A stretch of DNA of 63,715 nucleotides, counting the filler, from Candidatus Desantisbacteria bacterium CG1_02_49_89 (GTDB lineage: Bacteria > Desantisbacteria > UBA1551): assembly GCA_001871075.1 (NCBI GenBank). It is 5 parts of 5 records of this genome, joined end to end, with 100 filler letters (N's around TTAATTAATTAA, not from the genome) between each part and the next. Parts side by side here need not be neighbours in the genome. Positions count along the whole stretch, not along the records: positions 42,472 to 49,754 come from MNUP01000098.1; 4 more parts are not named here. The stretch is one strand, 5' to 3'. Below, piece by piece: positions 1 to 63,715 of the stretch. Every line of letters starts with the position of its first letter. Positions within the stretch are counted from its first letter, which is position 1. Position numbers and translations under genes: made by a program. The notes under the pieces were generated by a model. The model saw nothing but the letters and a program-made list of their open reading frames with translations. It was not told the DNA's origin and did not search any database.

Positions 1-92
1 TGATTTTTAAACCAGCCAGCCTAAATAATTTTCCCCCGGCTATGTGACACTTTGATTGTTCCCAATGTGACCTTTTGATTATTTCCGCACAG
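1..92. repeat. Imperfect inverted copy of 63454-63545, with internal ~22-bp direct repeats
   Basis: 1-26 is the exact reverse complement of 63520-63545, and 72-92 of 63454-63474. Confidence 0.85.
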
Positions 93-512
93 GAAAAAAT
101 AGTATTGTAATGCTTTTCATCCAATTTAAACCTTTCTGGCACCGTCCCAGCTCTCTTTTCTACCCTATTTTTTATGTCATTTTCCCTAATTATAGCCCCT
201 GTTCTCATAAACCAGTGCCATGTCCTATCTCTTTGCAAATTCTCTTTTTTCCCCTTATGATACAAGTATTATTCCAGGCCCTCATTTTTTTACTTTCACT
301 CTTAGCCTACTGTGACCAGTACTGTGATCAATAAAAACCCCTATTTTCCCTATTTTTCAGGCTTTTGTCCGTTCCAGGCTCCTTTGCCTGCTTGCCAGGT
401 TTAGCCCTGTTTTCAAGCCTCAATACTTGTCCTTTCCTAAGCAGGAAGCCCCACAGAAGCCATTGGGACAGCCCTGGCAGCGCCCATTATACTCTGTTGT
501 CAAGGATTTGGG

Positions 513-815
513 GCTCCCGCCCCGATGGACATCGGGGCGGACAAATCACGCAACCTGAAGGTTGCGGCTACCTACAATATTACGAGGCTCCCGCCCGCTT
601 CGTGGTCGAGGTCTTCGAAAAGCCTCTACTCCTTAAAGGACGCAAGCCTCCCACCTTAAAAATTGGCAGCTTGCCCGCCAGTTAGTTTGGCGGGGGTCTA
701 CGAAAAGGCTTGCCTCCGATGCCCCGATGTTACATCGGGGATGCGGAGTCCGACAGAATCGTCGGACCTACGCGTAATCACTGAGATTGCCGCGTCCTTC
801 GGACTCGCAATGACA
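513..815. repeat. Cluster of REP-like palindromes
   Basis: cccgatggacatcggg, cgcaacctgaaggttgcggctac, cccgccagttagtttggcggg, ccccgatgttacatcgggg and a half TGTCATTGCGA-family element. Confidence 0.7.
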
Positions 816-827
816 ATCTAACAATTC

Positions 828-1739
828 TTAGCCATAATGCACGACTTCTAAACCTGCGTTGACTGCTATCGTTTCAAGTTCTTTTATGTATTCAACGGGC
901 TGGGGTTTGGTGCAGGAAAGAGGATAGGCGAGGTTAAGCCAGGAATACTTGCCTGCGGACGCGGGGTTGAACGGAAGCAAAGAAACTTTTATTACGCCTG
1001 TTTCCTTTATCCTGCCTGCAGTTTCTCTGACCGTCTGAAGGGAATCATTGTACCCGGGTATCAGGGGTAAACGCACTACAACGTTTGCACCTTTCTTTAT
1101 GAGCCTGGCAAGGTTCCCGAATATCAGGCTGTTGGATACGCCGGTATAAGCGCGGTGCAGCTTGTCATCAGGATGCTTTATGTCGAATAAAAACAGGTCC
1201 GTAACTTCGGCGATCTTCTCAAAAACTTTCCACTGAGCGTAACCGCTGGTTTCCACCGCTGTATGCATGCCTTTTGACCTGCACAGCTTCAAAACTTCAA
1301 CCGTAAAATCCATCTGAAAGGCAGGTTCCCCGCCCGTGATCGTTATGCCCCCGCCGGACCTTCGGAAAAAAGGAGCCAGCTTTTCTGCGTATTCTGCTAT
1401 CTCAAGCGCGGTTGTTTCCTTCCCTTTTACTTCAAGAGCGCCGTTCATGCATGCCCGGAGGCACATTCGGCGGCATTTTTTGCATTTATTCCTTAATTCA
1501 GGGTCGATCCTGCCAAAGGATATTATTTTATCCGGACAGGCTTTTGAACATTCATTGCACTTCTTGCATTTCGCGGAATACCACACAACTTCAGGCTCAG
1601 GAGAAATAGATTCCGGGCTGTGGCACCATGCGCACCTCAGCGGGCAGCCTTTAAGGTAAACGTTCATGCGCAGGCCCGGCCCGTCATGAGAAGCGGTTTC
1701 GTCAACCGCGAAAATAATGCCTTTAACCGGACCTTTCAT
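828..1739 (-). CDS. Glycyl-radical enzyme activating protein (radical SAM with ferredoxin insert)
   Basis: HDGPGLR..YLKGCPLRCAWCHSPE CxxxCxxC motif; extra Cys clusters; GGITITGGEP; overlaps the stop of the GRE gene. Confidence 0.93.
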   Translation of the reverse strand: MKGPVKGIIFAVDETASHDGPGLRMNVYLKGCPLRCAWCHSPESISPEPEVVWYSAKCKKCNECSKACPDKIISFGRIDPELRNKCKKCRRMCLRACMNGALEVKGKETTALEIAEYAEKLAPFFRRSGGGITITGGEPAFQMDFTVEVLKLCRSKGMHTAVETSGYAQWKVFEKIAEVTDLFLFDIKHPDDKLHRAYTGVSNSLIFGNLARLIKKGANVVVRLPLIPGYNDSLQTVRETAGRIKETGVIKVSLLPFNPASAGKYSWLNLAYPLSCTKPQPVEYIKELETIAVNAGLEVVHYG

Positions 1740-3910
1740 AAGCCCATCTCTGCCCTGGCAACAACCTCGTCCTGAGCGTCCCTGGGCAGGAGCGTGAAAG
1801 GAACAAGGTACCCTCCTATGCGTATGAGAAGGTTCTGAAAATTCTCCGGGTGCTCCTGCGCGTCCTTCAGGACATCGGTGCCGGTAATGTTTATCTGCAC
1901 CTGATAAAGCCCTTTTCGGAAAGCCGTTTCAATAACGTCCTTCATACTTTCAATGCCTTTGTCGTTTTCGAGAGAACCTGAGGAAAAACGCAGGTTAAAA
2001 ACCGTGCCTCCAAGCCCTCTTGACTGGTCGAATTCCAGGGATGAAAGCAGCATTGACAGTATGCCCTGCAGTTTCACGCCGGTGCAGGGGCCGATCGAGT
2101 TGGCAAGCGGGACGCCCGCTTTTCGCCCGTCGGGAGTGGCAGGCGTTTCCCTTCCCATCTGTATCCAGACAGTCCAGCCAAGGAACCCGGGAAAAACCGG
2201 GCCGTTCAGGAAATTCCCGGACCCTTCTATCGAAGAACACCACTTACCGGCAACTTCGGCAAAAAGATCGTTCACCCACCCAGTATTGTTGCCGTATTTC
2301 GGGCAGTCAAAAAGGACGGCTCGCTCCAGCTCGCCGCATCCCTCAAAATTGCCTTTTATCGCTGAGCGGAAATCATCAAGCGTGAAGCGGTTGTCCCCGG
2401 TAAGCGTTTTTATCGCGGCAAGGCTGTCAACCGCGTTCGAGATCCCCACAGCCTCGGGCTGGAGAAAATTGTAGGTCGCCCCGCCGTTTGATATGTCCTT
2501 CGCGTTCTTAAGGCAGTCCTGGACAAAACACGAAAGCAGGGGGAACGGCCGGTATAATGATTCGTTCTTCTGGTCATTCACGCCCTGGGAGACAGCGTTC
2601 CCTGCCAGGCGCTCGATCTGTTCCATGAAAGCTTTTTTCAGCTCTTCGTAATTCCGCGGCATTCCCGTCTTAGGGCCTTCCTGTTTGCCTGTCGCCGGAT
2701 TGCACCCGTCAAACATCGCGTGCAGAAGCGACATCGGTATATTGACGTAAGGCCAGGCAACCCAGGGGTTTGTCCTGCCCTGTATCGAAGCTTCCGTGCA
2801 GGTGCTGGGAAGGTAGTCAACAGCGTGCTCAAAAGGTATATTGTAGCGCTTCAGGCCTTTTGCTATCAGGTCAAAGTTAAAGAACGAGGGCTGGCCCATG
2901 CCGTTTTTCAGGAGCCTGAACGCGGCTTTCATGAAATCTTCGCTTATGCCTTCGTGCCACATTATGTCAATGCCCGGGTAATACATCCTGACCCTGTCAG
3001 ACGATTCGAGGCTTTTGAACGAAAGCTCGCTGGCCGCGTCTGTCCCGTCCGGGTTCCTGCCCGCGATGCCGACTATCACAGCCGACATGCTTGGCCCTAA
3101 AAACTCGTTACACTTTATGAAGAGCTGGTCTAAAAAAGCGTCAGCCTCCGCATCGTCAAGTTCCCCTGAAGCTTTTTCAGCCATGTAATAAGGCAGGAGA
3201 TACCGGTCGATATGGCCGGGATTGAAACAGGCATGGTGGTTACCGTTCTCCAGGGCCACGCCCAGGAAAACAAACCAGGAAAGCTGGACGGCTTCCCTGA
3301 AATTTCTTGCGGGCTCTGAGGATATCCGCCTGCATATGTCCCTGATCCTGCCCAGCTCCTCCTTCCAGTCCGAGTCGGTTTCTTCTTCTTCCATCTTTGC
3401 AGCGAGTTCAGCGTACCTGAGGATAAATTCCTGGAATGCCTTAATAGATATAAGGGCTGACTTATAAAAATCCTTACCCGGACCCGGACTAACCGATTTC
3501 TCAAGCCCAATGATCCGCTCTTTTATTTTATCAAGGCCTGTTCCGAGGATCGACGGATAATCAGGGGCCATGTGGCCCTCTGAAGCTGAAACCCAGTAAT
3601 TCTGCGCTCCCAGATACTTCTCAGCTTCCTGTATTTTTTTCAGGCCCGTTCCGTCATCCGGATGTGAATTAGGGTGCCAGCCTGCGAGTATCTCGCCTTT
3701 TCTTATCCTGAGGGGCATGTTCTTAAAAATATGGGCGGTGGCCTTGGCTACCCTAAGGCAGCGCGATCCTTCCCCTTCGGTCTGCCTGAAGGATTCCGCG
3801 GCAAGCACAGACCTTTCCCTGTATTCAGCGGCTTCTTTCTCCACTGAAACTTTCAGGTCCTCGCACCAGCCGCGCAGCTTCTCAGATCTTCTTGTTTTAG
3901 TTTCCAGCAT
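1736..3910 (-). CDS. Glycyl radical enzyme (PFL superfamily, non-PFL subtype, substrate unknown)
   Basis: C-terminal LLIRIGGY Gly-radical loop; TPATPDGRKAG; Cys loop STCTE; adjacent activase. Confidence 0.9.
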   Translation of the reverse strand: MLETKTRRSEKLRGWCEDLKVSVEKEAAEYRERSVLAAESFRQTEGEGSRCLRVAKATAHIFKNMPLRIRKGEILAGWHPNSHPDDGTGLKKIQEAEKYLGAQNYWVSASEGHMAPDYPSILGTGLDKIKERIIGLEKSVSPGPGKDFYKSALISIKAFQEFILRYAELAAKMEEEETDSDWKEELGRIRDICRRISSEPARNFREAVQLSWFVFLGVALENGNHHACFNPGHIDRYLLPYYMAEKASGELDDAEADAFLDQLFIKCNEFLGPSMSAVIVGIAGRNPDGTDAASELSFKSLESSDRVRMYYPGIDIMWHEGISEDFMKAAFRLLKNGMGQPSFFNFDLIAKGLKRYNIPFEHAVDYLPSTCTEASIQGRTNPWVAWPYVNIPMSLLHAMFDGCNPATGKQEGPKTGMPRNYEELKKAFMEQIERLAGNAVSQGVNDQKNESLYRPFPLLSCFVQDCLKNAKDISNGGATYNFLQPEAVGISNAVDSLAAIKTLTGDNRFTLDDFRSAIKGNFEGCGELERAVLFDCPKYGNNTGWVNDLFAEVAGKWCSSIEGSGNFLNGPVFPGFLGWTVWIQMGRETPATPDGRKAGVPLANSIGPCTGVKLQGILSMLLSSLEFDQSRGLGGTVFNLRFSSGSLENDKGIESMKDVIETAFRKGLYQVQINITGTDVLKDAQEHPENFQNLLIRIGGYLVPFTLLPRDAQDEVVARAEMGL

Positions 3911-4045
3911 ATATACCTTACCACGAAACCATAAAAAAATTTAACCACGAATTAACACGAATTTCCACGAATTTTAACCTTTAGGCCATTAATCCGTTTA
4001 TCAAATATAAACTCATGACACATGACTCATGACGCGTGACTGTAT

Positions 4046-5338
4046 TTAAATTCCAAGACGGCGGAATATTCTGGGGATGTGGCGCAGGAAGTGCGAGAGG
4101 TTGAAACATCCTTCAATCTCTTTGCCCGAAAGGATTTTTGTTACCGCCAGATCTTTCTTTATTTCTTCTTTAAAATCAGTTTCATCCTTCCAGGTCTTCA
4201 TCGCGTTCTTCTGCACAAGGTCATACGCGGCTTTTGAGTCCATCCCCTTTTCAACGAGCCTTACGAGCACCCGCTGGGAAAAGATAAGGTTGCGGCTGGC
4301 ACTGAAATTCTCCTTCATCCTTCCGGCATACACGTTCATTTTTTCGACCAGGCCTGTGAATTTGCGCAGGATGTAGTCCGCAAGTATGCAGGAATCCGGC
4401 ACTATCACCCGTTCGGCAGAGGAATGCGAAATATCCCTTTCGTGCCACAGCGGCATGTTCTCAAAACCAGCGAGGGCGTTCGCCCTGATGACGCGGCTGA
4501 GGCCTGATATCCTTTCCGCGATCACGGGATTACGCTTGTGGGGCATGGCGGAAGAGCCCTTCTGCGTTGGGCTGAAATATTCCTCAACCTCAAGTATTTC
4601 CGTGTGCTGCAGATTCCTTATCTCCTGGCAGAATTTGTCAAGAGAGCTTGCGGTTATGGCAAGCGCCGAGAGGAAATGCGCGAGCCTGTCCCGCTGGATG
4701 ATCTGGTTTGAGACCGGAGCAGGCTTCAGCCCAAGCTTCCCGCACACGTACTGCTCCACGAAAGGCTCAACCTCCGCGTATGTGCCGACAGCCCCGGAGA
4801 TCTTGCCGCAGTTTATCTGCTCTGCCGCATCCCTGACCCTTTGCAGGTTGCGCTGCATCTCCGTGTACCATATGGCGAGTTTCAGCCCGAAGGTGATCGG
4901 CTGGGCGTGAACGTTATGCGTGCGGCCCATCATCACGGTATTTTTGTACTGCTTTGCCTTCGCCTTCAATATCCTGACCAGGCCTTCCATGTCCTTTACA
5001 ATGATCTCCGCGGACTGCCTTACCTGCAGGAAAAATCCCGTGTCCATTATATCGGATGACGTAAGGCCGAGGTGTATATATTTGCCCTCTTTGCCGGCCT
5101 GTTCGGCAAGGGAGCGGACGAAAGCGACAACCTCGTGGTTGGTAATTTCGTCAAGCTTGTGTATCCTTCCAAGGTTCACCTTGGCGCGCTTCCTTATTTT
5201 AGGGATCGCGGACGCGGGGATCTTGCCCAGTTTGGCGTTTGCCTCACAGGCAAGGAGCTCGATGTCCAGCCAGGTTCTGTACCTGTTTTTCTCTTCCCAG
5301 ATCGCGCCCATGTCGGGTAAAGTGTAGCGTGCTATCAT
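4046..5338 (-). CDS. purB: Adenylosuccinate lyase
   Basis: MIARY start after GGAGG RBS; HLGLTSSD, GRTH and GSSAMPHKRNP signature. Confidence 0.96.
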   Translation of the reverse strand: MIARYTLPDMGAIWEEKNRYRTWLDIELLACEANAKLGKIPASAIPKIRKRAKVNLGRIHKLDEITNHEVVAFVRSLAEQAGKEGKYIHLGLTSSDIMDTGFFLQVRQSAEIIVKDMEGLVRILKAKAKQYKNTVMMGRTHNVHAQPITFGLKLAIWYTEMQRNLQRVRDAAEQINCGKISGAVGTYAEVEPFVEQYVCGKLGLKPAPVSNQIIQRDRLAHFLSALAITASSLDKFCQEIRNLQHTEILEVEEYFSPTQKGSSAMPHKRNPVIAERISGLSRVIRANALAGFENMPLWHERDISHSSAERVIVPDSCILADYILRKFTGLVEKMNVYAGRMKENFSASRNLIFSQRVLVRLVEKGMDSKAAYDLVQKNAMKTWKDETDFKEEIKKDLAVTKILSGKEIEGCFNLSHFLRHIPRIFRRLGI

Positions 5339-5352
5339 GGTACACCTCCAAA

Positions 5353-5385
5353 GAATTTCAAATTTCAAATTGTAAATTGCAAAAT
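5353..5385. repeat. Heptamer tandem arm downstream of the four-helix-bundle gene
   Basis: aatttcaaatttcaaattgtaaattgcaaaat; inverted relative to 5810-5850. Confidence 0.8.
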
Positions 5386-5420
5386 GTCCCAAAGGGATTC
5401 CTTCGGAACAAAAGTAAAGG

Positions 5421-5783
5421 TCATTTTATATTACTCTTCGCGGTCAATACTGCTTTAGCAAATATCCTGCTTAATTCCTTTGCTTCTTCTAATAGTTTCT
5501 CTATTTCAGAACCTGGTATAAGTTCAGCTCGAATTATCAGTTTCAACCAATAATTTGATTCCTTCAGTTCCTTTAACACCAATTGCATCTTGTGTATGAA
5601 ATCTGCCCTACTCTCAGCCCCGCAGGCTTCTTCGTAATTTGCACCTGCTGAAGTAGCAGCTCTAATCAATTGATTATATACATATCCTGCAACTATGGCC
5701 TTTCTGGCTTTTGTTATAACTCTAATAATTTCTGCTGCATAATTGAGCAATCGCTGCGCCAAAGCATCGGCTTCACTCTGCAT
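5421..5783 (-). CDS. Four-helix-bundle protein (23S rRNA intervening-sequence protein / bAvd-like family)
   Basis: QLIRAATSAGANYEEA..AESRADFIHKMQLVLKELKESNYWL motif; 120 aa; AT-richer than neighbours. Confidence 0.92.
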   Translation of the reverse strand: MQSEADALAQRLLNYAAEIIRVITKARKAIVAGYVYNQLIRAATSAGANYEEACGAESRADFIHKMQLVLKELKESNYWLKLIIRAELIPGSEIEKLLEEAKELSRIFAKAVLTAKSNIK

Positions 5784-5809
5784 ATTATACCTTTCAATGT
5801 GGTCTTATC

Positions 5810-5970
5810 TTTCAATTTGCAATTTACAATTTACAATTTGACTTTTGCAAAACAGCTTTTTGTTAAATATCTATATTTTCTCTGTTCTCTCAANNNNNNN
5901 NNNNNTAAATATCTATATTTTCTCTGTTCTCTCAATTTGAAATTTACAATTTACAATTTGACTTTTGCAA
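5810..5970. repeat. Heptamer tandem arms upstream of the four-helix-bundle gene, duplicated around a small N gap
   Basis: caatttgcaatttacaatttacaatttgacttttgcaa occurs twice, near-identically. Confidence 0.8.
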
Positions 5971-5983
5971 TGTATTTAGGAAA

Positions 5984-7147
5984 CTACTTGCCCATCCCGA
6001 CCTTTTGTTCACGCTGCCACGCCTTCCCTTCGCTTGTTATCGAACCGGCTATTATTATCTCGGTCAACTGCATTTCCTGCACGTTTTTCGCCCCGCACAC
6101 GCCCATGCAGTTGCGCAGCGCTCCGAAAAGGTTCTGCGTGGCGTCGTCGAAAGAGGAAGGGCCAAGCAGTATCTCCTTCAGCCCTCCAATCACTCCCACT
6201 TTCACCCTTGTTCCGCGCGGAAGGTCCCGGTTTGGCATAGCCATTCCCCAGTGGAAACCCTTTCCCGGAGCTTCCTCAGCCCGCGCAAGCGCGCCGCCAA
6301 TCATTACGGCGTCAGCGCCGCTGGCGAACGCCTTGCAGATATCCCCGCTCGTTGTCATGCCGCCGTCCGTTATGACAGAAACGTATTTCCTTTTTTCCCT
6401 GTAATAAAAATCCCTTGCCGCGGCAACGTCCGATGTCGCGGTTATCTGCGGAACGCCGACGCCCAGAACGCTGCGCGTGGTGCAGGCTGAGCCCGGGCCC
6501 ACGCCCACCAGCACGCCGTCAATCCCGGTGCCCATAAGCTCAAGCCCGACCTCGTATGTCACGCAGTTTCCGGCAATGACCGGGATGGGCTTCATATTCT
6601 TCACCAGCTTTTTAAGGTCAAGCGCCTTTACGGCCCTTGAAATGTATTTGGTGGTAATGACCGTTGACTGCACCGCGAAAATATCCGCTCCTGCCGCTTT
6701 GCTCAGCCTGCCGAACTCATCGGCGTTCTGCGGGATGCTTGAAACAGCCGCTATGCCGCCCTTCGCCTTTATCTCTTTTATGCGCTTTGTTATTAATTCT
6801 TTCTTGATGGGCTGGGTGTAAAGGCCCTGGATTATCCTTGTTGCCTCTTCCGGGGTCGCGGCGACTATCCTGTCTATTATCTCCTGCGGCTCGTCATACC
6901 GGGTCTGGATGCCCTCAAGGTTAAGCACTCCGAGCCCGCCGAGTTTGCTCATAGCCACCGCGAACTTCACGTCCACAACGCCGTCCATGGCTGAAGCGAT
7001 TATCGGAACCCTGAATTTAAAATTCCCTATGCTCCAGGAAGCGTCAACCTCGTTCGGATCCACGGTCACCTTGCCGGGAACAAGCGCGACCTCGTTAAAA
7101 CCGTATGCAACCCTTGCCTTCCTTCCCCATCCCACGAACATTCCCAT
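5984..7147 (-). CDS. GuaB3-type IMP dehydrogenase-related protein (no CBS domains)
   Basis: GRKARVAYGFNEVALVP N-terminus; ASAMDGVV; GVGPGSACTTR catalytic Cys; DGGM. Confidence 0.9.
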   Translation of the reverse strand: MGMFVGWGRKARVAYGFNEVALVPGKVTVDPNEVDASWSIGNFKFRVPIIASAMDGVVDVKFAVAMSKLGGLGVLNLEGIQTRYDEPQEIIDRIVAATPEEATRIIQGLYTQPIKKELITKRIKEIKAKGGIAAVSSIPQNADEFGRLSKAAGADIFAVQSTVITTKYISRAVKALDLKKLVKNMKPIPVIAGNCVTYEVGLELMGTGIDGVLVGVGPGSACTTRSVLGVGVPQITATSDVAAARDFYYREKRKYVSVITDGGMTTSGDICKAFASGADAVMIGGALARAEEAPGKGFHWGMAMPNRDLPRGTRVKVGVIGGLKEILLGPSSFDDATQNLFGALRNCMGVCGAKNVQEMQLTEIIIAGSITSEGKAWQREQKVGMGK

Positions 7148-7180
7148 GCGTAACCCCCTGTATTAATTAGTGCAAAAGAC

Positions 7181-7279
7181 AATTATGAATTATGAGTTAT
7201 GAATTATGAATGAAGGAATATATTTAAATTGTCCCGAAGGGACACCTTGCCGTTGATTCATAATTCAGCATTCATAACT
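7181..7279. repeat. ~100-bp ATTATGA/TCATAAT heptamer-armed palindromic element, copy 1
   Basis: Inverted heptamer arms around a conserved AT-rich core; carries an extra gtcccgaagggac hairpin. Confidence 0.85.
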
Positions 7280-7325
7280 ATTACTATATTAAAACAGTAT
7301 ATCAGTTATTAGAATAAATGTCAAG

Positions 7326-8528
7326 TCAACTTATGACGCGCTGGGGGATAAGGCTTTTCTCAAACACCCAGGAAAGCGCGAAACCTGATATCACTATCAG
7401 GAACGCGATAAAGAAAGCGGTATTCAAACCCAGTGATTTCATCAGCCAGACCGCGACAAAGGGGGCGATAACTCCCCTTATTCCCATAAGATTATTGTAA
7501 ATTCCGGTATCGATCTGGACCTTCTCGCTTGAATCCGCCCTCATGCAGACATATTTGAACCACGAGAGATCCCACCCGGCCGCGGCAAACGAGGAAAAAA
7601 CCGCGGCAAGAAGCACGGACCATTTCTCCCCGACAAGGTACAGCAGCGGGGGCAGCGATATCAGCAGGAACGAGGCGCGCAGGCAGAGCATCGGCCCTTT
7701 GCGGTCGATGAACTTGCCCCAGAAATAATACGATACGATTATTGCCACGGAGGATGCAGCGCTCATGATCCCGACGAACGAAAGCGAAACTTTCAGCTTG
7801 TCAACCAGAAATATGGGAGCAAGCGGCCCCAGGAGCAGGTTCCCGAACCCGGCAACGGAAATAATGCCCCCCATCTTCCATATGCCCTTGTCGGAAAACC
7901 AGTTTTTGAGCATCGCGCGCATTGGCAGCGGCTGCCTGTCTTTTACTTCTTCTTTCAGAGGTATGCGCTTGAACGTATTGAGAGAGATCAGGCCCAGGGC
8001 CGCGCCGATCGGAAAAACTATCTTAAAGCTGTAAGGGCCCCACATATCCATGAGCCATCCGCCCAGGAAGGCGGCAACCAGCGCCGCAAGGTTCGTCACA
8101 ACCCTTGAGTAGCCCATGGTCCTCGCCCTTTCATCCTCCGGATATATCTCTTTCATTATGGCGCCGTATGCCGTGCCCACCATTGAACCCAGCAGGTTAT
8201 AGAGTATTACTATAGTGACAAGCAAACCGGGCTTGTAAACAAGGGGGGTCAGGAAAAAGAGAGAACGGGCAACCATGTTCGGCCAGTAGAAAAATTGCAT
8301 CTTCCTGCCGAGTATGCTCAGGTAGGTCCAGAGGAACATCAGCAGCAGGCCGAAAGCAAAAGAGCTGGAAATAAGCGCCATCTGACCCGCGCTTGCTCCC
8401 AGCCTTCTGGCAACGACAGGGACAAAAGAAAGGACCATTCCGCTGAAGAACCCGAATATGAGCCCCGCAAGCGAATCGTAACGGTACGCAACCCTCGACT
8501 GTATTGAGATCTGCCGTTCGAATAACAT
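7326..8528 (-). CDS. MFS transporter
   Basis: About 12 hydrophobic segments in 400 aa; WGKFIDRKG motif. Confidence 0.85.
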   Translation of the reverse strand: MLFERQISIQSRVAYRYDSLAGLIFGFFSGMVLSFVPVVARRLGASAGQMALISSSFAFGLLLMFLWTYLSILGRKMQFFYWPNMVARSLFFLTPLVYKPGLLVTIVILYNLLGSMVGTAYGAIMKEIYPEDERARTMGYSRVVTNLAALVAAFLGGWLMDMWGPYSFKIVFPIGAALGLISLNTFKRIPLKEEVKDRQPLPMRAMLKNWFSDKGIWKMGGIISVAGFGNLLLGPLAPIFLVDKLKVSLSFVGIMSAASSVAIIVSYYFWGKFIDRKGPMLCLRASFLLISLPPLLYLVGEKWSVLLAAVFSSFAAAGWDLSWFKYVCMRADSSEKVQIDTGIYNNLMGIRGVIAPFVAVWLMKSLGLNTAFFIAFLIVISGFALSWVFEKSLIPQRVIS

Positions 8529-8546
8529 CGTTTAAACCTTATAAAA

Positions 8547-8769
8547 AGTTTACAGAGTTTATATAGTTTACAGAGTTTGCATAGTTAAAAATTAAGCTTT
8601 GTAAACTTGTCCCAAAGGGATCCCTTTGGGATAACCTGTGTAAACTTTGTAAACTGCTTTGATTAACCGCTGAATAGATTATCACCGTTTCGGAGACCCT
8701 TCGATTAAGCAGTAATTCTCCGAGATTTGACTCTGTAAACTTGCAAACTATGTAAACTGTGTAAACTCT
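8547..8769. repeat. Nonamer GTTTACAGA/TGTAAAC inverted tandem arms
   Basis: agtttacagagtttatatagtttacagag ... tgtaaactttgtaaact; same family at 13626, 19871 and 51507. Confidence 0.8.
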
Positions 8770-8771
8770 CT

Positions 8772-9566
8772 TTATAGGCGAACAAGACGGCGCTTGCGCG
8801 CGGAGAAGACGGCGATCTTCCTGTAGCCCACTCTCCTGATCAACGCTAAGGCTTTATCAAAGTCCCTTGCCACATCTCCCGGGGCGTGCGCGTCCGAGCC
8901 CAGGGTCACCGGAATGCCTTTTTCAAAACAGATCTTCAGCAGTTCCTCTGCCGGGTAAATTTCCTTAACAGGCCTGCGCAGGCCCGAAGTATTGATCTCC
9001 ACGCACATATCCTGCTTTTTAACCAGCCCTGCAAGCTTTTCATACAGGGCTGTCAATTTCTGCTTTGGCTTGTACCCGAACTTCTTTACAAGGTCCGCGT
9101 GGCCCACGATGTCAAAAAGACCGGAGCTTACCATCCTGCACAGCTGGTCGAAATATTCTTCGTAGACCCGGTATACATCCCTTTTTTCCCACTCGTCCTT
9201 ATGGTCAGGATGGTCGAAAACCCATTTACCTATGAAATGCGTAGAGCCGATGATGTAATCAAAGCTGTATCCTTTCAGCAGTTCCCTGGTTTGCTTTTCG
9301 ATCTCGGCTGTGTATTCAACCTCTATACCGAGTTTTATCCTGATCTTTTTCTTATACGAGTTCCACAGTTCCCTTACCTTATTAATATAGGCAGGCAGGT
9401 CGTCGAAGCTCATGCTCAGATCAGGCGCAACAACATGGAAGAGCGGGAAATGGTCTGAAAACCCGATCTCGTCCATCTTTTTCGCGACCGCGGACCGCAC
9501 GTATTCCTCCATTTCGCCTTCCGCGTGCCCGCACAGATCCGTATGTATGTGGTAATCTATGATCAT
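8772..9566 (-). CDS. Histidinol-phosphatase, HisJ/PHP family
   Basis: DYHIHT, GFSDH, GIEVEY, GHADLVK, EINTSG, GSDAH. Confidence 0.9.
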   Translation of the reverse strand: MIIDYHIHTDLCGHAEGEMEEYVRSAVAKKMDEIGFSDHFPLFHVVAPDLSMSFDDLPAYINKVRELWNSYKKKIRIKLGIEVEYTAEIEKQTRELLKGYSFDYIIGSTHFIGKWVFDHPDHKDEWEKRDVYRVYEEYFDQLCRMVSSGLFDIVGHADLVKKFGYKPKQKLTALYEKLAGLVKKQDMCVEINTSGLRRPVKEIYPAEELLKICFEKGIPVTLGSDAHAPGDVARDFDKALALIRRVGYRKIAVFSARKRRLVRL

Positions 9567-9582
9567 CTTTTCACCTGTTTAG

Positions 9583-9767
9583 AAAAAGGGGACCGGTGCG
9601 TCAACTCATTAATTTGGCAGCTTTTGGATTATCGTAGGGCAAGGCTTTAGCCTTGCGTAAATTAATTCATTTATTCACCGCTGATATGTTTTGCAAACCT
9701 AAAGGTTTGCCCTACGAAAGCATAGGACTTTGCCTAATTACTGAGCTTCTTCGCCTGTCCCCTTTTT
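9583..9767. repeat. Nested palindrome: GTAG REPIN (9633-9716) inside a GGGGAC..GTCCCC inverted repeat
   Basis: cgtagggcaaggctttagccttgc ... gcaaacctaaaggtttgccctacg, flanked by aaaaaggggac and gtcccctttt. Confidence 0.8.
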
Positions 9768-9768
9768 T

Positions 9769-10119
9769 TTACTCTTTTTTCCTTACGATCTCACGCAGAG
9801 CTTCCAGCTGGTTTTTCAGTTTATTAATGGTCTCTTTATATCCGTTTTCCCTTGGGTTAACCGGTTTAGGCTCGGGTTCAAGCTTCAGTTCCTTCCTGAG
9901 CTTTGATCTTGCGCCCGCAATGGTGTAGCCTTCATCGTAAAGGAGTTTCTTTATGCACAGGACCATCTTTACGTCTTCATTCCTGTAACGGCGCCTTCCC
10001 TTCTCCCTTTCCGGCTGCAAATGCTTGAACTCGGATTCCCAGTAACGCAGTATGTAGGATTTTATCCCGGTGAGTTTGCTCACCTCGGCGATCGTGTAAA
10101 ACAATTTTAGTTCTTCCAT
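9769..10119 (-). CDS. MerR-family transcriptional regulator
   Basis: YTIAEVSKLTGIKSYILRYWESEF..RRRY HTH; follows the HU/IHF gene as in the common ihfA-merR arrangement. Confidence 0.92.
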   Translation of the reverse strand: MEELKLFYTIAEVSKLTGIKSYILRYWESEFKHLQPEREKGRRRYRNEDVKMVLCIKKLLYDEGYTIAGARSKLRKELKLEPEPKPVNPRENGYKETINKLKNQLEALREIVRKKE

Positions 10120-10187
10120 ATTAACCTCTTTGTATGATTACAGTGATTGTAAAATAGATTACAGTGATTATTTAAATATCACCGTAA

Positions 10188-10460
10188 TCATTCATTTATT
10201 AACAAACGGAGCTCCGGGCTGGCGCGGAACGCGGGATATTTTTTCGCCTGCACCTGTATCCTTTCCCCGGTTTTCGGGTTCATCCCCCTGCGCGCCTTTT
10301 TATTCTTTATGTAGAACGTCCCGAAGCCCGAGAGTTTCACGTAATCCCCGCCTCCCATGGCGTTCGCTATCCCGGCAAGGAACGTATCCACCGCGGCTTT
10401 GGCAGCGTTATGCGTGAGCCCCGTCTCCATAACCTTTGCTATTATTTCTTTCCTTGTCAT
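10188..10460 (-). CDS. HU/IHF-family DNA-binding protein
   Basis: VKLSGFGTF..ARRGMNPKTGE..PAF motif. Confidence 0.93.
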   Translation of the reverse strand: MTRKEIIAKVMETGLTHNAAKAAVDTFLAGIANAMGGGDYVKLSGFGTFYIKNKKARRGMNPKTGERIQVQAKKYPAFRASPELRLLINE

Positions 10461-10474
10461 TTTTACTTCCTTGA

Positions 10475-10611
10475 TTACAGTGATTTCTAACTGATGATTA
10501 CGGTGATTATCAGAAGATGATTGCAGTGATTATAAATGAGATTTCGGCGATAAAGACAATTTAAAAAATAATTTACATCGCTGTCATCGTCTTCTTAAAT
10601 CGCTGCCATCA
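10475..10611. repeat. Nonamer GATTACAGT-family inverted tandem arms
   Basis: gattacagtgatt / gattacggtgatt ... atcgctgtcatc; family also at 10135, 16664, 21340, 31208, 48061 and 59101. Confidence 0.75.
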
Positions 10612-10616
10612 TTTTT

Positions 10617-11615
10617 TCAATGTTCGGGCTTGGCGTTCCGCATCATAAGCGCGCCGGCAACCGAGCGGGCCTTTCTTCCTCTGAAAAGCACGGCATAGAC
10701 CTGTTCTGTTATGGGCATTTCGATCCTGTGTTTCTTTGAAAGCTGGTATGCCGATTCTGTTGTGCGTATTCCCTCAACAACCATAACCATCCGGGAAAGC
10801 GCTTTTGCGGGGGTAAGCCCCTTCCCCAGCATCTCGCCGTAATTGCGGTTCCTGCTGTGCCTGCTGATGCAGGTAGTTATCAGGTCCCCGATCCCGGTGA
10901 GCCCGGCGAAGGTCCCGGGCTTTGAACCCATTGCTATGCCAAGGCGGGAGATCTCGTGCATGCCGCGCGTCATCAATGCGGCCTTTGTGTTGTCCCCGAA
11001 CCCCAGGCCGTCGCTTATACCGCAGGCAATCGCGATGATGTTTTTAAGCGCGCCTCCCAGCTCAACCCCGGCAACATCCGTATTTGTGTAAACGCGCAGG
11101 TTAGGGCCCAAAAAGACCTTCTGAACAATCCTTGCCTTTCTTATGTCTTTGCTTGCGGCAACAATGGCTGTCGGAATGCCGCGCACCACTTCTTCCGCGT
11201 GGCTGGGCCCTGATAGTATAACGACGTCATTCCGCGAGCCGGGAAGCTCCTCTGCTATGACCTCTGACATCCTCATCAGGGTCTTGTTCTCTATGCCCTT
11301 GGCAACACTTACAAGTATTTTCCCTTTCAGATCAAGCGGTTTCAGCTTCCTGCACAGGCTTCTTATTATATGCGACGGCACCGCGAGCACGAGCAGTTCC
11401 GCGCCATCAATAGCGGTTTCAATATCCGAAGTTATAAGTATGTCTTCCGGGATCCTGAAGCCCGGCACGAACCTGACGTTCTCCCTTTTTTTACGCAGGA
11501 CATCCGCGTATTCGGGGAAGAACTCCCAGAGCGTAACCCTGTACCCATTTTTATGCAGGTGCAGGGCAAGGGTTGTTCCCCAGCTTCCCGCACCCAGCAC
11601 AGCTATTTTTTTCAT
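10617..11615 (-). CDS. gpsA: NAD(P)H-dependent glycerol-3-phosphate dehydrogenase
   Basis: GAGSWGT, LSGPSHA, GVELGGALKN, GDLITTC.S.HSRN. Confidence 0.96.
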   Translation of the reverse strand: MKKIAVLGAGSWGTTLALHLHKNGYRVTLWEFFPEYADVLRKKRENVRFVPGFRIPEDILITSDIETAIDGAELLVLAVPSHIIRSLCRKLKPLDLKGKILVSVAKGIENKTLMRMSEVIAEELPGSRNDVVILSGPSHAEEVVRGIPTAIVAASKDIRKARIVQKVFLGPNLRVYTNTDVAGVELGGALKNIIAIACGISDGLGFGDNTKAALMTRGMHEISRLGIAMGSKPGTFAGLTGIGDLITTCISRHSRNRNYGEMLGKGLTPAKALSRMVMVVEGIRTTESAYQLSKKHRIEMPITEQVYAVLFRGRKARSVAGALMMRNAKPEH

Positions 11616-11712
11616 AAATACTCCGATGCAAACGGATTATTGCGGATGCAGACGGATAAAAGCATATCAGCCACGGATGAACACGGATGTACCCTTCATA
11701 TTTGAAAATATT

Positions 11713-12033
11713 TTAGCTTTTTTGGGGATTTTCCCATTCACCGCATTCCCTATCTTCGTCTAACCTTTTCTCAATATAATCACGATAATTCTTATCCGAC
11801 AAAAAGCTTTTTGCTCTTTTAAAAAATTGACCACTTAATTTTTCTGAAATAAGCCATTGCGACTCTGCAGATTTTTTATCATTTATGTCAATGTTAAATT
11901 CTGACAGAATCGCATTAACGTTATTAATAAACGAGGCTCTTGAAGAAATGCGATGCAGCGCCTTGATATAAAACTCTATTCCATCTGATACTACATAGAA
12001 ATTATATTTCCGCCCCTTGATAATAGTTTTCAT
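11713..12033 (-). CDS. Hypothetical protein (AT-rich cassette)
   Basis: 106-aa ORF co-oriented with neighbours; AGAGA-type RBS. Confidence 0.65.
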   Translation of the reverse strand: MKTIIKGRKYNFYVVSDGIEFYIKALHRISSRASFINNVNAILSEFNIDINDKKSAESQWLISEKLSGQFFKRAKSFLSDKNYRDYIEKRLDEDRECGEWENPQKS

Positions 12034-12061
12034 TAAGTATCTCTTTTTTGTTTATAAAAAA

Positions 12062-12871
12062 TTACTTCTTTTCATAATCTAACTTCAATTGCGTTGGTTC
12101 TTTAATAACTGCTGGTTGTTCTTTGTTTGTCCTAACTTGTTCAATAACATTATAGCTGTTATCTATTTTTACCGCTAATTTTGCGCCGTTGTCATCAAGA
12201 AATTTTGAGACTGTTTTACGGTTAAATTGGGGGATACCGAGTTGATACAGATCACTGCATTCCTCAAGCTCAAGAGTAAAAACAGGTATTTTTGTTTCAA
12301 CTAATTTCTTAGCCGTGATATAAGTCTTGGAACCTTTGGGCCCATAAGGAATAAAAACAATGTCGGCAAGCATACAGGCAATCCAGTTCCTTCTCATAAC
12401 GTTTTGGCGTGATTGTTTCTTGTCATCCGGTTCGCTTACGGAAAGCATAAGCAATTCGTTCTCTTTTGATCTTCTAAAAAATTCGTCTCTTTCCGGGAAT
12501 TTATCCAAGGGCGGATAAAATCTATCAAGCAAGTAGGATTCATAACTTTCCGATTCTAACCCTTTCGCTGAAAAAAGAGTCACGGTCGTGTTTTTTCGAA
12601 AAAGTCCCAATCTAAAAATTTCGGTTTCAATAATGGAATGCCAGCTTCCGATGTAGTTCATTTCATATTCTCTTATGGTGAATAAAAGCTGATTAGTTTC
12701 CATTAAAGTAACACCGCCGCTTTCGTCTGAACAAATCACAGCCATAGTAAATTTATTTAAAAAATTCAAAGGACCAGAATAATATAATTTTGGCTGGTTA
12801 TCAGGATTAAGACGTTTTGCCAATTTTTCAGAATAAGTTTTATCTTTTGGGGATATTATTTTATGTTCCAT
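12062..12871 (-). CDS. DprA/Smf (SLOG)-like protein
   Basis: LYYSGPLNFL..AVICS, GSWHS, RRNWIACMLADIVFIPY..KGSKT resemble the DprA Rossmann domain. Confidence 0.6.
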   Translation of the reverse strand: MEHKIISPKDKTYSEKLAKRLNPDNQPKLYYSGPLNFLNKFTMAVICSDESGGVTLMETNQLLFTIREYEMNYIGSWHSIIETEIFRLGLFRKNTTVTLFSAKGLESESYESYLLDRFYPPLDKFPERDEFFRRSKENELLMLSVSEPDDKKQSRQNVMRRNWIACMLADIVFIPYGPKGSKTYITAKKLVETKIPVFTLELEECSDLYQLGIPQFNRKTVSKFLDDNGAKLAVKIDNSYNVIEQVRTNKEQPAVIKEPTQLKLDYEKK

Positions 12872-12982
12872 AGTTTTCCTACCTCAGAATCTATTTCCTT
12901 TTCTATTTCAGAAATACCTGCATCTCTTTTAACACGATTATGCGCTTCTTCTGAAAGCTCTGCAAGCTTCATATGGATTTTA
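12856..12982 (-). CDS. 3' end of a gene truncated by the gap; resembles the C-terminus of type IIG / N6-adenine DNA methylase proteins
   Basis: Manual translation KIHMKLAELSEEAHNRVKRDAGISEIEKEIDSEVGKLWNIK*; overlaps the start of the next gene. Confidence 0.45.
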
Positions 12983-13082
12983 NNNNNNNNNNNNNNNNNN
13001 NNNNNNNNNNNNNNNNNNNNNNNNNNTTAATTAATTAANNNNNNNNNNNNNNNNNNNNNNNNNNNNNNNNNNNNNNNNNNNN
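12983..13082. other. Assembly gap with artificial TTAATTAATTAA linker
   Basis: 100-nt N run with a central all-frame stop linker. Confidence 0.97.
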
Positions 13083-13207
13083 ACACAGAATTTGCTAAAA
13101 ATTAAAGAACTGCCACCGACGATAAAGAGGTAAAAATAGGGCATTTTCACGCATTTTTCAGGTGAAGGTTTGAGTTACAGGAATCTAATTTTCTTTCAGG
13201 AGAGAAA

Positions 13208-13624
13208 GTGGTAATAACAAAGACGATCAAGGTAGACTCAAAGAAAGAGCTGGATATGATCAACATTACCGATAAGGTGCAGGACGCGGTCGGAAGATCC
13301 GGCGCCAAAACCGGGACCGTCACAATATTCGTGCCGGGCGCGACAGGTGCGATCACGGCTATCGAATACGAGAACGGCCTGTTAAAGGACTTCGCCGGCG
13401 CTCTTGAGAAGATCGCCCCGAAACACCTGGATTACGAGCACCACAAGAAATGGGATGATGACAACGGAAGGAGCCACGTGAAAGCAAGCCTGATCGGCCC
13501 GGATATGACAGTTCCGTTCAAAGATAAGAAGCTGATACTGGGAACCTGGCAGGCGATCGTTTTCGTTGAGCTGGACACCCGGCCCAGGGAGCGGGAAATA
13601 ATTTTACAGATACTGGGAGAGTAA
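13208..13624 (+). CDS. YjbQ / UPF0047 family protein
   Basis: FVPGATGAITAIEYE, HH..DDNGRSHVKASL.G, LGTWQ..E.D. Confidence 0.92.
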   Translation: MVITKTIKVDSKKELDMINITDKVQDAVGRSGAKTGTVTIFVPGATGAITAIEYENGLLKDFAGALEKIAPKHLDYEHHKKWDDDNGRSHVKASLIGPDMTVPFKDKKLILGTWQAIVFVELDTRPREREIILQILGE

Positions 13625-13901
13625 TAGTTTACAAAGTTTATATAGTTTACAGAGTTTACAAAGTATAAATCCGTGTTAATCCGTGGCTGAATATTTTTAA
13701 GTTCTCGTAAGTTCCCTGTAAAAATATCTTTTAACAGGGATCTTCGAGCGGGATTCAGACTACTATGATTTTAGCTTTTTAAATCTCTCTAAAATATTTT
13801 TATACTTTCCTCAAATCTTACAATCTTAAATCTCTCAATCTCACAATATTGTAATCCGTATGCATCCGATCTTTTAATCCGTTTGCATCTATGGGGATAA
13901 T

Positions 13902-14816
13902 ATGAAGAAATATGACGTAATCGGCGTGGGTTGCTGCGCGTTTGACTGCCTTATGAAGGTCTCAAAAAATCCGGGTCCTGACGAGAGGATCAGAGCGGGT
14001 GATTTCATTATCCAGGGCGGCGGCGAGGTCGGCACAGCCCTGGTCGCTGTTGCGCGCCTGGGCGGAAAAGCGAAATTCATAGGAAGGCTGGGGAACGATA
14101 ATTTCGGCGAATTTCTTATTGAAGATTTCAAAAGAGAAGGCGTTGACACAAGCAGCACGATACTTGAGAAAAGAAAAACCACAAGGTTCGCCTGCATACT
14201 TGTTGACGAAAAGACCGGGAAACGCGGCATCATTTATTCCGAGAAAGGCGTTCCGGGCGCTATGCCTTCTGATATCCGAGAATCTGAGATAAAGCAGGCA
14301 AAATATCTTCTTGTCAGCCAGGCATCCCCCGGCATAGAGGCGTCTTTGAAAGCCGCAAGGATAATGAAGAAAGCGGGCGGCACTGTTGTGCTGGACGCCA
14401 CAAAGATAATCCCGCAGACAAAAGAGTTCCTGCGCTTAAGCGACGTGATAATCGTGGACGAGGAATTCGCCTGCCTGCTAATAGGCGAGAAGAATTATTT
14501 CAGGTCCGCGCAGAAAATATTCTCAATGAAGAAAAAAGGGATAGTGGTTGTGACAGCCGGCACAAAGGGAAGCTTCTGTGTTTCTAAGGAAGGGAAATTC
14601 CACACGCAGGCCTTCAAAGTAAAGGCAGTAGATACCACTGGGGCCGGAGACGTGTTCCACGGTGCTTTCGCGCTGGGGCTTCTGCGCAAATGGCCCCTGC
14701 CCTACACGGCGAAGTTCGCTTCCGCGGTCTCGGCGATGAAGTGCAGGTCGCTTGGCGGCCGCGCCGGCATACCGAAACTTGCCGAAGTGAAGAAATTCCT
14801 TAAAATCAGCCACTGA
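13902..14816 (+). CDS. PfkB-family carbohydrate kinase
   Basis: GGGEVGTALVAVARLG, G.LGNDNFG, VDTTGAGDVFHGAF. Confidence 0.93.
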   Translation: MKKYDVIGVGCCAFDCLMKVSKNPGPDERIRAGDFIIQGGGEVGTALVAVARLGGKAKFIGRLGNDNFGEFLIEDFKREGVDTSSTILEKRKTTRFACILVDEKTGKRGIIYSEKGVPGAMPSDIRESEIKQAKYLLVSQASPGIEASLKAARIMKKAGGTVVLDATKIIPQTKEFLRLSDVIIVDEEFACLLIGEKNYFRSAQKIFSMKKKGIVVVTAGTKGSFCVSKEGKFHTQAFKVKAVDTTGAGDVFHGAFALGLLRKWPLPYTAKFASAVSAMKCRSLGGRAGIPKLAEVKKFLKISH

Positions 14817-14922
14817 GTGCACTGAGCTCACTGAGGGTTCTTGTGTAACTCAAACCTTCAGGTTTGATGTCAGGACTAAAGTCCTGAGTTACAGAATCTC
14901 AGTGAATTCAGTGGCTTCAGTG
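14811..14922. repeat. Nested element: CACTGAG nonamer arms enclosing a TGTAACTC..GAGTTACA REPIN
   Basis: cactgagtgcactgagctcactgag ... ctcagtgaattcagtggcttcagtg; inner 14844-14893 matches 22807-22856. Confidence 0.82.
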
Positions 14923-14959
14923 GCGAAAATTGCATTTATCTATCTTTAATGGAGTTGTA

Positions 14960-16666
14960 ATGAGTGAAGAAAAAATAGAAACAGTGGCGATGGAGACTTA
15001 CGCGAGGCGGAGCTTCAATTACCTGAATAACATGGTGGACAAGGACGGGCTGCCCTACTTCAATATTTTCTGGGCAGAGCCGTCCGAAGCCGCGCACGAC
15101 TGGCCTGATTTCGGGGACGTGATGTCCAGGCAGCTGCAGGCGGTAGTTATGGCAAGGCACATGACAGGCCAGGCGCTTCCGATGGAAAAGGTCTGGCTTG
15201 AAAAATCCCTTTCGCTTGTTGACCCGGGAACAGGGTTTCTTTACAGGCCGAAGACTAATTTTTCCGAACACGTGGCTGATATGGGAGACGCGGCCCTGAC
15301 GCTTTACGCCTACGTTACCGCTTACGCTGACAGTAAGGACAGCAACCTCAAAAAAATAATATGCAAAATGACGGATTCCCTGCTCAAGAAATACGAAGGC
15401 AACCTTTCCGAAGGAGCCGGGTTCTTAAGCGGTTTCACGATAAAGAGCCTGATGGCATGCGCGCGTTTCCTGGATTATGAACCGGCGCTCAAGCTTGCCG
15501 GAATGCTTGTTGACAAAGTTTTCAATGTTGAACCGCTTTTCAGCCCGGATAACACATTCAGGCACGGCGGGCACATGCACGGGAACCTGCGGACTCTTTC
15601 CGGAGCGGCAGACTGGGCGATTTACACGAAGGACCCTGTGATCTTCAGCCGTGTCGACGCTATTTACCGTTACGTCAGAACAACAGCTACAAGCTTCGGT
15701 TTCCTTCCTGAGGTCATAGGCAGGCAATGCGATATTATCGCGTGCGAGACCTGCGCCGTCATGGATTACCTGAGCACGGTTGTGACGCTTGCGAACCACG
15801 GACATCCCGAATACTGGTCTGACGCGGAAAAGATCGCGAGGAACCACATGATCGAAAACCAGGCAACAGACTGCTCCTGGCTTAAACCGGACAATTCAAA
15901 GGAAGACAGCCCTCAGTTCTCGTGGCGGGACGTGGACAAAAGGATGATCGGCGGTTACGCGGGATGGAGCTCCCCCAACCATATACTCGCGACAAGGGAA
16001 AGCCTGAACGCGCAGTGGGACACCCCCGAGACGCACGACAAGACACGGGCGTTCCAGAACTGCTGCGGCGGCTCAGGCACGCATGCGTTTTTCATTATTT
16101 GGAAGAACGCGTCCAGGTTTGACAACGGAACGCTTTCCGTCAACATGCACATAGACAAGCTCCTGCCCCAGGCAGAGATAAGAGGTTTCCAGCCGTACAA
16201 AGGCCTGCTTACGATATCACTGAAAGAATCCTGCAATGTGAGGGTAAGGATACCGGAATTTGTGAAGCCGAATGAAATGAGGGCGGAATCCGATAAGGGA
16301 AAGATCGAGCCCAGGCAGTGGGGCAATTATCTTGAGCTCGGAAAAAGAAACGCCGGAGAAAATCTGAAAATAACTTATCCCCTGCCGGTCTATACGGAGG
16401 AATTCTTAATAGGAAATCCGGGGTTCAAGCAGTACAAATACCGCGCGGCCTGGAAGGGCGACACCGTCGTGAAAATGGAGCCGCTTGGCAATGACTATAA
16501 AACGGGCTATTCGGATTTTGATAAAAAGGAAGTCCCTGTTTTCTACGGCAAGGAAGGCCCGGGTCCGCTGTACCAGAGAGATCATATGCTCAAGGACGCG
16601 CAGCCCGAACCGAGTGAGCTTTACATGGATACCAGCCCTCTTGATTTCTGGTTTATAAAAGACTGA
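14960..16666 (+). CDS. GH127-like (beta-L-arabinofuranosidase-like) glycoside hydrolase
   Basis: ACETCA and QNCCGG Cys motifs; C-terminal VRVRIPEF beta-sandwich; start moved to the ATG after GGAG. Confidence 0.65.
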   Translation: MSEEKIETVAMETYARRSFNYLNNMVDKDGLPYFNIFWAEPSEAAHDWPDFGDVMSRQLQAVVMARHMTGQALPMEKVWLEKSLSLVDPGTGFLYRPKTNFSEHVADMGDAALTLYAYVTAYADSKDSNLKKIICKMTDSLLKKYEGNLSEGAGFLSGFTIKSLMACARFLDYEPALKLAGMLVDKVFNVEPLFSPDNTFRHGGHMHGNLRTLSGAADWAIYTKDPVIFSRVDAIYRYVRTTATSFGFLPEVIGRQCDIIACETCAVMDYLSTVVTLANHGHPEYWSDAEKIARNHMIENQATDCSWLKPDNSKEDSPQFSWRDVDKRMIGGYAGWSSPNHILATRESLNAQWDTPETHDKTRAFQNCCGGSGTHAFFIIWKNASRFDNGTLSVNMHIDKLLPQAEIRGFQPYKGLLTISLKESCNVRVRIPEFVKPNEMRAESDKGKIEPRQWGNYLELGKRNAGENLKITYPLPVYTEEFLIGNPGFKQYKYRAAWKGDTVVKMEPLGNDYKTGYSDFDKKEVPVFYGKEGPGPLYQRDHMLKDAQPEPSELYMDTSPLDFWFIKD

Positions 16667-16773
16667 TTACGGTGATTATTAATATGATTACGGTGATTAA
16701 AAGCTTTAAGTACGAAAACACATAATTCCACGAAATAGACAGAAGTCGATTAAAATTGAAACACGGAACTTTC

Positions 16774-17607
16774 ATGAATACTAATACTCATATATATTAT
16801 TTTATGTTTGTAGGAGTAATAGCTTTTATCATGGTTTTTATCATACTTTTTGTTCTGCCTAAAATATTTAAAAATCAAGTAAAGCCAGACAACAGATCAA
16901 GACGTGAGATAAATGAAGAATATAGCAATCAACTGGAGGAATTTAGGAAGAGAGCAAGGCTGTTGAATGCTCAGAGATTAGTGGATTTTGATCCAAACGA
17001 CGCCAAGAATTGGTTAGCTTTAGGTTATGCTAAAAAAGAATGGGGAAAGTATGATGAATCCCTGGAAGCTTTAAAGAATGCTGAAAAGCTAAAACCGGAT
17101 GATCCGGATGTATTGAACGGGCTTGCAGAATTCCAGATTCTAAAAAGAGATTACGCAGAAGCGATCTGGAACTTACAAAAAGCTCTCAAGATCAATTCAA
17201 AATGCATTACGTATCTAAGCAATCTAGGTTTGGCATTCGCGGAACACCATGAATACGAAGAAGCAATCGATACAATTTTAAAAATATCCGAGATCGAAAG
17301 AAACGACGGGGACCTGTATAATCTCGGAAGGTCATATTCGGGGTTAGGCGAATATGACAAAGCGATAGAGAAGCTTGAACGCCTGGACACCGACACTACC
17401 AACTTCCCGGGCGTTTGGTATGAGCTTGCAAGGATATACGCGATAAGAAACGAGCTGTCTACGGCAATGATACATCTGGAAAAGGCGGTCAATTTAGACG
17501 GGAAATTCAAGGAAAAGGCAAAAGAAGACGAAGCGTTTAACAAGTTAAAGAACTCGGAATATTTCCTGAAGCTGGTTAATAATAATAATCAGGGCTCCCA
17601 CCTTTAA
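16774..17607 (+). CDS. Membrane-anchored TPR protein
   Basis: N-terminal TM segment; repeated TPR patterns (WLALG..Y..A, LSNLG..F, WYELARIYA). Confidence 0.85.
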   Translation: MNTNTHIYYFMFVGVIAFIMVFIILFVLPKIFKNQVKPDNRSRREINEEYSNQLEEFRKRARLLNAQRLVDFDPNDAKNWLALGYAKKEWGKYDESLEALKNAEKLKPDDPDVLNGLAEFQILKRDYAEAIWNLQKALKINSKCITYLSNLGLAFAEHHEYEEAIDTILKISEIERNDGDLYNLGRSYSGLGEYDKAIEKLERLDTDTTNFPGVWYELARIYAIRNELSTAMIHLEKAVNLDGKFKEKAKEDEAFNKLKNSEYFLKLVNNNNQGSHL

Positions 17608-17745
17608 AATTGGCGGGTCTTCGAGAAGCCCTGAGTTACAGATGCACGATGAACGATGAACGACGCACGATGTTACGAATTAAACTCTGACACGTTGATA
17701 CGTTGATACGTTGACACGAATTTAAAAAAGAGGGGGTGGTTTAAA

Positions 17746-18192
17746 ATGGAAATATCAGCATGGGTAATGTGGGTGGTGATCGCGGTGGTATTCGCGATTT
17801 TCGAAATGTTCACGTTCACGTTTCTGACCATATGGTTCGCGGTGGGAGCCGGAGTGGCGGCACTGCTCGCGTATCTGGGCCTGCATCCGGGTTACCAGTG
17901 GACGTCTTTCGCGGTTGTGGCTCTTGTACTGGTTGCTTTGACGCGCCGCGTTGCGCGCAGGATAACCAGTAAATTCCAGACAAAGGGAATAGGCTCGGAC
18001 CGGTTCGCGGGCCTGAGAGGGGTCGTCACGGAGGGCATAGATCCCGCCCTTAACAAGGGCAAGGTAAAACTCGAACGGGAAGAATATGAATGGCTTGCCC
18101 TGAGCGAGACAGGCGGGAAGATCAGTTCCGGCACGGAAGTTGAGGTTGAAAGACTTGAAGGAACGAAACTCATCGTAAAGGAGGTAAAATAA
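17746..18192 (+). CDS. NfeD-family protein
   Basis: N-terminal TM segments, C-terminal OB fold GKVK..EWLA; adjacent SPFH gene. Confidence 0.9.
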   Translation: MEISAWVMWVVIAVVFAIFEMFTFTFLTIWFAVGAGVAALLAYLGLHPGYQWTSFAVVALVLVALTRRVARRITSKFQTKGIGSDRFAGLRGVVTEGIDPALNKGKVKLEREEYEWLALSETGGKISSGTEVEVERLEGTKLIVKEVK

Positions 18193-18193
18193 C

Positions 18194-19090
18194 ATGGCTA
18201 TATTGTTTTTCTTTCTGGCAGTGGTCGTTATTTCGTTTGCCACGGCAAGTATCAAGATAGTGCGGCCGTGGGAGAAGGGCCTGGTTGAAACACTGGGCAA
18301 ATATCAGACAACCGTATCCAGCGGCCTGACAGTGCTATTTCCCATCACCCAGCACATGATGAAGGTGGATATGAGGGAGCAGGTCGTGGATGTCCCGCCC
18401 CAGCACGTTATCACCAAGGATAACGTCGCGGTGGAAGTGGACGCCGTTATTTATTACGAAGTGACAGACCCGGTAAGGGTGACGTACAACGTCGCGAATT
18501 ATTACGCCGCTATCACAAAACTTTCGCAGACAAATTTAAGGAACCTTATCGGAGACATGTCGCTGGACGAAGCGCTTACATCACGCGAGAAGATCAACAC
18601 GAAACTGAAAGAAGTGCTGGACGTTGCGACTGACAGGTGGGGAACAAGGGTTACAAGAGTCGAATTGCAGCGCATTGACCCGCCGGAAGACGTGACAAAC
18701 GCCATGCACAGGCAGATGAAGGCAGAGCGCGAAAAAAGAGCGGTGATCCTTGAGGCGGAAGGCGCGAAGCAGTCCGCGATACTGAAGGCTGAAGGAGAAG
18801 CAGGAGCGATAAAAACAGTCGCTGACGCGGATAAATACAAGAAGATCACCGTTGCGAAAGGCGAGGGTGAAGCGATCCAGACGGTTTATGACTCTATACA
18901 CAGCGGGAAGCCTACCAATGACCTTATCGCGATAAAATATCTGGAGACGCTTGAAAAGATCGCGAACGGAACAGCCACAAAGATATTCATGCCGCTTGAA
19001 ACCTCCGGAGTGCTGGGAAGCCTTGCCGGCATAAGAGAACTGTTCAAGGGCGAAAAGCCGGCAGTCAAACCCGAGGAACAGAAGAAGTAG
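18194..19090 (+). CDS. SPFH/band 7 (stomatin-like) protein
   Basis: VDMREQVVDVPPQHVITKDN, QMKAEREKRA. Confidence 0.95.
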   Translation: MAILFFFLAVVVISFATASIKIVRPWEKGLVETLGKYQTTVSSGLTVLFPITQHMMKVDMREQVVDVPPQHVITKDNVAVEVDAVIYYEVTDPVRVTYNVANYYAAITKLSQTNLRNLIGDMSLDEALTSREKINTKLKEVLDVATDRWGTRVTRVELQRIDPPEDVTNAMHRQMKAEREKRAVILEAEGAKQSAILKAEGEAGAIKTVADADKYKKITVAKGEGEAIQTVYDSIHSGKPTNDLIAIKYLETLEKIANGTATKIFMPLETSGVLGSLAGIRELFKGEKPAVKPEEQKK

Positions 19091-19117
19091 AGAACGCTTA
19101 TCGCATTTTGGGTAATC

Positions 19118-19220
19118 TGTCATTGCGAGCCGAAACCGCGAGCGAAGCGTGGCGGGCAAGCGAAGCAATCTCGTTAGGGGATTGCCTCCCCGCCACGAAT
19201 ATTGGCGGGTCGCAATGACA
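19118..19220. repeat. TGTCATTGCGA..TCGCAATGACA palindromic element
   Basis: Same termini and inner gaagcaatc/gattgc at 20274-20356, 28973-29039 and 42207-42291. Confidence 0.88.
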
Positions 19221-19375
19221 CAAGGATTGGAAGTCAATGGCATAGAAAATGCAAGTTTTTCCTAAAAAAGACGGAAAACTTGCATTTTTTATGTTACTTA
19301 TATAATATTTGAAATACTTGAATATATGGGAATAATAGCAAAGGGCATAAAAAAGAGCGGATTCCTCAATTTATA

Positions 19376-19403
19376 TTGACTTTTTGCAGTATTGGAGTAT
19401 ATT
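19376..19403 (+). promoter_or_regulatory. Possible sigma70-type promoter
   Basis: TTGACT-N16-TATATT upstream of the DUF1844 gene. Confidence 0.4.
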
Positions 19404-19549
19404 ATTATTTAATAGAGTAAAATATATTAAAGCCACAGAAGATACATGCCCGGCCTCCTGCTTCAACAGTCGCCTTTTCGGCGACCTGCCGAAGAGGCAT
19501 GGCGGGTTGCCATAAGGGCGACTGTGGTTTATCTTTTGGAGGTGCTTTT

Positions 19550-19870
19550 ATGGAAGAAGAACAGGAAGATAACCCGAACTACCAGTTTATGAGCCTTGTT
19601 TATTCCCTTTCCCAGACAGCCATGATGCAGCTGGGCAAGATCACAAACCCGCTGACCGGTAAAATGGAAAGAAACATAGTCCAGGCAAAAGCTACCATAG
19701 ACATGATGGAGATGTTAAAGGAGAAAACGAAGGGCAACCTGACAAGAACCGAAGAGAAGATGATACTGACCAACCTCAGCAACCTTTACCTTAACTACAG
19801 CGATGAGGTAAACAAGGAACCTGCCCAACCCGACAAGCCCGGCAGTGAAAAACAGGAAGAGAAAAAATAA
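19550..19870 (+). CDS. DUF1844-family protein
   Basis: FMSLVYSL..AMMQLGKI.NP.TGK..A..ID...L.EKTKGNL; start after GGAGG. Confidence 0.88.
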   Translation: MEEEQEDNPNYQFMSLVYSLSQTAMMQLGKITNPLTGKMERNIVQAKATIDMMEMLKEKTKGNLTRTEEKMILTNLSNLYLNYSDEVNKEPAQPDKPGSEKQEEKK

Positions 19871-19949
19871 AGTTTACAGAGTTTACACAGTTTACAGAGT
19901 ACTTAAAAAAACTTTGTCAACTTTGTCAACTATATAAACTTTGTAAACT
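19871..19949. repeat. Nonamer GTTTACA-family palindromic element
   Basis: agtttacagagtttacacagtttacagagt / actttgtcaactttgtcaactatataaactttgtaaact. Confidence 0.82.
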
Positions 19950-19958
19950 GGAATTTAT

Positions 19959-20231
19959 ATGCGCCGAGCGCATTTGATAATAAGCGGCAGGGTGCAGGGA
20001 GTGGGTTTCAGGTACAGGGCCCGCGACATCGCGGAAGGCCTGGGCCTGAAGGGGTGGGTCAGGAACCTGCCTGATGGCAGGGTTGAAACGATCGCTGAAG
20101 GCGAAGACGCCCCCGTAGAAGAGTTTGTCAAATACTGCCGCAAGGGCCCTCCATGCGCGCACGTAAGCGGCGTGGAGATAAGCGAGGAAGAACCGCTGAA
20201 TGATCTTGCAGGTTTTGATATAGAATATTGA
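19959..20231 (+). CDS. acyP: Acylphosphatase
   Basis: ISGRVQGVGFR..GWVRNLPDGRVE. Confidence 0.95.
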   Translation: MRRAHLIISGRVQGVGFRYRARDIAEGLGLKGWVRNLPDGRVETIAEGEDAPVEEFVKYCRKGPPCAHVSGVEISEEEPLNDLAGFDIEY

Positions 20232-20414
20232 ACCACGAGATTCCACAGATTTCCACCAGATTACTGTCAGGCAGTCATTGCGAGTGAAACGAAGCAATCC
20301 GAGAGATTGCTTCACCTGCCCGCCACGCTTCGCTCGCGGCTTCGGTTCGCAATGACAGAAGGAATATAATCGTGTGTAAATCTCGTGAAATCGCGTGGTT
20401 AAGAGGTATTTGAG

Positions 20415-20756
20415 ATGGTGGAGAATTACGAGTTCGGGAAAATAAAAATTGACGGGAAAGAGTACGGAAGCGACGTCCTGATCCTCAAAGACGGCTCTGT
20501 AAGGGAATGGCGCAGGATCGAGGGCCATAAACTGGCCGTAAAGGACATAGAAGCGCTTATAAAGGAAAGGCCGCAGTCAATAGTGATAGGCACCGGAGAA
20601 GGCGGCGTGATGGACGTCCCCCGGGAAGTGGTAAAGTCGGTGATAAACAAAGGCATAGACATGGTGGTTGAAAAAACCCCTTCTGCCGTTCAGAAATACA
20701 ACGATATGCTCAAAGAAGGCGTTGCGGTGAGCGCGGGATTGCACCTTACCTGTTAA
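20415..20756 (+). CDS. Mth938-like (DUF498) protein
   Basis: YEFGKIKIDGKEY..D, IVIGTG, C-terminal LHLTC. Confidence 0.9.
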   Translation: MVENYEFGKIKIDGKEYGSDVLILKDGSVREWRRIEGHKLAVKDIEALIKERPQSIVIGTGEGGVMDVPREVVKSVINKGIDMVVEKTPSAVQKYNDMLKEGVAVSAGLHLTC

Positions 20757-20760
20757 AAAG

Positions 20761-20863
20761 AATTATGAGTTATGAGTTATGAGTTATGAATCAACAGCAA
20801 GGAATTAATTTAAAATAGAATCCTTGTTTTTGACTCATAATTCGTAATTCATAACTCATAATT
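20761..20863. repeat. ATTATGA/TCATAAT heptamer-armed element, copy 2
   Basis: aattatgagttatgagttatgagttatga ... tcataattcgtaattcataactcataatt. Confidence 0.88.
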
Positions 20864-20881
20864 AGGCGTAGTGACTAAACC

Positions 20882-21235
20882 ATGAATGATTTAATAAAGT
20901 GGGTGCCGGTAATAATCTGGAGCGTGGTTGTCTTCACCTTTTCTTCGATACCCAACCTTAAAATACCGGGTTTCGGGCTGGGATTCGAAGACAAGATCTA
21001 TCACTGCGCCGAGTTTATCATCTGGGGGATGCTTTTTGCCCGGTCAGGCACAAAGGCGGGGCTGAAGCCTTCGGCCAACCTTATTATTTTATTCGCGATA
21101 GGGATGGTTTTTGCGTTTGTTGATGAATGGCACCAGAACCTGATCCCGGGCAGGCGTTTCGACTGGAAAGACATGGTCGCGGACTGGGCCGGGCTTGGAA
21201 TATCAGCGTTCTTCTGGTTGTTCCTTAAGAAATAA
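20882..21235 (+). CDS. VanZ-family membrane protein
   Basis: DKIYHCAEF, DEWHQ..IPGR..DW.D..AD..G. Confidence 0.9.
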   Translation: MNDLIKWVPVIIWSVVVFTFSSIPNLKIPGFGLGFEDKIYHCAEFIIWGMLFARSGTKAGLKPSANLIILFAIGMVFAFVDEWHQNLIPGRRFDWKDMVADWAGLGISAFFWLFLKK

Positions 21236-21446
21236 TTGCAGTAGCGGTCGGAACGCTTCATTGCAAAAGTCAAATTGCAAATTGTAAAATGCAAATTTAA
21301 CCACAGGTTCATGAACATGTATTTTTACTTAACACTAAATATAATCACTGTCCCTAAAGGACCCCTGCGTCTTGCTTTCATGAGAAAGCTGCAGGGGTAA
21401 TTATCTTTTGAAATCACCGTAATCAGATTTTAAAAAGGAGGGGTTT

Positions 21447-22175
21447 ATGCGTAAGATAATGGTTGTGGCAGTAGCGGCGTTGCTCCTGCTTGTGCCGGCA
21501 GCGGTAATAGCCCAGGAATGGACGGAAGTAAAAGATGAGAAAGTGACGGTTAACGAATTCTTCGCTATGGGCCGATTTATAAGCCTTAAACCGGTAAACG
21601 ATTTCCTGGCGAACAACGGGTTCGGAAGCCTTGGCGATAACCCGATGATGTACGGCGTGACAACAAAAAACAAAGCCGGCGATAAGGTCTACTGGGGGCT
21701 TTCTGCAGGCACGACGATCGGGGAAGGTATTTTTAACATACTCGCTCCCAATCTCATAGAGAGGAACATATCCAGGATCGGAACAGACACCGTCACGAAC
21801 AGAGCCGAGTTCAACATGATGTTCGCTGAAGGCATTTTTGAATACGAGATCGTAAAGCTGGGCGGTTTCTCTGTGGCAGCAGGCATGGGTATCGGGTTCG
21901 GCGGCGCTTCGATCACAGTGATCGGCGACAACGGCGGAAGGTACAGAAAGCTTTCATTCCTGGTCAACCCTGTTGCTTCCGCAAAGTACCATTTCTTTGA
22001 GGAATCCGGCGGCGGAGTGATAGTGTCTTTTACCGCGAGCTATGATTACTACCCGAATATCTACTGGTGGCCCGCGGAAGCCGGCACGCTCCCGCAGCCC
22101 GATGCATTTGACATGACCGGGGCGTCTGTCTGGGTGTCGGTCGGTATCCCGGTGACCGAGATCAAGGAAAAATAG
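21447..22175 (+). CDS. Exported protein, probable outer-membrane beta-barrel
   Basis: Signal peptide ending VIA-Q; alternating hydrophobic beta-strand pattern. Confidence 0.6.
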   Translation: MRKIMVVAVAALLLLVPAAVIAQEWTEVKDEKVTVNEFFAMGRFISLKPVNDFLANNGFGSLGDNPMMYGVTTKNKAGDKVYWGLSAGTTIGEGIFNILAPNLIERNISRIGTDTVTNRAEFNMMFAEGIFEYEIVKLGGFSVAAGMGIGFGGASITVIGDNGGRYRKLSFLVNPVASAKYHFFEESGGGVIVSFTASYDYYPNIYWWPAEAGTLPQPDAFDMTGASVWVSVGIPVTEIKEK

Positions 22176-22195
22176 CAGGCGGAAACTTACAGAAG

Positions 22196-22720
22196 ATGGC
22201 GGTATACTATATACTTGACGGGAACAATATAATTAAAAGCACGCAGGTTTTTCTTGATGCTGCCGGCGGCAATTTTATCAAAGCCCAATACGAGCTCGTG
22301 GAAGCCGCGCATAAGGCGCTTGTGCGCAGGTCCTCTGGCGACACCCTTGACGTGGTTTTTGACGGCGGAGGCATGAACTACAAGTTCATTCCTCCGTTTG
22401 GCGCGAAGGTCGCGTTCAGCAAAGACAGGAGCGCTGACAGGGTTATATGCGAAAAGATAAAAAAGGCGTCCGACCTGTGGGTGCAGGGGCACGGTTTTGA
22501 CAGAACGGTGGTTGTCAGCGATGACCTGGAGATACGCGAATGCGTGAAGATATTCGGCGCTGTGTCCTGGCGCACCGCGGAATTCGTTGAAAAGGTTTTC
22601 CCGCGGAAAGCAGAAAAGCCCCTGGCGCGGGCAAAACAGGCTGTTGAAAAAACAATAAGGCCGGACCACCAGGCGAAAATAACCGAAGAGCTTGAGAAGC
22701 ACTTTGGCATTAAAAAATAA
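22196..22720 (+). CDS. NYN/YacP-like PIN-domain protein
   Basis: YILDGNN, VVFDG, SAD..I, VVSDD. Confidence 0.85.
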   Translation: MAVYYILDGNNIIKSTQVFLDAAGGNFIKAQYELVEAAHKALVRRSSGDTLDVVFDGGGMNYKFIPPFGAKVAFSKDRSADRVICEKIKKASDLWVQGHGFDRTVVVSDDLEIRECVKIFGAVSWRTAEFVEKVFPRKAEKPLARAKQAVEKTIRPDHQAKITEELEKHFGIKK

Positions 22721-22923
22721 GTCAAAAGTAACTGAATAACCACGGAGACACGGAGGCACAGTCGCCTCATCGGCGACCCGCCGAAGTGGCGGGAGACTAC
22801 CTTTGATGTAACTCAAGGCTTCAGCCTTGATGTCAAACCTAAAGGTTTGAGTTACAATAATATTCCTTGTTGTTGCTCTGACACGTTGACACGTTGACAC
22901 TTTGACACGCTTGGGAGGCTATA

Positions 22924-23712
22924 ATGAAAGTGTTTATTTTCACGGACCTCGAAGGGGTTGCGGGAGTCGCGGACTTTGAATCCCAGACATACCCGGGAGG
23001 AAGGTATTACGAACAGGCGAAACACCTGCTTACCCAGGAAACAAACGCATGCGTAGAAGGATTGATTGAAGCGAAAGCAAAGGAAATAATAGTGCTGGAC
23101 GGCCACGGGTGCGGAGGAATAATCCCGGACGAACTTCATAAGGAAGCGCGGCTTATATCAGGCACAGTGATGTCTCCCCCGTTCGGGCTCGACAACAGTT
23201 ATGACGCGGTGATACTGCTCGCGCACCATGCCATGGCAGGCGTTGAGGACGGCAACCTGAACCACAGCTATTCGTCAACCGGGATCTTCAATATGTGGTT
23301 CAATGACGAACTTGTCGGCGAGATAGGGCTTGAATTCGCGCTTGCGGGGTATTTCGGGATACCCATAATACTGGTCACAGGCGATTCAGCGGCATGCAGG
23401 GAGGCAAAGAGTTACATAAAAACCGTGGAAACCGTGGTCGTGAAGGAAGGCATAAACAGGCGGACCGCGAACGCGCTTTCACCCGGGCTGGCAAGGGAGC
23501 TCATAAAGGCAAAAGCAAAAACAGCCCTGAAGAGCATAAAGGAAATGAAGCGTTACAAGCTGCTGAAGCCGCCCTTTTCACTCAAGATCCAGTTTATCTC
23601 GTCGGATTCAACCGAGCGCCATGTTACAAAGCCGGGCTGCCTGAGGATCGACTCAAGGACCGTGCAGTTCAAATCAGACGATTTCCTCAAGATGCTTCAA
23701 TTATGGATCTAA
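22924..23712 (+). CDS. M55 family D-aminopeptidase (DppA-like)
   Basis: MKVFIFTDLEG, DGHG, HHAMAG..L.HS, GEIG, VTGD. Confidence 0.92.
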   Translation: MKVFIFTDLEGVAGVADFESQTYPGGRYYEQAKHLLTQETNACVEGLIEAKAKEIIVLDGHGCGGIIPDELHKEARLISGTVMSPPFGLDNSYDAVILLAHHAMAGVEDGNLNHSYSSTGIFNMWFNDELVGEIGLEFALAGYFGIPIILVTGDSAACREAKSYIKTVETVVVKEGINRRTANALSPGLARELIKAKAKTALKSIKEMKRYKLLKPPFSLKIQFISSDSTERHVTKPGCLRIDSRTVQFKSDDFLKMLQLWI

Positions 23713-23713
23713 C

Positions 23714-23826
23714 GACCGTCGAGCGTCGCGCGTCTTACGTCATACGTAAATCTTTAAAACGTACGACCTACGACGTAAAACGTTTGACGGTATTCACGTA
23801 CGACTTACGACGTATGACGTACGACG
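23714..23826. repeat. CGTCGTA/TACGACG heptamer palindromic element
   Basis: cgtcgagcgtcgcgcgtcttacgtcatacg ... cgtacgacttacgacgtatgacgtacgacg; family also at 47968-48058 and 49257. Confidence 0.82.
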
Positions 23827-23840
23827 GACAAAGAGGAAAC

Positions 23841-24914
23841 ATGGAAAGCAAGCTACCGAAAAAGATGAGGGCTGTGGTGCTGCACGGGCCGGGTGATTAC
23901 CGGCTTGAAGAAGTGCCCGTACCCTGCGCGGGGAAAGAAGAAATCATCGTAAAGGTCATCGCCGCGGGGATCTGCGCCGGGGACGTGAAGTGCTGGAAAG
24001 GCACCGAGATGTTCTGGGGAGAAAAAGGTTATGCAAACCCGCCGGCAATTGCGGGCCATGAATTCATAGGAGAAGTGGTTGAGCTTGGAGAGGGCGCCGC
24101 GGAAAAGCACGGGGTTAAGATCGGAGAACTTGCGATCTCGGAGCAGATCGTGCCCTGCGGGGAATGCAGGTTCTGCAAAAGCGGGAAATACTGGCAGTGC
24201 TTCGTGCATGATATTTACGGGTTCAGGAAACAATTGAACGGCGGGATGGCCGAATACATAAAATATCCCGCGAGATCAGTCACTCATAAGGTTCCTGGAT
24301 CAATAGACAGGATACAGGCGGCGCTGATAGAACCACTTGCCTGCTCCATCCACGCGGTTGACCGCGGAAATATAGGGTCCGAAGACGTTGTTGTGATAGC
24401 CGGATGCGGGACTCTGGGGCTGGGGATGGTGGGAGCGGCAAGGCTTAAGAATCCCGGAAAACTTATTGCGGTTGATGTCCAGGACCTTCGCCTTGAAATA
24501 GCGAAATATATGGGCGCTGATCTGACGCTCAACCCCAGGAAAGAAGACGTTATCAAAAAGGTGCTGGATATGACCGGCGGTTACGGGTGCGACGTTTATG
24601 TTGAAGCGTCAGGCCACCCTTCAGCCGTAAAGCAGGGCCTGCAAATGATACGCCGCCTGGGCACGTTTGTGGAATTCGGTGTTTTTGCCGGGGAGACATC
24701 GGTTGACTGGACGGTTATCGGGGACGGCAAGGAACTTGACATACGTGGCTCGCACCTTGGGCCCGGAACGTATCCCGCCGCGATAGACTGCATAAACACG
24801 CAGAAAATAAAAACCGATAAGATAATAACCCACAGGCTGCCGCTGGAGAAATTCAAAGAAGGTTTTGAGCTGATGGCGCACGGCGAAGGCATTAAAATAG
24901 TACTTGTGCCATAA
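23841..24914 (+). CDS. Zn-dependent polyol dehydrogenase (erythritol/threitol/iditol dehydrogenase-like)
   Basis: GICAGD, GHE..G.V, CGECRFC..C, GCGTLG; start after AGAGG RBS (track ORF is 5'-extended). Confidence 0.88.
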   Translation: MESKLPKKMRAVVLHGPGDYRLEEVPVPCAGKEEIIVKVIAAGICAGDVKCWKGTEMFWGEKGYANPPAIAGHEFIGEVVELGEGAAEKHGVKIGELAISEQIVPCGECRFCKSGKYWQCFVHDIYGFRKQLNGGMAEYIKYPARSVTHKVPGSIDRIQAALIEPLACSIHAVDRGNIGSEDVVVIAGCGTLGLGMVGAARLKNPGKLIAVDVQDLRLEIAKYMGADLTLNPRKEDVIKKVLDMTGGYGCDVYVEASGHPSAVKQGLQMIRRLGTFVEFGVFAGETSVDWTVIGDGKELDIRGSHLGPGTYPAAIDCINTQKIKTDKIITHRLPLEKFKEGFELMAHGEGIKIVLVP

Positions 24915-25080
24915 AAAATAGTAACGGATACTATTTTTTCATATTTTTCAGATAGGACAGGGAGACTATATGTCAATTTTAGATTTTTTTAACCCAAAAC
25001 CCAATATTGAGAAAATGTTAGAAGAAATGTGTAAAGGTAATTTATAATACTAATTATGAAAGAGTCTTGAGAAAAATACT

Positions 25081-26115
25081 ATGAGGAATTTTTTAATAAA
25101 TTTTCTACCATATGCTCCAGTTAAAGAAGATATAAAAATAGGAAAGGTTCTACTTTGGCCATTTTATAAGAAAAAAGATGAATATATTCCAGATGATACA
25201 ATAAAGACACATCTTGAAATAATTTTCAAACAATATATTTGTACGGAAACACTTAAATCACTTAATGAAATTACCATTATATCCCTTGATGATAAAATAG
25301 ATTTTAAAGAATTAAACCCGAACGAAATGGAAGAAGTGAGATCTGCGACTTCAATTTTGTCCTTTTGCTCAATTGTAAACAGAGATTTTTCTAATCCAGT
25401 GTCCTCTGATAATTTTCAAATTTTTCTTCAACGGTTCAAGCCTGGCGATGACAAAATTGCTCCTTCGCATGGAAGCTGGATACGGCACAATGTTATTAAT
25501 TTAAAGATTCAGGACGCTAAATTCATTACCCCTTTTCATATTTGCATTCCACCTTTCGGCATAGATTACAATGAGAAAATTTTAAGAGGTTTGGAAAAAG
25601 TTTTGATGAATAGAAGCAAGCAAGAAGAGGCGAGAACCTTACGAGCATTAGAATGGTTCAATTATGCCAACATAAATATAGATGGATTTAACTATTTTAC
25701 CCGTATTATATTGATGTCCATTGCTTTTGAGATACTTCTCGGCGGGTATCAAGGCAAATTTGAATTTATGGAAAAAGTCAAAGGACTTATGTGTGAAACC
25801 AATGAATATACAGTAGAAAGAGAAATTCCTGATAAAGATGGTAAACAGGTTAAAGAGTGCCACACAGACAAGGAGTGGTTTGCTTACGATTTTTACAATC
25901 TTAGAAATAAAATTGTACATGGCAACAAATTAGAAGAAACTAATGAAAAACACTCTAGCGGGGAATTCTATTTTGAACTCGCCATTTCATTTTTTAAAGA
26001 ATGCATGAAAAAGACACTATCTACCCTTTCTTATTATAAATATGATGCAATGGATTCGATACTGTGGGTACTAACAGCTGAAAAAATAAGCCAAAAAAAG
26101 AGAGCAGCTAAGTGA
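25081..26115 (+). CDS. HEPN-domain (ApeA-like) protein
   Basis: ILMSIAFEILL helix and YNLRNKIVHG R-x4-H motif; AT-rich. Confidence 0.7.
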   Translation: MRNFLINFLPYAPVKEDIKIGKVLLWPFYKKKDEYIPDDTIKTHLEIIFKQYICTETLKSLNEITIISLDDKIDFKELNPNEMEEVRSATSILSFCSIVNRDFSNPVSSDNFQIFLQRFKPGDDKIAPSHGSWIRHNVINLKIQDAKFITPFHICIPPFGIDYNEKILRGLEKVLMNRSKQEEARTLRALEWFNYANINIDGFNYFTRIILMSIAFEILLGGYQGKFEFMEKVKGLMCETNEYTVEREIPDKDGKQVKECHTDKEWFAYDFYNLRNKIVHGNKLEETNEKHSSGEFYFELAISFFKECMKKTLSTLSYYKYDAMDSILWVLTAEKISQKKRAAK

Positions 26116-27872
26116 GCATATCATTTGAAGAAATTCAAAAGGCGCTTGGTCTCCCTGCCGAAATTAACGAATGGGAATTCAAGGAAGCGGCATGGGCTCT
26201 GCCTAAGAGTATATGGGAGACCATATCTGCATATGCCAATTCAGGAATTAGCGGATGCATTCTACTTGGTGTAAAACACAAAGGAAAGGTATTTGAGGTT
26301 TCAGGAATTACAGATATTGAGAAAGTTCAAAATGAGTTTACTAGCCAGATAGACCATGTCTTCAATGTCCCGCTTTCTTCCTATATTCATATTGAACCAA
26401 AGCCTTATAATGATAAATGGATGCTCGTTATTTTAACTGGAGAACCCCCCAAGAGTCTTAAACCTGTTTTTATTAAAGAAAAAAGTCCTATAAAAGGCGG
26501 ATACAAGCGTGTAGGTGGAAGCGACCTTCACTTAGTGGATAAAGATGTAGAGCGTTTTTATCAGGAAAGAAGTATCCAGCCATACGAATTTTCTCCTATG
26601 CAATCTGTAAAAATAAATGAATTGGACCCAGCAATAATTCAAATCTATAAAAAATTACTCAGTCTCAGGGAGCCGGACAGCAAAATATTATTATATGACG
26701 ATAATCGACTCCTTCAAAGCCTTAAAGCAGTTGTTTACGATGAAAATAATAAGAGATGGATTCCGACCATAGCCGGAGTTCTGCTTTTTGGTTCCGCGGA
26801 AGCCATTGCAAGAGAATTCCCTGCTTTTAAAGTTGATATAATAGACATAGACGGGACCGAATGGGTTCCTGATTATAAGGAGCGTTTTAAAAGCTATCCT
26901 TCCTATCAAGGTTCGCTTTTAACAATAGCAGCCGAAATCCTTGAAAGAATGCGCAAGGATATCGCGATTCCCTTTCAGTTAGAACCTCAAACCTTAACAA
27001 GAATTGATGAAACACCTCAGATGACATCCCTTCGAGAGGCCATCAGGAATGCCTTAATACACCAGGATTATCAAAAGAGGAATCCAACACAGATTCGGAG
27101 GTTCAACGACCGGATTGAAATTGAGAACCCCGGATATTCTTTAAAACCTATTGAGCGTATAGGAGAACCAGGTTCTGAATTACGTAATCCTATTATTGCA
27201 AGGGTCTTTAGTGATATCGGGTGGGCTGAAGAAAAGGGTTCCGGAATCCGAGCTATGCAAGATGCAATGGACAAAGCGGGTTTGACACCCCCTATTTTTG
27301 AGAGCGATACCGGTTCAAACCTTTTCCGCGTCACTTTTCGCTTACATCATTTTATGACCGAAGAAGACCTTGATTGGTTGCAGGAACATACCGAAGGTCA
27401 TAATCTCTCTGATGAGGAAAAAAAAGCGCTTATTTTAGTGCGCCATACTGGCAGCGTCAATAATCTAACATACTGCCAGATAAACCATACAGATACCTTG
27501 ACTGCGAGCAAGAGTTTAGCAAGACTCAGGGATAAAGGTTTTTTAGTTCAATCCCAGGTGAAAGGGCCCGGAACCTATTATGTACCTGCTGAGACGCTCC
27601 CAACACAAACCCCTGATTTATTCCATCCAGAACCTATAAAGAAAACCTATAAAGAAAAAGAAGAATCTATAAAGAACCGGATTGCGGAACTATGCCGCAC
27701 TCCTCATTCTGCTAAAGAGCTATCACTTAAATTAGGGAAGAATAGAGTATATCTTGTCATAAACTATCTCTCAAAAATGGTGAAAGAGGGAAAATTAAGA
27801 CGCACAAATCCTGCTCCAAAAGCAAGGAATCAAAAATATTTTACAGAAAATAACAGAAATCATAAAAAGTAG
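26112..27872 (+). CDS. Schlafen/AlbA_2 + HATPase_c_4 (RecG-C-like) + wHTH protein
   Basis: EFKEA..WETISAYAN..G..LLGV; LREAIRNALIHQDY; RIEIENPG; RNPIIA; EEKGSGI; GTGA overlap with the upstream gene. Confidence 0.88.
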   Translation: MSISFEEIQKALGLPAEINEWEFKEAAWALPKSIWETISAYANSGISGCILLGVKHKGKVFEVSGITDIEKVQNEFTSQIDHVFNVPLSSYIHIEPKPYNDKWMLVILTGEPPKSLKPVFIKEKSPIKGGYKRVGGSDLHLVDKDVERFYQERSIQPYEFSPMQSVKINELDPAIIQIYKKLLSLREPDSKILLYDDNRLLQSLKAVVYDENNKRWIPTIAGVLLFGSAEAIAREFPAFKVDIIDIDGTEWVPDYKERFKSYPSYQGSLLTIAAEILERMRKDIAIPFQLEPQTLTRIDETPQMTSLREAIRNALIHQDYQKRNPTQIRRFNDRIEIENPGYSLKPIERIGEPGSELRNPIIARVFSDIGWAEEKGSGIRAMQDAMDKAGLTPPIFESDTGSNLFRVTFRLHHFMTEEDLDWLQEHTEGHNLSDEEKKALILVRHTGSVNNLTYCQINHTDTLTASKSLARLRDKGFLVQSQVKGPGTYYVPAETLPTQTPDLFHPEPIKKTYKEKEESIKNRIAELCRTPHSAKELSLKLGKNRVYLVINYLSKMVKEGKLRRTNPAPKARNQKYFTENNRNHKK

Positions 27873-27907
27873 ATATTTTTGTGATTTTTGTGATTTTGGA
27901 GGAAGAA

Positions 27908-28891
27908 TTGGAATATAGAGAACTGGGAAAAACTGGAACAAAGGTTTCCGCGGTCGGGTTCGGCTGCTGGGCGATGGGGGCAAGCGGCTGGGGCGATGTG
28001 GATGACAGCGAATCGATAAGCGCGGCGCGCAGGGCGCTTGACCTGGGCATAAATTTCTTTGACACAGCGCCGGGATACGGGTTCAACCACTCCGAGAAGG
28101 TCCTCGCGAAAGCCCTTGAAGGAAAGCGCAAAGAAGCTTTCCTGGCGACAAAATGCGGCATAGACTGGGAGGAGAAGACCGGGAAGATCTGGAAAAACTC
28201 AAGCCCCGCTTATATCCGGAAGGACTGCGAGCGCAGCCTGCAAACGCTGAACACGGACCGCATAGACCTGCTGCAGGTGCACTGGCCTGACGAGAAGGTC
28301 CCTATCTCCGATACTATGGGAGAGCTGGCAAAACTGCAGAAGGAAGGGAAGATAAAATATATCGGTGTTTCCAATTATTCGGTAGCGCAGATGAAGGAAT
28401 GCCGGAAATATATTGAGCTTGTAAGCCTCCAGCCCCCTTTCAGCATGCTCAACCGGGGTGTTGAGCAGGAAATACTCCCCTTCTGCCTCGAGCAGAAGAT
28501 ATCCGCGCTGGCATACAGCCCCATACAGCAGGGCCTGCTCACCGGCAAATACACCAGGGACGCGGTTTTCCCCGAGAATGACATGCGCTTACACAACCCG
28601 ATGTTCAAGGGCGTTATTTTTGAAAAGATCATAGCGGCGGTTGAAGAATTCAAGAAAATGGCTAAGGGATACGGCAGGACAATGACCCAGTTCGCGATAA
28701 ACTGGGTTCTGTGCAACCCGGCCCTGACCGTCGCGATAGTCGGGGCGAAGAAACCCGCGCAGGTTGAGGAGAACGCGGGCGGTGCGGGCTGGAAGATAAG
28801 TGATGAGGACCTGAAAAAGACATACGAGATACTCGACAGGCTCCAGCAGGAAATAATGCGGCAGTTAGCCGCCCAGAATAAAAACAAATAA
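27908..28891 (+). CDS. Aldo/keto reductase
   Basis: LGKTG.KVS..GFG, GINFFDTAPGYG, SL..LNTDRIDLLQVHWPD, IGVSNY; TTG start after GGAGG. Confidence 0.94.
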   Translation: MEYRELGKTGTKVSAVGFGCWAMGASGWGDVDDSESISAARRALDLGINFFDTAPGYGFNHSEKVLAKALEGKRKEAFLATKCGIDWEEKTGKIWKNSSPAYIRKDCERSLQTLNTDRIDLLQVHWPDEKVPISDTMGELAKLQKEGKIKYIGVSNYSVAQMKECRKYIELVSLQPPFSMLNRGVEQEILPFCLEQKISALAYSPIQQGLLTGKYTRDAVFPENDMRLHNPMFKGVIFEKIIAAVEEFKKMAKGYGRTMTQFAINWVLCNPALTVAIVGAKKPAQVEENAGGAGWKISDEDLKKTYEILDRLQQEIMRQLAAQNKNK

Positions 28892-29074
28892 ACCACACGA
28901 TTCCACTCCCTACATGTTTCTACGAAACATAACCGTGGGAGCAGGCAGATTTTCACGCGATTGGAACCACGCTGTCATTGCGAACAAAGTGAAGCAATCT
29001 TGTTTGGATTGCTTCGTCGTTTCACTCCTCGCAATGACATATCGTTTGTAATCTCGTGGCTAAAAAGGTTTAAT

Positions 29075-29794
29075 ATGAAAAAAATATTACTTTTAATTTT
29101 TTACTTTCAACTTTCAGCTTTCAGCTTTCAGCTGTGCCGGGCAGAGACACCCCTCTTCATAAACCCGGCACCGGGCAGGCCCGAGGCATTCACGTACCTC
29201 AGCGTTGACGGGAAAGATTCGGTCGTGATGACCGATTCCAGCAAATATGTCAAGGACAGGAACGGCAGGACCGTTATGGTCGTTACCTCAAGGCCCGCTG
29301 GCCGCAGGTTCAGCACCGTCATTACGATGGAATCTGTGACAATGAAACCTATTTCGGTGACAGTGACCGGGAATACCGAGGTCGTTGCCGAGGCGAAATA
29401 CAGCGGCAGTATCGGTGAGATACAGTACAGGGGATGGAAAAAAAGAGAGCGCAAGCGCGTTTATGTTACGGTCCTGACATACGACCAGCGTTCTTTGTTC
29501 TGGCTTTTCAGGGGTTATAATTTTTTAAATCCTAAAGTGACAGACGTGGACCTTGTCATGCCGCTTGGGAACCGCTGCTCTGTCAAGGTAAGGTATGTGG
29601 GCAGGGAAGAAATAACCGTGCCTGCCGGAAAATTCATGGCGCACAAGCTTGAGATGGAGCCTGACGCCCTTCTGCCCCAGATGTCGGCAAAATTGAAAAC
29701 GTATTTCTGGTTCAGCGCGGAAAAGGTGCCGAGGTTCCTGAAATACGAATACTTGACCGGCAGAAAGAAGCAGACAGCGGAGCTCCTTAAATGA
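29075..29794 (+). CDS. Exported DUF3108-like protein
   Basis: MKK signal peptide; VGREEITVPAGKF motif. Confidence 0.7.
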   Translation: MKKILLLIFYFQLSAFSFQLCRAETPLFINPAPGRPEAFTYLSVDGKDSVVMTDSSKYVKDRNGRTVMVVTSRPAGRRFSTVITMESVTMKPISVTVTGNTEVVAEAKYSGSIGEIQYRGWKKRERKRVYVTVLTYDQRSLFWLFRGYNFLNPKVTDVDLVMPLGNRCSVKVRYVGREEITVPAGKFMAHKLEMEPDALLPQMSAKLKTYFWFSAEKVPRFLKYEYLTGRKKQTAELLK

Positions 29795-29869
29795 TCAGTT
29801 GTCAGTTGTCGGTTGAGAGTTGTCAGTTAACCCACAACCCACAACTCACAACGGATAACTAAACAAGCA

Positions 29870-31210
29870 ATGAAAGACACACTAAAAGAACTGCTGGGGA
29901 AAGAATGGAAGTGCGGGTGCGGCAGAACGCACCGCGTGCCCACAAAGGAAATTTACTGCGGCGCAAACGCGAAAGAGCGCCTGCTCAGGTTCATATTCGC
30001 CGAAATGCCCGGGCCTGACGTTGCCGTTGTCGCGGATACGAACACCTTCGCGGTCGCGGGCCAGGCTGTGGGAGAATGCCTTGCCGAGAACGGGCTGAAC
30101 GTGAAAGTCCGATTATTCCCGGCAGGCAGAAAGAAACTGAAGGCGGAAAAAGAACTTGCGGAGAAACTCGGTTCTGAACTGAAGGACTTCCATTTCGCGG
30201 TTGCGTGCGGCTCAGGCACTATAAACGACCTTGTAAAATACGCGGCAACGATCGCAAAGATACCGTATATCTCGTATCCCACAGCCCCATCCATGAACGG
30301 GTATCCTTCTCCGATAGCCGCGCTTTCATACAAGGGCACAAAGAAAACGCTTGCCGCTATACCGCCTGCCGCGGTGATCGCGGACCTGGACATCCTGCGC
30401 AACGCGCCGGAGGATATGATACAGGCGGGCATCGGCGACGGGATCTCAAAATCGGTCTGTAACATCGACTGGGCCGTGTCCCGTTTCATAAAAAAAGAGT
30501 ATTTCTGCCCCCTGCCCGGAAAGATGATGGCAGGCGTGATGGGTTTTTACACAGGGAACGCGAAAAAGGCCGCGGGCAGGGACCCTGCGGCGATAAAAGG
30601 ATTGTTTGAAGCGCTTAACCTTGCCGGGGTGTCAATGGTGATCGCGGGTTCGTCCGCCCCGGCTTCAGGCGGGGAGCACCTGATCTCCCACTTCCTTGAC
30701 ATGTCCAATTCTTCGAAGGGAAAAGACATGAACCTCCACGGCCGGCAGGTGGGCGTGACGACAGTATTGAGCGCGAAGCTGTACGAGAAACTGCTTAAAT
30801 TAGACACTGATTTACGCAGATTACCACAGTTAAAGAAGCATTACGCCGGAGACAGGCAGACTAAAAAAGAATTCATGAGCCGCTACGGAAAGAAAATGGC
30901 CGGGGAAGTATACCGGGAATTTATGACAAAGTACCTGCCTCCGGACAAGAAAGAAAAGGAGCTGTTGTTTATCCTGAAGAACTGGGGGAAGATCAAAGAT
31001 ATGATCAGGAAAAACCTGGTCCCAAGCAAAGTGCTTGAAAAAACCCTCAGGCGATCAGGAGCCCCTGTTTCGTTCACAAAACTCGCGATTACAAGAGCGG
31101 TATTCCGCAGCGCGATACTTCACGCAAGGGAAATCCGGGGAAGGTACACGGTCCTGGACCTGGCGTATGACGTCGATATACTTGAAAGTTTTGCAAATGA
31201 TGTCGTGTGA
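29870..31210 (+). CDS. sn-glycerol-1-phosphate dehydrogenase (AraM/EgsA-like)
   Basis: CGCGRTH, GSGTINDLVKY, PTAPSMNGY, PASGGEHLISH, HGRQVG. Confidence 0.9.
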   Translation: MKDTLKELLGKEWKCGCGRTHRVPTKEIYCGANAKERLLRFIFAEMPGPDVAVVADTNTFAVAGQAVGECLAENGLNVKVRLFPAGRKKLKAEKELAEKLGSELKDFHFAVACGSGTINDLVKYAATIAKIPYISYPTAPSMNGYPSPIAALSYKGTKKTLAAIPPAAVIADLDILRNAPEDMIQAGIGDGISKSVCNIDWAVSRFIKKEYFCPLPGKMMAGVMGFYTGNAKKAAGRDPAAIKGLFEALNLAGVSMVIAGSSAPASGGEHLISHFLDMSNSSKGKDMNLHGRQVGVTTVLSAKLYEKLLKLDTDLRRLPQLKKHYAGDRQTKKEFMSRYGKKMAGEVYREFMTKYLPPDKKEKELLFILKNWGKIKDMIRKNLVPSKVLEKTLRRSGAPVSFTKLAITRAVFRSAILHAREIRGRYTVLDLAYDVDILESFANDVV

Positions 31211-31355
31211 TTACAGTGATTCTAACTGAGATTACGGTGATTATTTTAAGAAAGGACCAAAATCAGGATTTGTTAATCTCGGTATATTTCAATAATCACT
31301 GTAATCATTTTCAAGAAATCACTGAAATCATATTTTCGAGTGGAACGAGGAAATA

Positions 31356-32654
31356 ATGCTGGCGTCAAAAGTTTTCGTATTTTTCACCGAGTTGACAAGG
31401 CAGTTCCTGCTGAGCAAAACCGGCAAACCCCTGGGCAGGATCTTTGACCTTATAGTCGACCAGAAGGAAATGTTCCCCCGGGTCATTTCGGTAGTGGTAT
31501 CAACAGGGGTGATCAGGAGATCCTACGCGGTTTTCCCCTGGGAAAAGATACAGACAACGGATGAGTGCTGCCTTATTACTGAAGCGCAGGACCTGGTTTT
31601 TAAGGATTTCTACCAGGCTGAAAACGGTATGTCCCTGCGCAGGGACATCCTTGACAAGCAGATCGTAGACACGCTGAACCGCAAGGTTGTGCGCGTTAAC
31701 GACATTCACCTGCTCAGGGCTGAGAATAACCTGCACATAGCCCACGTTGACATAGGGATGCGCGGCCTGTTAAGGCGCCTTGACCTTGAGCTCGCGGTGG
31801 ACAATATTATACGGTTTTTCAGGCCGGACGCGAAATACCTTGAAAACGATATGTTCATATCCTGGAAATACGTCCAGCCCCTTGCCATCCACCCGATAAA
31901 GGGAATGATAACTTTGAGCGTAAGCCAGGAACAACTCTCGAGCATACCGCCTGCTGAACTGGGAGACATAATACTTGGCCTGGACGTTTACGAGCGCGTC
32001 GCTTTGTTCAGGTCGCTCGACATTAAAATGAAGGTCAAGGCGCTTCTCGGGCTGGAGGCCGGGGTCCAGAAAAGCCTGGTGGAGGACATGGATCCCAAAT
32101 CCATAGCCGATATACTCAACCTGATGCCTCCTGACAACGCGGCTGACCTGCTGGGAGAGTTTTCCGACAGGCAGACAGACAGCCTTTTCAACGTTATGGA
32201 AAGCGACAAGGCGAAAAAACTCGCGGCACTGCTGGGGCACGAGGCGCATTCAGCGGGCGGGCTGATGACAACCGAATTCATAACCCTGCCGGAAAATATC
32301 ACCGTTGAGGAAGCTATAAACCGCATCAAGGGTATGACCGGGAAGGCTGAAACGATATATTACGGTTACATCGTTGATGACGCGCGCCATCTTATCGGGA
32401 TGACCACGTTCCGGCACCTGCTTTTTGCCCAGCCGCAGAAACTCATAAGTGAGATCATGATAAAAAGGCCGGTGCGCGTGCATTTGACTGACACCGCGCG
32501 CAAGGTTGCGTTCCTTTTTGATAAATACGGCCTGCTGGCAATACCGGTTGTGAACGGAGAAGCGGTGATCCACGGCATAATAACCGTTGACGACATACTG
32601 GGTCACATAATCCAGAAGGCGTACAAGAAACGCGCGCGCAAGCCTAAATTATAA
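31356..32654 (+). CDS. PRC-barrel + MgtE-N + CBS domain protein
   Basis: DILDKQIVD..RKVVRVND, MPPDNAADLL, SAGGLMTTEF, GIITVDDI; no MgtE TM domain. Confidence 0.9.
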   Translation: MLASKVFVFFTELTRQFLLSKTGKPLGRIFDLIVDQKEMFPRVISVVVSTGVIRRSYAVFPWEKIQTTDECCLITEAQDLVFKDFYQAENGMSLRRDILDKQIVDTLNRKVVRVNDIHLLRAENNLHIAHVDIGMRGLLRRLDLELAVDNIIRFFRPDAKYLENDMFISWKYVQPLAIHPIKGMITLSVSQEQLSSIPPAELGDIILGLDVYERVALFRSLDIKMKVKALLGLEAGVQKSLVEDMDPKSIADILNLMPPDNAADLLGEFSDRQTDSLFNVMESDKAKKLAALLGHEAHSAGGLMTTEFITLPENITVEEAINRIKGMTGKAETIYYGYIVDDARHLIGMTTFRHLLFAQPQKLISEIMIKRPVRVHLTDTARKVAFLFDKYGLLAIPVVNGEAVIHGIITVDDILGHIIQKAYKKRARKPKL

Positions 32655-32657
32655 TAC

Positions 32658-32760
32658 AATTATGAATTATGAATGATGAATTATGAGTCAGATGCATGGA
32701 ATTATATTTAAATTAATACCTTGTTGTTGATTCATAACTCATAATTCATAACTCATAACT
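32658..32760. repeat. ATTATGA/TCATAAT heptamer-armed element, copy 3
   Basis: Same arms and core as 7181 and 20761. Confidence 0.88.
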
Positions 32761-32771
32761 AAGGATTCTGT

Positions 32772-33998
32772 ATGAAGAATAAGTGGTGGATCGGAATGCT
32801 GGCTTTCCTGGCAGTGCTGGGGCCGGGCATAATCACTTCCAACGTGGATAACGACGCGGGCGGCATAACCACATACTCGCTTGCGGGAGCGAATTTCGGC
32901 TACACCCTTTTGTGGTCGCTGATACCCATAACCCTGGTTCTTATAATAGTTCAGGAGATGTGCGCGAGGATGGGGGTGGTGACCGGGAAGGGGCTTGCAG
33001 ACCTGATACGGGAAAACTACGGCGTGAAGATAACATTCTTAATGATGACCGCGCTTTTCTTCGTGAATCTCGGCAACACGATCTCGGAGTTTGCGGGCAT
33101 CGCGGCAAGTTGCGAGATATTCGGCGTAAGCAAATTCCTGTCCGTGCCGCTTTGCGCTATGGCGGTGTGGCTGCTTGTGGTAAAGGGCACTTATAAATCG
33201 GTTGAGAAGGTTTTCCTTGTGGCGTGTGTGTTCTACATAACCTATATTTTTTCCGGTTTCCTGGCAAAACCGGACTGGGCAGAGGTCATCCCCCAGACTT
33301 TCAAGCCGGCTTTCCAGTTCAGGTCGTTCGCATACCTTACCATGCTCATGGGCCTTGTCGGCACCACGATAGCTCCCTGGATGCAGTTCTATTTGCAGGC
33401 ATCGGTAGTGGAAAAAGGTGTTTCCCTTGAAAATTACAAGTATTCGCGGGCCGACGTGGTCGTCGGGAGCTTTGTGGTGAATTTCGTGGCGTTCTTTATT
33501 ATTGTTGCCTGCGCAGCAACGATATTCAAGGCCGGAATACACGTTGAAACCGCGAAGGACGCGGCGATGGCGCTTGCCCCTCTCGCGGGAAAATACTGTG
33601 CCTCCCTGTTCGCTTTCGGGCTTCTGAACGCCTCGCTTTTCGCGGCATCGATCCTGCCCCTTTCCACAGCTTACTTCATCTGCGAGGCATTCGGGTGGGA
33701 GTCAGGCGTGAATAAAAAATTCCGGGAAGCCCCGCATTTCTATTCCATTTACACCGGCACCATAGTTTTTTCCGCGGGGCTTGTGCTGCTGCCGAAATTC
33801 CCGCTCATAAAGGCGATGTATATTTCTCAGGTCATAAACGGGATACTTCTGCCCTTCGTGCTTATTTTCATGCTGCTGCTCATAAATAAAAGGGAGCTGA
33901 TGGGCGGCTATATCAACTCGCGGTTCTTCAACATTGTTTCCTGGGTAACGGTCCTGGCTCTTCTGGGCCTATCTGTGGGAATGCTGGTTACGCTTTAA
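32772..33998 (+). CDS. NRAMP-family divalent metal transporter (probable Mg2+, NRMT type)
   Basis: GPGIIT..VDNDAGGITTYS, QEMCARMG..TG.GL, GTTIAPWMQF. Confidence 0.92.
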   Translation: MKNKWWIGMLAFLAVLGPGIITSNVDNDAGGITTYSLAGANFGYTLLWSLIPITLVLIIVQEMCARMGVVTGKGLADLIRENYGVKITFLMMTALFFVNLGNTISEFAGIAASCEIFGVSKFLSVPLCAMAVWLLVVKGTYKSVEKVFLVACVFYITYIFSGFLAKPDWAEVIPQTFKPAFQFRSFAYLTMLMGLVGTTIAPWMQFYLQASVVEKGVSLENYKYSRADVVVGSFVVNFVAFFIIVACAATIFKAGIHVETAKDAAMALAPLAGKYCASLFAFGLLNASLFAASILPLSTAYFICEAFGWESGVNKKFREAPHFYSIYTGTIVFSAGLVLLPKFPLIKAMYISQVINGILLPFVLIFMLLLINKRELMGGYINSRFFNIVSWVTVLALLGLSVGMLVTL

Positions 33999-34143
33999 AA
34001 AATAGGGACAAGAGGTTAGGGATCAGTGTAAGGAGTGGATAAGGGAAGTAGCTTATCCCGAAGGGATCCCTTTGGGATTCTGCAATATATGTAGCGGTCC
34101 CGATTTATCGGGACTAAGTATTGTTAATTCAGGGAATTGCTCA

Positions 34144-34261
34144 TTACACTTTTTTGTGTTACACTAAATGGTGTTACACTAAAAAGTGTAATATATACTG
34201 TTTTACTTGACAATTACACAATTTTGTGTTATACTATTTTGTGTAATACAAAAATGTGTAA
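34144..34261. promoter_or_regulatory. 15-bp-period TTACAC..GTGTAA palindrome array overlapping a strong sigma70 promoter
   Basis: TTGACA(34207)-N17-TATACT(34230) with extended TG; TTACAC at 34144, 34159, 34174 and 34214; GTGTAA at 34186, 34241 and 34256. Confidence 0.7.
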
Positions 34262-34271
34262 TGGGGGTTAT

Positions 34272-35402
34272 ATGGAAAATCCTTTTATTTATGGCGAAAG
34301 AGTAACAGGCGAATACTTTTGGGATAGAGAACAAGAGGTTGAAAGGCTCAAAATAGATTTGTTAAGCTCCCAGAAGGTTTTCTTGATATCTTCACGCAAG
34401 ATGGGAAAATCTTCTCTTGTTGCCACAGTTCTGGAACAACTGGAAAAGCAGGGAATAATAACCGTGTATCTCGACCTGGAAAAATTTTCTTCCTACGATA
34501 AATTACTGGAAAGATACCTGAACTGTCTGATGAAACATGAAGGACCGCTTGAAAAGGCGCTTGATTTCATAAAGCAGCTCCTGCCTCAATTGAGACCGGA
34601 AATAAGGCTTGATGAAGAGGGAAAACCATTTTTCTCATTTGGTCTGGGACGGTCACCCCAAGGTATAGAGAACATCGAGTCAGAAATATATGAATTGCCC
34701 GGAAAGATCAGCGAAAAGAAAGGAAAAAAAATAGTTATTGTGTTTGATGAATTTCAGGAGATTTTGGATTTTAACGGCAAACATATTGAAGGCGTGATCA
34801 GGTCGGAAGTTCAGCGCCAAAGAAACGTTGGGTATGTGTTCTGCGGTTCAAAGAAACACCTGCTTGCGGATATGGTAAGCTCCCCGGAAAGGCCGTTCTA
34901 TCAGATTGGCCCCATAATGCGCCTGGATAAAATACCGGGGGAAACAATGCTGAGGTTTTTAAAAGAGAAATTTCTTTCCGCAAACATTGATGTTGACGGC
35001 GGATGTTTAGATCAAATCATTGAGTTCTCCCGGGGCGTGCCTCATTACGTGCAAATGCTTGCGCACAGACTCTGGGATTACAGTGTCTCTAAGGGCAAGG
35101 CGGAAGCCGGAGATGTTCAAAAGGTTGTAAACGAGCTTATCAGTCAGTCCTTTGAGGAATTTCAGTCCAGGTGGGGGAACCTGATTACCTCAAAAAAATT
35201 ATTATTGAAAGCAATTTCAGTATCAGGCGGGCAGAATGTCCTTTCAAAAAAATATATGACGGAACACAATCTCGGATATCCCTCTTCAATCAGAAGAACT
35301 CTCTTGTCCCTTATGGATGAGGGAATTCTTGACAAAGAAGACGGCAGTTATTTCTTTACCGATCTTCTCTTCTGTAGGTGGACAAAGGATTATGTGGAGT
35401 AA
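34272..35402 (+). CDS. AAA/ATPase_2 (archaeal-ATPase-like) ATP-binding protein with probable C-terminal wHTH
   Basis: MENPF.YG, F.DRE.E, Walker A SSRKMGKSS, Walker B IVFDEFQ; start after GGGGG RBS. Confidence 0.88.
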   Translation: MENPFIYGERVTGEYFWDREQEVERLKIDLLSSQKVFLISSRKMGKSSLVATVLEQLEKQGIITVYLDLEKFSSYDKLLERYLNCLMKHEGPLEKALDFIKQLLPQLRPEIRLDEEGKPFFSFGLGRSPQGIENIESEIYELPGKISEKKGKKIVIVFDEFQEILDFNGKHIEGVIRSEVQRQRNVGYVFCGSKKHLLADMVSSPERPFYQIGPIMRLDKIPGETMLRFLKEKFLSANIDVDGGCLDQIIEFSRGVPHYVQMLAHRLWDYSVSKGKAEAGDVQKVVNELISQSFEEFQSRWGNLITSKKLLLKAISVSGGQNVLSKKYMTEHNLGYPSSIRRTLLSLMDEGILDKEDGSYFFTDLLFCRWTKDYVE

Positions 35403-35525
35403 AGTTTTTGATTTGAAATTACTTATACTTCAGTCATTGCGGCAATCTATTTAAACAATCGTAGGGCAAACCTTCTCACCAGACCCGCCAATCTTTAAGG
35501 AGGGAGGTTTGCGAGGAGATGTTGC

Positions 35526-35735
35526 ATGCCTACCGAATTGAACCAGATTTTAGTTAAAGGAGAACATTTTTATCACAGCTTTTCCTTTGACATTGACGAT
35601 TTCATTGGGGATGGTATCTGGTGGCTGCAGATTTATAATAATGACCGCAGTCTTATCTATGATAAGCCATTTGCGTCAAGTATGGGCGATTTGAATAAAA
35701 GGAAAGTCAGAAAAATTATAAATGAAGAATTTTAA
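35526..35735 (+). CDS. Hypothetical protein
   Basis: 69-aa ORF with AGGAG RBS. Confidence 0.5.
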   Translation: MPTELNQILVKGEHFYHSFSFDIDDFIGDGIWWLQIYNNDRSLIYDKPFASSMGDLNKRKVRKIINEEF

Positions 35736-35790
35736 AACTATAAGGGCATTGTAATCTGATAATTCATTTTTATTCTATTTGGGAGGAAAT

Positions 35791-36522
35791 ATGCAGTACA
35801 AAGATGATATAACATATTCGGAAGCAATTGAACAAGTAATGTTGCACAATGAATATTTTGCACCATTAAAACTTATTTATAAAGAAATCTGGAAATATAA
35901 AGATAAATTAAAAATTACTGGTTTGACTCCGCATATGACAATTCAAGAAAGAGTTCAAAGAGATAAAAGATTTACACGAATAGGATTGGGTGTTTATGCT
36001 TTAACAAAACATCTTGATAAACTACCAAAAGTAATTCCACCAAAAACAGAATCTGAAAAGAAAGAACGATTGCACGCAAAAATTCAGGGGATGCTGATTG
36101 AAATCGGAAATAATAAAAATGAGGTTGAGGATACTTATACCAATGATAAAAAATGGGTTTTTGATAATAAGACGCTTGGAAGTTTGGCAACTCTTTCAGA
36201 AATCCCACCTTTTACTTACGAGAATATTATCAATGAAACTGTGAGATTTTTTGATGTAATCTGGTTTAATAAAAGAAAGTTCCCACTAAAAATATTTGAA
36301 GTAGAGCATTCTACTGATTTTAGAGATGCATTTGTTAAATTTATGGAATTGCAGGATATTAGAGCGATATTTTGCTGTGTTTCATTTAAGGATAGAAAAG
36401 AAAAATTTAAAAAAGAATTAAGTAAAAATGCTTTTGAACCATTAATAAACAGATGCGAATTTGCTTCCTATGAAGAAGTAGAGAATGATTATAACATCGC
36501 AATAAGCAAGACGTTTTTATGA
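35791..36522 (+). CDS. HTH + PD-(D/E)xK-like (restriction endonuclease-like) protein
   Basis: N-terminal TPHMTIQERVQRD..F HTH-like region; H..IQ..L.EIG; FDVIW..IFEVEHST; AT-rich; GGAGG RBS. Confidence 0.62.
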   Translation: MQYKDDITYSEAIEQVMLHNEYFAPLKLIYKEIWKYKDKLKITGLTPHMTIQERVQRDKRFTRIGLGVYALTKHLDKLPKVIPPKTESEKKERLHAKIQGMLIEIGNNKNEVEDTYTNDKKWVFDNKTLGSLATLSEIPPFTYENIINETVRFFDVIWFNKRKFPLKIFEVEHSTDFRDAFVKFMELQDIRAIFCCVSFKDRKEKFKKELSKNAFEPLINRCEFASYEEVENDYNIAISKTFL

Positions 36523-36776
36523 TAATAATAGATGGTTACAAAATAAATACTTTTACAAACTTAAGCGAAGCGGTTTGTTTAAAAATTCTCGAGATTATCC
36601 AAAAAGAATTTGGTGAAATTGGAGATTTTCTTATAGAAGAGGACGAAGTTGGTTTCCGTGTTTATAGAGGATATTTTGAAAATGCACCTAAAATGATTAA
36701 TGAAATGGAATTGAAATTAGAATTAATTGAAAAAAATGATTACCACTTTGCCCTTGGTTATAGAATAGTGCGATAA
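36519..36776 (+). CDS. Hypothetical protein
   Basis: ATGA overlap with the upstream gene; AT-rich. Confidence 0.6.
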   Translation: MIIIDGYKINTFTNLSEAVCLKILEIIQKEFGEIGDFLIEEDEVGFRVYRGYFENAPKMINEMELKLELIEKNDYHFALGYRIVR

Positions 36777-36860
36777 ATCGCACCGCTACGGCTGCCAGTC
36801 GAGCAAGCTCGACCACTACACCACTTACACGTCTACAAGGGGTGGGGGAAAAAGACAAAA

Positions 36861-38333
36861 ATGATAATAAAAAAAAATCAGGATGAGATAATCGGGTACC
36901 TGGAGGATTCCTCCAATTTCCGAGAAGGGAAAGCGGAAAAGGTATATATTCCCGAGAACGAAGGCGAGATAATCGGGATAGTTAAGGAATGCGCGAAAAA
37001 CGGGCCTAAAGGCCCTACTCCTTTAACGGTGTCGGCCGGAGGGACCGGGACTGTGGGGGCAAGGATACCGCTTGAAGGCGCGGTCCTGTCAATTGAGAAG
37101 TTGAATAAGATCATAAGCGTAGATAAAAAAGGGAACACGGCAATACTGCAGGCAGGCGTTATGATAGATAATTTCCTGAAAGAGCTGGAAAAAGAAAAAC
37201 TTTTTTACCCCCCCTTCCCCACTGAGCGCACGGCTTTCATAGGCGGCAACGTTTCCACAAACGCAAGCGGGGAATACAGTTACAGGTTCGGGTCAACCCG
37301 CAGGTACGTGAAAAGAATAAGGGTTGTGCTGTCAACGGGCACGGTCCTGGATATACCGAGAGGAAAATATAAGGCGGATAAAGAGGGATACATAAATAAT
37401 GGGGACAGTCCCCTTTTCTTTCAGAAAGGGGGACAGTCCCCTTTGAAGATACCGTCATACACAAGCCCCGGCGTCAAGAATTCAGCGGGTTATTTTTCAA
37501 GACCCGGGATGGACCTGATAGACCTGTTCATCGGCTCAGAGGGGACGCTTGGAATAATCACTGAGGTTGAGGTTGAGGTTATACCAGCCCTGCCCCCAAG
37601 GTTCATAATGATTATGTTCTTTCCGGATGAAGAGAGGATCGTTCCGGAATTCCTCTCCGAGGTAAAGGGCAGGGCCGTTGTTGACCCGCTCCAGGTGGAA
37701 TATTTTGACAGGAACAGCCTTAGTTTCCTTAAAAAGGATTTTCCGGACATCCCGGAATGCGCCGCCGCTATATACGTTGAGGACACAGAGAATGAAAAGA
37801 ACCTGGACGGCTGGTGCGGTCTGGTCGAGAAGTATGGGATCGCCGATACCTGGATGAGCAAGGACGGAAAAAGCTACAGGAACCTTGTTGATTTCAGGCA
37901 TAAACTGCCGGAGAACGTCAACGCCTATTTCAAAAAGATCGGCTCGATAAAGCTCGCGGTGGACGCTGCCCTGCCGGAAAATGCTTTCCCGGATTTCTAT
38001 AGAATGTACAAGAAAATACAGGATGAGACGCAGATTCAGACGGTAAGGTTCGGGCACATCGGCGAAAACCACCTGCACTTTAATTTCTTCCCGAAAGACG
38101 CGGGTGAAAAAGAGACCGTGGCGAGAACAATAGAAGACATACTGCGCAAAGCGGTGAAGGCGGGCGGCACTGTGTCCGCCGAGCACGGCATAGGCAAGCT
38201 GAAACACAGGTATCTTGAGATAATGTACGGAAAAGAAGGGATACTGGAAATGTCGCGCGTCAAAAAAACAATTGACCCGCAAAGCATGTTCGGGCTTAAC
38301 AACATATTCCCCGGATCAATGCTGAATATTTAA
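36861..38333 (+). CDS. FAD-binding oxidoreductase (GlcD/D-lactate dehydrogenase family)
   Basis: GGTG, IGGNVSTNASG, DLFIGSEGTLG, FGHIGENHLH, SAEHGIGK. Confidence 0.92.
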   Translation: MIIKKNQDEIIGYLEDSSNFREGKAEKVYIPENEGEIIGIVKECAKNGPKGPTPLTVSAGGTGTVGARIPLEGAVLSIEKLNKIISVDKKGNTAILQAGVMIDNFLKELEKEKLFYPPFPTERTAFIGGNVSTNASGEYSYRFGSTRRYVKRIRVVLSTGTVLDIPRGKYKADKEGYINNGDSPLFFQKGGQSPLKIPSYTSPGVKNSAGYFSRPGMDLIDLFIGSEGTLGIITEVEVEVIPALPPRFIMIMFFPDEERIVPEFLSEVKGRAVVDPLQVEYFDRNSLSFLKKDFPDIPECAAAIYVEDTENEKNLDGWCGLVEKYGIADTWMSKDGKSYRNLVDFRHKLPENVNAYFKKIGSIKLAVDAALPENAFPDFYRMYKKIQDETQIQTVRFGHIGENHLHFNFFPKDAGEKETVARTIEDILRKAVKAGGTVSAEHGIGKLKHRYLEIMYGKEGILEMSRVKKTIDPQSMFGLNNIFPGSMLNI

Positions 38334-38447
38334 TAAAGACGCAAACCTACCCGCCCTGCGCAAAGGCAGGGCGAGGTCTCGCCCCGACGTAGTCGTGGCG
38401 GAAAGGTTTGCCCTACAAAAAACCGCAAGAATTTCAAGGAGATAAAA

Positions 38448-40388
38448 ATGAAGGCAGAAGCAAAGTGGAGCCCGCAGGTCCTGCGCCTTTCCTTCTCGTA
38501 TAACGGCGTGGATTCCGAGAAATTCATTTCAAGATGGAAAAGGACGGAAATCTCAGAAGATATAAAGGAGGCAAAGGTAAGGCACCTTACCTACACAGAC
38601 CCCGTTACCCAGTTGCGCCTGCTTGTGCACCTCAAGGATTACAAAGAGTTCAACGCCTATGGCTGGTACGCCGAATTTGAGAACAGGGGCACAATAGATA
38701 CCCCCATCATAGAGAATATACTGCCGCTTGACCTTACCCTCTCGATCGAGGACAAAGAAAGGGTTTTCCTGCACCACGCTAAAGGCAGCCTGTGCCGCAT
38801 GGATGATTTCCTTCCGATAACCACAGAGATAGGCACGGTAACTGACGGGTTCCACAACACGGTGGACAGGATCACGCTCAATGCCGTGGGCGGAAGGTCT
38901 TCGAACGGCACACTGCCGTTCATGAACTTACAGTCAGGCGAAGGCGGGCTTGTGATCTGCGTCGGCTGGTCAGGCCAGTGGATGGCTGATTTCAAGCGCA
39001 AGGACAGCGCCCTGCGCATACGCGCCGGCATGGAAAATACCCACCTTTTGCTCCACTCAAAGGAAAAAATAAGGACCCCGCGCATCCTTTTACTGAGCTG
39101 GGATGGGAACGACCCGATCGCAGGCAATAACCTGCTCAGAAGGATGATCCTTGAGTATTACGCGCCGCGCCTTAAGGGCGAGCCGGTGATACCGCCTGTG
39201 GCTTTCAACACGATGTACGCCTATTACCAGAAAAAAGAGGTCAGCCAGGAATACGAGCTGAAGGCCATTGAAAGGTCCGGTGAGCTTGGCATCGAGGCGT
39301 ACTGGCTGGACGCGTGCTGGTACGGCGAGGGCAAGGAATGGTGGCAGGAGGCGGGCAACTGGTTCGTCAACAAGGACAGGTTCCCGTCAGGCCTTAAACC
39401 GATCGGGGAAGCTGCAAAGAAGAAGGGCCTGAAATTCGTTCTGTGGTTTGAGCCTGAAAGGGTAAGAAAGGGTTCTGACATAGAGGGCGACCATCCGGAA
39501 TATATGCTCAGGACAACCCTTGACCCGGACACCATGCTTTTCAACCTCGGCATGCCGGAAGCGCGGGCGTTCATAACTGACAGGATCTCAAAGATCATAA
39601 GCGAGTCAGGGGTCACCATTTACAGGCAGGATTTCAACATGGACCCCCTTCCGTACTGGAGGCAGGCTGACCCGGATGACAGGGTTGGAATGTCTGAGAT
39701 ACGCCACATTGAAGGGCTTTACGCGATGTGGGATGAGCTTTTAAAGCGCCATCCCGGGCTTGCAATTGACAACTGCTCAAGCGGCGGCAGGAGGATAGAC
39801 CTGGAGACAGTAAGCAGGTCTTTCCCGCTCTGGCGAAGCGATTTCTCGGACGTGCCCGGGCTGTCCTACGGCGTCGCGATAAGCGTAGGCGACCAAAGCC
39901 AGAACTCGGGTCTTTCCCGCTGGATACCGTTCCACACAGGCGCTGCCTGGAAGTTCAAGCCGTATGAATTCCGCTCAACGATGTCAAGCGGCGTTGTTTT
40001 CTACTACGACATACGCGAAAAGGATTTTCCCGTTGAAGACGCTAAGCGCGCGATAGAGGAGCTCAAGAGTTTGAGGTATTTTTTCCTGGGCGATTTTTAC
40101 CCGCTTCACCCTCTGACCGTTTCTTACAGCGACTGGTGCGCATTCCAGTTCCACAGGCCTGACCTGGACAGCGGGTTCGCGGTTTTCCTCAGAAGGCACG
40201 AAAGCCCGTTCGTGAGCATGGAAATAGGGCTAAAGGCGATCGACCCGGGTGCGGAATACGAGATAAGCGTTGCTTCCGGCTTTGAAACGCCGCCCGCGAA
40301 AAGAGCGAGCGGCAGGGAACTGAAGAAAATAAATATTATGATACCCGAAATGCCGGGCTCGGCGCTGCTGCGCTACAAAAAAATATAA
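38448..40388 (+). CDS. Alpha-galactosidase (GH36-like)
   Basis: YWLDACWY, RFPSGLKP, LWFEPERV, YRQDFN, IDNCSSGGRR.D. Confidence 0.88.
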   Translation: MKAEAKWSPQVLRLSFSYNGVDSEKFISRWKRTEISEDIKEAKVRHLTYTDPVTQLRLLVHLKDYKEFNAYGWYAEFENRGTIDTPIIENILPLDLTLSIEDKERVFLHHAKGSLCRMDDFLPITTEIGTVTDGFHNTVDRITLNAVGGRSSNGTLPFMNLQSGEGGLVICVGWSGQWMADFKRKDSALRIRAGMENTHLLLHSKEKIRTPRILLLSWDGNDPIAGNNLLRRMILEYYAPRLKGEPVIPPVAFNTMYAYYQKKEVSQEYELKAIERSGELGIEAYWLDACWYGEGKEWWQEAGNWFVNKDRFPSGLKPIGEAAKKKGLKFVLWFEPERVRKGSDIEGDHPEYMLRTTLDPDTMLFNLGMPEARAFITDRISKIISESGVTIYRQDFNMDPLPYWRQADPDDRVGMSEIRHIEGLYAMWDELLKRHPGLAIDNCSSGGRRIDLETVSRSFPLWRSDFSDVPGLSYGVAISVGDQSQNSGLSRWIPFHTGAAWKFKPYEFRSTMSSGVVFYYDIREKDFPVEDAKRAIEELKSLRYFFLGDFYPLHPLTVSYSDWCAFQFHRPDLDSGFAVFLRRHESPFVSMEIGLKAIDPGAEYEISVASGFETPPAKRASGRELKKINIMIPEMPGSALLRYKKI

Positions 40389-40680
40389 AACTTTCCCCCT
40401 GTAGCTGCTGCGCAGCTCAACGCAGGGACCTTCGGGTCAGAGCCGAGTCGATGACCCTACGGCACGAAAACACTCCGCCCGTCTTTCAGCGGGCGAGACT
40501 TCGCCCACCTATAAGGATGGGCGAGGAAACTACGAAAACACGAAATTAACCACACGATTGTCCCAAGGGGACCTCTTTAAGGTTTATGAGAGAAAAATCG
40601 GGTAAAAAAACAGAGATTTGTTACGGCAGTATCCGCATGCATCCGCATTATTTAATCCGTTTGCATCCGAAAAAGGAGGA

Positions 40681-42090
40681 ATGATGAAAAAGGCGTGTCT
40701 GGGAGTGATCATCGGCAACAGGGGCCTGTTCCCCGGATATCTTTCCGAACAGGGAAGGAAGGAGATACTTGGGGTCCTGAAAAAGCAGGGGATCGATACT
40801 GTTATAATCCCCGAGAACCAGGCGAAATACGGGGCTATTGAGAACCTGAAGGAGGCGAGAAGGTGCGCGGACCTCTTCGGCAGGAACCGCGGCAAAATAG
40901 ATGGGATACTCATAGCGCTTCCGAATTTCGGGGATGAAAGGGCTGCGGCGGAGGCAATAAGGCTTTCCGGCCTTAACGTGCCGGTGCTTGTGCAGGCGTA
41001 TCCGGATGAACTCAGCAAGATGGACGTGAAGCACAGGCGGGACAGCCTTTGCGGGAAATTTTCGGTCTGCAATAACCTGAACCAGTACGGCATCCCGTTC
41101 TCGCTTACAAAGCTGCATACCGTGGATCCGTCTTCAAAGGATTTCGGAGCTGACCTGGACTGGTTCGCGGGAGTGTGCCGCGTGGTCAAGGGCATGCGAA
41201 GCGCGAGGGTCGGCGCGATAGGCGCAAGGACCACCCCGTTCAAAACCGTGCGTTTCGACGAGAAACTGCTTGAGGGAAACGGCATATCCGTGGAAACGAT
41301 AGACCTGCTTGACATAATTGTCCGCATCGGGAAAATGAAAGAAACGGACAAGGGCGTGCAGGCTGAGATCAGGGCGATGAGGGGCTACTGCCCTTCCTCG
41401 CAGATCCCCAAAGAAGCAATGCTTAAAATAGCAAAACTCAGCGCGGCTGTAAAAAAATGGATAGCCGAGAACGAGCTTGACGCGTGTTCCATACGCTGCT
41501 GGCCTGAGCTGCAGGATTACCTGGGCGTGTTCCCCTGCTCTGTTATGAGCGCGCTTACAAATTCCCTGCTGCCCACAGCCTGCGAGGTGGACGTGATGGG
41601 AGCCCTTGCCATGTACGCGCTGCAGCTTGCCAGCGGGATCCCTTCCGGGATCTTTGACTGGAACAACAATTACGGGGATGACCCGGACAAGCTCGTGCTC
41701 TTCCACTGTTCGAACGCCCCGAAATCAATGCTTGCCGACCCCTGCCTCAGCTATAACGCGATACACGCGAACGTGCGCGGCGACACCGAATGCTCGTTCG
41801 GCACCTGCGTTGGCAGGGTAAAGCCCGGGCCAATGACTTACGCGCGCATTTCCGACACGCCAGGATGCCTTAGTGCCTGTATCGGAGAGGGAGAGTTCAC
41901 GGATGACAAGCTCGATACGTTCGGCGGAGTGGGCGTGGCGAAAATAAAAAATATGCAGGAGCTCCTGCGGTTCCTGTGCAATAACGGGTTCGAACACCAC
42001 GTCGCGATGAGCAAGTCGCAGGTCGCGGGCGTGCTTGACGAGGCGTTGTATAATTATATGGGCTGGGAAGTGTATTACCATAATAAATAA
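40681..42090 (+). CDS. L-fucose/L-arabinose isomerase family protein
   Basis: NFGDE, RRDSLCGK.S, CEVDV.GA, FHCSN, GFEHHVAM; start after AGGAGG. Confidence 0.9.
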   Translation: MMKKACLGVIIGNRGLFPGYLSEQGRKEILGVLKKQGIDTVIIPENQAKYGAIENLKEARRCADLFGRNRGKIDGILIALPNFGDERAAAEAIRLSGLNVPVLVQAYPDELSKMDVKHRRDSLCGKFSVCNNLNQYGIPFSLTKLHTVDPSSKDFGADLDWFAGVCRVVKGMRSARVGAIGARTTPFKTVRFDEKLLEGNGISVETIDLLDIIVRIGKMKETDKGVQAEIRAMRGYCPSSQIPKEAMLKIAKLSAAVKKWIAENELDACSIRCWPELQDYLGVFPCSVMSALTNSLLPTACEVDVMGALAMYALQLASGIPSGIFDWNNNYGDDPDKLVLFHCSNAPKSMLADPCLSYNAIHANVRGDTECSFGTCVGRVKPGPMTYARISDTPGCLSACIGEGEFTDDKLDTFGGVGVAKIKNMQELLRFLCNNGFEHHVAMSKSQVAGVLDEALYNYMGWEVYYHNK

Positions 42091-42169
42091 CAACAGATCC
42101 TAGATCCTGGATGCTAGATCCTGGATCGAGGATTTATTTAAATAAATTCCTTCATCCAGGATCCAGTAT

Positions 42170-42339
42170 CTAGTGTGGTGTCTCTAACAGATCTTTACAT
42201 TTGGGCTGTCATTGCGAGGAGTGTTAACGACGAAGCAATCTCGACCTAAAAATCGAGATTGCCACGCTCCCTTTGGTCGCTCGCAATGACAACTCAAAGC
42301 AGAATCAAATGTCAAGGGATTTATGCGACACCATACTAG
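42170..42339. mobile_element. MITE-like element with CTAG at both ends and terminal inverted repeats, carrying a TGTCATTGCGA palindrome
   Basis: ctagtgtggtgtc ... gacaccatactag; sits in the right arm of a GATCCTG/CAGGATC heptamer element starting at 42095. Confidence 0.65.
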
Positions 42340-42371
42340 AGCCTGGCAACTAATTCATATACCGAGGGGAA

Positions 42372-42471
42372 NNNNNNNNNNNNNNNNNNNNNNNNNNNNN
42401 NNNNNNNNNNNNNNNTTAATTAATTAANNNNNNNNNNNNNNNNNNNNNNNNNNNNNNNNNNNNNNNNNNNN
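42372..42471. other. Assembly gap with artificial linker
   Basis: N run with TTAATTAATTAA. Confidence 0.97.
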
Positions 42472-43347
42472 AACTACGCGCAGGTCGCCGAAGTAAGCCA
42501 ATGCTCAACCTCCTACACGGACAACGCCATTACAACAGACCTGATATACTACTGGACCGTGATGGCCAAGAATTCCTGGGATATGCTGAGCCTGATAAGC
42601 GAGGAAGTTGACAACAAAGGAAACCTGGTAATAATGTTGCCCGGTGAAACCCAGACTTACGTGATGCTTCCCAGGAATACGGTAATGCTGCTTGATTCGG
42701 CAGATTCAAAAGCAATAGGCATAACAGCGACGCGAACGGGTATCCTGCCGCCGACAGCCGGAGGCCTGGGCGCCATAGTAGGCATATTTGACTTTATACC
42801 CTACAGGATCTCTGACGGGGCACAGGTCGGGTTCAACGCTTCTCCCGAAACGCTTGTTATAGCCCTGCATTACGCGGCGCCGGGCGGACTTCTGGAGAAC
42901 ACAGGTATTTCTCTTGCTGACGCGGCAAAATACATAAGCATCGCTTACTGGAACGGGATACAGTGGACCAGGATCAACGGGACTGTAGACGCGGCAAACC
43001 AGAACATAACCGCCATTGTCACACACCTGAGCAGGTTCGCGATAACTGCAACGGATGTTACCTCGTTCAGGGTGCTGGCGGCTGAACCCAACCCGTTCAC
43101 TCCGCTCAACCCCCCGTATGATAAAGTAACGGTCTCCTTCGCTAATCCTAACAAATACGAGGTTATTTTCAGCATTTACGACCTTACCGGCACCCTGTTC
43201 TTCACGAAAACATATACGGCGGGCGAAATAAAGATCGAGTGGGACGGCAAAGACAGGAACGGGAATGTCGGCGAGGACGGCATTTACATTTACCAGTTGC
43301 AGTGCGGCACGCAGTCCTATACCGGCACGATGATCCTGGCCAAATAA
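42472..43347 (+). CDS. 5'-truncated secreted protein with Fn3-like remnant and C-terminal FlgD-Ig / T9SS-CTD-like sorting domain
   Basis: Frame open to the gap (SYTD..YYWTV); VTHLSRFAI; PNPFTP..IYDLTG..WDGKD..G..GIYIY.L..G.MILAK. Confidence 0.82.
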   Translation, partial: NYAQVAEVSQCSTSYTDNAITTDLIYYWTVMAKNSWDMLSLISEEVDNKGNLVIMLPGETQTYVMLPRNTVMLLDSADSKAIGITATRTGILPPTAGGLGAIVGIFDFIPYRISDGAQVGFNASPETLVIALHYAAPGGLLENTGISLADAAKYISIAYWNGIQWTRINGTVDAANQNITAIVTHLSRFAITATDVTSFRVLAAEPNPFTPLNPPYDKVTVSFANPNKYEVIFSIYDLTGTLFFTKTYTAGEIKIEWDGKDRNGNVGEDGIYIYQLQCGTQSYTGTMILAK

Positions 43348-43408
43348 CGTGTTACGTGTTACGTGTTACGGGAAATACGGGATATAAAGATCAAGAAAAA
43401 GAGGGATA

Positions 43409-44389
43409 ATGTTCAATAAATATCTCAACAAAATATTCGTGGGCATCTTTATTCTTGCGTTACACGTGACACCTTACACGTTACACGTCTGTTATGCGTC
43501 ATATGAGGACATCGGCTGCGGCGCAAGGCCCCTGGGCATCGGGAACGCGTTCTGCGCCATAGCTGACGACGCCAATGCATTCCTGTATAACCCCGCCGGG
43601 CTTCCGCAGCTTAAAAAACTGCAGGTGAGCGCAATGTACGCCAATCTTTATCCGCTATTAAGCGACAGGTCCATAATCAGCAACAATTATCTTGCGGTAG
43701 CATACCCGATGAAACAGGCGGCTATAGGGGTGGCGTGGTTCAGCCTCGGCGCGGTTTCCGACCCGGAAAGATCAAAAGCGCAATACCAGGAAAATACGTA
43801 CCTGCTGACCTACGCAAGGCAGATGGAACGCTTCTACATAGGGTTCTCGGCCAGGTTCCACTCGAAAGAATACGGCGTGAACGACTGGACAGCCGTAAAC
43901 CCCGTGTTCACAAGGAAGAAAACCGCGTTCGGCGTGGGCATTGACGCCGCGATGCTTTACAGGACCGAGGACAACCTGTTCAAGTTCGGCCTGCTGGTCG
44001 CCGACATAAACCAGCCTGACCTCGGCATAGCGTCCCCAAGCCCGGTCCCGATGTCTGCCAGGGCTGGTATCGCCTATGAATTCGAGCCGGTCTGGGTTTT
44101 CAACGACCTGACAGGCGCGGTGGATGTTACCTACCGGGATAATGACGTAAAAGCCCAGGGCGGCATAGAAGGATGGTTCATTGAAAGGACTGTAGCGGTC
44201 AGGATAGGGGGCGGGTTCGGCAGCAATTCCTACGGATTAATATCAATGGGGGCAAGCTACCAGCTTACCGAGGAACAATACAATAATGATTTCAGGATCG
44301 ATTACGCCTTCTCCTGCCCGTTAGGAGGCCTGCAGCCGACAGGCGGGACGCACAGGATATCGCTCACAATGGGATTTGATGTGAAATAA
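43409..44389 (+). CDS. PorV/PorP-SprF-like (UPF0164) outer-membrane beta-barrel
   Basis: Signal peptide; GARPLGIGNAFCAIADDANAFLYNPAGL; C-terminal IDYAF..THRISL..GF. Confidence 0.82.
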   Translation: MFNKYLNKIFVGIFILALHVTPYTLHVCYASYEDIGCGARPLGIGNAFCAIADDANAFLYNPAGLPQLKKLQVSAMYANLYPLLSDRSIISNNYLAVAYPMKQAAIGVAWFSLGAVSDPERSKAQYQENTYLLTYARQMERFYIGFSARFHSKEYGVNDWTAVNPVFTRKKTAFGVGIDAAMLYRTEDNLFKFGLLVADINQPDLGIASPSPVPMSARAGIAYEFEPVWVFNDLTGAVDVTYRDNDVKAQGGIEGWFIERTVAVRIGGGFGSNSYGLISMGASYQLTEEQYNNDFRIDYAFSCPLGGLQPTGGTHRISLTMGFDVK

Positions 44390-44604
44390 CTTGTAGCTCA
44401 TGGCTCATGGCTTTTTGGCTTAAAAAACAAAATTAAGAGCTCAAAATTAAGTTCAGTATTATCAATAAATCTTGAAGCATTAACTTTTACATTTTGCATT
44501 TTAACTTTTGACTTGTATCTATTTCCCGGATCCTTCACTTTTGCATTTTACACTTTGCACTTTGCATTTTGACTTGTATTTTGTAACCAACATAGGAGTA
44601 TTGC

Positions 44605-45774
44605 ATGGCTGAACCTATTCTATCCAAATTTAAACTGCCTCCGACTAAACTTTCAAGGCCTATAATAATAATTATTATATGCGTGGCTGTTGCTGTTTTT
44701 GGCTTTATTTTCATCAGGAACGTGAGCCGGCTCGCGTCAAACAAGATCACGCAGCAGATGAAATACAGCGAAACAAACAAAGGCATCCAGATGCCTGACG
44801 TCCCGGGGTACCAGAAACTGGCGATAGAAAAAGAAATGGAAAGAAGGGTCCAGAATATAATGGACGAGATCGTCGGGCCCCAGAAATCCATCGTCAGGGT
44901 GACAGTTGACCTCACGCCTATGATCCAGGACAAGGAAGAGGTCCACACCCCAAGGCCCATATCTACTACGAAAGAGGAAAAATACACGGTTTCCTCCGAA
45001 AGAGGAACTGAAGACAAAGCCGCGGAGGAACCTGCGGGAACCGCTGCCAAGAAAGAAAACCTGCCGGGAGTCTTTGATGACGTGGAAGACCAGATAAGAG
45101 CAAGGGGCGGGGAGGAATATTTTCTGTATCCGGGTTATCCGTCCGTGGGGGACCTTGAAGCAAAACCCATGGGCCGCGCTCCGATGGGAAGTAACCAGGA
45201 AAAATCAGGAACGAAATCAGTAAGAGAAGCGTCATCCACCGACTATGCCCTGGATAAGAAAATAACGGAAAGGACCACGCCGGCGGGAACAATAGACAGG
45301 ATAAGCGTGCTGGCGCTTGTTGACGTGAACTGGATCAAGACCTTCACCGGAAGGACGATCCAGAGGAAAAGGTCAGAAAAGGAATTAGACCAGATAAAAA
45401 CACTGATAACAGACGCGATCGGGTTCAGCGAGGACAGGGGGGACACGATAATAATGCAGAACGTCGCCTTCCTGGGAGCAAGGCCCAAGGTCGAAATGAT
45501 GGAAAGGATCACGACCGGGATAACCGTCCTGATACTGCTGCCGCTTATTTATTTTATCGTGAAAACAACGCTCACATTCCTGAAGCGCAGGGCTGAAATA
45601 AGGCAGGAAATGATCGAGAAAATGCAACAGGAAGAAGAAGCGGAGAAAGAAAGGAAAATAAAGGAAGAAAAGGAACTGAGGGAAAGGATACAGATGCACC
45701 AGGAGCAGGTGTTCACCATCGGCAGGACGCATCCCGACATTTGCGCGCGTATTATTCGAAACTGGCTTACTTAA
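44605..45774 (+). CDS. fliF: Short FliF-like MS-ring protein (TM1-RBM3/beta-collar-TM2-FliG-binding tail; RBM1/2 absent)
   Basis: EKEMERRVQNIMDEIVG..SIVRVTVDL; TDYALDK..PAGTIDRISVLALVD; ELDQIKTLI.DAIGFSEDRGDTI..NVAF; PDICARIIRNWL. Confidence 0.82.
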   Translation: MAEPILSKFKLPPTKLSRPIIIIIICVAVAVFGFIFIRNVSRLASNKITQQMKYSETNKGIQMPDVPGYQKLAIEKEMERRVQNIMDEIVGPQKSIVRVTVDLTPMIQDKEEVHTPRPISTTKEEKYTVSSERGTEDKAAEEPAGTAAKKENLPGVFDDVEDQIRARGGEEYFLYPGYPSVGDLEAKPMGRAPMGSNQEKSGTKSVREASSTDYALDKKITERTTPAGTIDRISVLALVDVNWIKTFTGRTIQRKRSEKELDQIKTLITDAIGFSEDRGDTIIMQNVAFLGARPKVEMMERITTGITVLILLPLIYFIVKTTLTFLKRRAEIRQEMIEKMQQEEEAEKERKIKEEKELRERIQMHQEQVFTIGRTHPDICARIIRNWLT

Positions 45775-45779
45775 AAAAC

Positions 45780-45877
45780 AATTATGAGTTATGAATGATG
45801 AATTATGAATTAAAGGCATGGAATTTTATCTAAATTTAACTTCCTTGCAGTTGATTCATAACTCATAATTCATAATT
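45780..45877. repeat. ATTATGA/TCATAAT heptamer-armed element, copy 4
   Basis: Same arms and core as other copies. Confidence 0.88.
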
Positions 45878-45910
45878 TTATTTGTATTTAAAAGGAAGGA
45901 GCAAAAGCAA

Positions 45911-46168
45911 ATGACTGGATTTACATTACTTATATTAGTATCTATTGGAGCAATAGCCGGGATCACTTATCTGGTCATAAGAATGAACGCGTCTTCCTCT
46001 GAAAAAAAGGCGGTGCGCGCCGCCGAAAAGAGAAAGACTGACACCGAGGAAAGGGAAAAGCAGGAAAAAATGCGCATTGAAATGCAGATGCACCAGGAAG
46101 AAGCGCTCGCGATGGCGAAGAACAATCCTGAGCTGGTCGCGCGGGTAGTGCGCAACTGGCTTACTTGA
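45911..46168 (+). CDS. Mini-FliF: single TM + coiled coil + FliG-binding tail
   Basis: AGGAG RBS; QMHQE..NPELVARVVRNWLT is paralogous to the FliF tail QMHQE..HPDICARIIRNWLT. Confidence 0.8.
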   Translation: MTGFTLLILVSIGAIAGITYLVIRMNASSSEKKAVRAAEKRKTDTEEREKQEKMRIEMQMHQEEALAMAKNNPELVARVVRNWLT

Positions 46169-46177
46169 AAAATATAT

Positions 46178-46274
46178 TTATGAGTTATGAATGATGAATT
46201 ATGAATTAACCGCAAGGATGTTTATTTAAATAGAAATTCCTTCACTCATAACTCATAATTCATAACTCATAATT
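46178..46274. repeat. ATTATGA/TCATAAT heptamer-armed element, copy 5
   Basis: Left arm near-identical to copy 4. Confidence 0.88.
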
Positions 46275-46291
46275 AAGGAGAGGGAGGAACA

Positions 46292-47296
46292 ATGGCGGAA
46301 GAACAGGAAGTTAAAACTTTGACGGCGGAAACGCTGTCGGGAGGCCAGAAAGCGGCGATACTTCTTATAGCGCTTGGGCCTGAAATATCCACGGAAGTCT
46401 ATAAGCACATGGGCGAGGCGCAGATACGCCAGCTCACAAGGGAAATAGCGGGGCTCAGGCAGGTCACCAAGGATATAAGGGAAGCGGTATTCGAGGAATT
46501 CTACCAGAAAGCCATGGGCCTTGACTACATAAAGGGAAGCTCTGAGGACGCGCTGGACTTCCTCAAACGGACCTTCGGGGACGAGAAAGCCGCCGAGTTC
46601 ATGGAAGAGGTAAAAACAGCCGAGGATGGCGGCCCGGGGCTTTTTGATTTCCTGAAAAACCTCGGAACTGATTTCCTTTACGAAGAACACCCGCAGGTCG
46701 CGGCCCTGGTGTTGTCGCACATGACACCCGAATGGGTCTCCTCAATAGTCTCAGCCGCGCCGCCGGCGTTCCAGGCAGACGTGCCCGAAAGAATGGCGAC
46801 GATGGGCGAGGTAATGCCTGATGTGATAAAGGAAATAAGGGACCTGCTGCGCAAAAAGATGTCTTCCGCGACAAAAAAGGAAGCTACGTCCAAGAACAGG
46901 CTCAGTTTCCTCGCGAAGATGGTGGAAGGCGACGGCGGTGACAGGGTCCTGGAAGGCTTAAGGCAAAAAGACCCGAAGCTTGCGGAAGAAGTAAGGGGGC
47001 TGGTATTCCTTTTTGAGGACGTGGTTACCATTGAAGATGAATCTCTGCAGCTCGCGCTGGGAAAAGTGGGGGTAGAGGACCTTGTTATGGCGCTCAAGGG
47101 CGCGACGAAGGAAATAAAGGACAAGATATTCAAGAACGTCTCCGGAAGGCTGCGTTCCATACTGAACGAAGAGCTCGAATACAAGAAGGAATCCCGCAAG
47201 GCGGATGTGGACAAGGCGCAGCGGAAGCTCGTCAACATACTGCGCGAGCTGGACAAGTCCGGAGATATCATACTTAAAAAAACAGAAACAGTCTGA
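46292..47296 (+). CDS. fliG: Flagellar motor switch/rotor protein FliG
   Basis: LSGGQKAAILLIALG, EHPQ, PKLAEEVR..VFLFEDV, LVMALKGA, NVSGR..ILNEELE torque helix, VDKAQR. Confidence 0.92.
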   Translation: MAEEQEVKTLTAETLSGGQKAAILLIALGPEISTEVYKHMGEAQIRQLTREIAGLRQVTKDIREAVFEEFYQKAMGLDYIKGSSEDALDFLKRTFGDEKAAEFMEEVKTAEDGGPGLFDFLKNLGTDFLYEEHPQVAALVLSHMTPEWVSSIVSAAPPAFQADVPERMATMGEVMPDVIKEIRDLLRKKMSSATKKEATSKNRLSFLAKMVEGDGGDRVLEGLRQKDPKLAEEVRGLVFLFEDVVTIEDESLQLALGKVGVEDLVMALKGATKEIKDKIFKNVSGRLRSILNEELEYKKESRKADVDKAQRKLVNILRELDKSGDIILKKTETV

Positions 47297-47391
47297 TAAT
47301 AGTAACAAGTAACAAGTGTCAAGTATCAAGTTTGAAACTGGCCACTGGAAACTGGCCACTGGAAACTGTAGTTCAAGGAAGGAGTGAAGCC

Positions 47392-47964
47392 ATGGCTGAA
47401 TTGACAAATGAGCAGAAGGGCGTCCTTAAGGATCTTCTTACAAACCTTGGCGGAAGAACAAGCGAGTCTTTCTCGAAGGTCGCTAAAAGAAGGGTAGAGG
47501 TTAAATACACCAAGTGGGAAATAGAGGATTACCAAAAATTCATCGAATACCTCCCGCACTTCACCGCGATAGGGATATTCGGGACCGAACTGTCCAAGGA
47601 CCAGATACTTATTGACGCGCATCCGTCTTTGTCCTACTACCTGCTGGACAAGCTGCTGGGCGGGAAAGGGGAAGCCGGGATTATCGAAGGAAAGAAAATG
47701 ACAGAGATAGAAAGGGTGCTTTTCCAGGATTTTGTTTTCGCGGGACTTACGCAATCCTGGGAAGAAGGCTGGGAAAACATCACGGGGCTGCAGCTCAAAA
47801 TGAGCCTTATAAGGGTTGAGAGCGACCCGTTCCTTACCAGAAGGATGGACGGCAAATTCGTGCACGCCTTTATGGAATGCCAGTTCGAAAAAGGCAAGGA
47901 AGAAATAAACGTCTGCATCCCGCACAAAGTCGCGGAGATGATCGGCGCCGCCCCGCAAGCATAA
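47392..47964 (+). CDS. fliM: FliM middle (CheC-like) domain only
   Basis: YQKFIEYLP, LLDKLLGGKG (GGxG), MTEIER, INVCIP; no N-terminal LSQxEID peptide and no C-terminal SPOA domain; start after GGAG. Confidence 0.78.
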   Translation: MAELTNEQKGVLKDLLTNLGGRTSESFSKVAKRRVEVKYTKWEIEDYQKFIEYLPHFTAIGIFGTELSKDQILIDAHPSLSYYLLDKLLGGKGEAGIIEGKKMTEIERVLFQDFVFAGLTQSWEEGWENITGLQLKMSLIRVESDPFLTRRMDGKFVHAFMECQFEKGKEEINVCIPHKVAEMIGAAPQA

Positions 47965-48121
47965 AATCCGTCGAGCGTCGTAGGTCGTACGTAAATACCG
48001 TCATACGTCGTAGGTCGTACGTTTTAAGATTATGTGTATGACGCATGACGAATGACGAATAATCACTGTAATCATCTTTAAAAAATCACTGTAATCGTCT
48101 TTAAGGAAAAGGGGAGTAAAT

Positions 48122-49252
48122 ATGCGCGTTAAATTGACGAAGTCAATGATACTGGCCATAATGATCATGCTGACCGCCGGCAATGCGGTATACGGGAGCT
48201 TCAACCGCACGACAGGCCTGATAAACATCCCCACGGCCGGAACAACGCTGAAAGAAGGCGATTTTGAAAAAGGCCTTCTGGTGAATTTCTCCTCCGAAAT
48301 ATTCACGATGGATATGAAACTCAACTACGGCATCAACGACAGGTGCGAAATAGGCATATCCATATTTGACGCGTTCGGCTCAGCGGCAACCAAGGCGAAT
48401 TTCCACTGGCAGGTACTCGGCGGAAAAAAGATACAGATGGCCCTGGGTATCCAGAACATACCTCTTGCCGGCGATATCAACCTTGTTCCTAATTCGCTTT
48501 CCCCGTATGCGGTTTTTACCCTTTATGTGATCCCGAGTATGTCGCTCAATGTGGGGATGGGAGGCGGCAGGTTCAGAAGCGAAACCCTTGCTCCGGGGTT
48601 CGGCGGGTTTTTCGCAGGCATAGAGTTCCTTATCAAGTCCACGAAACTCGGATTTGAATACGACGGCAACTGGCTTAACGTCGGAATTAAATACAACCTT
48701 ACGCCAAACATAATACTCGAAGGCGCGGGGATACGCCTAAATGATACCGCGAAAGGCCTTGCTGCGACCGTGGGCGTCAGCATCATAGATTTCCCCAAGA
48801 GGCAGTCCGCGGAAATATCGGAAGGCGTGATCAGCAAAGACGAGATAACAAAAATAATAAACGACCAGATAATGAAAATAATGCCTATAGAGGAAAAACC
48901 TGCGGGTCCGGGCATGGGCGAAACCCCCGGAGGAAGGCTTACCGGGATCAAAGAAGACCAGGCAACTATGGACAACCTTGCGTTCGAGCACGCCCAGGCG
49001 GGCACGCGCTATTACTTCCAGGGTGAATACGCCAAGGCGGTTGACGAGTTCAAAATGGCGATCGCGATGAATGAAAATATTTTCATATTCCACTGCCAGC
49101 TCGGTTCCGTGTATTACAAACTCGGGATGATCGACAGCGCGGTCTCGGAATGGAACAGGGCGCTTGAGATCAACCCCAACGACAAGAATCTCAGCGAATT
49201 CCTGTTAAAAGTGCTTGAGGGCAAAATGGAAGCGGACCTCGCCCCGCGTTAG
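48122..49252 (+). CDS. YjbH-like outer-membrane beta-barrel with C-terminal TPR domain
   Basis: Signal peptide; TTGLINIPTA..L; FFAGIEF, EYDG..LNVG; TPR G..Y..G.Y..A...F..A and LG.VY...G. Confidence 0.7.
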   Translation: MRVKLTKSMILAIMIMLTAGNAVYGSFNRTTGLINIPTAGTTLKEGDFEKGLLVNFSSEIFTMDMKLNYGINDRCEIGISIFDAFGSAATKANFHWQVLGGKKIQMALGIQNIPLAGDINLVPNSLSPYAVFTLYVIPSMSLNVGMGGGRFRSETLAPGFGGFFAGIEFLIKSTKLGFEYDGNWLNVGIKYNLTPNIILEGAGIRLNDTAKGLAATVGVSIIDFPKRQSAEISEGVISKDEITKIINDQIMKIMPIEEKPAGPGMGETPGGRLTGIKEDQATMDNLAFEHAQAGTRYYFQGEYAKAVDEFKMAIAMNENIFIFHCQLGSVYYKLGMIDSAVSEWNRALEINPNDKNLSEFLLKVLEGKMEADLAPR

Positions 49253-49357
49253 CATTCGTAACGTCGTGCGTCGTTCTTCGTGCATCGTCAAAACTGTTGC
49301 GTGTTGCCGTGTTTAGCGTGTTACGTGTTAAATCTTAAAAATTTTGAAAATTTTTTG

Positions 49358-49410
49358 GGAGTAGGGGCTTTAGCCCCGTAATTATATCGTGAGCCTAAAG
49401 GCTCTACTCC
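49358..49410. repeat. GTAG REPIN
   Basis: ggagtaggggctttagcccc ... gagcctaaaggctctactcc. Confidence 0.8.
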
Positions 49411-49477
49411 AAAAGACTCTATTCCAGTTTTAAAATCCGTGAAAATCCGTGGCAATCCGTGGTTAAATAGGAATGAT

Positions 49478-49687
49478 ATGATAAAAGTGACGAAATTCGA
49501 CGGGAATACAATTGTTATAAACGCGGATATGATAGAAACGGTGGAATGCACCCCCGACACCGTTATTTCCCTGACCACAAAAAATAAGATACTGGTCAAG
49601 GAATCAATTGATGAAGTGATTGCAAAGGTCCTCGCGTATAAACAGCAGGTGCACAAGTTCCCGGAACAGAGCGGATCTAATAATTAA
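49478..49687 (+). CDS. flbD: FlbD/SwrD family protein
   Basis: MIKVTKFDG..IVINADMIETVECTPDTVISLT...ILVKESIDEVI..V..YK. Confidence 0.92.
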   Translation: MIKVTKFDGNTIVINADMIETVECTPDTVISLTTKNKILVKESIDEVIAKVLAYKQQVHKFPEQSGSNN

Positions 49688-49754
49688 ATTCAGTGACAAG
49701 TAACAAGTGACAAGTAACAAGTTAAAAACTGGACACTGGATACTGGACACTGGA

Positions 49755-49854
49755 NNNNNNNNNNNNNNNNNNNNNNNNNNNNNNNNNNNNNNNNNNNNTT
49801 AATTAATTAANNNNNNNNNNNNNNNNNNNNNNNNNNNNNNNNNNNNNNNNNNNN
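49755..49854. other. Assembly gap with artificial linker
   Basis: N run with TTAATTAATTAA. Confidence 0.97.
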
Positions 49855-49856
49855 AG

Positions 49857-50582
49857 ACCAGCCACATAGACAGCATGACAGACCCCCTCCTGGACGTGGA
49901 CATAAACTGCAGGGGCAACATAATCTTCCTTGAAGCATGCCGCAGGCTAAATCCGTCAGTAAAAATAATTTATGCCGGAACAAGGGGCCAGTACGGGAGG
50001 GTGAAATACGTTCCCGTTGACGAAGAGCATCCCCTGAACCCGACCGACGTTTACGGCGTCAACAAGACCGCGGGCGAAAAATACCATTTCCTTTACGCCA
50101 ATTCGTACGGGCTGAAGGTCTGCAGCCTGCGCGTTAACAACTCATACGGCCCCAGGCACCAGATGAAGCACGGCAAATACGGCATCCTGAACTGGTTCAT
50201 AAGGCTGGCTATGGAGGGCGGCATCATCAAGGTCTTCGGCGACGGCACCCAGCTGAGGGATTTCAACTACGTGGACGATGTCACGTCGGCTTTCATCGCG
50301 GCAGGGGCATCGGAAAGGTCCGAAGGGAAGATCTACAACCTTGGCAGCGGCGTGCCTGTCAGGTTCATAGAGCTGGTGGAGAAGATCCTTAAAACCGTTG
50401 GCTCCGGCAGGATGGAAAAGGTTCCCTGGCCCAAGGAAAGAAAAGACATAGAGGCCGGGGATTACGTCGCAAGCTATGAAAAAATAGAAAAGGAGCTGGG
50501 GTGGAAGCCCGCGACAGGCCTGGACGAAGGCCTGCGCAGAACAGTGGAATACTACAGAAAATACAGGGATAAATACTGGTAA
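49857..50582 (+). CDS. NAD-dependent epimerase/dehydratase (5'-truncated by the gap)
   Basis: YGVNK (YxxxK), YGPR, GDGTQLRDFNYVDD, LGWKP. Confidence 0.9.
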   Translation, partial: TSHIDSMTDPLLDVDINCRGNIIFLEACRRLNPSVKIIYAGTRGQYGRVKYVPVDEEHPLNPTDVYGVNKTAGEKYHFLYANSYGLKVCSLRVNNSYGPRHQMKHGKYGILNWFIRLAMEGGIIKVFGDGTQLRDFNYVDDVTSAFIAAGASERSEGKIYNLGSGVPVRFIELVEKILKTVGSGRMEKVPWPKERKDIEAGDYVASYEKIEKELGWKPATGLDEGLRRTVEYYRKYRDKYW

Positions 50583-50660
50583 GGCAAAATGCCTTACCTG
50601 ATTACACAGATCAGGGTGCAGATTACACAGATTAAAACTAAAGAAGTTCAAGATGCCAAA

Positions 50661-51365
50661 ATGAAACCTGAATTTTCATTGGTTATCCCTTTTTATAACG
50701 AGGAGGAAAACGCGGAAAGGGTATGCCTTGAGATCGTTAACGAATTCGACAGCCGCGAGCTGGACTACGAGCTTATCGCGGTCAATAACGGCTGCGCGGA
50801 CAGGACCCCGGGCATCCTGCGCAGGCTTTCGGAAAAGCATTCCCGGATTAAAGTGGTGGACGTCGAAAAGAACCAGGGCTACGGTTTCGGCGTGATACAG
50901 GGTTTTCAGCACGCGCGGGGCGGTTACGTGGGTTACTCTACTGGGGACGGGCAGATCTCCGCTTCGGATGTCTTCGGGGTTTTCAGCAGGATGAAGGAAC
51001 AGGGCCTTGATTACGCCCAGGGTAAAAGGGTGCGCAAAGACACCTTCCTGCGCAGGCTCAACACAAAGGTCTTCAACTTCGTGTTCCACGCGTGTTTCCC
51101 GGCAAATGTCTATGACATAGGAAGCAATCCGAAAATAATGAAAAGGGGCATCTTCGAAAGGATCTCGCCGGTTTCCAAGGACTGGTTCATAGACGGCGAG
51201 ATAATCCTGAAATCCTATCTTTTAAAAGGCAGGATGGACGAATTCCCGGTGGCTTTCAGGAAAAGGGAGAAGGGCAGGTCCCACATAAAACTTTCTTCCG
51301 TTTTTGAAATGCTGAAAAATATAGCCAGGTGGAAACTTAGAACTCTTTTCACAAAAGTAGTCTAA
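50661..51365 (+). CDS. Glycosyltransferase family 2
   Basis: SLVIPFYNEE, VNNGCADRT, NQGYG. Confidence 0.9.
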   Translation: MKPEFSLVIPFYNEEENAERVCLEIVNEFDSRELDYELIAVNNGCADRTPGILRRLSEKHSRIKVVDVEKNQGYGFGVIQGFQHARGGYVGYSTGDGQISASDVFGVFSRMKEQGLDYAQGKRVRKDTFLRRLNTKVFNFVFHACFPANVYDIGSNPKIMKRGIFERISPVSKDWFIDGEIILKSYLLKGRMDEFPVAFRKREKGRSHIKLSSVFEMLKNIARWKLRTLFTKVV

Positions 51366-51610
51366 GAAACAGGTCAAGGCTCAAAGGTCAAAACTCCCGC
51401 CTCAACGGCGGGTCGCCGAAGTGGCGACAAAGGTCAAAACGAAAACTTAAGATTTCCACGAAAGCACGAAATAAAATTAGACACAGATTAACACAGATTA
51501 TCGCAGTTTAAACTTTGTAAACTATATAAACTCTGTAAACTTTGTAAACTGTTTTAAACCCATGACTCATGACAAATGACTAATGACTGTTTTTCAAGAG
51601 CGAGGTTATT

Positions 51611-52333
51611 TTGGGTTCTGTTAATCTTTCAGTGATAATCCCGGTTTACAACGAAAGCGACAGGATTTTGCCGGCTCTGGATAAAGTGGTCCCCTACCTG
51701 TCAGGAAAAGGGATCACCTGGGAGGTTATCATCGTAGATGACGGCAGCACGGATAACACCGCGCAGCTTGTCGAAAAATACGCGGCAGGCAGCAGCGGAG
51801 TGAAACTGCTTGCGAACAGCCGCAACCGCGGCAAGGGCTGCGTCGTGCGCCAGGGCGTGCTCGCGTCAAGCGGCGAAAGGGTGCTGTTCACGGACGTGGA
51901 CCTGTCCGCGCCGATAGAGGAAGCGGAAAAGCTTCTGTCCTGCCTTGATGAAGGCTATGACGTGGCGATCGGGTCCAGGGCCCTGAAAGAGTCGAACGCC
52001 AGCACAACATTTCTGAGGAAGTTCATAGGGCTGACGTTCAATTTCATAGTGCGCAAAATGCTCCTTCCCGGTATAGTGGACACGCAGTGCGGCTTCAAAT
52101 GCTTTAAGGGTGACGTTGCAAGGGATCTTTTCAGCAGGCAGAAAACAGAAGGTTTCGGTTTTGACGTGGAAATACTGTGCCTCGCGGACATGGGCGGTTA
52201 CAGGATGAAGCAGGTCCCCATAAACTGGTTTCAGTCGCCCTCAAGCAGGGTCAATATATTCAGGGATTCCATACGCATGTTTTTTGAGATCCTGGAGATC
52301 CGTGGAAGGCTTAAAGATAGGAGGAAAGCATGA
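51611..52333 (+). CDS. GT2, polyprenyl-phosphate glycosyltransferase (DPG synthase-like)
   Basis: IIPVYNE, VDDGSTD, NRGKG, FTDVD, DTQCGFK, FDVEIL. Confidence 0.92.
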   Translation: MGSVNLSVIIPVYNESDRILPALDKVVPYLSGKGITWEVIIVDDGSTDNTAQLVEKYAAGSSGVKLLANSRNRGKGCVVRQGVLASSGERVLFTDVDLSAPIEEAEKLLSCLDEGYDVAIGSRALKESNASTTFLRKFIGLTFNFIVRKMLLPGIVDTQCGFKCFKGDVARDLFSRQKTEGFGFDVEILCLADMGGYRMKQVPINWFQSPSSRVNIFRDSIRMFFEILEIRGRLKDRRKA

Positions 52334-53334
52334 AAGCTCGCGTTTCAAAGAATTTTTGGAGGGATAAGAACGTTCTTGTTACCGGAAGCCTCGGGTTCCT
52401 CAGTTCCTGGCTCATAATCGATCTCCTGGAAAGAGGGGCAGGCGTGACCGGGCTTAACGACGACTACAACCCCCGTTCTCTCCTGCGCCTGAAAGGGCTT
52501 GAAAAGAAAATATGCTTTATACAGGGTTCAATAACCGATTACCCGGCCGTTGAAAGGATCTTCACCCAGTATGACATTCAGGTCTGCTTCCACCTTGCCG
52601 CGCAGACCATAGAGGGCGCGTGCCGCCGTTCGCCCCTTACGGCGTTCGACACGAACATCAAAGGCACCTGGAACATGCTTGAGGCCGCAAGGAACAGTCG
52701 CCAGAATCTGGAGTCGATCGTCATCGCGTCAAGCGACAAGGCATACGGCGAACAGAAAGAGCTTCCTTACCGCGAGGACCAGGAACTGCTGGGTCGTTTT
52801 CCCTACGACGCCTCCAAGGTGTGCGACGAAGTGATCGCGCAGTCTTATTCCCGCACGTTCGGCCTGCCTGTGGGCATAACGCGGTGCGCGAATATTTACG
52901 GGGGCGGAGATTTCCACTGGTCCAGGATAGTGCCGGGAACGATCAGGTCCGTCCTGCGCAATGAAAACCCGGTCATACGGAGCGACGGCACCCCTGTCAG
53001 GGATTATTTGTACGCCGAGGACGCAGCGGACGCCTACATTACGCTTGCGGAAGCAGTGGCAGGCGGCAAGGCGAAAGGGGAGTCGTTCAATTTTTCCGCT
53101 GAGCACCACAAGAGCGTGCTGGAGATCGTTAAGATGATAATCGCGGTCTCGGGAAAGAAGAACATAAGACCGGATGTTCAGGGTAAGGGCAAGCCGTACC
53201 AGGAGATCGACCGCCAGATCCTTTCCGCGGCAAAGGCCGGTAAGGTCCTGGGCTGGAAGGCCGGGTATTCGCTTGAAGAAGGGCTGAAAAAAACCTTTGA
53301 TTGGTACGTGAAATACGCAGCGGAGTACCTGTGA
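52330..53334 (+). CDS. NDP-sugar 4,6-dehydratase/epimerase (RfbG-like)
   Basis: FW..KNVLVTG..GF, SSDKAYG, PYDASK, NIYGGGD. Confidence 0.88.
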   Translation: MKARVSKNFWRDKNVLVTGSLGFLSSWLIIDLLERGAGVTGLNDDYNPRSLLRLKGLEKKICFIQGSITDYPAVERIFTQYDIQVCFHLAAQTIEGACRRSPLTAFDTNIKGTWNMLEAARNSRQNLESIVIASSDKAYGEQKELPYREDQELLGRFPYDASKVCDEVIAQSYSRTFGLPVGITRCANIYGGGDFHWSRIVPGTIRSVLRNENPVIRSDGTPVRDYLYAEDAADAYITLAEAVAGGKAKGESFNFSAEHHKSVLEIVKMIIAVSGKKNIRPDVQGKGKPYQEIDRQILSAAKAGKVLGWKAGYSLEEGLKKTFDWYVKYAAEYL

Positions 53335-54728
53335 AAATAATGCTTGTTTTCCCTCCCATACTCGGCGAAGAAAGATACGGCAAGCTGGCAGGAGCCGGCT
53401 CGTACCTGCCGCCACTTGGGCTGCTTTACCTTGCGGCCGTTGTCCGAGATAAGCACGAAGTGAAAATAATCGACGGGGGAGTGCTGGATATCACCGTTGA
53501 TGACGTGGTCGAAGAGGTCAGGCGCTGGAAACCCGGTATGGTGGGCGTTACGGCGTTTACACCCACCGTTTACCGCGCGTCCGCGATATGCAAGGCTGTA
53601 AAGGAATTTGACAAAGGCATAATCACCGTGATGGGAGGCCCGCATCCGTCCGCGCTTCCCGAAGAATCCATGAAGGACGCCAGCGTTGACGTTGTTGTGG
53701 TCGGCGAAGGCGAAAGGATCCTGAAAGAGCTGGTCGAAGCCCTTGAAAAGGGCGGCGATCTTTCGGCTGTCAGGGGAATATTATACAGGAAGGACGGCAA
53801 AGTGGTCTCAAACCCTTTGCAGGAAAGGATCCCGCAGCTTGACGAACTGCCTTTTCCGGCAAGGGACATGGTGGACATGGGGGTTTACAGGCCCTCGGTG
53901 CTGCACTACAAGAATTTTCCGGCGTTCTCAGTGATGTGCGGCAGGGGCTGCCCGCACAGGTGCACGTTCTGTTCGTGCGCGAAGGTGTTCCGCGGAAGGG
54001 TCACTATGAGGAGCCCGGAGAACGTGATCGGGGAAATAAAATTCCTCATCGATAAATACGGCGCCAGGGAGATAATGGTCTGGGACGACACATTCGGCAT
54101 TTTCAAGGACTGGACCGTGAAATTCTGCGATATGATCAAGCCGCTCAATGTCACCTGGTCCGCGTGGATGAGGGCTGACCTTGCAGACCCGGATATCCTC
54201 AAAAAGATGGCCGGAAGCGGGTGCTGGCATATTTCATACGGGGTTGAGTCAGGCAACCAGAAGGTGCTGGACACGATAAAGAAGGGATTCACGGTTGAGC
54301 AGGTCAGGAAGGCGTTCAAATGGACCCACGAAGCGGGCATGGAAGCGCGCGGCACGTTCATCCTGGGCCTGCCCAACGAAACCTGGGACACGATGATGGA
54401 CACCATCAATATAGCCATAGAAATAAAAGCGGACTACGCCCAGTTCCAGCTCCTGACCCCTTACCCGGGCACCGAGTTGTGGGACACGATAAACCAGTAC
54501 GGGGAATTCACCACCAACGACCTTTCCAAATACACCATATGGTTCCCGGTATTCGTGCCCAAAGGGCTTACGAAGGAAAGGCTTGAGCAGGCGCACAAGC
54601 TTGCATACAGGAAATTCTATTTCCGCGCCGGCTACATCTGGCAGAATCTTTCGAAAATAAGGTCCTGGGACGACATAAAGCGCGATTTCATAGGGCTGAG
54701 CGCGCTTTTTAAATTCAACAGGGACTGA
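53331..54728 (+). CDS. B12-binding radical SAM protein
   Basis: PPLGLLYLAA, GGPHPS, GEGE, RGCPHRCTFC, GVESG, PYPGT. Confidence 0.93.
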   Translation: MKIMLVFPPILGEERYGKLAGAGSYLPPLGLLYLAAVVRDKHEVKIIDGGVLDITVDDVVEEVRRWKPGMVGVTAFTPTVYRASAICKAVKEFDKGIITVMGGPHPSALPEESMKDASVDVVVVGEGERILKELVEALEKGGDLSAVRGILYRKDGKVVSNPLQERIPQLDELPFPARDMVDMGVYRPSVLHYKNFPAFSVMCGRGCPHRCTFCSCAKVFRGRVTMRSPENVIGEIKFLIDKYGAREIMVWDDTFGIFKDWTVKFCDMIKPLNVTWSAWMRADLADPDILKKMAGSGCWHISYGVESGNQKVLDTIKKGFTVEQVRKAFKWTHEAGMEARGTFILGLPNETWDTMMDTINIAIEIKADYAQFQLLTPYPGTELWDTINQYGEFTTNDLSKYTIWFPVFVPKGLTKERLEQAHKLAYRKFYFRAGYIWQNLSKIRSWDDIKRDFIGLSALFKFNRD

Positions 54729-54740
54729 GGGAAATAAAAA

Positions 54741-55652
54741 ATGGCAGGTTCGCCGCTGGGCAGGATCTTCAAGCTGCTTTCCGGGTACGGGGACTCAAAA
54801 AGCACGGGTTTCCGCCCCCTGAAAGCCATGCAGAAGCGTTTCTACCAGTGGGCGCTGATGCATCCCGTGTTCTCATTCAAGGCCTTCCACCTCTTTATTT
54901 CGCCTTTTATAAAAGAAACGGCAATGGTCCAGGGCCACAGGATGCACCTTGACAAAGGTGACAGCCTCGGCCTTTCAGTGTTCGGGGTTTTCGAGCCCTT
55001 CATGACAAAGATCATCGCCGGAGAGATAAAGGAAGGGGACACGGTTGTGGACGTGGGCGCGAGCATCGGCTATTACACGCTGACGTTTGCCAGGCTTGTC
55101 GGCGAAAAAGGAAAGGTTTACGCTTTTGAGCCCGCTCCGGACATATTCGCGCTCCTGGAGAAGAACGTTAAGGAGAACGGTTATAAAAACGTTATCCTGA
55201 ACAATAAGGCGGTGTCGGACAAGACCGGTAAAGCCAGGCTGTACCTGTGCGATTACAACAACATGGCGCATACGTTGAGCAGGACCAGGGAAGGCGCGGG
55301 ATCAGTGGAGGTCGAAACAGTAAGGCTGGATGATTATTTCAGGGACCGCGGCGGAAAGATCGATTTTGTGAAGATCGACGTCGAAGGCGCTGAGTGCGCC
55401 GCCGTGAGGGGAATGGAACAGGTCCTGCGCGCCAGCCGGTCAATAAAACTGGCAACGGAATACCATCCCAAATGGCTTACTTCTTTCGGCTCAAGCGGAA
55501 AAGAATACCTGGAGCTGATCTCAAGCCTGGGGTTCGGCATCAGCGACATAAACGAAGAAACGGAGCAGGTTGAGCCTTCGGATGCGGATAAAATACTGAA
55601 AAAATATTCTCCAGAGAAAAGGACATGGACCAATCTGTTGTGCGTGAAATAA
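54741..55652 (+). CDS. FkbM-family methyltransferase
   Basis: VDVGASIGYY, YAFEP, KIDVEGAE. Confidence 0.93.
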   Translation: MAGSPLGRIFKLLSGYGDSKSTGFRPLKAMQKRFYQWALMHPVFSFKAFHLFISPFIKETAMVQGHRMHLDKGDSLGLSVFGVFEPFMTKIIAGEIKEGDTVVDVGASIGYYTLTFARLVGEKGKVYAFEPAPDIFALLEKNVKENGYKNVILNNKAVSDKTGKARLYLCDYNNMAHTLSRTREGAGSVEVETVRLDDYFRDRGGKIDFVKIDVEGAECAAVRGMEQVLRASRSIKLATEYHPKWLTSFGSSGKEYLELISSLGFGISDINEETEQVEPSDADKILKKYSPEKRTWTNLLCVK

Positions 55653-55671
55653 ACATAAGGCAGGACCGGGC

Positions 55672-57007
55672 ATGAAACAAAATCAAATGATATTCCTGAT
55701 CGTCGCCCTTTCGCTCCTGCTTGGCCTGCCGGGGATCCGGTGGGGGCTTCCGAGCGCTGAAAGGAACGGCCTGTATTTTTCCTCTGAATCCGGGATCAGG
55801 AGATCCCTTGAGGGTGTGGACAGCGAAGCGGTCACGGTTTCGATGTCCGAAAAAAAAGAAGGTCTTTCGGGTTCGGCTTTCGCGCCGATCAAAAGCTACC
55901 ATCCGGACGAATCCAATTTCATAAAGGCTGTCAGCAACATGAAGCCGAAGAAGCTCGATTTCAACCCGCACTACCTTTATTACGGCACGCTGTATGTTTA
56001 TTCTTTTGCCGCCGCGCTCGCCGCGGGCGCTGTGTTCAGGGTCATAAAGCCCACAACCGACATACTTTTTTATTTCCTGAATCCCGGCGAGATCGCGAAG
56101 TTCTATGTCGCCGGCAGGCTCGTTTCCGTTTTATTCGCCGCGCTCCTGGTTTTTATCGTATACCGCGCCTCAAGGAAGCTGTACGGCGAGAACGCGGGGC
56201 TTATTGCCGCGCTTTTCACCGCGCTTTCCCCGGCCCTCGTGGTGAATTCGCATTTCCTTTCGGTGGACGTCACGATGTCCTTTTTTGTCTGTCTTACGAT
56301 GCTTTTCGCCGCGAAGATATTCGATTCCCGGGACGTGAAATGGTACGTCCTGGCCGGAGTATGCGCGGGGCTGGCGGCGCAGTCCAAATACAATGCCGCC
56401 GCGGTCATACTGGCGGTGCCTGCTGCCGGACTGCTGGGCACATACAGGAAAAAGACGGATATTCTTTTATGCTGGTTTGAAAAAAAGGCGCTTCTGAGCT
56501 ACGCGTGCGCGCTGGCTGTTTTTTTCCTGTTCCTGTCGCCGTTCATTTTCACCGCTGCCCCGGAATTCACGCACAAATTCTTGGCCGCGATGTTCAGGAC
56601 GGGGCCGAAGCTGGGGAACGCTGCCAGCAATTTCCTGTTTTTCATAAAAGCCGTATATCACGGAATGGGCCTTCCGCTTTCCCTGCTTGCCGCCGCGGGG
56701 ATAATCATGGCTGTTATAAAAAGGGAAAAAGCCGATATATTCCTTATTTTCTGGATAGCCCTCAACACGCTGATACTGATAACAATGTCCCCTGTTGGCG
56801 ACAGGCACATGAGGTACCTGCTCATAATACTGCCGTCGCTTGCGATCCTTGCCGCCAGGTTTATGGCGGTTGTATTCGCCATCCGCCCGGCAGGCAGGGT
56901 ACTCCTGCTTCTTGCCTGCGTTCCGACCCTGCTTTTCAGCGCGGGTTATGACAGGGTTTTTATGCAGGAAAACACCCGGACCTCGGCCGGGAAATGGATC
57001 GCGCAGA
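55672..57007 (+). CDS. ArnT/PMT_2 (GT-C) membrane glycosyltransferase, 3'-truncated by the gap
   Basis: GIRWGLP, HPDE, GRLVS, GLA..SKY, RYL..LP; multiple TM segments. Confidence 0.85.
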
Positions 57008-57107
57008 NNNNNNNNNNNNNNNNNNNNNNNNNNNNNNNNNNNNNNNNNNNNTTAATTAATTAANNNNNNNNNNNNNNNNNNNNNNNNNNNNNNNNNNNNN
57101 NNNNNNN
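57008..57107. other. Assembly gap with artificial linker
   Basis: N run with TTAATTAATTAA. Confidence 0.97.
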
Positions 57108-57221
57108 GCGACAGGGGATAAGCTGACTGTTTCGGCAAGGGCGTGGTGCCAGACAGACGAAGTTGAGGCAGTCGTTTCCGACATGACCGTAAAGATAAGG
57201 GAACTGGTAGATAAAAGTTAA
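57108..57221 (+). CDS. 3' end of a truncated gene, possibly an MscS-family channel
   Basis: Manual translation ATGDKLTVSARAWCQTDEVEAVVSDMTVKIRELVDKS*. Confidence 0.35.
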   Translation, partial: ATGDKLTVSARAWCQTDEVEAVVSDMTVKIRELVDKS

Positions 57222-57347
57222 AGGTTGAAAGTTGAAGGTTAAAAGTTGAAAAGAAAAAAATAACTCAAAGGTCAAAAGTCAAAGGTCAAAAGTCAAAGTT
57301 AAAATTCCTTAGTTTTGCGCTTTGCGATTTGACCTTTGCGCTTTGAG
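57214..57347. repeat. Heptamer arms (TTGAAAG, TCAAAAG / CTTTGCG)
   Basis: aaagttaaaggttgaaagttgaagg; caaaggtcaaaagtcaaaggtcaaaagt ... tttgcgctttgcgatttgacctttgcgctttg. Confidence 0.75.
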
Positions 57348-57370
57348 ATCTGATTTAATTTGGTGATGAA

Positions 57371-57976
57371 ATGAAAAAAGTATGTCTGGTGATTATAGGA
57401 ATGCTGCTGCTGGCGGGATGCGCTCCGCGCATGGCTGTCAAAAAGGACTACGACTTCTCAAAGGTCAGGCGCATAGCAGTGCTCGATTTTGAGGGGGAAG
57501 GTTCATCGGGCGTGGTGGACATGTTCATCCTGGACCTGATGAGGTCCGGGTTTGACGTTGTCGAGCGCAGCAGGATCAGCAGCGTGCTAAGGGAGCAGGA
57601 GCTGGGAGGAGCGGGCAGGCTGGACCCTGCGACCGTGAAGAACATAGGAAAGGTCCTGGGCGTTGACGCTCTCCTGGCCGGTTCTGTGAGCCAGTTCGTC
57701 CCGGCGCAGAAAAGGACCATTTATTTCGCGTTGGGCGACACCCCGGTCATAATACCGGGCCTGTACGTGGTGGACAAAGGTGACAACTACATTGTCTACG
57801 CCACGGACGCGGAGATAGGCATAGGCGCCAGGCTCATAGACGTGGAAACAGGCAGCGTTGTGTGGGCCGCGTCTGATTCGTACCGCGGCCTTTCCACTGA
57901 CACCGCTCTGCAGGGAGCGGTTGTGTCCCTTGTGGACGCGCTCAAAAGCGTCTTTCCTAAAGAGAAAAATAATTAA
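57371..57976 (+). CDS. CsgG/HfaB-family lipoprotein
   Basis: Lipobox LAGC; IAVLDF, FDVVERS.I..VL.EQ, IGKVLGVDA...GSV, ARLIDVETG.VVW. Confidence 0.85.
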   Translation: MKKVCLVIIGMLLLAGCAPRMAVKKDYDFSKVRRIAVLDFEGEGSSGVVDMFILDLMRSGFDVVERSRISSVLREQELGGAGRLDPATVKNIGKVLGVDALLAGSVSQFVPAQKRTIYFALGDTPVIIPGLYVVDKGDNYIVYATDAEIGIGARLIDVETGSVVWAASDSYRGLSTDTALQGAVVSLVDALKSVFPKEKNN

Positions 57977-58323
57977 CCACGGATCAACACAGTAAGACCT
58001 TTTTACAGTGATTTAAAGAGATTTAAAAGGTTTAGCCACGGATTTACACGGATTCAGTCGCTAAGAATTCGTAACTCAGGGCTTTTTGAAGACCCGCCAA
58101 TCTTTTAGGAGGGAGCCCCGTTATTTAAAACGACCCTAAAGGGTCTACTCCAAAAGGTTCTATTCCTTTACAATTTAGTCGACAGTCCACAATTTTCCTC
58201 TCCCTTGATGGGAGAGGATTGAGGTGAGGGTGATTGCGTAGGGGCGGGCTTGCCCGCCCTTTGTAGCGGTGCAATTTATCGCACTCATAATAATTCAGGA
58301 TTTAGTGTTTACTCCTTCAATTT

Positions 58324-58995
58324 ATGATTAAAAAAAGTATAATAATTTTATTGTTTTGCATTATTTTAACATCGCAGAAGACATATGCTTATTTTTTTGA
58401 TCTTTCACCCGGAGAGATCTACCATGGCTTATGCCTCCAAACAGGAGAGGATTTTCAAGAAGGTCAATTTACAATCACAGTTCCTTCTCCTTTTCAATAT
58501 TGGAGAACGAGCTATGCAACAATAAATGCAATTTTTGAAAAACATTTAACGGAAAGATTACGATATAGTATTGGAGTGAGTATAGAACCACTTTCCATAC
58601 TACCTATTCCATTTCCGGGTGCTGGTCTTTCTTGGGAATTGATTAGCGAGAAAGGATTAATCCCGGGAATTTCTTTCGGTATTCAAGGATGGTCAGTTGG
58701 TTCAATATCTGCTTCTGTCGGTATCGGGAAGACACTCCCTTTCAAAATATTCTTTTTCTTGCCGTCTGAGATCGTGGGAGAAGGAAGGGATTTTGTATAT
58801 GCTTCTGCTGATTATGGATATGCAAGTGATGGTTATCAAAATGGCATAGTTGGAAGATATTTAAATATTATAATAGGATATGATTTTAATATACTTAGAC
58901 ATGTTAATAACATAGCCAATTTAAATTTAAGAATATGTTTTGGCGTAGTAAATGAATTTGACTGGCCATTTTTTTCATTCAGCTGGGATGGTTAA
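58324..58995 (+). CDS. Hypothetical exported protein (AT-rich)
   Basis: Signal-peptide-like N-terminus; 223-aa ORF. Confidence 0.6.
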   Translation: MIKKSIIILLFCIILTSQKTYAYFFDLSPGEIYHGLCLQTGEDFQEGQFTITVPSPFQYWRTSYATINAIFEKHLTERLRYSIGVSIEPLSILPIPFPGAGLSWELISEKGLIPGISFGIQGWSVGSISASVGIGKTLPFKIFFFLPSEIVGEGRDFVYASADYGYASDGYQNGIVGRYLNIIIGYDFNILRHVNNIANLNLRICFGVVNEFDWPFFSFSWDG

Positions 58996-59161
58996 AAATA
59001 TGTCAAATCAGAAATTGTAAATTATCATTCTGAAGATCAAACTTATTTTGTTGGTATGAAATTTGTAGATCAAAAATAACCAAATCTTTTAACTTTATTA
59101 ATCGGAGTAATCGTCTTTTTGAAATCGGTGTAATCTGTTAAATGAAAGGAGAAGTTATAAA

Positions 59162-61897
59162 ATGGCAAAGAAGCAGGCGGGAAAGAAGTTCGTGTATTTC
59201 TTCGGGGGCGGCAGGGCTGACGGGAACGAGAGCATGAAAAACCTTCTCGGGGGCAAGGGGGCGAACCTTGCAGAGATGGCAGGGCATAAGAGCCTGAGGC
59301 TTCCTGTGCCGCCGGGTTTCACCATAACCACGGAAATCTGCACTTATTATTATGAGAACAGGAAATTATATCCTGCCGGCCTGAAAGAGCAGGCCCAGAA
59401 GGCGATGGAGAAGATCGAAGCCCTGATGGGCCGGAAGTTCGGCGACCCGGAAAATCCCCTGCTTGTTTCGGTGCGCTCAGGCGCGAGGAAATCTATGCCC
59501 GGGATGATGGAAACCGTGCTCAACGTCGGGCTTACGGAAAAAACGATCCCCGGGCTTGTGAAGCACAGCGGCAGCGAGCGTTTCGTTTACGACGCTTACA
59601 GGCGGCTTATCATGATGTATTCGGACGTTGTGATGGAGAAGGCAGGCGGGATAGAGCCGGAGGCTGACCGCGGCATCAGGAAGCAGCTTGAGGAAATAAT
59701 GGCTGAGATGAAATCTCAGAAAGGATATAAGACAGACACGGACCTTAAAGCGGCGGACCTGAAAGAGCTGTGCAACAAGTTCAAAGTAAGGATAAAGGAA
59801 CTCCTCGGCTCGGAATTCCCTGACGAGTCCCAGAAACAGCTGTGGGGAGGGATAGGTGCTGTTTTCTCTTCCTGGAACGGGAAGCGCGCTGTCAGTTACC
59901 GCAGGATAGAGGGCATCCCGGATGAATGGGGCACTGCAGTGAACGTGCAGACAATGGTTTTTGGCAACATGGGAACCGATTCCGCAACGGGCGTGGCGTT
60001 CACCAGGAACCCGGGCAACGGCGAGAATGATTTCTACGGCGAGTACCTTATAAACGCGCAGGGAGAGGATGTTGTCGCCGGCATCAGGACTCCGGCCCCG
60101 ATCAACGAGTATTCAACATCCGAACACAACAAGGACCTGAAGACCCTTGAAAAAGGGATGCCCAAACTTTATAATGAACTTTTTGAATACCAGAACCGCC
60201 TGGAAAGGCATTACCACGACATGCAGGATATTGAATTCACGATAGAAAAAGGCATTCTCTACATGCTGCAGTGCCGGGTCGGGAAAAGGAACGGGATGGC
60301 GGCTGTGAGAATGGCGATGGATATGGTGAAGGAAAAGCTTATTAATAAGGAAACCGCTGTGATAAGGGTCACACCTTCCCAGCTTGACGAGCTGCTCCAC
60401 CCGATAATTGACGCCAAAGTAGAAGCAGGGCAGAAGCCGGTAGCGAAAGGGCTTCCCGCTGGTCCGGGAGGCGCGTGCGGCCAGATAGTTTTTTCCGCGA
60501 AGGACGCGGTTGACTGGCAGAAACAGGGGAAAAAAGTTATACTTGTCAGGGAAGAGACGAATCCCGAGGATGTTGAGGGCATGCGCGCGGCTGAAGCGAT
60601 ACTCACTGCACGGGGCGGTATGACCTCCCACGCCGCGCTTGTGGCGCGCGGCTGGGGAAAGTGCTGCATAGTCGGGTGCAGCGGAATAGAAGTTGACTAC
60701 AGCAAAAAAGAGCTTTTGATCGCAGGGAAAACATATAAAGAAGGCGACTGGATAACGCTCAACGGCACCAAGGGCAATGTTTACGACAGCAAGCTGCCCA
60801 TGATCGACGCCACGGAGAACACGCTCCTTAACGATTTCCTGAAGATCTGCAAAACGCTCAAGAAACTCGGTGTGCGCACCAACGCTGACACGCCTGAGGA
60901 CGCTGCAAGGGCAAGGCAGTTCGGGGCTGAGGGCATAGGGCTTTTCAGGACAGAGCATATGTTCTACGGCAAGGGTGCTGATGAGCCGCTGTTCATTTTA
61001 AGGAAGATGATAGTTTCAAAAAGCCTGGAAGAGAGAAAAAAGGCGCTTACTGAGCTTTTCCCGTTCGTGAAAAAGGATATCAAGGGCACGCTTGAGGCGA
61101 TGGACGGCCTGCCTGTTGTTATACGTTTGCTAGACCCGCCTTTGCACGAGTTTGTCCCAAGGGATAAGTCAAAACTTGAGAAACTCGCGTCAGAACTGGG
61201 CATTACAATGGAAGAGCTTAGCAAAAGGGCTGAAGCTTTGCATGAATCCAACCCGATGATGGGCCACCGCGGAGTGCGGCTCGGCATAACCTATCCTGAG
61301 GTCACAGAAATGCAGGTGAGGGCAGTTTTTGAATCGGCAGCAGAACTGCTCAAGGAAGGCAAAAAACCATATCCTGAGATAATGGTCCCGGTGGTATGCG
61401 AAGTGAAAGAGATTGACAACCAGAAAAAGATCGCTGACGCGGTTTACGCCGAGGTGTGCGCGAAGTTCGGCCTTAAGAAAATGAAATGGATGTTCGGCAC
61501 GATGATAGAGATACCCAGGGCAGCGTTCGTCGCGGACGAGCTCGCGCAGCAGTCCGAGTTCTTCTCCTACGGCACAAACGATATGACCCAGATGGGATTC
61601 GGGTTTTCCAGGGATGACATCGGCGGGTTCCTGCCTGACTACCTGAAAAAGGGCATACTGCCCGGTGACCCGTTCCAGAGCCTTGACCAGAAAGGCATAG
61701 GGGAGATAATAAAGATCGGCATAGGGCTTGGCAGGAAGATCCGCAAAGACCTGGAAGTCGGCATATGCGGGGAGCACGGCGGGGACGCGGAATCAGTGAA
61801 GTTCTGCCACAGGGTCAAAATGAACTATGTCAGCTGCTCGCCTTTCAGGGTCCCGATAGCGACCCTTGCCGCTGCCCAGGCAGCCGTGAGCAAATAA
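59162..61897 (+). CDS. ppdK: Pyruvate, phosphate dikinase
   Basis: LLGGKGANLAEM, VSVRSGA..SMPGMM, GGMTSHAA (phospho-His), EGIGLFRTEHMF, GICGEHGGD. Confidence 0.97.
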   Translation: MAKKQAGKKFVYFFGGGRADGNESMKNLLGGKGANLAEMAGHKSLRLPVPPGFTITTEICTYYYENRKLYPAGLKEQAQKAMEKIEALMGRKFGDPENPLLVSVRSGARKSMPGMMETVLNVGLTEKTIPGLVKHSGSERFVYDAYRRLIMMYSDVVMEKAGGIEPEADRGIRKQLEEIMAEMKSQKGYKTDTDLKAADLKELCNKFKVRIKELLGSEFPDESQKQLWGGIGAVFSSWNGKRAVSYRRIEGIPDEWGTAVNVQTMVFGNMGTDSATGVAFTRNPGNGENDFYGEYLINAQGEDVVAGIRTPAPINEYSTSEHNKDLKTLEKGMPKLYNELFEYQNRLERHYHDMQDIEFTIEKGILYMLQCRVGKRNGMAAVRMAMDMVKEKLINKETAVIRVTPSQLDELLHPIIDAKVEAGQKPVAKGLPAGPGGACGQIVFSAKDAVDWQKQGKKVILVREETNPEDVEGMRAAEAILTARGGMTSHAALVARGWGKCCIVGCSGIEVDYSKKELLIAGKTYKEGDWITLNGTKGNVYDSKLPMIDATENTLLNDFLKICKTLKKLGVRTNADTPEDAARARQFGAEGIGLFRTEHMFYGKGADEPLFILRKMIVSKSLEERKKALTELFPFVKKDIKGTLEAMDGLPVVIRLLDPPLHEFVPRDKSKLEKLASELGITMEELSKRAEALHESNPMMGHRGVRLGITYPEVTEMQVRAVFESAAELLKEGKKPYPEIMVPVVCEVKEIDNQKKIADAVYAEVCAKFGLKKMKWMFGTMIEIPRAAFVADELAQQSEFFSYGTNDMTQMGFGFSRDDIGGFLPDYLKKGILPGDPFQSLDQKGIGEIIKIGIGLGRKIRKDLEVGICGEHGGDAESVKFCHRVKMNYVSCSPFRVPIATLAAAQAAVSK

Positions 61898-61929
61898 AAA
61901 GCGTATCAACGTGTCAGAGTAACGGCAAG

Positions 61930-61982
61930 GTAGCCGCAACCTTTAGGTTGCGTATATTTGTAGCGGCGCGATTTATCGCGCA
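61930..61982. repeat. Two GTAG-REP hairpins
   Basis: gtagccgcaacctttaggttgcg and gtagcggcgcgatttatcgcgc. Confidence 0.78.
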
Positions 61983-61996
61983 ATTGTAGCAGTTTC

Positions 61997-62025
61997 TTGA
62001 CTCTGTATTCAGAATATGATATACT
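61997..62025 (+). promoter_or_regulatory. Sigma70-type promoter of the MNT-HEPN operon
   Basis: TTGACT-N17-TATACT with extended TG. Confidence 0.65.
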
Positions 62026-62052
62026 AATGCTGCGGGGAGAAGGGGTAATTCT

Positions 62053-62379
62053 ATGACTGTCGCGGATATTCCTTTAAAAGAAAAAAATGCTATTCTTGGT
62101 TATAAAAACATTCTTTCTTCCAGGTTTCCGAATTACATAAAGAAGATAATATTGTTTGGTTCTTATGCAAAGGGCAAGTTTAACAGAAATTCGGATATTG
62201 ACCTGCTTATTCTTGTAAATAAACGCAAGAGAAAAATATGGAAGGAAATAGTGGGGTTGTCTTTTGATACCCTGTTAGAGCATAATGTCGATATTTCTCC
62301 GCTTGTGATGGAGGAAGAAAGATATGCGGGATGGTCTCCTCTTTTGGAACGGATCAAGAAAGAAGGAGTAGAGGTATGA
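62053..62379 (+). CDS. Minimal nucleotidyltransferase (MNT antitoxin)
   Basis: ILFGSYAKG....SDIDLLI. Confidence 0.92.
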   Translation: MTVADIPLKEKNAILGYKNILSSRFPNYIKKIILFGSYAKGKFNRNSDIDLLILVNKRKRKIWKEIVGLSFDTLLEHNVDISPLVMEEERYAGWSPLLERIKKEGVEV

Positions 62380-62765
62380 CGAAGAAAGATCTGCGGAAGT
62401 ATTTGGATCTCAGGTTAAGGCTTGCCGAGGACAAAATTGAATCCGCGAGGATCCTGCTGGATAACGAAAAATTCCGTGATTCAGTATCCCGTTCCTATTA
62501 TGCCATGTTTTATGCTGCCAGAGCGCTTCTTCTTTCAAAAGGTGAAGATGCGACTTCGCATAAAGGCGTGAAAATTCTTTTTGGGAAACACTTTGTAAAA
62601 GGTAAAATTATTGACAAAAGCTACGGTAGAATGCTTGCCGTGGTGCAAAAAGCCCGCACCGATGCGGATTATGAAGAGGATTTGGAGGTAACCAGGGAAG
62701 ATGCGGGAGAAGCTTTATCGGCAGCAGCAAGGTTCGTTAATAAAATCAAGGAATTATTAAAATAA
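62376..62765 (+). CDS. HEPN-domain protein (MNT partner)
   Basis: SRSYYAMFYAARALL, SHKGV..F..HFV, RTDADY; ATGA overlap. Confidence 0.92.
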   Translation: MTKKDLRKYLDLRLRLAEDKIESARILLDNEKFRDSVSRSYYAMFYAARALLLSKGEDATSHKGVKILFGKHFVKGKIIDKSYGRMLAVVQKARTDADYEEDLEVTREDAGEALSAAARFVNKIKELLK

Positions 62766-63453
62766 AGGAAGGATAGAAAAAAGATGTGATAAGCAGGCAG
62801 AACGGGGAAATAGAAAATGCCCGTTAGAAATGAAAGCATAGAAATATTCGGGGTATTTAATTATCTGAAGTGCCGTAAACAGGGCGCCGAAGGCCTATCC
62901 ACAAACCAAGGCGCCCTTCTTATTTCATAAGTATCAAAGTGTCCCGCCTTCGTAGATGCTCCGCCAACCTTAAACTTCCGCTATTCGCGGAAAGGTTGCG
63001 GATACTACGGCGGGCAGGCAGCGTGTCAAAGTAGGGGCTTGATTTATCAAGCCCGAGATATAGCTTGCCCTGCTGTGCCCGCCAATCTTTAAGGTGGGAA
63101 CCCGAACAGAGTGAGTGGTTTAGGGTAGCGGCATATGCCCCCGCGTTTAGTTCCGATTTTATTCGGAACTGCGTGGGGTGCGATTTATCGCACGTTTTGA
63201 CAAAAATGAAAAGTGAAATGTCAAGATAGCTTATCGCTTATCGTCAGATGCTAAATACTAGATGAAGGATTATTCCTTATTGATATATAAAGGGCGCGGG
63301 GTAGACTTCCGGCGCCTTTTTTTATCCCTTCCATTTACCGGTTTTTAAAAAAATTATAATCCCTATTTTTTTCTTGATCCCTGCTACTCCGATGTATAAT
63401 CGGAGTAAGCTGCCGGGGTCTTCGTCTCTAAGTTTGAGTTTAATGTTTTTTTT

Positions 63454-63545
63454 CTGTGCGGAAATAATCAAAAGTATACCTGGGGAACAATCAGAAGTAT
63501 ACCTATCTGGGGGAAATTGATTTAGGCTGGCTGGTTTAAAAATCA
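63454..63545. repeat. Imperfect inverted copy of 1-92
   Basis: See feature 1-92. Confidence 0.85.
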
Positions 63546-63555
63546 GGTAATAATC

Positions 63556-63605
63556 ACCCTCTCCTTTATCCTCTCCCCTCGAGGGAGAGGGGTAGGGTGA
63601 GGGGG
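63556..63605. repeat. CCTCTCCC..GGGAGAGG palindrome family (also 58196-58232)
   Basis: cctctcccctcgagggagaggggtagggtgagggg versus cctctcccttgatgggagaggattgaggtgagggtg. Confidence 0.72.
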
Positions 63606-63715
63606 GTGGGTACTCTCGAAGGCAGAATCTGGAAGGTAGGTCGATTTCCGGAGCAAGAAGTAACCGTGTGTCTTATCCCCAACAAAAAGATTATTGTGTT
63701 AAAAGATGAGCAGAA

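Follow-up and report, generated by a model that had tools for sequence, protein, structure and literature searches.

The genes described here form one operon. In our reading, it encodes a rotor-stator that derives from a flagellum, lacks the export apparatus, and works on envelope proteins of the same operon; we give about an even chance to this interpretation. Its rotor-stator part is well supported, and the coupling of the rotor to the adhesin is inferred from membership of the same operon. Judged from sequence, the operon retains every torque-generating part of the motor, namely MotAB with FliL and FlbD, FliG, and the ring-forming and FliG-anchoring parts of FliF, and the parts for type III export, the rod, and chemotactic switching have been lost from the operon and its proteins.

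Locus, gene order, and lineage

The window, the whole stretch of 63,715 nucleotides that was analyzed, consists of five unlinked contigs of a metagenome-assembled genome (MAG) joined by N44-TTAATTAATTAA-N44 linkers at 12983-13082, 42372-42471, 49755-49854, and 57008-57107. The rotor locus is exactly one whole 7.3-kb contig (42472-49754). Because the window is a concatenation, the genes flanking this contig are not its true neighbors and the absence of a gene from the window is uninformative about the genome. A preliminary description of this DNA had argued from flagellar genes missing in the window, which is void for this reason, and the "gap at 49755" that it mentioned is the contig end. The eight genes that it listed were recovered in their places by ORF and profile searches, all on the + strand. 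The features, in window coordinates, are as follows.

42472..43347, + strand: 3′ part of the gene for a large secreted protein with a C-terminal sorting domain (CTD) of the T9SS type, truncated at the contig end (CTD profile matches)
43409..44389, + strand: putative PorV/PorP/SprF-family outer-membrane barrel, 326 aa (PF11751, 25.2 bits)
44605..45774, + strand: short FliF, 389 aa, with TM1, RBM3 with β-collar, TM2, and FliG-binding tail (YscJ_FliF_C, E 9.8e-24)
45911..46168, + strand: mini-FliF, 85 aa, a single TM helix joined through a charged linker to a C-terminal FliG-binding peptide of the FliF type (TIGR00206, E 2.8e-4)
46292..47296, + strand: FliG with N, M, and C domains (TIGR00207, 261.8 bits)
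47392..47964, + strand: FliM middle domain, 190 aa from the ATG common to L002; the ORF opens at TTG 47332 (PF02154, E 6.8e-20)
48122..49252, + strand: signal peptide, outer-membrane barrel (about residues 26-235), flexible linker, and C-terminal TPR (TPR matches)
49478..49687, + strand: FlbD, 69 aa from the ATG common to L002; the ORF opens at GTG 49439 (PF06289, E 1.5e-25)
49755..49854, no strand: artificial contig linker N44-TTAATTAATTAA-N44; the operon goes on in L001:8137-12115

L001 is a longer copy of the same contig. The window contig corresponds to L001:834-8116, with 40 mismatches in 7283 nt (37 of the 40 within the first 93 nt), and beyond it L001 carries motA, motB, fliL, and an Ig/TPR gene at 8137-12115. 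In L002, the locus of a relative with a 62% identical FliF, motA-motB-fliL and the Ig/TPR gene also follow flbD. The motAB genes that had been predicted to lie after flbD are thus present, together with fliL, in both loci, and the synteny check proposed earlier gave the same gene order in this relative. One tight order of 12 genes is common to L001 and L002: giant CTD adhesin, PorV/PorP-like barrel, RBM3-only FliF, mini-FliF tail protein, FliG, FliM middle domain, barrel-TPR protein, FlbD, MotA, MotB, FliL, and Ig/TPR protein. The intergenic gaps across the 12 genes of L002 range from a 1-nt overlap to 50 nt and therefore leave no space for further genes, be it fliN, fliH/I, fliPQR, or rod genes. 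Profile searches of L001 and L002 detected no export gate, ATPase, rod, hook, or filament gene within the 12-gene operon, and no FliN-family match was found among its ORFs.

An assembly or binning artefact that joined unrelated genes could be suspected from the concatenated nature of the MAG window and from the first 93 nt of the contig, which differ from L001. We consider such an artefact scarcely credible, and for the operon itself it is already refuted: the same order occurs in the independent assembly L001 and in the 62%-identical relative L002, contigs from public runs bridge several gene junctions (e.g., L001 1730-4171 and 6360-8117), and genome-specific repeats of the rotor contig also occur on contigs 1 and 2.

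The comparison with L002 also bears on whether the operon is a functionless, decaying remnant of a lost flagellum, as the many missing flagellar genes and two shortened proteins might suggest. All 12 ortholog pairs are intact in the two lineages, of near-equal length and 59-80% identical, with pN of 0.13-0.28 and saturated pS of 0.80-0.93; FliG and MotA are the most conserved whole genes (79-80%). Intact genes with such pN values at saturated synonymous sites indicate purifying selection and no decay, so that the dN/dS near 1 named in the preliminary description as counter-evidence was not seen. The shortened form also has the same length in 7/7 members of the FliF family, with an invariant FliF tail. 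We therefore regard decay as very improbable.

The source is an uncultured groundwater bacterium, probably of the candidate phylum Desantisbacteria. The rotor contig and the PurB-carrying contig have genome-specific 13-mer intergenic repeats in common, and this PurB shares 72% identity with its counterpart in Ca. Desantisbacteria CG1_02_38_46 (G001). The 1.7-Mb assembly of G001, the nearest named relative, gave no match to FliF, FliG_C, or FlhA. FlgV homologs have been reported in Desantisbacteria, and all FlgV-family members are described as lying in flagellar superoperons (10.1101/2024.01.09.574855), so some members of the phylum appear to be flagellated. In L001 as well as L002, the next genes code for secreted proteins of the DUF11 type and are under the control of a c-di-GMP-I riboswitch, and this is a pointer to a surface-attached lifestyle.

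Rotor and stator proteins

The short FliF matches YscJ_FliF_C alone. It spans positions 241-551 of 555 in TIGR00206 with 54.8 bits, under the cut-off of 129.75, and its profile alignment to Salmonella FliF covers only residues 241-555. RBM1 and RBM2 are absent from this alignment and from the AF2 model (pLDDT 74.7), in which TM1 leads directly into RBM3 and the collar, followed by TM2 and the tail. The best 18 matches of a Foldseek search of the PDB were all FliF MS- or S-ring (RBM3) entries, and Salmonella RBM3 in isolation has been reported to make rings (10.1101/2021.09.23.461508). The short FliF appears to be a distinct, rare family. In a search of 1.84 billion representatives it made up one cluster at 50% identity: just 1 of 2826 matches reached E≤1e-30, and the remaining ones were canonical FliF with E≥5.5e-24. 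Six of the matches were inspected (three of 340-373 aa and three of 493-539 aa) and were of the canonical type, the three short ones being N-truncated FliFs. The family has seven members of 373-389 aa, all with the invariant tail; the genomic context is known for two loci (L001 and L002), and the other five are known as proteins only. An invariant E-x-Y-F-x-x-P-G-Y-P motif lies, in 7/7 members, in a loop that AF2 predicts to be disordered, and this loop is a possible candidate coupling site.

The mini-FliF matches TIGR00206 at positions 503-551, and 14 of its last 32 residues are identical to those of the FliF tail (E 3e-11). Its L002 ortholog (59% identity) likewise ends in ...RNWLT. By description, the mini-FliF resembles FlgV, a small protein of the membrane located between the MS and C rings (10.1101/2024.01.09.574855): both have an anchor in the membrane, a polar tail in the cytoplasm, and at the C-terminus a conserved peptide of hydrophobic/basic character. 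However, FlgV is described there as having two TM helices and an intramembrane Arg and as belonging to a flhF/flhG/fliA sub-module, whereas for the mini-FliF a single TM helix is predicted, its gene is placed between fliF and fliG, and its tail is a copy of the FliF tail. Its identification as FlgV was rejected on these described features.

FliG matches PF14842, PF14841, and PF01706 at E 1e-23 to 1e-33 and exceeds the TIGR00207 equivalog cut-off of 226.7. In alignment with T. maritima FliG, the EHPQ motif and the R..DxD..R pattern of the torque helix are retained. Two orthologs are 79% and 78% identical, and the other 117 among the 120 matches listed are 36-41% identical. FliM spans positions 53-222 of 320 in TIGR01397 (73.7 bits, cut-off 219.6) and aligns only to residues 47-225 of the 334 of Salmonella FliM; by both comparisons it lacks the N-terminal CheY-binding peptide and the C-terminal FliN-like domain, and it keeps the GGXG motif, as GGKG. 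The L002 ortholog of FlbD is 68% identical to the protein found with PF06289. MotA has MotA_ExbB and MotA_N domains, scores 202 bits against Clostridium sporogenes MotA, and retains the charged RR..E interface. MotB has MotB_plug and OmpA domains and retains the plug and the TM Asp (TYSDL). Thus, FliG, MotA, and MotB retain the predicted torque and ion residues. MotA and MotB have flagellar-type features, and all their NCBIfam equivalog scores are under the cut-offs. An assignment to Zorya (ZorAB) was rejected: MotA had no PADLOC match, and MotB scored at most 69 bits against ZorB models versus 161 against flagellar MotS.

The operon resembles the bacterial flagellar motor in its complete FliG, its flagellar-type MotA and MotB with FliL and FlbD, its FliF RBM3/collar, TM2, and FliG-binding tail, and its FliM middle domain. 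It differs in the missing FliF RBM1/RBM2, CheY-binding peptide, and FliN-like domain, in having no FliN, FliE, FliH/I/J, FliPQR, FlhA/B, rod, hook, or filament gene, and in having the mini-FliF, the CTD adhesin with the PorV-like barrel at its head, the barrel-TPR protein, and the Ig/TPR protein. The earlier proposal that the export and chemotaxis parts are gone therefore holds for the missing FliF and FliM domains; its argument from absence in the window does not stand.

The main alternative is that the operon is the motor/switch part of a real but unusual flagellum, whose export gate, ATPase, rod, hook, filament, and FliN are encoded elsewhere in the genome, perhaps along with a separate RBM1/2 (SctJ-like) protein. 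In that case, the barrel-TPR and Ig/TPR proteins would be lineage-specific accessories of the motor in the periplasm or outer membrane, comparable to collar or disk proteins, which would suit the weak match of the TPR part to the spirochete collar protein FlcA (E 9.7e-5). The order flbD-motA-motB-fliL is typical of flagellar operons of the Bacillota and Spirochaete types, FliG is above the TIGR00207 cut-off, and Desantisbacteria are among the clades reported to have FlgV in flagellar superoperons. However, we know of no flagellum with a FliF lacking RBM1/RBM2 or a FliM lacking the FliN-like domain. The adhesin and PorV-like barrel at the operon head, spaced by 31-40 nt in L002, the nearest named relative without FliF, FliG, and FlhA matches, and the lack of a sigma-28-type promoter pattern in L001 and L002, a weak test, also argue against it. 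The literature search returned only the short FliF of Chlamydiaceae, a non-flagellated group (PMC4768692). On balance, we consider this flagellar alternative unlikely, though a serious contender. FlbD, FliL, and MotAB also resemble ordinary flagellar proteins, which, with the FliG score, counts against our main reading.

The chlamydial protein is comparable to the short FliF in its length (about 330 aa, in bacteria thought to be non-flagellated) and in its link to FliG. By its published description, however, the chlamydial FliF, a fusion to FliG-M, retains RBM2 and one further RBM and has no SpoIIIAG-like RBM3 (PMC4768692), whereas the operon studied here keeps RBM3 only and has a separate, full FliG alongside MotAB.

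Adhesin and outer-membrane proteins

The window part of the CTD protein matches FlgD_ig, CHU_C, and Por_Secre_tail at E 1e-4 to 1e-3, with all Pfam CTD families under their 27-bit cut-offs; in L001, TIGR04183 passes marginally (23.5 bits, cut-off 23). Over its last 300 aa, the protein has 62% identity to the L002 ortholog, an Ig-rich protein of at least 2893 aa with Big_5, Big_1, Invasin_D3, fn3, and CBM_4_9 domains and the CTD. The adjoining barrel is above the PF11751 cut-off of 22.3, under that of NF033709 (PorV_fam; 83.2 bits, cut-off 90), and far under those of the PorV and PorQ equivalogs. Its identity is 66% to the L002 ortholog and 27% to a member of the PorV family in G001. Type B CTD proteins have been reported to bind PorP-like barrels encoded alongside them, including SprB-SprF (PMC9143113).

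The operon is similar to the T9SS gliding system of Bacteroidota (GldLM/PorLM; SprB-SprF) in that it joins an ion-driven motor with a huge CTD-bearing, Ig-rich surface protein, has a putative PorP/PorV-family barrel next after the adhesin, as SprF is reported to bind SprB (PMC9143113), and includes TPR-bearing envelope partners (cf. PorE). In contrast, its motor is a flagellar-type 5:2 stator with a FliG/FliF rotor rather than GldLM, the CTD barely reaches the TIGR04183 cut-off, the barrel is under the PorV_fam cut-off, and no GldK/N, PorL/M (GldL/M), PorK/N, or SprA/Sov was found in L001 or L002. G001 gave matches to neither GldM nor GldL (for GldL, in a search run without a positive control), an SprA_N score of 26.3 bits, slightly below the cut-off of 27, and seven PorV-family and four CTD matches, with unrelated genes following one CTD-PorV pair. 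Since CTD-PorV cassettes are common in this relative, the place of the adhesin beside the rotor genes could be incidental. Of the link to T9SS-like secretion or motility proposed previously, the adjoining CTD protein and PorV-like barrel are confirmed; the link itself is one of adjacency, in a lineage where such cassettes are common.

The barrel part of the barrel-TPR protein has no Pfam match, and its structural neighbors in the Atlas have YjbH- and YaiO-like barrels. The earlier name "YjbH-like/TPR barrel" is right in its barrel and TPR, and its YjbH label is backed by just one Atlas structural neighbor (TM 0.51/0.65). Compared with the L002 ortholog, the TPR part is 86% identical and the barrel 56%.

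Possible mechanism and significance

We propose that ion flow through peptidoglycan-anchored MotAB would rotate a FliG/FliM(mid) ring, which would sit on an inner-membrane S-ring of RBM3-only FliF. Since a rod is missing, the ring turning in the periplasm would work on the co-encoded envelope proteins, most plausibly through the highly conserved TPR on its flexible linker from the outer-membrane barrel and/or the Ig-rod/TPR protein. The giant adhesin, held by the PorP/PorV-like barrel, may then be moved, deployed, or secreted, by analogy with SprB-SprF powered by the T9SS gliding motor.

It could also be supposed that nothing rotates and that FliF/FliG/MotAB serve as an ion-driven energizer or envelope scaffold for the barrels (cf. 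TolQR-Pal, ExbBD-TonB), or as a surface or load sensor for adhesion. The OmpA-like domain of MotB, FliL, and two outer-membrane/periplasmic TPR proteins in the same operon, together with the c-di-GMP-I riboswitch on the next genes in both loci, are consistent with this. However, conservation extends to residues whose only relevance is to the transfer of torque between stator and rotor, namely the charges on the torque helix of FliG and RR..E of MotA, and FliG and MotA are the very genes with the highest whole-gene identity. We consider a non-rotating role quite improbable.

The rotor-stator proposed here may represent a novel type of rotary machine at the cell surface. It is possible, though we advance this tentatively and with doubt, that it represents a so far unknown class of envelope-spanning rotary machine, an MS/C-ring with MotAB but without type III export, rod, hook, and filament, in which the motor, reduced in this way, powers a giant adhesin of T9SS style together with the anchor of that adhesin in the outer membrane for gliding or surface motility or for powered adhesin deployment. 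If true, FliG and a flagellar-type stator would be put to non-flagellar use for the first time, and nature would provide a demonstration that the rotor can exist and work without the export machine.

Extent of the locus and selection on its genes

The window contains nine N runs, eight of which build four N44-TTAATTAATTAA-N44 linkers, and there is a separate 12-N gap:

12983-13082: N44-TTAATTAATTAA-N44 linker
42372-42471: N44-TTAATTAATTAA-N44 linker
49755-49854: N44-TTAATTAATTAA-N44 linker
57008-57107: N44-TTAATTAATTAA-N44 linker
5894-5905: 12-N gap

The contigs of a binned genome are usually joined by such linkers, and the four linkers show that the window consists of five unlinked contigs. 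The rotor genes (42472-49687) occupy exactly one whole contig (42472-49754). Therefore, the genes adjoining the module in the window, which encode a FAD oxidase, a melibiase and a fucose isomerase upstream across the linker and sugar-nucleotide enzymes downstream, are not its true neighbors, and gene-neighborhood inference across the linker positions is void. The preliminary description took the lack of other flagellar genes in the window as evidence, an argument without weight in five concatenated MAG contigs. The eight co-oriented genes that it reported were all found, on the + strand.

Two further loci were found by scanning JGI metagenome contigs with an alignment of the short-FliF family. 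L001 (12,999 bp) contains the module contig at positions 834-8116. The two sequences differ at 40 of 7283 nt, and 37 of these mismatches lie within the first 93 nt; L001 represents the same population, independently assembled and 5.7 kb longer. L002 (21.4 kb out of a 30.8-kb contig) is from a relative with a 62% identical FliF. The possibility, raised earlier, that motAB follow flbD and that the gene order is kept in relatives was borne out: both loci have the same order, and in both FlbD is followed by MotA, MotB, FliL, and a 481-aa protein. The spacing between the 12 genes in L002 ranges from a 1-nt overlap to 50 nt, which indicates one operon with no space for further genes.

Contigs assembled from the reads of public runs are short, break at intergenic repeats and bridge only a few operon junctions. 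The module contig has a tetranucleotide correlation of 0.87 to 0.90 with contigs 1 and 2 of the window and has 13-mer intergenic repeat units (AATCAC[CT]GTAATC and TCATAACTCATAA) in common with them. That the arrangement is an assembly artefact is contradicted by these 13-mers, by the order in L001 and L002 and by the read-derived contigs across junctions, and is extremely improbable. The 12 ortholog pairs between the module contig/L001 and L002 have near-identical lengths and amino acid identities of 59 to 80% (MotA, 80%; FliG, 79%; MotB, 71%; FliF and FliM, 64%), with pN values of 0.13 to 0.28 against saturated pS values of 0.80 to 0.93. Every gene of the operon is under strong purifying selection, which speaks for the exclusion of decay; a decaying remnant, for which the preliminary description expected a dN/dS near 1, is thus very unlikely.

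The operon spacers at 45775-45910, 46169-46291, 47965-48110, and 49340-49420 form hairpins of short tandem units, and hairpins occur in nearly every operon intergenic spacer of the module organism (RNA fold z-scores of −5.1, −4.1, and −3.2); no such hairpin spacers were found in L002. The 13-mers of the operon spacers recur on contigs 1 and 2 (e.g., 10136-10508, 16665-16698, 20763-20861, and 31209-31306), and these repeats give rise to peaks in depth in public runs. A c-di-GMP-I riboswitch (RF01051; 57 and 64 bits) follows closely on the downstream side of the operon, at L001:12425-12511 and L002:18179-18266, with a near-consensus promoter-like site 5′ of it in both loci. Between the last operon gene and the riboswitch, L001:12129-12278 carries four tandem copies of 34 to 37 nt with a small hairpin in each (GCAAnCCTTTAGGnTTGC). 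In L002, a 19-bp terminator-like stem and then genes for secreted DUF11-type proteins are located 3′ of the riboswitch.

Rotor and stator proteins

The short FliF (389 aa) matches only the C-terminal FliF family. Its profile aligns with residues 241 to 555 of Salmonella FliF, which comprise RBM3 and the beta-collar, TM2, and the FliG-binding tail, and it lacks RBM1 and RBM2. In a flagellar FliF, RBM1 and RBM2 accommodate the export gate. In the AF2 model (36-row alignment; pLDDT of 74.7), TM1 (residues 18 to 56) leads directly into an RBM3-type alpha/beta domain, which is interrupted by a pair of long strands plus a disordered loop (residues 133 to 203) and is followed by TM2 and a tail helix. 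The best 18 PDB fold matches of the model are all FliF MS- or S-ring entries (E values of 3e-10 to 2e-6), with SpoIIIAG next. Since isolated Salmonella RBM3 is reported to form rings (10.1101/2021.09.23.461508), an RBM3-only FliF could plausibly still form an S-ring. The mini-FliF is an 85-aa membrane protein composed of the TM2 and tail of a FliF; over its final 32 residues it reproduces the FliF tail (14 of 32 identical; E value of 3e-11). All seven members of the short-FliF family have the same last 14 C-terminal residues, and all seven share, without variation, the motif E-x-Y-F-x-x-P-G-Y-P in the collar loop, which is otherwise disordered.

FliG is complete (TIGR00207, 261.8 bits; cut-off, 226.7) and retains the EHPQ motif and the charged torque helix. 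FliM is composed of only the middle domain, aligning with residues 47 to 225 of the 334 of Salmonella FliM and positions 53 to 222 of the 320 of TIGR01397; it keeps the GGKG motif and lacks both ends of a full FliM, the CheY-P-binding peptide at the N terminus and the FliN-like domain at the C terminus. FlbD is encoded by the eighth gene of the module contig. MotA (MotA_ExbB E values of 1e-28 in L001 and 2e-29 in L002, plus MotA_N) has Clostridium sporogenes MotA as its closest match (202 bits) and retains the RR..E interface, MotB has a plug, an OmpA-like domain and the transmembrane aspartate, and FliL was matched with E values of 6e-21 (L001) and 2e-21 (L002). A comparison of families rejected a Zorya identity, and a sigma-28 promoter pattern had no match in L001 or L002.

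Homology and conserved residues show, at the level of sequence, that a rotor-stator core is present. The operon keeps everything for making torque and nothing for export or for holding a rod, so that the earlier proposal of retained torque parts and lost export and chemotaxis parts, reflected in the missing FliF and FliM domains, is sustained within the operon. The main alternative is that these are the motor genes of a real but unusual flagellum, the rest of which would be encoded elsewhere in the genome. Such a flagellum would have to be built on a FliF that lacks RBM1/2 and a FliM that lacks the FliN-like domain, and we found no precedent for either in the literature. The chlamydial FliF, the only short FliF that we met there, keeps the opposite domains from those of the RBM3-only FliF (PMC4768692). 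We consider this flagellar explanation unlikely, though deserving of real consideration, and an export-less rotary motor the best explanation of the operon.

The family is rare. A word-indexed protein search with the short FliF gave 13 matches among 3996 candidates: seven short forms (373 to 389 aa, 49 to 100% identical) and six canonical FliFs (520 to 603 aa; E values of 9e-9 or worse). HMMER against 1.84 billion representatives gave 2826 matches at E ≤ 1e-3 but a single one at E ≤ 1e-30, which is the cluster of the short-FliF family itself; a canonical FliF of 515 aa ranks second (E value of 5.5e-24). Six further matches were inspected, three of 493 to 539 aa and three of 340 to 373 aa, and the latter, candidates for additional short FliFs, proved to be N-truncated canonical FliFs. 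Scanning the GTDB species genomes with the short-FliF alignment gave 75 pattern matches, none of which was confirmed or had the invariant motifs of the family. FliG has two orthologs (79% and 78%), and the other 117 of the 120 proteins listed are 36 to 41% identical; their named holders are Bacillota (Methylomusa, Lucifera, Lachnospiraceae, and Heliobacteriaceae). The 78% ortholog is encoded on a 10-kb contig that also carries one of the five remaining short FliFs.

Envelope proteins and proposed mechanism

The operon also encodes envelope proteins. The CTD-bearing protein is cut off at its 5′ end in the module contig; its counterpart in L002 has at least 2893 aa, with Big_5, Big_1, invasin-D3, fn3, and CBM_4_9 domains. 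The adjoining barrel is PorV/PorP-like (PF11751, 25.2 bits with a cut-off of 22.3; NF033709, 83.2 bits, below the cut-off of 90). In SprB-SprF, a barrel holds the gliding adhesin (PMC9143113); the giant CTD protein and its barrel mirror this pair, and a contact between them is predicted by analogy. The barrel-TPR protein is composed of a signal peptide, a barrel, a linker, and TPRs, and its barrel part, searched alone, had no Pfam match. The 481-aa product of the last gene carries a signal sequence and three Ig-like domains, together with a long K/E/P-rich linker, and its short end is helical and TPR-like. Its AF2 model is poor (pLDDT of 60.5), with Foldseek matches only to generic invasin/intimin-like Ig rods, and it had no usable neighbor in the Atlas structure look-up.

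We propose that MotAB stators with FliL and FlbD would turn a ring of FliG and the FliM middle domain borne by a ring of RBM3-only FliF, that the mini-FliF may supply extra or regulatory FliG anchors, and that the rotating ring would act on the co-encoded envelope proteins. This putative load is suggested by the placement of all these genes in one compact operon in each of the two lineages, by the invariant motif in the FliF collar loop, and by the identities within the barrel-TPR protein between the L001 type and L002 (86% for the TPR domain versus 56% for the barrel and 40% for the linker). The TPR domain matches FliG and MotA in its degree of conservation, suggesting that its protein partner is fixed; short motifs like that of the collar loop are typical ligands of TPR domains. 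A non-rotary energiser or sensor would also fit the envelope partners, but it does not fit the conserved torque interface, and we regard it as rather improbable compared with a rotary motor.

Lineage and significance

The PurB of contig 1 shares 80% identity with one protein, 72 to 74% with seven others, including that of Candidatus Desantisbacteria CG1_02_38_46, and at most 61% with the rest. The 1.7-Mb MAG of CG1_02_38_46 (G001; completeness not given), the nearest named relative and the one relative surveyed, had no match to the short-FliF profile, FliG_C, or FlhA, no match to GldM, and none to GldL in a search without a positive control. Its single MotA_ExbB match lies in a putative ExbB-ExbD-TonB cluster, as judged from ORF sizes. 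It has seven PorV-family and four CTD matches, and at one locus (L058, G001:C105:6741-10577) the gene for a CTD-bearing FG-GAP-repeat protein immediately precedes that for a PorV-family barrel, after which come unrelated genes, the first for an MFS transporter. The Desantisbacteria lineage thus seems given to pairing cargo and barrel in such cassettes. By contrast with the lack of FliF, FliG_C, and FlhA matches in this MAG, a preprint reports FlgV in clades including Desantisbacteria and places all members of its family in flagellar superoperons (10.1101/2024.01.09.574855); some Desantisbacteria therefore appear to be flagellated.

DNA of the module organism is present in 24 groundwater and aquifer runs listed, none of which is an RNA run. 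A PFL-like glycyl-radical enzyme (E value of 1e-118) and a radical-SAM activase, encoded at 828-3910 on the − strand, suggest an anaerobic lifestyle. At 31356-33998, a 432-aa protein with MgtE_N and CBS domains, without a match to the MgtE membrane domain at E ≤ 1e-5, is encoded directly upstream of an Nramp transporter, of which it could be a soluble Mg/metal-sensing regulator. The last contig carries a gene for a CsgG-family lipoprotein (57371-57976; E value of 7e-18).

We regard the operon as a variant of the flagellar motor core. To our knowledge, no FliG/MotAB motor is known to drive anything but a flagellum. No description of the 12-gene set was found in the article texts searched. A stator survey assigns all flagellar-type stators to flagella and non-flagellar roles only to the ExbBD/TolQR/AglRS-like group (PMC12505986). 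That the operon encodes a surface machine of a genuinely novel kind is a tentative suggestion and less likely than not. If so, an operon maintained by selection, with none but the torque parts and with these wired to adhesin and outer-membrane proteins, would show the rotor-stator core to be a separable module, which would bear directly on the evolutionary assembly of the flagellum. The RBM3-only FliF, FliG, and FliM middle domain would provide a minimal natural rotor for structural and synthetic work, and the machine would join GldLM and AglRQS as a third way of driving surface adhesins across the envelope of a diderm.

Follow-up and report, generated by a model that had tools for sequence, protein, structure and literature searches.

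Canonical FliF builds a ring of about 33–34 subunits, and, to our knowledge, the flagellar motor nearly always occurs alongside its type III export apparatus. SpoIIIAG, which is encoded in a sporulation operon, has one N-terminal transmembrane (TM) segment and is not known to possess a TM2 or a FliG-binding tail.

Here, we describe a short FliF encoded in the window, i.e. the whole 63,715-nucleotide stretch of DNA analysed, which derives from the metagenome-assembled genome (MAG) of Candidatus Desantisbacteria bacterium CG1_02_49_89 (GCA_001871075.1). The protein has TM1, RBM3 with its beta-collar insert, TM2 and the FliG-binding tail in common with canonical FliF (Salmonella; PDB 6SCN, 6SD1, 8T8P). 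It differs in that RBM1 and RBM2, present in canonical FliF, are absent here, in that its collar tip carries a family-invariant motif, and in that the searches of its genome returned no matches to export gate, rod or filament genes. With SpoIIIAG (PDB 5WC3), the short FliF shares a ring-building RBM3-type domain, a beta insert and the absence of RBM1/2. Unlike SpoIIIAG, it has two TM helices and a FliG tail, and its gene has FliG and MotAB genes as neighbours.

The one published domain-reduced FliF known to us is the FliF-FliG fusion of Chlamydiaceae (Bergeron 2016, PMC4768692). This likewise reduced FliF has about 330 aa and belongs to bacteria that are not thought to be flagellated and have few flagellar genes. 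The reduction is the reverse one. FlhA and an injectisome are present there; here we find RBM3 only, a separate FliG and a full stator set. Non-motile genomes that encode rotor proteins are also treated in PMC12199754, which asks what purpose half a motor may serve and describes no such locus. Our full-text search of the literature outside subscription journals found neither an RBM3-only FliF nor an export-less FliF-FliG-MotAB system. A further analogy, in the way the system may work, is offered by GldLM/PorLM, the PorKN/GldKN track, SprF/PorP and SprB of Bacteroidota (PMC12635249, PMC8986121), where the genes for an ion-driven inner-membrane motor likewise accompany those for outer-membrane barrels of the PorP/SprF type and for a giant CTD adhesin. 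There, the motor is GldLM, and here it would be FliF, FliG, FliM and MotAB.

The features of the locus are as follows, with coordinates referring to the window unless stated otherwise; L003 and L004 are metagenome contigs introduced below.

42472–43347 (+): large Ig-domain surface protein, truncated at the contig start so that the 3′ end remains; the sorting domain at its C-terminus is of the T9SS type
43409–44389 (+): PorP/SprF–PorV/PorQ-like beta-barrel of the outer membrane, 326 aa (PF11751, PorV_fam)
44605–45774 (+): short FliF with TM1, RBM3 and beta-collar, TM2 and FliG-binding tail, without RBM1/RBM2 (ORF, Pfam, NCBIfam, AF2, Foldseek)
45911–46168 (+): mini-FliF, an 85-aa single-pass membrane protein (family profile, TIGR00206)
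46292–47296 (+): FliG, full length, with N, M and C domains (PF14842, PF14841, PF01706)
47392–47964 (+): FliM, middle domain only, 190 aa (PF02154, E 6.8e-20; ATG shared with L004)
48122–49252 (+): protein with an outer-membrane-barrel-like N-terminal part and a C-terminal TPR domain, 376 aa (TPR families, Pfam)
49478–49687 (+): FlbD, 69 aa (PF06289, E 1.5e-25; start as in L004, whereas the listed ORF begins at 49439)
L003 8137–12115: MotA, MotB, FliL and an Ig/TPR protein, following FlbD; contig C8 of the window ends at 49754

A short FliF and its family

The window joins five contigs by spacers of the form N44-TTAATTAATTAA-N44, and the fliF contig, C8, occupies positions 42472–49754 (7,283 bp). 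The MAG comprises 2.48 Mb in 150 contigs, is 93.5% complete with 1.8% contamination, and its smallest contig measures 5,184 bp. The spacers at the locus are enlarged by palindromic repeats of the genome itself. C8 belongs to the MAG, because the repeats in the two spacers flanking the mini-FliF gene match 52 and 55 MAG contigs (C8 counted in) and the barrel gene has tblastn matches on 24 other contigs; the C-terminal domain of the adhesin has matches on 11 others. Metagenome contig L003 stems from the same organism and matched C8 along all 7,283 bases. Of the 40 mismatches between them, 37 fall within the first 93 bases and none within the stretch from fliF to flbD. A second lineage is represented by L004, a 21-kb metagenome context whose FliF is 62% identical to that of the window. 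The runs in which the locus was found are groundwater or aquifer metagenomes.

The fliF ORF starts with ATG, is preceded by AGGAG 7 nt upstream and encodes 389 aa. Pfam assigns YscJ_FliF_C (PF08345) to aa 87–289 (E 9.8e-24; 84.9 bits against a cut-off of 23.8), while YscJ_FliF (PF01514) has no match in the protein even at E≤1. This is the outcome that the preliminary description of the gene had predicted. In the NCBIfam model TIGR00206 (fliF), aa 71–388 correspond to model positions 241–551 of 555, at a score below the equivalog cut-off (54.8 vs 129.75 bits), and positions 68–376 of the short-FliF family profile align with residues 241–555 of Salmonella FliF. As both alignments begin at 241, about 170 residues, equivalent to RBM1 and RBM2, are absent between TM1 and RBM3. 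In the translation, TM1 appears as a hydrophobic run at about aa 19–37. The motif EKEMERRVQ...VRVTVDL lies at aa 75–103, the C-terminal RBM3 motif AIGFSEDRGD at aa 271–280, and W387 near the C-terminus is nearly invariant among 65 aligned FliFs.

The AlphaFold2 (AF2) model of the monomer, calculated from a 65-row alignment (mean pLDDT 77.3), predicts the TM1 helix at 18–59, an RBM3 helix at 67–90 and collar strands at 95–131. These are followed by an insert of low confidence (134–201), collar/RBM3 strands (205–254), a helix (258–272), a strand (281–286) and TM2 with the tail as one long helix (295–388). No folded domain is seen in aa 37–66. A Foldseek search of the PDB with this model returned FliF RBM3/S-ring chains as the top 18 hits (E 4e-10 to 1e-6), followed at rank 19 by SpoIIIAG (E 7e-3), the nearest non-FliF fold. 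The preliminary description of a 389-aa FliF, in which TM1 leads into the RBM3 start and the C-terminal RBM3 motif, TM2 and FliG-binding tail are intact, is thus borne out by the translation, the model and an alignment that reaches Salmonella residue 555, as is the clean loss of RBM1/RBM2 in an intact frame.

Remnants of RBM1/2, which might have been hidden in aa 37–70 or in a frameshifted ORF upstream, were found in neither place by Pfam, AF2 or a search of the entire genome in six frames, in which PF01514 matched nothing. The gene 5′ of fliF encodes the outer-membrane barrel and the 215-bp spacer between the two genes is repeat DNA, so that no frameshifted RBM1/2 piece lies upstream. Logan contigs from runs other than the source agree with the assembly: single contigs from X10 (record 1) and X12 (record 17) cover 43900–45809 with 0 differences, and a contig from X11 covers 44221–45809. 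The short FliF gene is genuine and intact, and no product of an assembly error.

A search for close homologues retrieved 13 proteins, made up of seven short clusters and six canonical FliFs. The short clusters have 373–389 aa and match PF08345 only; the six clusters other than that of the window are 49–62% identical to the window FliF and carry the same deletion. The next homologues are canonical FliFs of 520–603 aa (E 9e-9 to 2e-4). Across the seven short clusters, the C-terminal 28 residues hardly vary (IQxHQEQVFxIG..HPDICARIIRNWLT), and the collar insert contains an invariant motif, E170-x-Y-F-x-x-P-G-Y-P179. In an exhaustive profile search with the short-FliF family, 2,826 proteins were found at E≤1e-3, of which a single representative (P0002, 2e-192) passed E≤1e-30, the next being a canonical FliF at 5.5e-24. 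This gap suggests that the family is small and isolated. Screening genome contigs with the family alignment gave 75 pattern matches, none of which was confirmed. PF08345 was matched in 31 of 61 sampled genomes, with best-match frames of about 500–660 aa in all but two, namely the short FliF gene itself (392 aa) and one frame cut by a contig start.

Comparison of L003 with L004 showed 12 collinear genes with amino-acid identities of 56–80% (FliG 79%, MotA 80%). In all 12, dS is saturated and dN amounts to 0.14–0.36, which points to purifying selection on the whole array. We therefore regard the short FliF as probably a working and conserved protein that consists of the S-ring/beta-collar part, two membrane passes and a predicted FliG hold. 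Its ability to form a ring and to bind FliG is deduced from its likeness to canonical FliF. The coupling to FliG that had been proposed at the outset gains support at the sequence level from the invariant tail, from the three-domain FliG encoded two genes downstream and from the near-invariance of W387.

The profile search also recovered other reduced FliFs. P0112 and P0162 (279 and 286 aa) consist of TM1, RBM3, TM2 and tail; P0090 and P0153 combine the first half of PF01514 with RBM3, and P0129 the second half. P0158 is an RBM3-FliG fusion with an orthologue, L007, in a Desulfomonilia MAG, where a TPR protein gene is adjacent. These proteins suggest that the reduction of FliF to RBM3 has occurred more than once. 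Like the short FliF, the P0158/L007 fusions have TM1, RBM3 and TM2, lack PF01514, are tied to FliG and have a TPR gene next to them. In contrast, FliF is joined directly to the M and C domains of FliG in the fusions, whereas FliF and FliG are separate here and the joint between tail and FliG-N is retained, even duplicated. The 13 ORFs scanned in L007 did not include MotAB. The scan for P0158 yielded 67 loci; among the six examined, L007 is a real fusion, and L012, L022, L037, L047 and L058 were rejected as ordinary neighbouring fliF and fliG genes. Most other "short" FliF matches of the profile search do not contain TM1 and begin inside RBM2; we read these as contig-end fragments.

The surrounding gene cluster

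The preliminary description had seen only part of the locus, which as a whole encodes a putative pared-down motor with stator genes. L003 and L004 both carry 12 genes on one strand, in the order adhesin, barrel, short FliF, an 83–85-aa protein, FliG, FliM, barrel/TPR protein, FlbD, MotA, MotB, FliL and Ig/TPR protein. In L004, intergenic gaps of at most 49 bp and a 19-pair terminator directly 3′ of the last gene indicate operon-like packing. The MAG itself contains no stator genes, as C8 stops after flbD; MotA, MotB and FliL are known from L003. The MotAB-FliL piece is missing from the MAG because the 4.9 kb that remain beyond the end of C8 are shorter than any contig in the assembly (minimum 5,184 bp).

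The 85-aa protein encoded between FliF and FliG, here called mini-FliF, is a paralogue of FliF TM2, charged coil and FliG-binding tail, and ends in ...RVVRNWLT. The short-FliF family profile matches it at positions 286–377 (E 8.4e-10), TIGR00206 at positions 503–551 (E 2.8e-4), and the C-termini of mini-FliF and FliF align as MHQEE.LAMAKNNPELVARVVRNWLT against MHQEQVFTIGRTHPDICARIIRNWLT. Only two mini-FliF clusters were found, and the protein is present in L004. We know of no counterpart, i.e. a free, membrane-anchored FliG-binding tail. Mini-FliF may offer FliG a second membrane anchor, and might set the stoichiometry or compete with FliF.

FliG scores above the TIGR00207 cut-off (261.8 vs 226.7 bits). 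In comparison with T. maritima FliG, it retains EHPQ and the (M/V)FxF hinge, together with the charged positions in the C-terminal helix; we take these positions to be the torque-helix charges. FliM, for which the start was chosen by comparison with L004 (the listed ORF begins at TTG 47332), covers positions 53–222 of 320 in TIGR01397 and thus has neither the CheY-binding N-terminus nor the FliN-like C-domain. In an alignment to solved FliM, the GGxG segment is kept as GGKG. Among the stator proteins, MotA shows the Pfam domains MotA_N and MotA_ExbB and matches C. sporogenes MotA (E 1.3e-58). MotB has a plug, an OmpA-like domain and the TM Asp, and matches the C. sporogenes stator at E 2.4e-42. 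Both proteins have flagellar stators as their closest relatives. The best NCBIfam models (MotP/MotA/PomA and MotS/MotB) all score below their cut-offs and so do not single out an ion type. FliL is present in the cluster in both L003 and L004. A Zorya-type locus was considered and rejected, given that in PADLOC only MotB matched ZorB models and ZorA had no match. The sole MotA_ExbB match in the MAG was likewise dismissed as a stator, as it belongs to an ExbB-ExbD pair that adjoins a gene resembling those for TonB receptors.

The cluster opens with genes for envelope proteins. The adhesin is cut in the window; in L004 it has 2,893 aa, and it takes the same position in L003 and L004. Its fragment has FlgD_ig, CHU_C and Por_Secre_tail matches in Pfam, all below cut-off, and its sorting domain scores 23.5 bits in TIGR04183 (Por_Secre_tail) against a cut-off of 23. 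The adjoining barrel protein matches PF11751 with 25.2 bits (cut-off 22.3) and the NCBIfam PorV_fam model with 84.2 bits (cut-off 90). The genome holds many adhesin/barrel pairs and only one motor cluster. Elsewhere in the genome, such genes are often adjacent and sometimes followed by an OmpA-like gene. Since these cassettes recur across the genome, their link to the motor is uncertain and may be incidental, though it is conserved in L004.

Downstream of FliM, the barrel/TPR protein is lineage-specific, with four clusters at 100/57/51/49% identity, the TPR part being the most conserved. The Atlas shows a likeness between its N-terminal part and outer-membrane barrels of the YjbH type. The AF2 model of this protein is poor (pLDDT 51) and shows 12 strands and TPR helices at 280–373. 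A complex prediction with FliF aa 60–295 and barrel/TPR aa 275–376 scored 0.02 (mark 0.32), a value that weighs neither way. The Ig/TPR protein at the end of the cluster found nothing in the Atlas. Genome searches for the T9SS core and its barrels were of limited reach: SprA_N found nothing while its controls were also silent, GldM found nothing and gave only a 22-bit match in a Bacteroidetes MAG taken as positive control, and PorP_SprF missed even the barrel gene of the window.

Missing flagellar parts and alternative explanations

Six flagellar families had no match in the 93.5%-complete MAG: RBM1/2 (PF01514), FHIPEP (PF00771, FlhA), FliP (PF00813), Flagellin_N (PF00669), FliMN_C (PF01052, FliN) and Flg_bb_rod (PF00460). 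Each was found in four of 14 control genomes. CheW, found in eight of the 14 controls, also had no match in the MAG, and the 21-kb context of L004 contains no further flagellar genes. The loss of the housing for the export gate, as originally proposed for this FliF, fits a genome in which neither FlhA nor FliP is matched. As the genome is a MAG of 150 contigs at 93.5% completeness, the organism probably, but not certainly, lacks the other flagellar genes. The losses are selective: export and axial parts are gone and torque parts are kept.

This pattern bears on the question whether the cluster is no more than a decaying relic, functionless today, of a flagellum that was lost. Such decay would agree with the absence of any FliF match in another species of the same phylum and order (one genome compared), from which the phylum may be losing, or may have lost, flagella. 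Yet all reading frames are intact, the seven diverged clusters keep the same boundaries and the low dN at saturated dS extends to all 12 genes. A decaying locus would also not be expected to lose its export-linked parts selectively while keeping the torque-linked ones, or to show additions such as the lineage-specific mini-FliF paralogue and the TPR partners, and we consider decay highly improbable. It is also very unlikely that the organism makes a normal flagellum, for which the missing genes would reside on unbinned contigs or in the 6.5% of the genome that the MAG does not cover. The assembly is indeed fragmented (none of its 150 contigs is below 5,184 bp) and has demonstrably lost the MotAB-FliL piece after FlbD. 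However, flagellar regulons usually comprise dozens of genes, and neither the searches for six families in the MAG nor the L004 context revealed any more of them. FliM is devoid of the FliN-like domain, FliN itself is not matched, and a FliF without RBM1/2 is also without that part of the MS ring which, in PMC11739650 and 10.1101/2024.07.30.605930, is said to house the export complex.

An alternative of a different kind is a ring that does not rotate. The RBM3 domains would then form a static, SpoIIIAG-like channel or scaffold, and FliG, FliM and MotAB would serve the assembly, energy coupling or sensing of an envelope process, e.g. the placing of CTD surface proteins. The position of SpoIIIAG as the nearest non-FliF fold speaks for this idea, as do the CTD adhesin and PorV/PorP-like barrel with which the locus opens and the many adhesin/barrel pairs in a genome with one motor cluster only. 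On the other hand, TM2 and the invariant FliG-binding tail are kept, unlike in SpoIIIAG, and a flagellar-type stator, FlbD and FliL adjoin the FliF gene. In known systems, the flagellar stator, FlbD and FliL act by turning FliG. We thus hold a static ring to be unlikely.

A candidate motor without export apparatus

The selective pattern of losses, in which export and axial parts are gone and torque is spared, leads us to favour a flagellum-derived rotor-stator motor that has neither export apparatus nor filament and serves a non-flagellar output. We assign this reading a probability of roughly 0.65; ring assembly, rotation and output are deduced from the gene content. The motor would consist of FliF, FliG, the FliM middle domain, FlbD, MotA, MotB and FliL, and would operate without export gate, rod, hook, filament, FliN base and chemotaxis input. 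Ions would pass through the peptidoglycan-anchored MotA/MotB, aided by FlbD and FliL, and the stator would push the C-domain of FliG. If the FliF tail, and perhaps also mini-FliF, holds FliG, the FliF ring would turn in the inner membrane. A difficulty for the motor is that its C-ring would need to cohere without FliN and without the C-domain of FliM.

The RBM3 ring with its collar would be the sole periplasmic part of the rotor, and may have the open lumen proposed at the outset. The invariant motif E-x-Y-F-x-x-P-G-Y-P at the collar tip is the likely place at which rotation would pass to those proteins of the array that reside in the periplasm and outer membrane. Candidate partners are the two TPR proteins, the PorV/PorP-like barrel and the giant adhesin. 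More speculatively, the locus may encode an envelope machine of a kind not seen before, in which a flagellar torque module, released from both type III export and the axial filament, hands its rotation on to the outer-membrane barrels by way of the motif at the collar tip and the pair of TPR proteins, and so moves or deploys the giant CTD adhesin. Such a gliding machine or adhesin conveyor would be convergent with GldLM/SprB of Bacteroidota. We regard this extension as conceivable, if doubtful.

Taken together, motor and export seem cleanly separated at this locus, given that RBM1/2, the FliM C-domain, FliN, FlhA, FliP, rod and flagellin are absent by our searches, as are CheW and the N-terminus with which FliM binds CheY. 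If the short FliF works as proposed, it would represent a new use of the flagellar rotor, would offer structural biology a minimal natural rotor, and would test what domains FliF requires to build a ring and to couple to FliG. Mini-FliF could, in addition, bear on how rotor stoichiometry is set.

Genome assembly and loci beyond the cluster

The window comprises contigs C6, C7, C8, C9 and C18, linked by N44-TTAATTAATTAA-N44 spacers:

12983-13082, 42372-42471, 49755-49854 and 57008-57107: spacers between contigs

A 60-base probe taken from the C9 piece (49855-57007) has a second exact match, in reverse, on contig C61 and the metagenome-assembled genome (MAG) may therefore be duplicated in part. 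The sole MotA_ExbB-family match in this MAG lies at a contig end:

C126 7253-9926: TonB-receptor-like barrel, followed by ExbB and ExbD

As it belongs to an ExbB-ExbD pair beside a TonB-receptor-like gene, this match was ruled out as a stator.

The genome also carries repeated cassettes in which a T9SS-like C-terminal-domain (CTD) protein is paired with a PorV/PorP-like barrel, sometimes with an OmpA-like gene after the pair:

Contigs C28, C140, C139, C37, C36, C112, C23, C149, C132 and others: CTD/barrel cassettes

Outside C8, the contig with the short FliF, 24 contigs carry a match to the barrel and 11 a match to the CTD. Profile searches of the genome returned no match to SprA or GldM, with the SprA_N controls silent and the GldM positive control reaching only 22 bits.

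Other reduced and fused FliFs

Further domain-reduced FliFs were seen among the metagenome proteins (P0112, P0162, P0090, P0153, P0129 and P0019). P0112 and P0162 (279 and 286 aa) keep the tail and the two TM helices but, of the RBM domains, just RBM3. RBM3 is joined to the first half of PF01514 (RBM1/2) in P0090 and P0153, and to its second half in P0129, while one 483-aa member of the set combines a Sel1 repeat with three PF08345 (RBM3) stretches. A true fusion was found in a Desulfomonilia MAG:

Within L007 7850-12170: FliF(RBM3)-FliG fusion, 556 aa

Encoded around it are a TPR protein (693 aa), a sigma-54 activator and an MgtE_N-like protein (181 aa), and a scan of 13 ORFs at this locus turned up no MotAB.

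Collar tip and mini-FliF

The collar-tip insert of the short FliF (aa 134-201), modelled at low confidence, is variable except for one invariant motif, a candidate docking peptide:

45112-45141 (FliF aa 170-179): E-x-Y-F-x-x-P-G-Y-P

Downstream, FliF TM2, the charged coil and the FliG-binding tail are duplicated in mini-FliF, which is flanked by repeats:

45911-46168 (+), and L004 (a second lineage) 11211-11462: mini-FliF, single-pass membrane protein, 85 aa
45775-45910 and 46169-46291: palindromic-repeat spacers on both sides of the mini-FliF gene

The palindromic repeats of both spacers have the word arms ATTATGA/TCATAAT. Counting C8, the two spacers match 52 and 55 of the genome's contigs, and contig depth rises there from ~5-12 to 90-2,600 in four runs. 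We know of no described counterpart of mini-FliF, a putative free FliG anchor.

Follow-up and report, generated by a model that had tools for sequence, protein, structure and literature searches.

A FliG/FliM pair in a conserved operon likely to encode a flagellar-type rotor-stator machine without a flagellum

What is a FliG/FliM pair for when its FliM appears to lack the parts that connect it to chemotaxis and to FliN? The question arises from a 63,715-nucleotide stretch of Candidatus Desantisbacteria bacterium CG1_02_49_89 (the window), in which separate contigs of a metagenome-assembled genome (MAG; 150 contigs, 93.54% complete) are joined, the 7.3-kb FliG/FliM contig (C8) ending at 49754. 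The host is an uncultured groundwater bacterium. The FliM N-terminal peptide binds CheY-P, the SpoA domain binds FliN, and GGxG and EHPQ are the motifs through which FliM and FliG contact each other; from these a preliminary description had proposed a stator-driven C ring that is not switched by chemotaxis. Comparative sequence analysis makes it likely that the pair is part of a conserved operon encoding a functional rotor-stator machine of flagellar type without a flagellum, in which the motor core probably drives something else. The features of this locus in the window are as follows.

42472..43347, plus strand: 3' end of the gene for a giant (>2,300 aa) Ig-like/fn3 surface protein with a T9SS-type C-terminal sorting domain, CTD (TIGR04183, FlgD_ig/CHU_C)
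43409..44389, plus strand: PorV/PorP-like outer-membrane β-barrel, 326 aa (NF033709, PF11751)
44605..45774, plus strand: truncated FliF (FliF'), 389 aa, with TM1, RBM3/β-collar, TM2 and FliG-binding tail and no RBM1-2 (PF08345, TIGR00206)
45757..45877 and 46151-46274, no strand: dispersed intergenic repeat (blastn of contig L014, described below, against the genome)
45911..46168, plus strand: 85-aa membrane protein, paralogue of the FliF TM2-linker-tail, ending in ...RVVRNWLT (collinearity, conservation)
46292..47296, plus strand: full-length FliG, 334 aa, with EHPQ, VFLF and the torque-helix charges present
47392..47964, plus strand: FliM middle domain only (FliM'), 190 aa, GGKG kept (Pfam, alignment, AF2 model)
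48122..49252, plus strand: 376-aa protein with signal peptide, YjbH/MetA-like outer-membrane barrel and C-terminal TPR (Pfam, structure atlas)
49478..49687, plus strand: FlbD, a stator accessory protein (PF06289, E 1.5e-25)

All three domains of FliG (FliG_N, FliG_M and FliG_C) are matched by Pfam, and with 261.8 bits against TIGR00207 (equivalog cut-off 226.7) it is the one protein of the operon that scores above its NCBIfam equivalog cut-off, all others falling below. The preliminary description held that FliG keeps EHPQ, an MFxF-like VFLF and the charged helix, and the alignments bear this out: EHPQ is identical in T. maritima FliG (1lkv/4fhr), 'VFLFED' aligns with T. maritima 'MFVFED', and in the torque helix 'KNVSGRLRSILNEELEY..R' aligns with 'KNMSKRAAALLKDELEY..R', while an alignment of 25 FliG sequences shows no variation at E132, P134, Q135, R286 and R302 and almost none at H133, E293 and E296. 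The nearest named FliGs come from Bacillota (36-41% identity) and the orthologue of a second lineage (L015) is 79% identical. These comparisons show FliG to be complete, with the residues predicted to contact MotA and FliM kept.

FliM' is considerably shorter than its flagellar counterparts. A Shine-Dalgarno sequence (GGAAGGAG) lies upstream of ATG 47392 and this start is common to all five members of its family, so that the protein is 190 aa in length; on the same grounds a start at TTG 47332 was discarded as an ORF-caller artefact. PF02154 matches with 72.2 bits (cut-off 27) over profile positions 10-188 of 192, and TIGR01397 gives 73.7 bits against a cut-off of 219.6, its match being limited to positions 53-222 of 320. 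When the five short proteins are aligned with 25 other FliM-family matches, mostly full-length, all five are short of about 45 aa at the N-terminal end ('LSQxEIDxLL' peptide, linker and 'YDF' motif) and of a SpoA tail of roughly 100 aa, and GG.G is retained, confirming the earlier account of a 190-aa FliM with GGxG and with neither the LSQxEID peptide nor SpoA. Over its whole length the AF2 model (pLDDT 90.4) aligns with FliM middle domains of known structure (4fq0_A: E 3.5e-13, TMt 0.86; 5x0z_F: TMt 0.88). A CheC/FliY identity was rejected, as FliM_M chains outrank CheC (E 1e-13 vs 1e-8) and GGxG is present; CheX also ranks lower. Nor was a frameshifted SpoA domain, a possibility named beforehand, found downstream of 47964, where 157 bp separate FliM' from its downstream neighbour (15 bp in L015), and a six-frame search of the genome with PF01052 gave no match. 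The short-FliM family comprises five sequences, the window's own included, followed by a gap from E 1e-103 to 1e-18, and no relative was found when the genome contigs were scanned with the short-FliM alignment. A 203-aa 'middle-only' FliM of another lineage (P0049) is probably a fragment, its contig being only 859 bp. On alignment and predicted fold, FliM' is a complete stand-alone FliM middle domain, reduced to the FliG-binding domain.

For FliF', PF08345 is the sole Pfam match, PF01514 (RBM1-RBM2) being unmatched, and TIGR00206 gives 54.8 bits against a cut-off of 129.75 over positions 241-551. The protein aligns with residues 241-555 of Salmonella FliF, is about 190 aa shorter than six canonical FliFs, and the top 18 PDB matches of its AF2 model are all FliF RBM3/S-ring chains. 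PF01514 is likewise absent from all members of the short-FliF family, which comprises seven sequences followed by a gap to E 1e-8. The neighbouring 85-aa protein is collinear with the C-terminal 91 aa of FliF', matches TIGR00206 weakly at positions 503-551, and is 58.5% identical to its L015 counterpart, with an invariant tail.

The stator lies beyond the end of C8. Metagenome contig L014, which is 99.93% identical to C8 over 7208 bp, extends it into FlbD-MotA-MotB-FliL, and its ends match MAG contigs C62 and C84 at 100%, joining C62 to C8. FlbD begins at ATG 49478, where its orthologues start (MIKVT), rather than at GTG 49439 of the listed ORF, and is followed on the same strand by MotA, MotB, FliL and an Ig/TPR protein (L014 8137-12115). 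MotA contains MotA_N and MotA_ExbB and the R..E motif ('ARRRGLLALE'), with C. sporogenes MotA as best PDB match (202 bits), and MotB contains MotB_plug, the channel Asp and an OmpA-like peptidoglycan-binding domain. A Zorya system (ZorA, ZorB, ZorC/D) was considered and rejected: PADLOC gives generic ZorB-MotB similarity only, MotA has no ZorA match and the other nine proteins are unmatched. The motA, motB and fliL genes are absent from the MAG itself; it is without motA because its contig breaks at the dispersed repeat, of which blastn finds copies 82-93% identical on seven other contigs. No Logan contig spans flbD-motA by 31 letters on both sides, because these contigs too break at intergenic repeats. 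Pieces of MotA, MotB and FliL are nonetheless present in all four sequencing runs examined, at depths like those of the FliM' and barrel pieces, and the stator belongs to the same organism as the FliG/FliM contig. To count the lack of a MotA-like stator in the genome against a stator-driven ring, as had been suggested, would mislead here, since the motA of the MAG is lost at a contig break and L014 carries MotA and MotB.

The order of 12 genes, running from the giant protein and the PorV-like barrel to the Ig/TPR protein, is kept in L015. Eleven of them are matched between L014 and L015 by blastp, collinear and at 54-80% identity (MotA 80%), and the L015 FlbD was read by eye from the frame translation. 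A third lineage (L016, FliM 50% identity) keeps FliG-FliM'-barrelTPR-FlbD-MotA-MotB. In G001 (87% complete), the phylum's one other genome, neither FliM' nor FliG has a match, and no description of such an operon was found in the literature searched.

Searches of the 93.54%-complete genome returned no match for the export gate (PF00771, FlhA; PF00813, FliP; controls positive in 4-5 flagellates), for rod, hook and filament (PF00460, PF06429, PF00669) or, in six frames, for FliN/FliY (PF01052), the flagellate controls again being positive; FliM' itself stops short of the SpoA region. CheW (PF01584) and MCP (PF00015) also gave no match in the genome, CheA and CheY lying outside this search, and in L015 no further flagellar gene occurs on the 20.6 kb read of a 30.8-kb contig. 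The bacterium therefore seems flagellum-free, although in a 150-contig MAG that lost motA, motB and fliL to an assembly gap, other flagellar genes might in principle be missing for the same reason. Of the original proposal, a stator-driven ring that is unswitched by chemotaxis survives, consistent with the contact motifs, the torque helix, the MotA and MotB of L014 and the blank for CheW and MCP. The C ring of a flagellum that merely goes unswitched does not: searches for SpoA/FliN, FlhA, FliP, rod, hook and flagellin were blank, FliF is without RBM1-2, and envelope genes lie within the operon.

These envelope genes partly resemble those of type IX secretion systems (T9SS). The giant protein matches TIGR04183, the CTD model, with 24.8 bits (cut-off 23) and also FlgD_ig/CHU_C; its 5' part, an ORF of at least 1830 aa that includes a Big_5 domain, lies on C62, and in L015 the orthologue reaches at least 2148 aa, with the CTD present. 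The PorV-like barrel, 65% identical to its L015 orthologue, matches NF033709 (PorV_fam) at E 2.5e-23 with 83.2 bits, under the cut-off of 90, and PF11751 (PorP_SprF) at E 1.4e-5. In the 376-aa protein, TPR matches fall at residues 294-354, and residues 25-240 resemble YjbH-type barrels in the structure atlas (feature score 0.93-0.94, TM 0.83-0.84); orthologues occur in L015 and L016. Against 400 genomes of other phyla the barrel domain gave 11 weak matches, and in the eight loci inspected only G066 has MotA/MotB as neighbours of the barrel, on a 13-kb contig that lacks FliG, so the barrel is not a marker of the system. The Ig/TPR protein has no usable match in the atlas. A search of the genome for GldM gave no match, the control genomes being silent as well, SprA_N has one weak match (E 0.003), and matches to the PorU model are confined to CTD parts. 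Cluster look-ups yielded no names, promoter and terminator scans came out near shuffled expectation, and among RNA runs none was found to contain the locus.

Related machines may be more widespread. In the sample of 400 genomes of other phyla, eight (G184, G335, G293, G048, G215, G279, G251 and G274) carry FliG_M+C within ORFs of 495-740 aa, which are rotors of FliF-FliG type. MotA and MotB adjoin the fused rotor in 7 of 10 loci inspected. FlhA is found in none of the eight genomes, one of which is a single-contig genome, 99% complete, and FliM in one only (G274), where the match, a DUF4388-FliM fusion next to genes of cytochrome c biogenesis, was set aside as unrelated. Like the operon described here, the fused rotors have a flagellar-type stator beside a FliG-domain rotor and no FlhA, and in some of their clusters (L051, L056) FlbD, a PorV-like barrel with TPR and a CTD protein are arranged relative to one another as they are here. 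In a MotA tree with 21 hand-picked flagellar rows, some of whose branches are long, the clade of the operon is sister to the stators of L051/L055 (support 96/89). They differ in that FliF' and FliG form one polypeptide without FliG_N, whereas here FliF', FliG and FliM' are separate genes. EHPQ is lost in all nine fused rotors (none keeps its H and Q), most have also lost the torque-helix Arg, and neither FliM nor FliL adjoins them, whereas the interface motifs are canonical here. EHPQ retention thus goes with retention of FliM', as none of the nine fused rotors keeps the motif and none adjoins FliM. On the best reading, the operon is the most flagellum-like of a class of rotor-stator systems without a flagellum. 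To our knowledge, FliF-FliG-type fusion rotors with their own MotAB in flagellum-free genomes have no published description.

With the flagellar motor core of Bacillota/Thermotogota type (FliF MS ring, FliG/FliM/FliN C ring, MotA5B2 stator, FliL, FlbD/SwrD) the operon shares three-domain FliG with EHPQ and the torque charges, the FliM middle domain with GGxG, the RBM3/collar, TM2 and FliG-binding tail of FliF, the R..E motif of MotA, the plug, channel Asp and OmpA-like domain of MotB, and FliL and FlbD in the order flbD-motA-motB-fliL. It differs in that no export gate, rod, hook, filament, FliN/FliY or CheW/MCP was found, in a FliF without RBM1-2 and a FliM without the CheY peptide and SpoA, in the extra 85-aa copy of the FliF tail, and in the outer-membrane barrels, TPR/Ig proteins and giant T9SS-tailed protein within the operon. 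The T9SS/gliding apparatus of Bacteroidota (GldLM/PorLM, PorV, PorP/SprF, SprB adhesin; compare PMC9143113 and PMC8986121) couples an ion-driven motor of the MotAB superfamily to outer-membrane barrels that hold large CTD proteins, and the giant-protein gene followed by a PorP/PorV-like barrel gene may be likened to sprB-sprF; there, however, GldLM acts on GldKN, and here MotAB would act on a FliG ring.

These parts suggest how the machine may work. MotA5B2 units anchored to peptidoglycan would turn the FliG ring on the S-ring of FliF', with FliM' bracing FliG from below through the GGKG-EHPQ contact. FliM' is most likely not switched by CheY, and rotation is perhaps one-way, because there is no CheY peptide and no FliN base. 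Torque would exit through the periplasmic collar rather than through a rod. In the most speculative steps, the periplasmic Ig/TPR protein, the barrel-TPR protein and the PorV-like barrel would couple the rotor to the giant T9SS-tailed protein, which the machine may move, mount or secrete, as GldLM does for SprB. In the full form of this proposal, which we put forward tentatively, the machine is a living and less reduced representative of a family of rotary machines that span the envelope and have not been described before. Its core would run with neither type III export nor an axial structure, and torque would go by way of the Ig/TPR and barrel-TPR proteins to a giant adhesin held by PorV, so that the whole would be the gliding/T9SS motor's counterpart, derived from the flagellum.

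The evidence tying the PorV-like barrel and the giant protein to the rotor is gene order shared by two lineages, and the pair could be a functionally unlinked neighbour. It is possible, if doubtful, that a working non-flagellar rotor has an output unrelated to them, maybe acting on inner-membrane or periplasmic processes, on envelope remodelling or on a partner encoded elsewhere. The genome has 18 CTD matches and 22 PorV-like tblastn matches, and cargo/PorV-like pairs are common in it (9 of the 18 CTD matches have one); furthermore, four of the loci in other phyla (L049, L050, L054 and L057) show only a rotor with MotA/MotB on the stretches read. Against an unrelated output, however, the giant protein and PorV-like barrel occupy the same place in L015, and in two unrelated genomes (L051 and L056) a PorV-like barrel with TPR, in one case together with a CTD protein, adjoins a FliG-domain rotor and MotAB.

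A decaying remnant, in which the flagellum was lost and the remaining genes are becoming pseudogenes, is improbable. In its favour are the failure to find most flagellar genes, the truncation of FliF and FliM, and the mention of non-functional flagellar remnants in a published survey (PMC12199754). Reading frames are nevertheless intact in three lineages, and between L014 and L015 synonymous sites are saturated in the ten genes tested (pS 0.80-0.93, pN 0.13-0.28), with FliG and MotA still 79-80% identical. The truncations fall at exact domain borders, common to 5 of 5 short FliM and 7 of 7 short FliF proteins, interface residues are retained, and non-flagellar genes are interleaved in fixed order. 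Least probable of all is an ordinary flagellum with the rest of its genes unassembled or unbinned: motA, motB and fliL were indeed lost from the 150-contig, 93.5%-complete MAG at repeat breaks, but eight independent family searches are blank with positive controls, FliF without RBM1-2 and FliM without SpoA are complete ORFs rather than effects of assembly, the 20.6 kb of L015 hold no further flagellar gene, and FlhA is lacking from all eight genomes with related long FliG-domain ORFs, the 99%-complete single-contig one included.

We know of only three kinds of established ion-driven rotary machines, namely ATP synthase, the flagellar motor and the 5:2 motors of Ton/Tol/T9SS. Selection for a rotor-stator that has no export gate, rod or filament would mean that the best-studied bacterial motor has been put to a new use and, if the proposal holds, that the flagellum's torque module can exist and come under selection alone, apart from the secretion module. 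The operon would then show which parts are kept when rotation is needed and secretion, filament and chemotactic switching are not, and it may be regarded as a natural deletion experiment, in which EHPQ is kept with FliM' here and both are lost in the fused rotors, and RBM1-2 is lost with the export gate. Should the output be the giant surface adhesin, the machine would represent a new mechanism of motility or surface display in poorly known groundwater phyla.

The rotor operon lies on one contig of the metagenome-assembled genome (MAG), C8 (window 42472-49754, 7283 bp). The window joins separate MAG contigs through runs of N, and genes past 49754 are thus not neighbours of the operon. Along the contig C8 carries:

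Gene 1, + strand: 3' end of the gene for a protein that bears a T9SS-type C-terminal sorting domain (CTD)
Gene 2, + strand: PorV/PorP-like barrel
Gene 3, + strand: short FliF (FliF')
Gene 4, + strand: 85-aa membrane protein
Gene 5, + strand: FliG
Gene 6, 47392-47964, + strand: short FliM (FliM')
Gene 7, + strand: barrel-TPR protein
Gene 8, + strand: FlbD

A metagenome contig of 12,999 bp (L014), 99.93% identical to C8 across 7208 bp and matching MAG contigs C62 and C84 at 100% at its ends, continues 3' of FlbD with:

MotA: MotA_N and MotA_ExbB domains; best solved relative C. sporogenes MotA (202 bits)
MotB: plug, channel Asp in 'TYSDL', OmpA-like domain
FliL
481-aa secreted protein: three Ig-like repeats, long Ala/Lys/Pro/Glu-rich linker, TPR end

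The MAG contig stops after FlbD because of dispersed intergenic repeats, and Logan contigs from four other runs are interrupted there too; pieces of MotA, MotB and FliL occur in 4/4 of these runs, at depths comparable to the pieces of FliM' and the barrel. Operon DNA is present in 24 groundwater or aquifer runs. The stator on which the preliminary description depended is lacking from the MAG itself, where the sole MotA/ExbB-family match is an ExbB 3' of a TonB-dependent-receptor-like barrel (G000:C126:7253-9660) and no separate TolQ was seen, but MotA and MotB are found on the near-identical L014.

Copies of the dispersed repeat (~100-125 bp; window 45757-45877 and 46151-46274, L014 9796-9890) recur at 82-93% identity on 7 or more further MAG contigs (C59, C42, C140, C135, C106, C84 and others), and contigs of several assemblies end at such repeats. 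Another dispersed repeat, window 1-60 at the start of contig C6, is found again on 8 other contigs. The 2.48-Mb genome contains 137 copies of the 12-mer ATCACTGTAATC, frequently paired in tandem 5' of genes (including window 48062-48105 and L014 12650-12780); it may represent a REP-like element or serve as a binding site. The spacers at 47297-47391 and 47965-48121 are made of short direct repeats (for example gtaacaag twice, aaactggccactgg twice, cgtcgtaggtcgtacgt twice, atgacg three times), and at the operon end, 3' of the Ig/TPR gene (L014 12130-12330), a palindromic unit resembling TTCGTAGGGCAAGCCTTTAGGCTTGCG stands in 4-5 tandem copies.

FliG (334 aa) contains FliG_N, FliG_M and FliG_C and scores 261.8 bits against TIGR00207 (cut-off 226.7). 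On alignment with T. maritima FliG (1lkv, 4fhr) its EHPQ is identical, VFLFED falls on MFVFED, and the torque helix retains the residues to which the flagellar literature attributes contact with MotA (Lys, Arg, an acidic pair, Arg). Among 25 aligned FliGs these positions are invariant or nearly so. The three FliG features first read from the sequence (EHPQ, VFLF and the charged helix) are confirmed. MotA 'ARRRGLLALE' preserves the R-x7-E spacing; the stator-rotor pairs given for E. coli in PMC12505986 are R90/D288-D289 and E98/R281. Apart from two close relatives, identity falls to 36-41% with FliGs named at source as Bacillota.

FliM' (190 aa) starts at ATG 47392, preceded by a GGAAGGAG ribosome-binding site and shared by four relatives, and covers positions 10-188 of the 192 of Pfam FliM. 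Its GGKG corresponds to the GGxG motif in H. pylori FliM. In an alignment with 25 other FliM-family matches, mostly full-length, the five short FliMs lack the 'LSQxEIDxLL' peptide, the linker, 'YDF' and the ~100-aa SpoA tail. The AF2 model (pLDDT 90.4, pTM 0.86) superposes over its full length on solved FliM middle domains (TMt 0.86-0.88, rmsd 2.0-2.3 Å), which score above CheC and CheX in the structure search. The description of FliM as keeping GGxG while missing the CheY-binding peptide and SPOA domain is upheld by the alignment, Pfam and the model. Nor is a frameshifted SPOA domain concealed downstream of 47964: the 3' spacer measures 157 bp, against 15 bp at the orthologous locus of a second lineage (L015), and a six-frame search of the genome for SpoA (PF01052), which also stood for fliN/fliY, was blank.

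FliF' (389 aa) matches FliF positions 241-555 only, comprising RBM3/collar, TM2 and the FliG-binding tail, and is without ~190 aa of RBM1-2, the part of the MS-ring that houses the export gate. Its model is confident in the RBM3 core only, and the 18 best PDB matches are all FliF S-ring/RBM3 chains. The 85-aa protein aligns collinearly with the final 91 residues of FliF', both ending in RNWLT, and may provide a second membrane anchor for FliG_N. The losses from FliF' and FliM' lie within complete ORFs and are therefore independent of assembly. Each of the two belongs to a small family set sharply apart from its nearest matches: 5.8 billion proteins yielded 5 short FliM sequences, and a set of 1.84 billion a single 50%-identity cluster (own representative E 1e-103, next match E 1e-18), and all 7/7 short FliFs lack PF01514 (next match E 1e-8).

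Searches of the genome (93.54% complete, 1.78% contamination) gave 0 matches for FlhA, FliP, the rod N-terminus, the rod/hook C-terminus and flagellin, and likewise for SpoA, CheW and MCP, with flagellated controls positive throughout. The first reading, an unswitched stator-driven C ring, is partly right: MotAB, the contact residues and the lack of CheW and MCP agree with it, but the C-ring base, export gate and axial parts were not found.

In L015, on a 30.8-kb contig, 11/12 genes are collinear, the giant surface protein coming first and the Ig/TPR protein last, with identities of 54-80% (blastp; FlbD read by eye from the frame translation), FliM' at 64% and MotA (80%) and FliG (79%) best kept between L014 and L015. 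Across the 10 genes tested pS is 0.80-0.93 (saturated) and pN 0.13-0.28. A third lineage (L016, 50% identity) retains FliG-FliM'-barrelTPR-FlbD-MotA-MotB. Judged by these comparisons the operon is maintained, not decaying. With these queries neither FliG nor FliM' turned up in the other of the two GTDB species of the phylum. 3' of the L015 operon (17842-20127) lie three tandem DUF11 proteins of ~188 aa and small secreted proteins, one of which (233 aa) is 40% identical to a 147-aa protein at the start of contig C84.

FliG_C matched in 189/401 genomes, the sample from other phyla numbering 400. In 21 weak-scoring genomes, 10 matches in 8 genomes sit in ORFs of 495-740 aa, and MotA and MotB adjoin the long FliG-domain ORF in 7/10 loci fetched. 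Two loci resemble this operon closely in predicted gene content: L051 (PorV-like barrel with TPR, a single FliF_C+FliG_M+FliG_C+TPR protein, a 1044-aa unknown protein, FlbD, MotA, MotB) and L056 (fn3/CTD protein, PorV-like barrel with TPR, barrel with TPR, FliG_M+C, MotA, MotB). FlhA is found in 0/8 of these genomes and a FliM-family match in 1/8 (G274). That match is an unrelated DUF4388 fusion (L059 9415-10560, G274:C76; 381 aa with a FliM middle-domain segment) encoded next to CcmH, in a genome that lacks FlhA. Of 9 long FliG-domain proteins aligned, none retains the His and Gln of EHPQ and most have lost the torque-helix Arg; in the same alignment the FliG of this operon and that of L015 are both canonical. 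On this evidence the FliM docking motif is lost where FliM is gone and retained where FliM' stays. In a MotA tree of 32 rows, including 21 flagellar stators chosen by hand, the three sequences of this family form a clade (100/100) whose sister group is the stators of L051 and L055 (96/89); the remaining fusion-cluster stators fall elsewhere, two on long branches. Two genomes each hold two different FliG-domain rotor and MotAB clusters (G184, L050/L051; G335, L055/L056), and L049 and L050 each contain a tandem pair of MotB genes.

Predicted torque parts for a peptidoglycan-anchored MotAB and a membrane-mounted FliG ring are all present, with contact residues intact; parts for export, axial structure, the C-ring base and CheY input (searched as CheW and MCP) were not found. 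FliF' would form an S-ring with collar, FliG would dock on the FliF' tail and the 85-aa paralogue, and FliM' would act as a brace under FliG_M, bound via GGKG-EHPQ. Since FliN base and CheY peptide are both missing, the motor would not be switched by chemotaxis and rotation might be one-directional.

Four products of the operon are candidates for the output: the Ig/TPR protein (secreted, with a long linker), the barrel-TPR protein (N-terminal part resembling YjbH-type barrels), the PorV-like barrel and the giant protein with the sorting tail. They suggest that torque might reach the outer membrane in a way comparable to the movement of SprB by GldLM, a specific reading that we consider less likely than not. 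Caution over the PorV-like and giant proteins is due, however, as CTD cargo is followed by a PorV-like gene in 9/18 CTD hits of the genome, which has 22 PorV-like tblastn matches; such direct pairs occur, for example, on C112, C82, C36, C139, C133, C90, C106, C127 and C8. Clear PorU, GldM or SprA was not found in the genome (GldM controls were also silent).

Zorya was rejected as an identity for the system. The fused FliF-FliG rotors are related, but this system is not one of them. The locus does not qualify as a flagellum, nor FliM' and FliF' as full-length FliM and FliF; in its working it would resemble a flagellar motor core. A literature search covering main texts returned no description of such an operon. 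The original observation is confirmed; the larger finding, known here from genes, is a predicted conserved rotor-stator machine without a flagellum in which the FliM middle domain is still kept.
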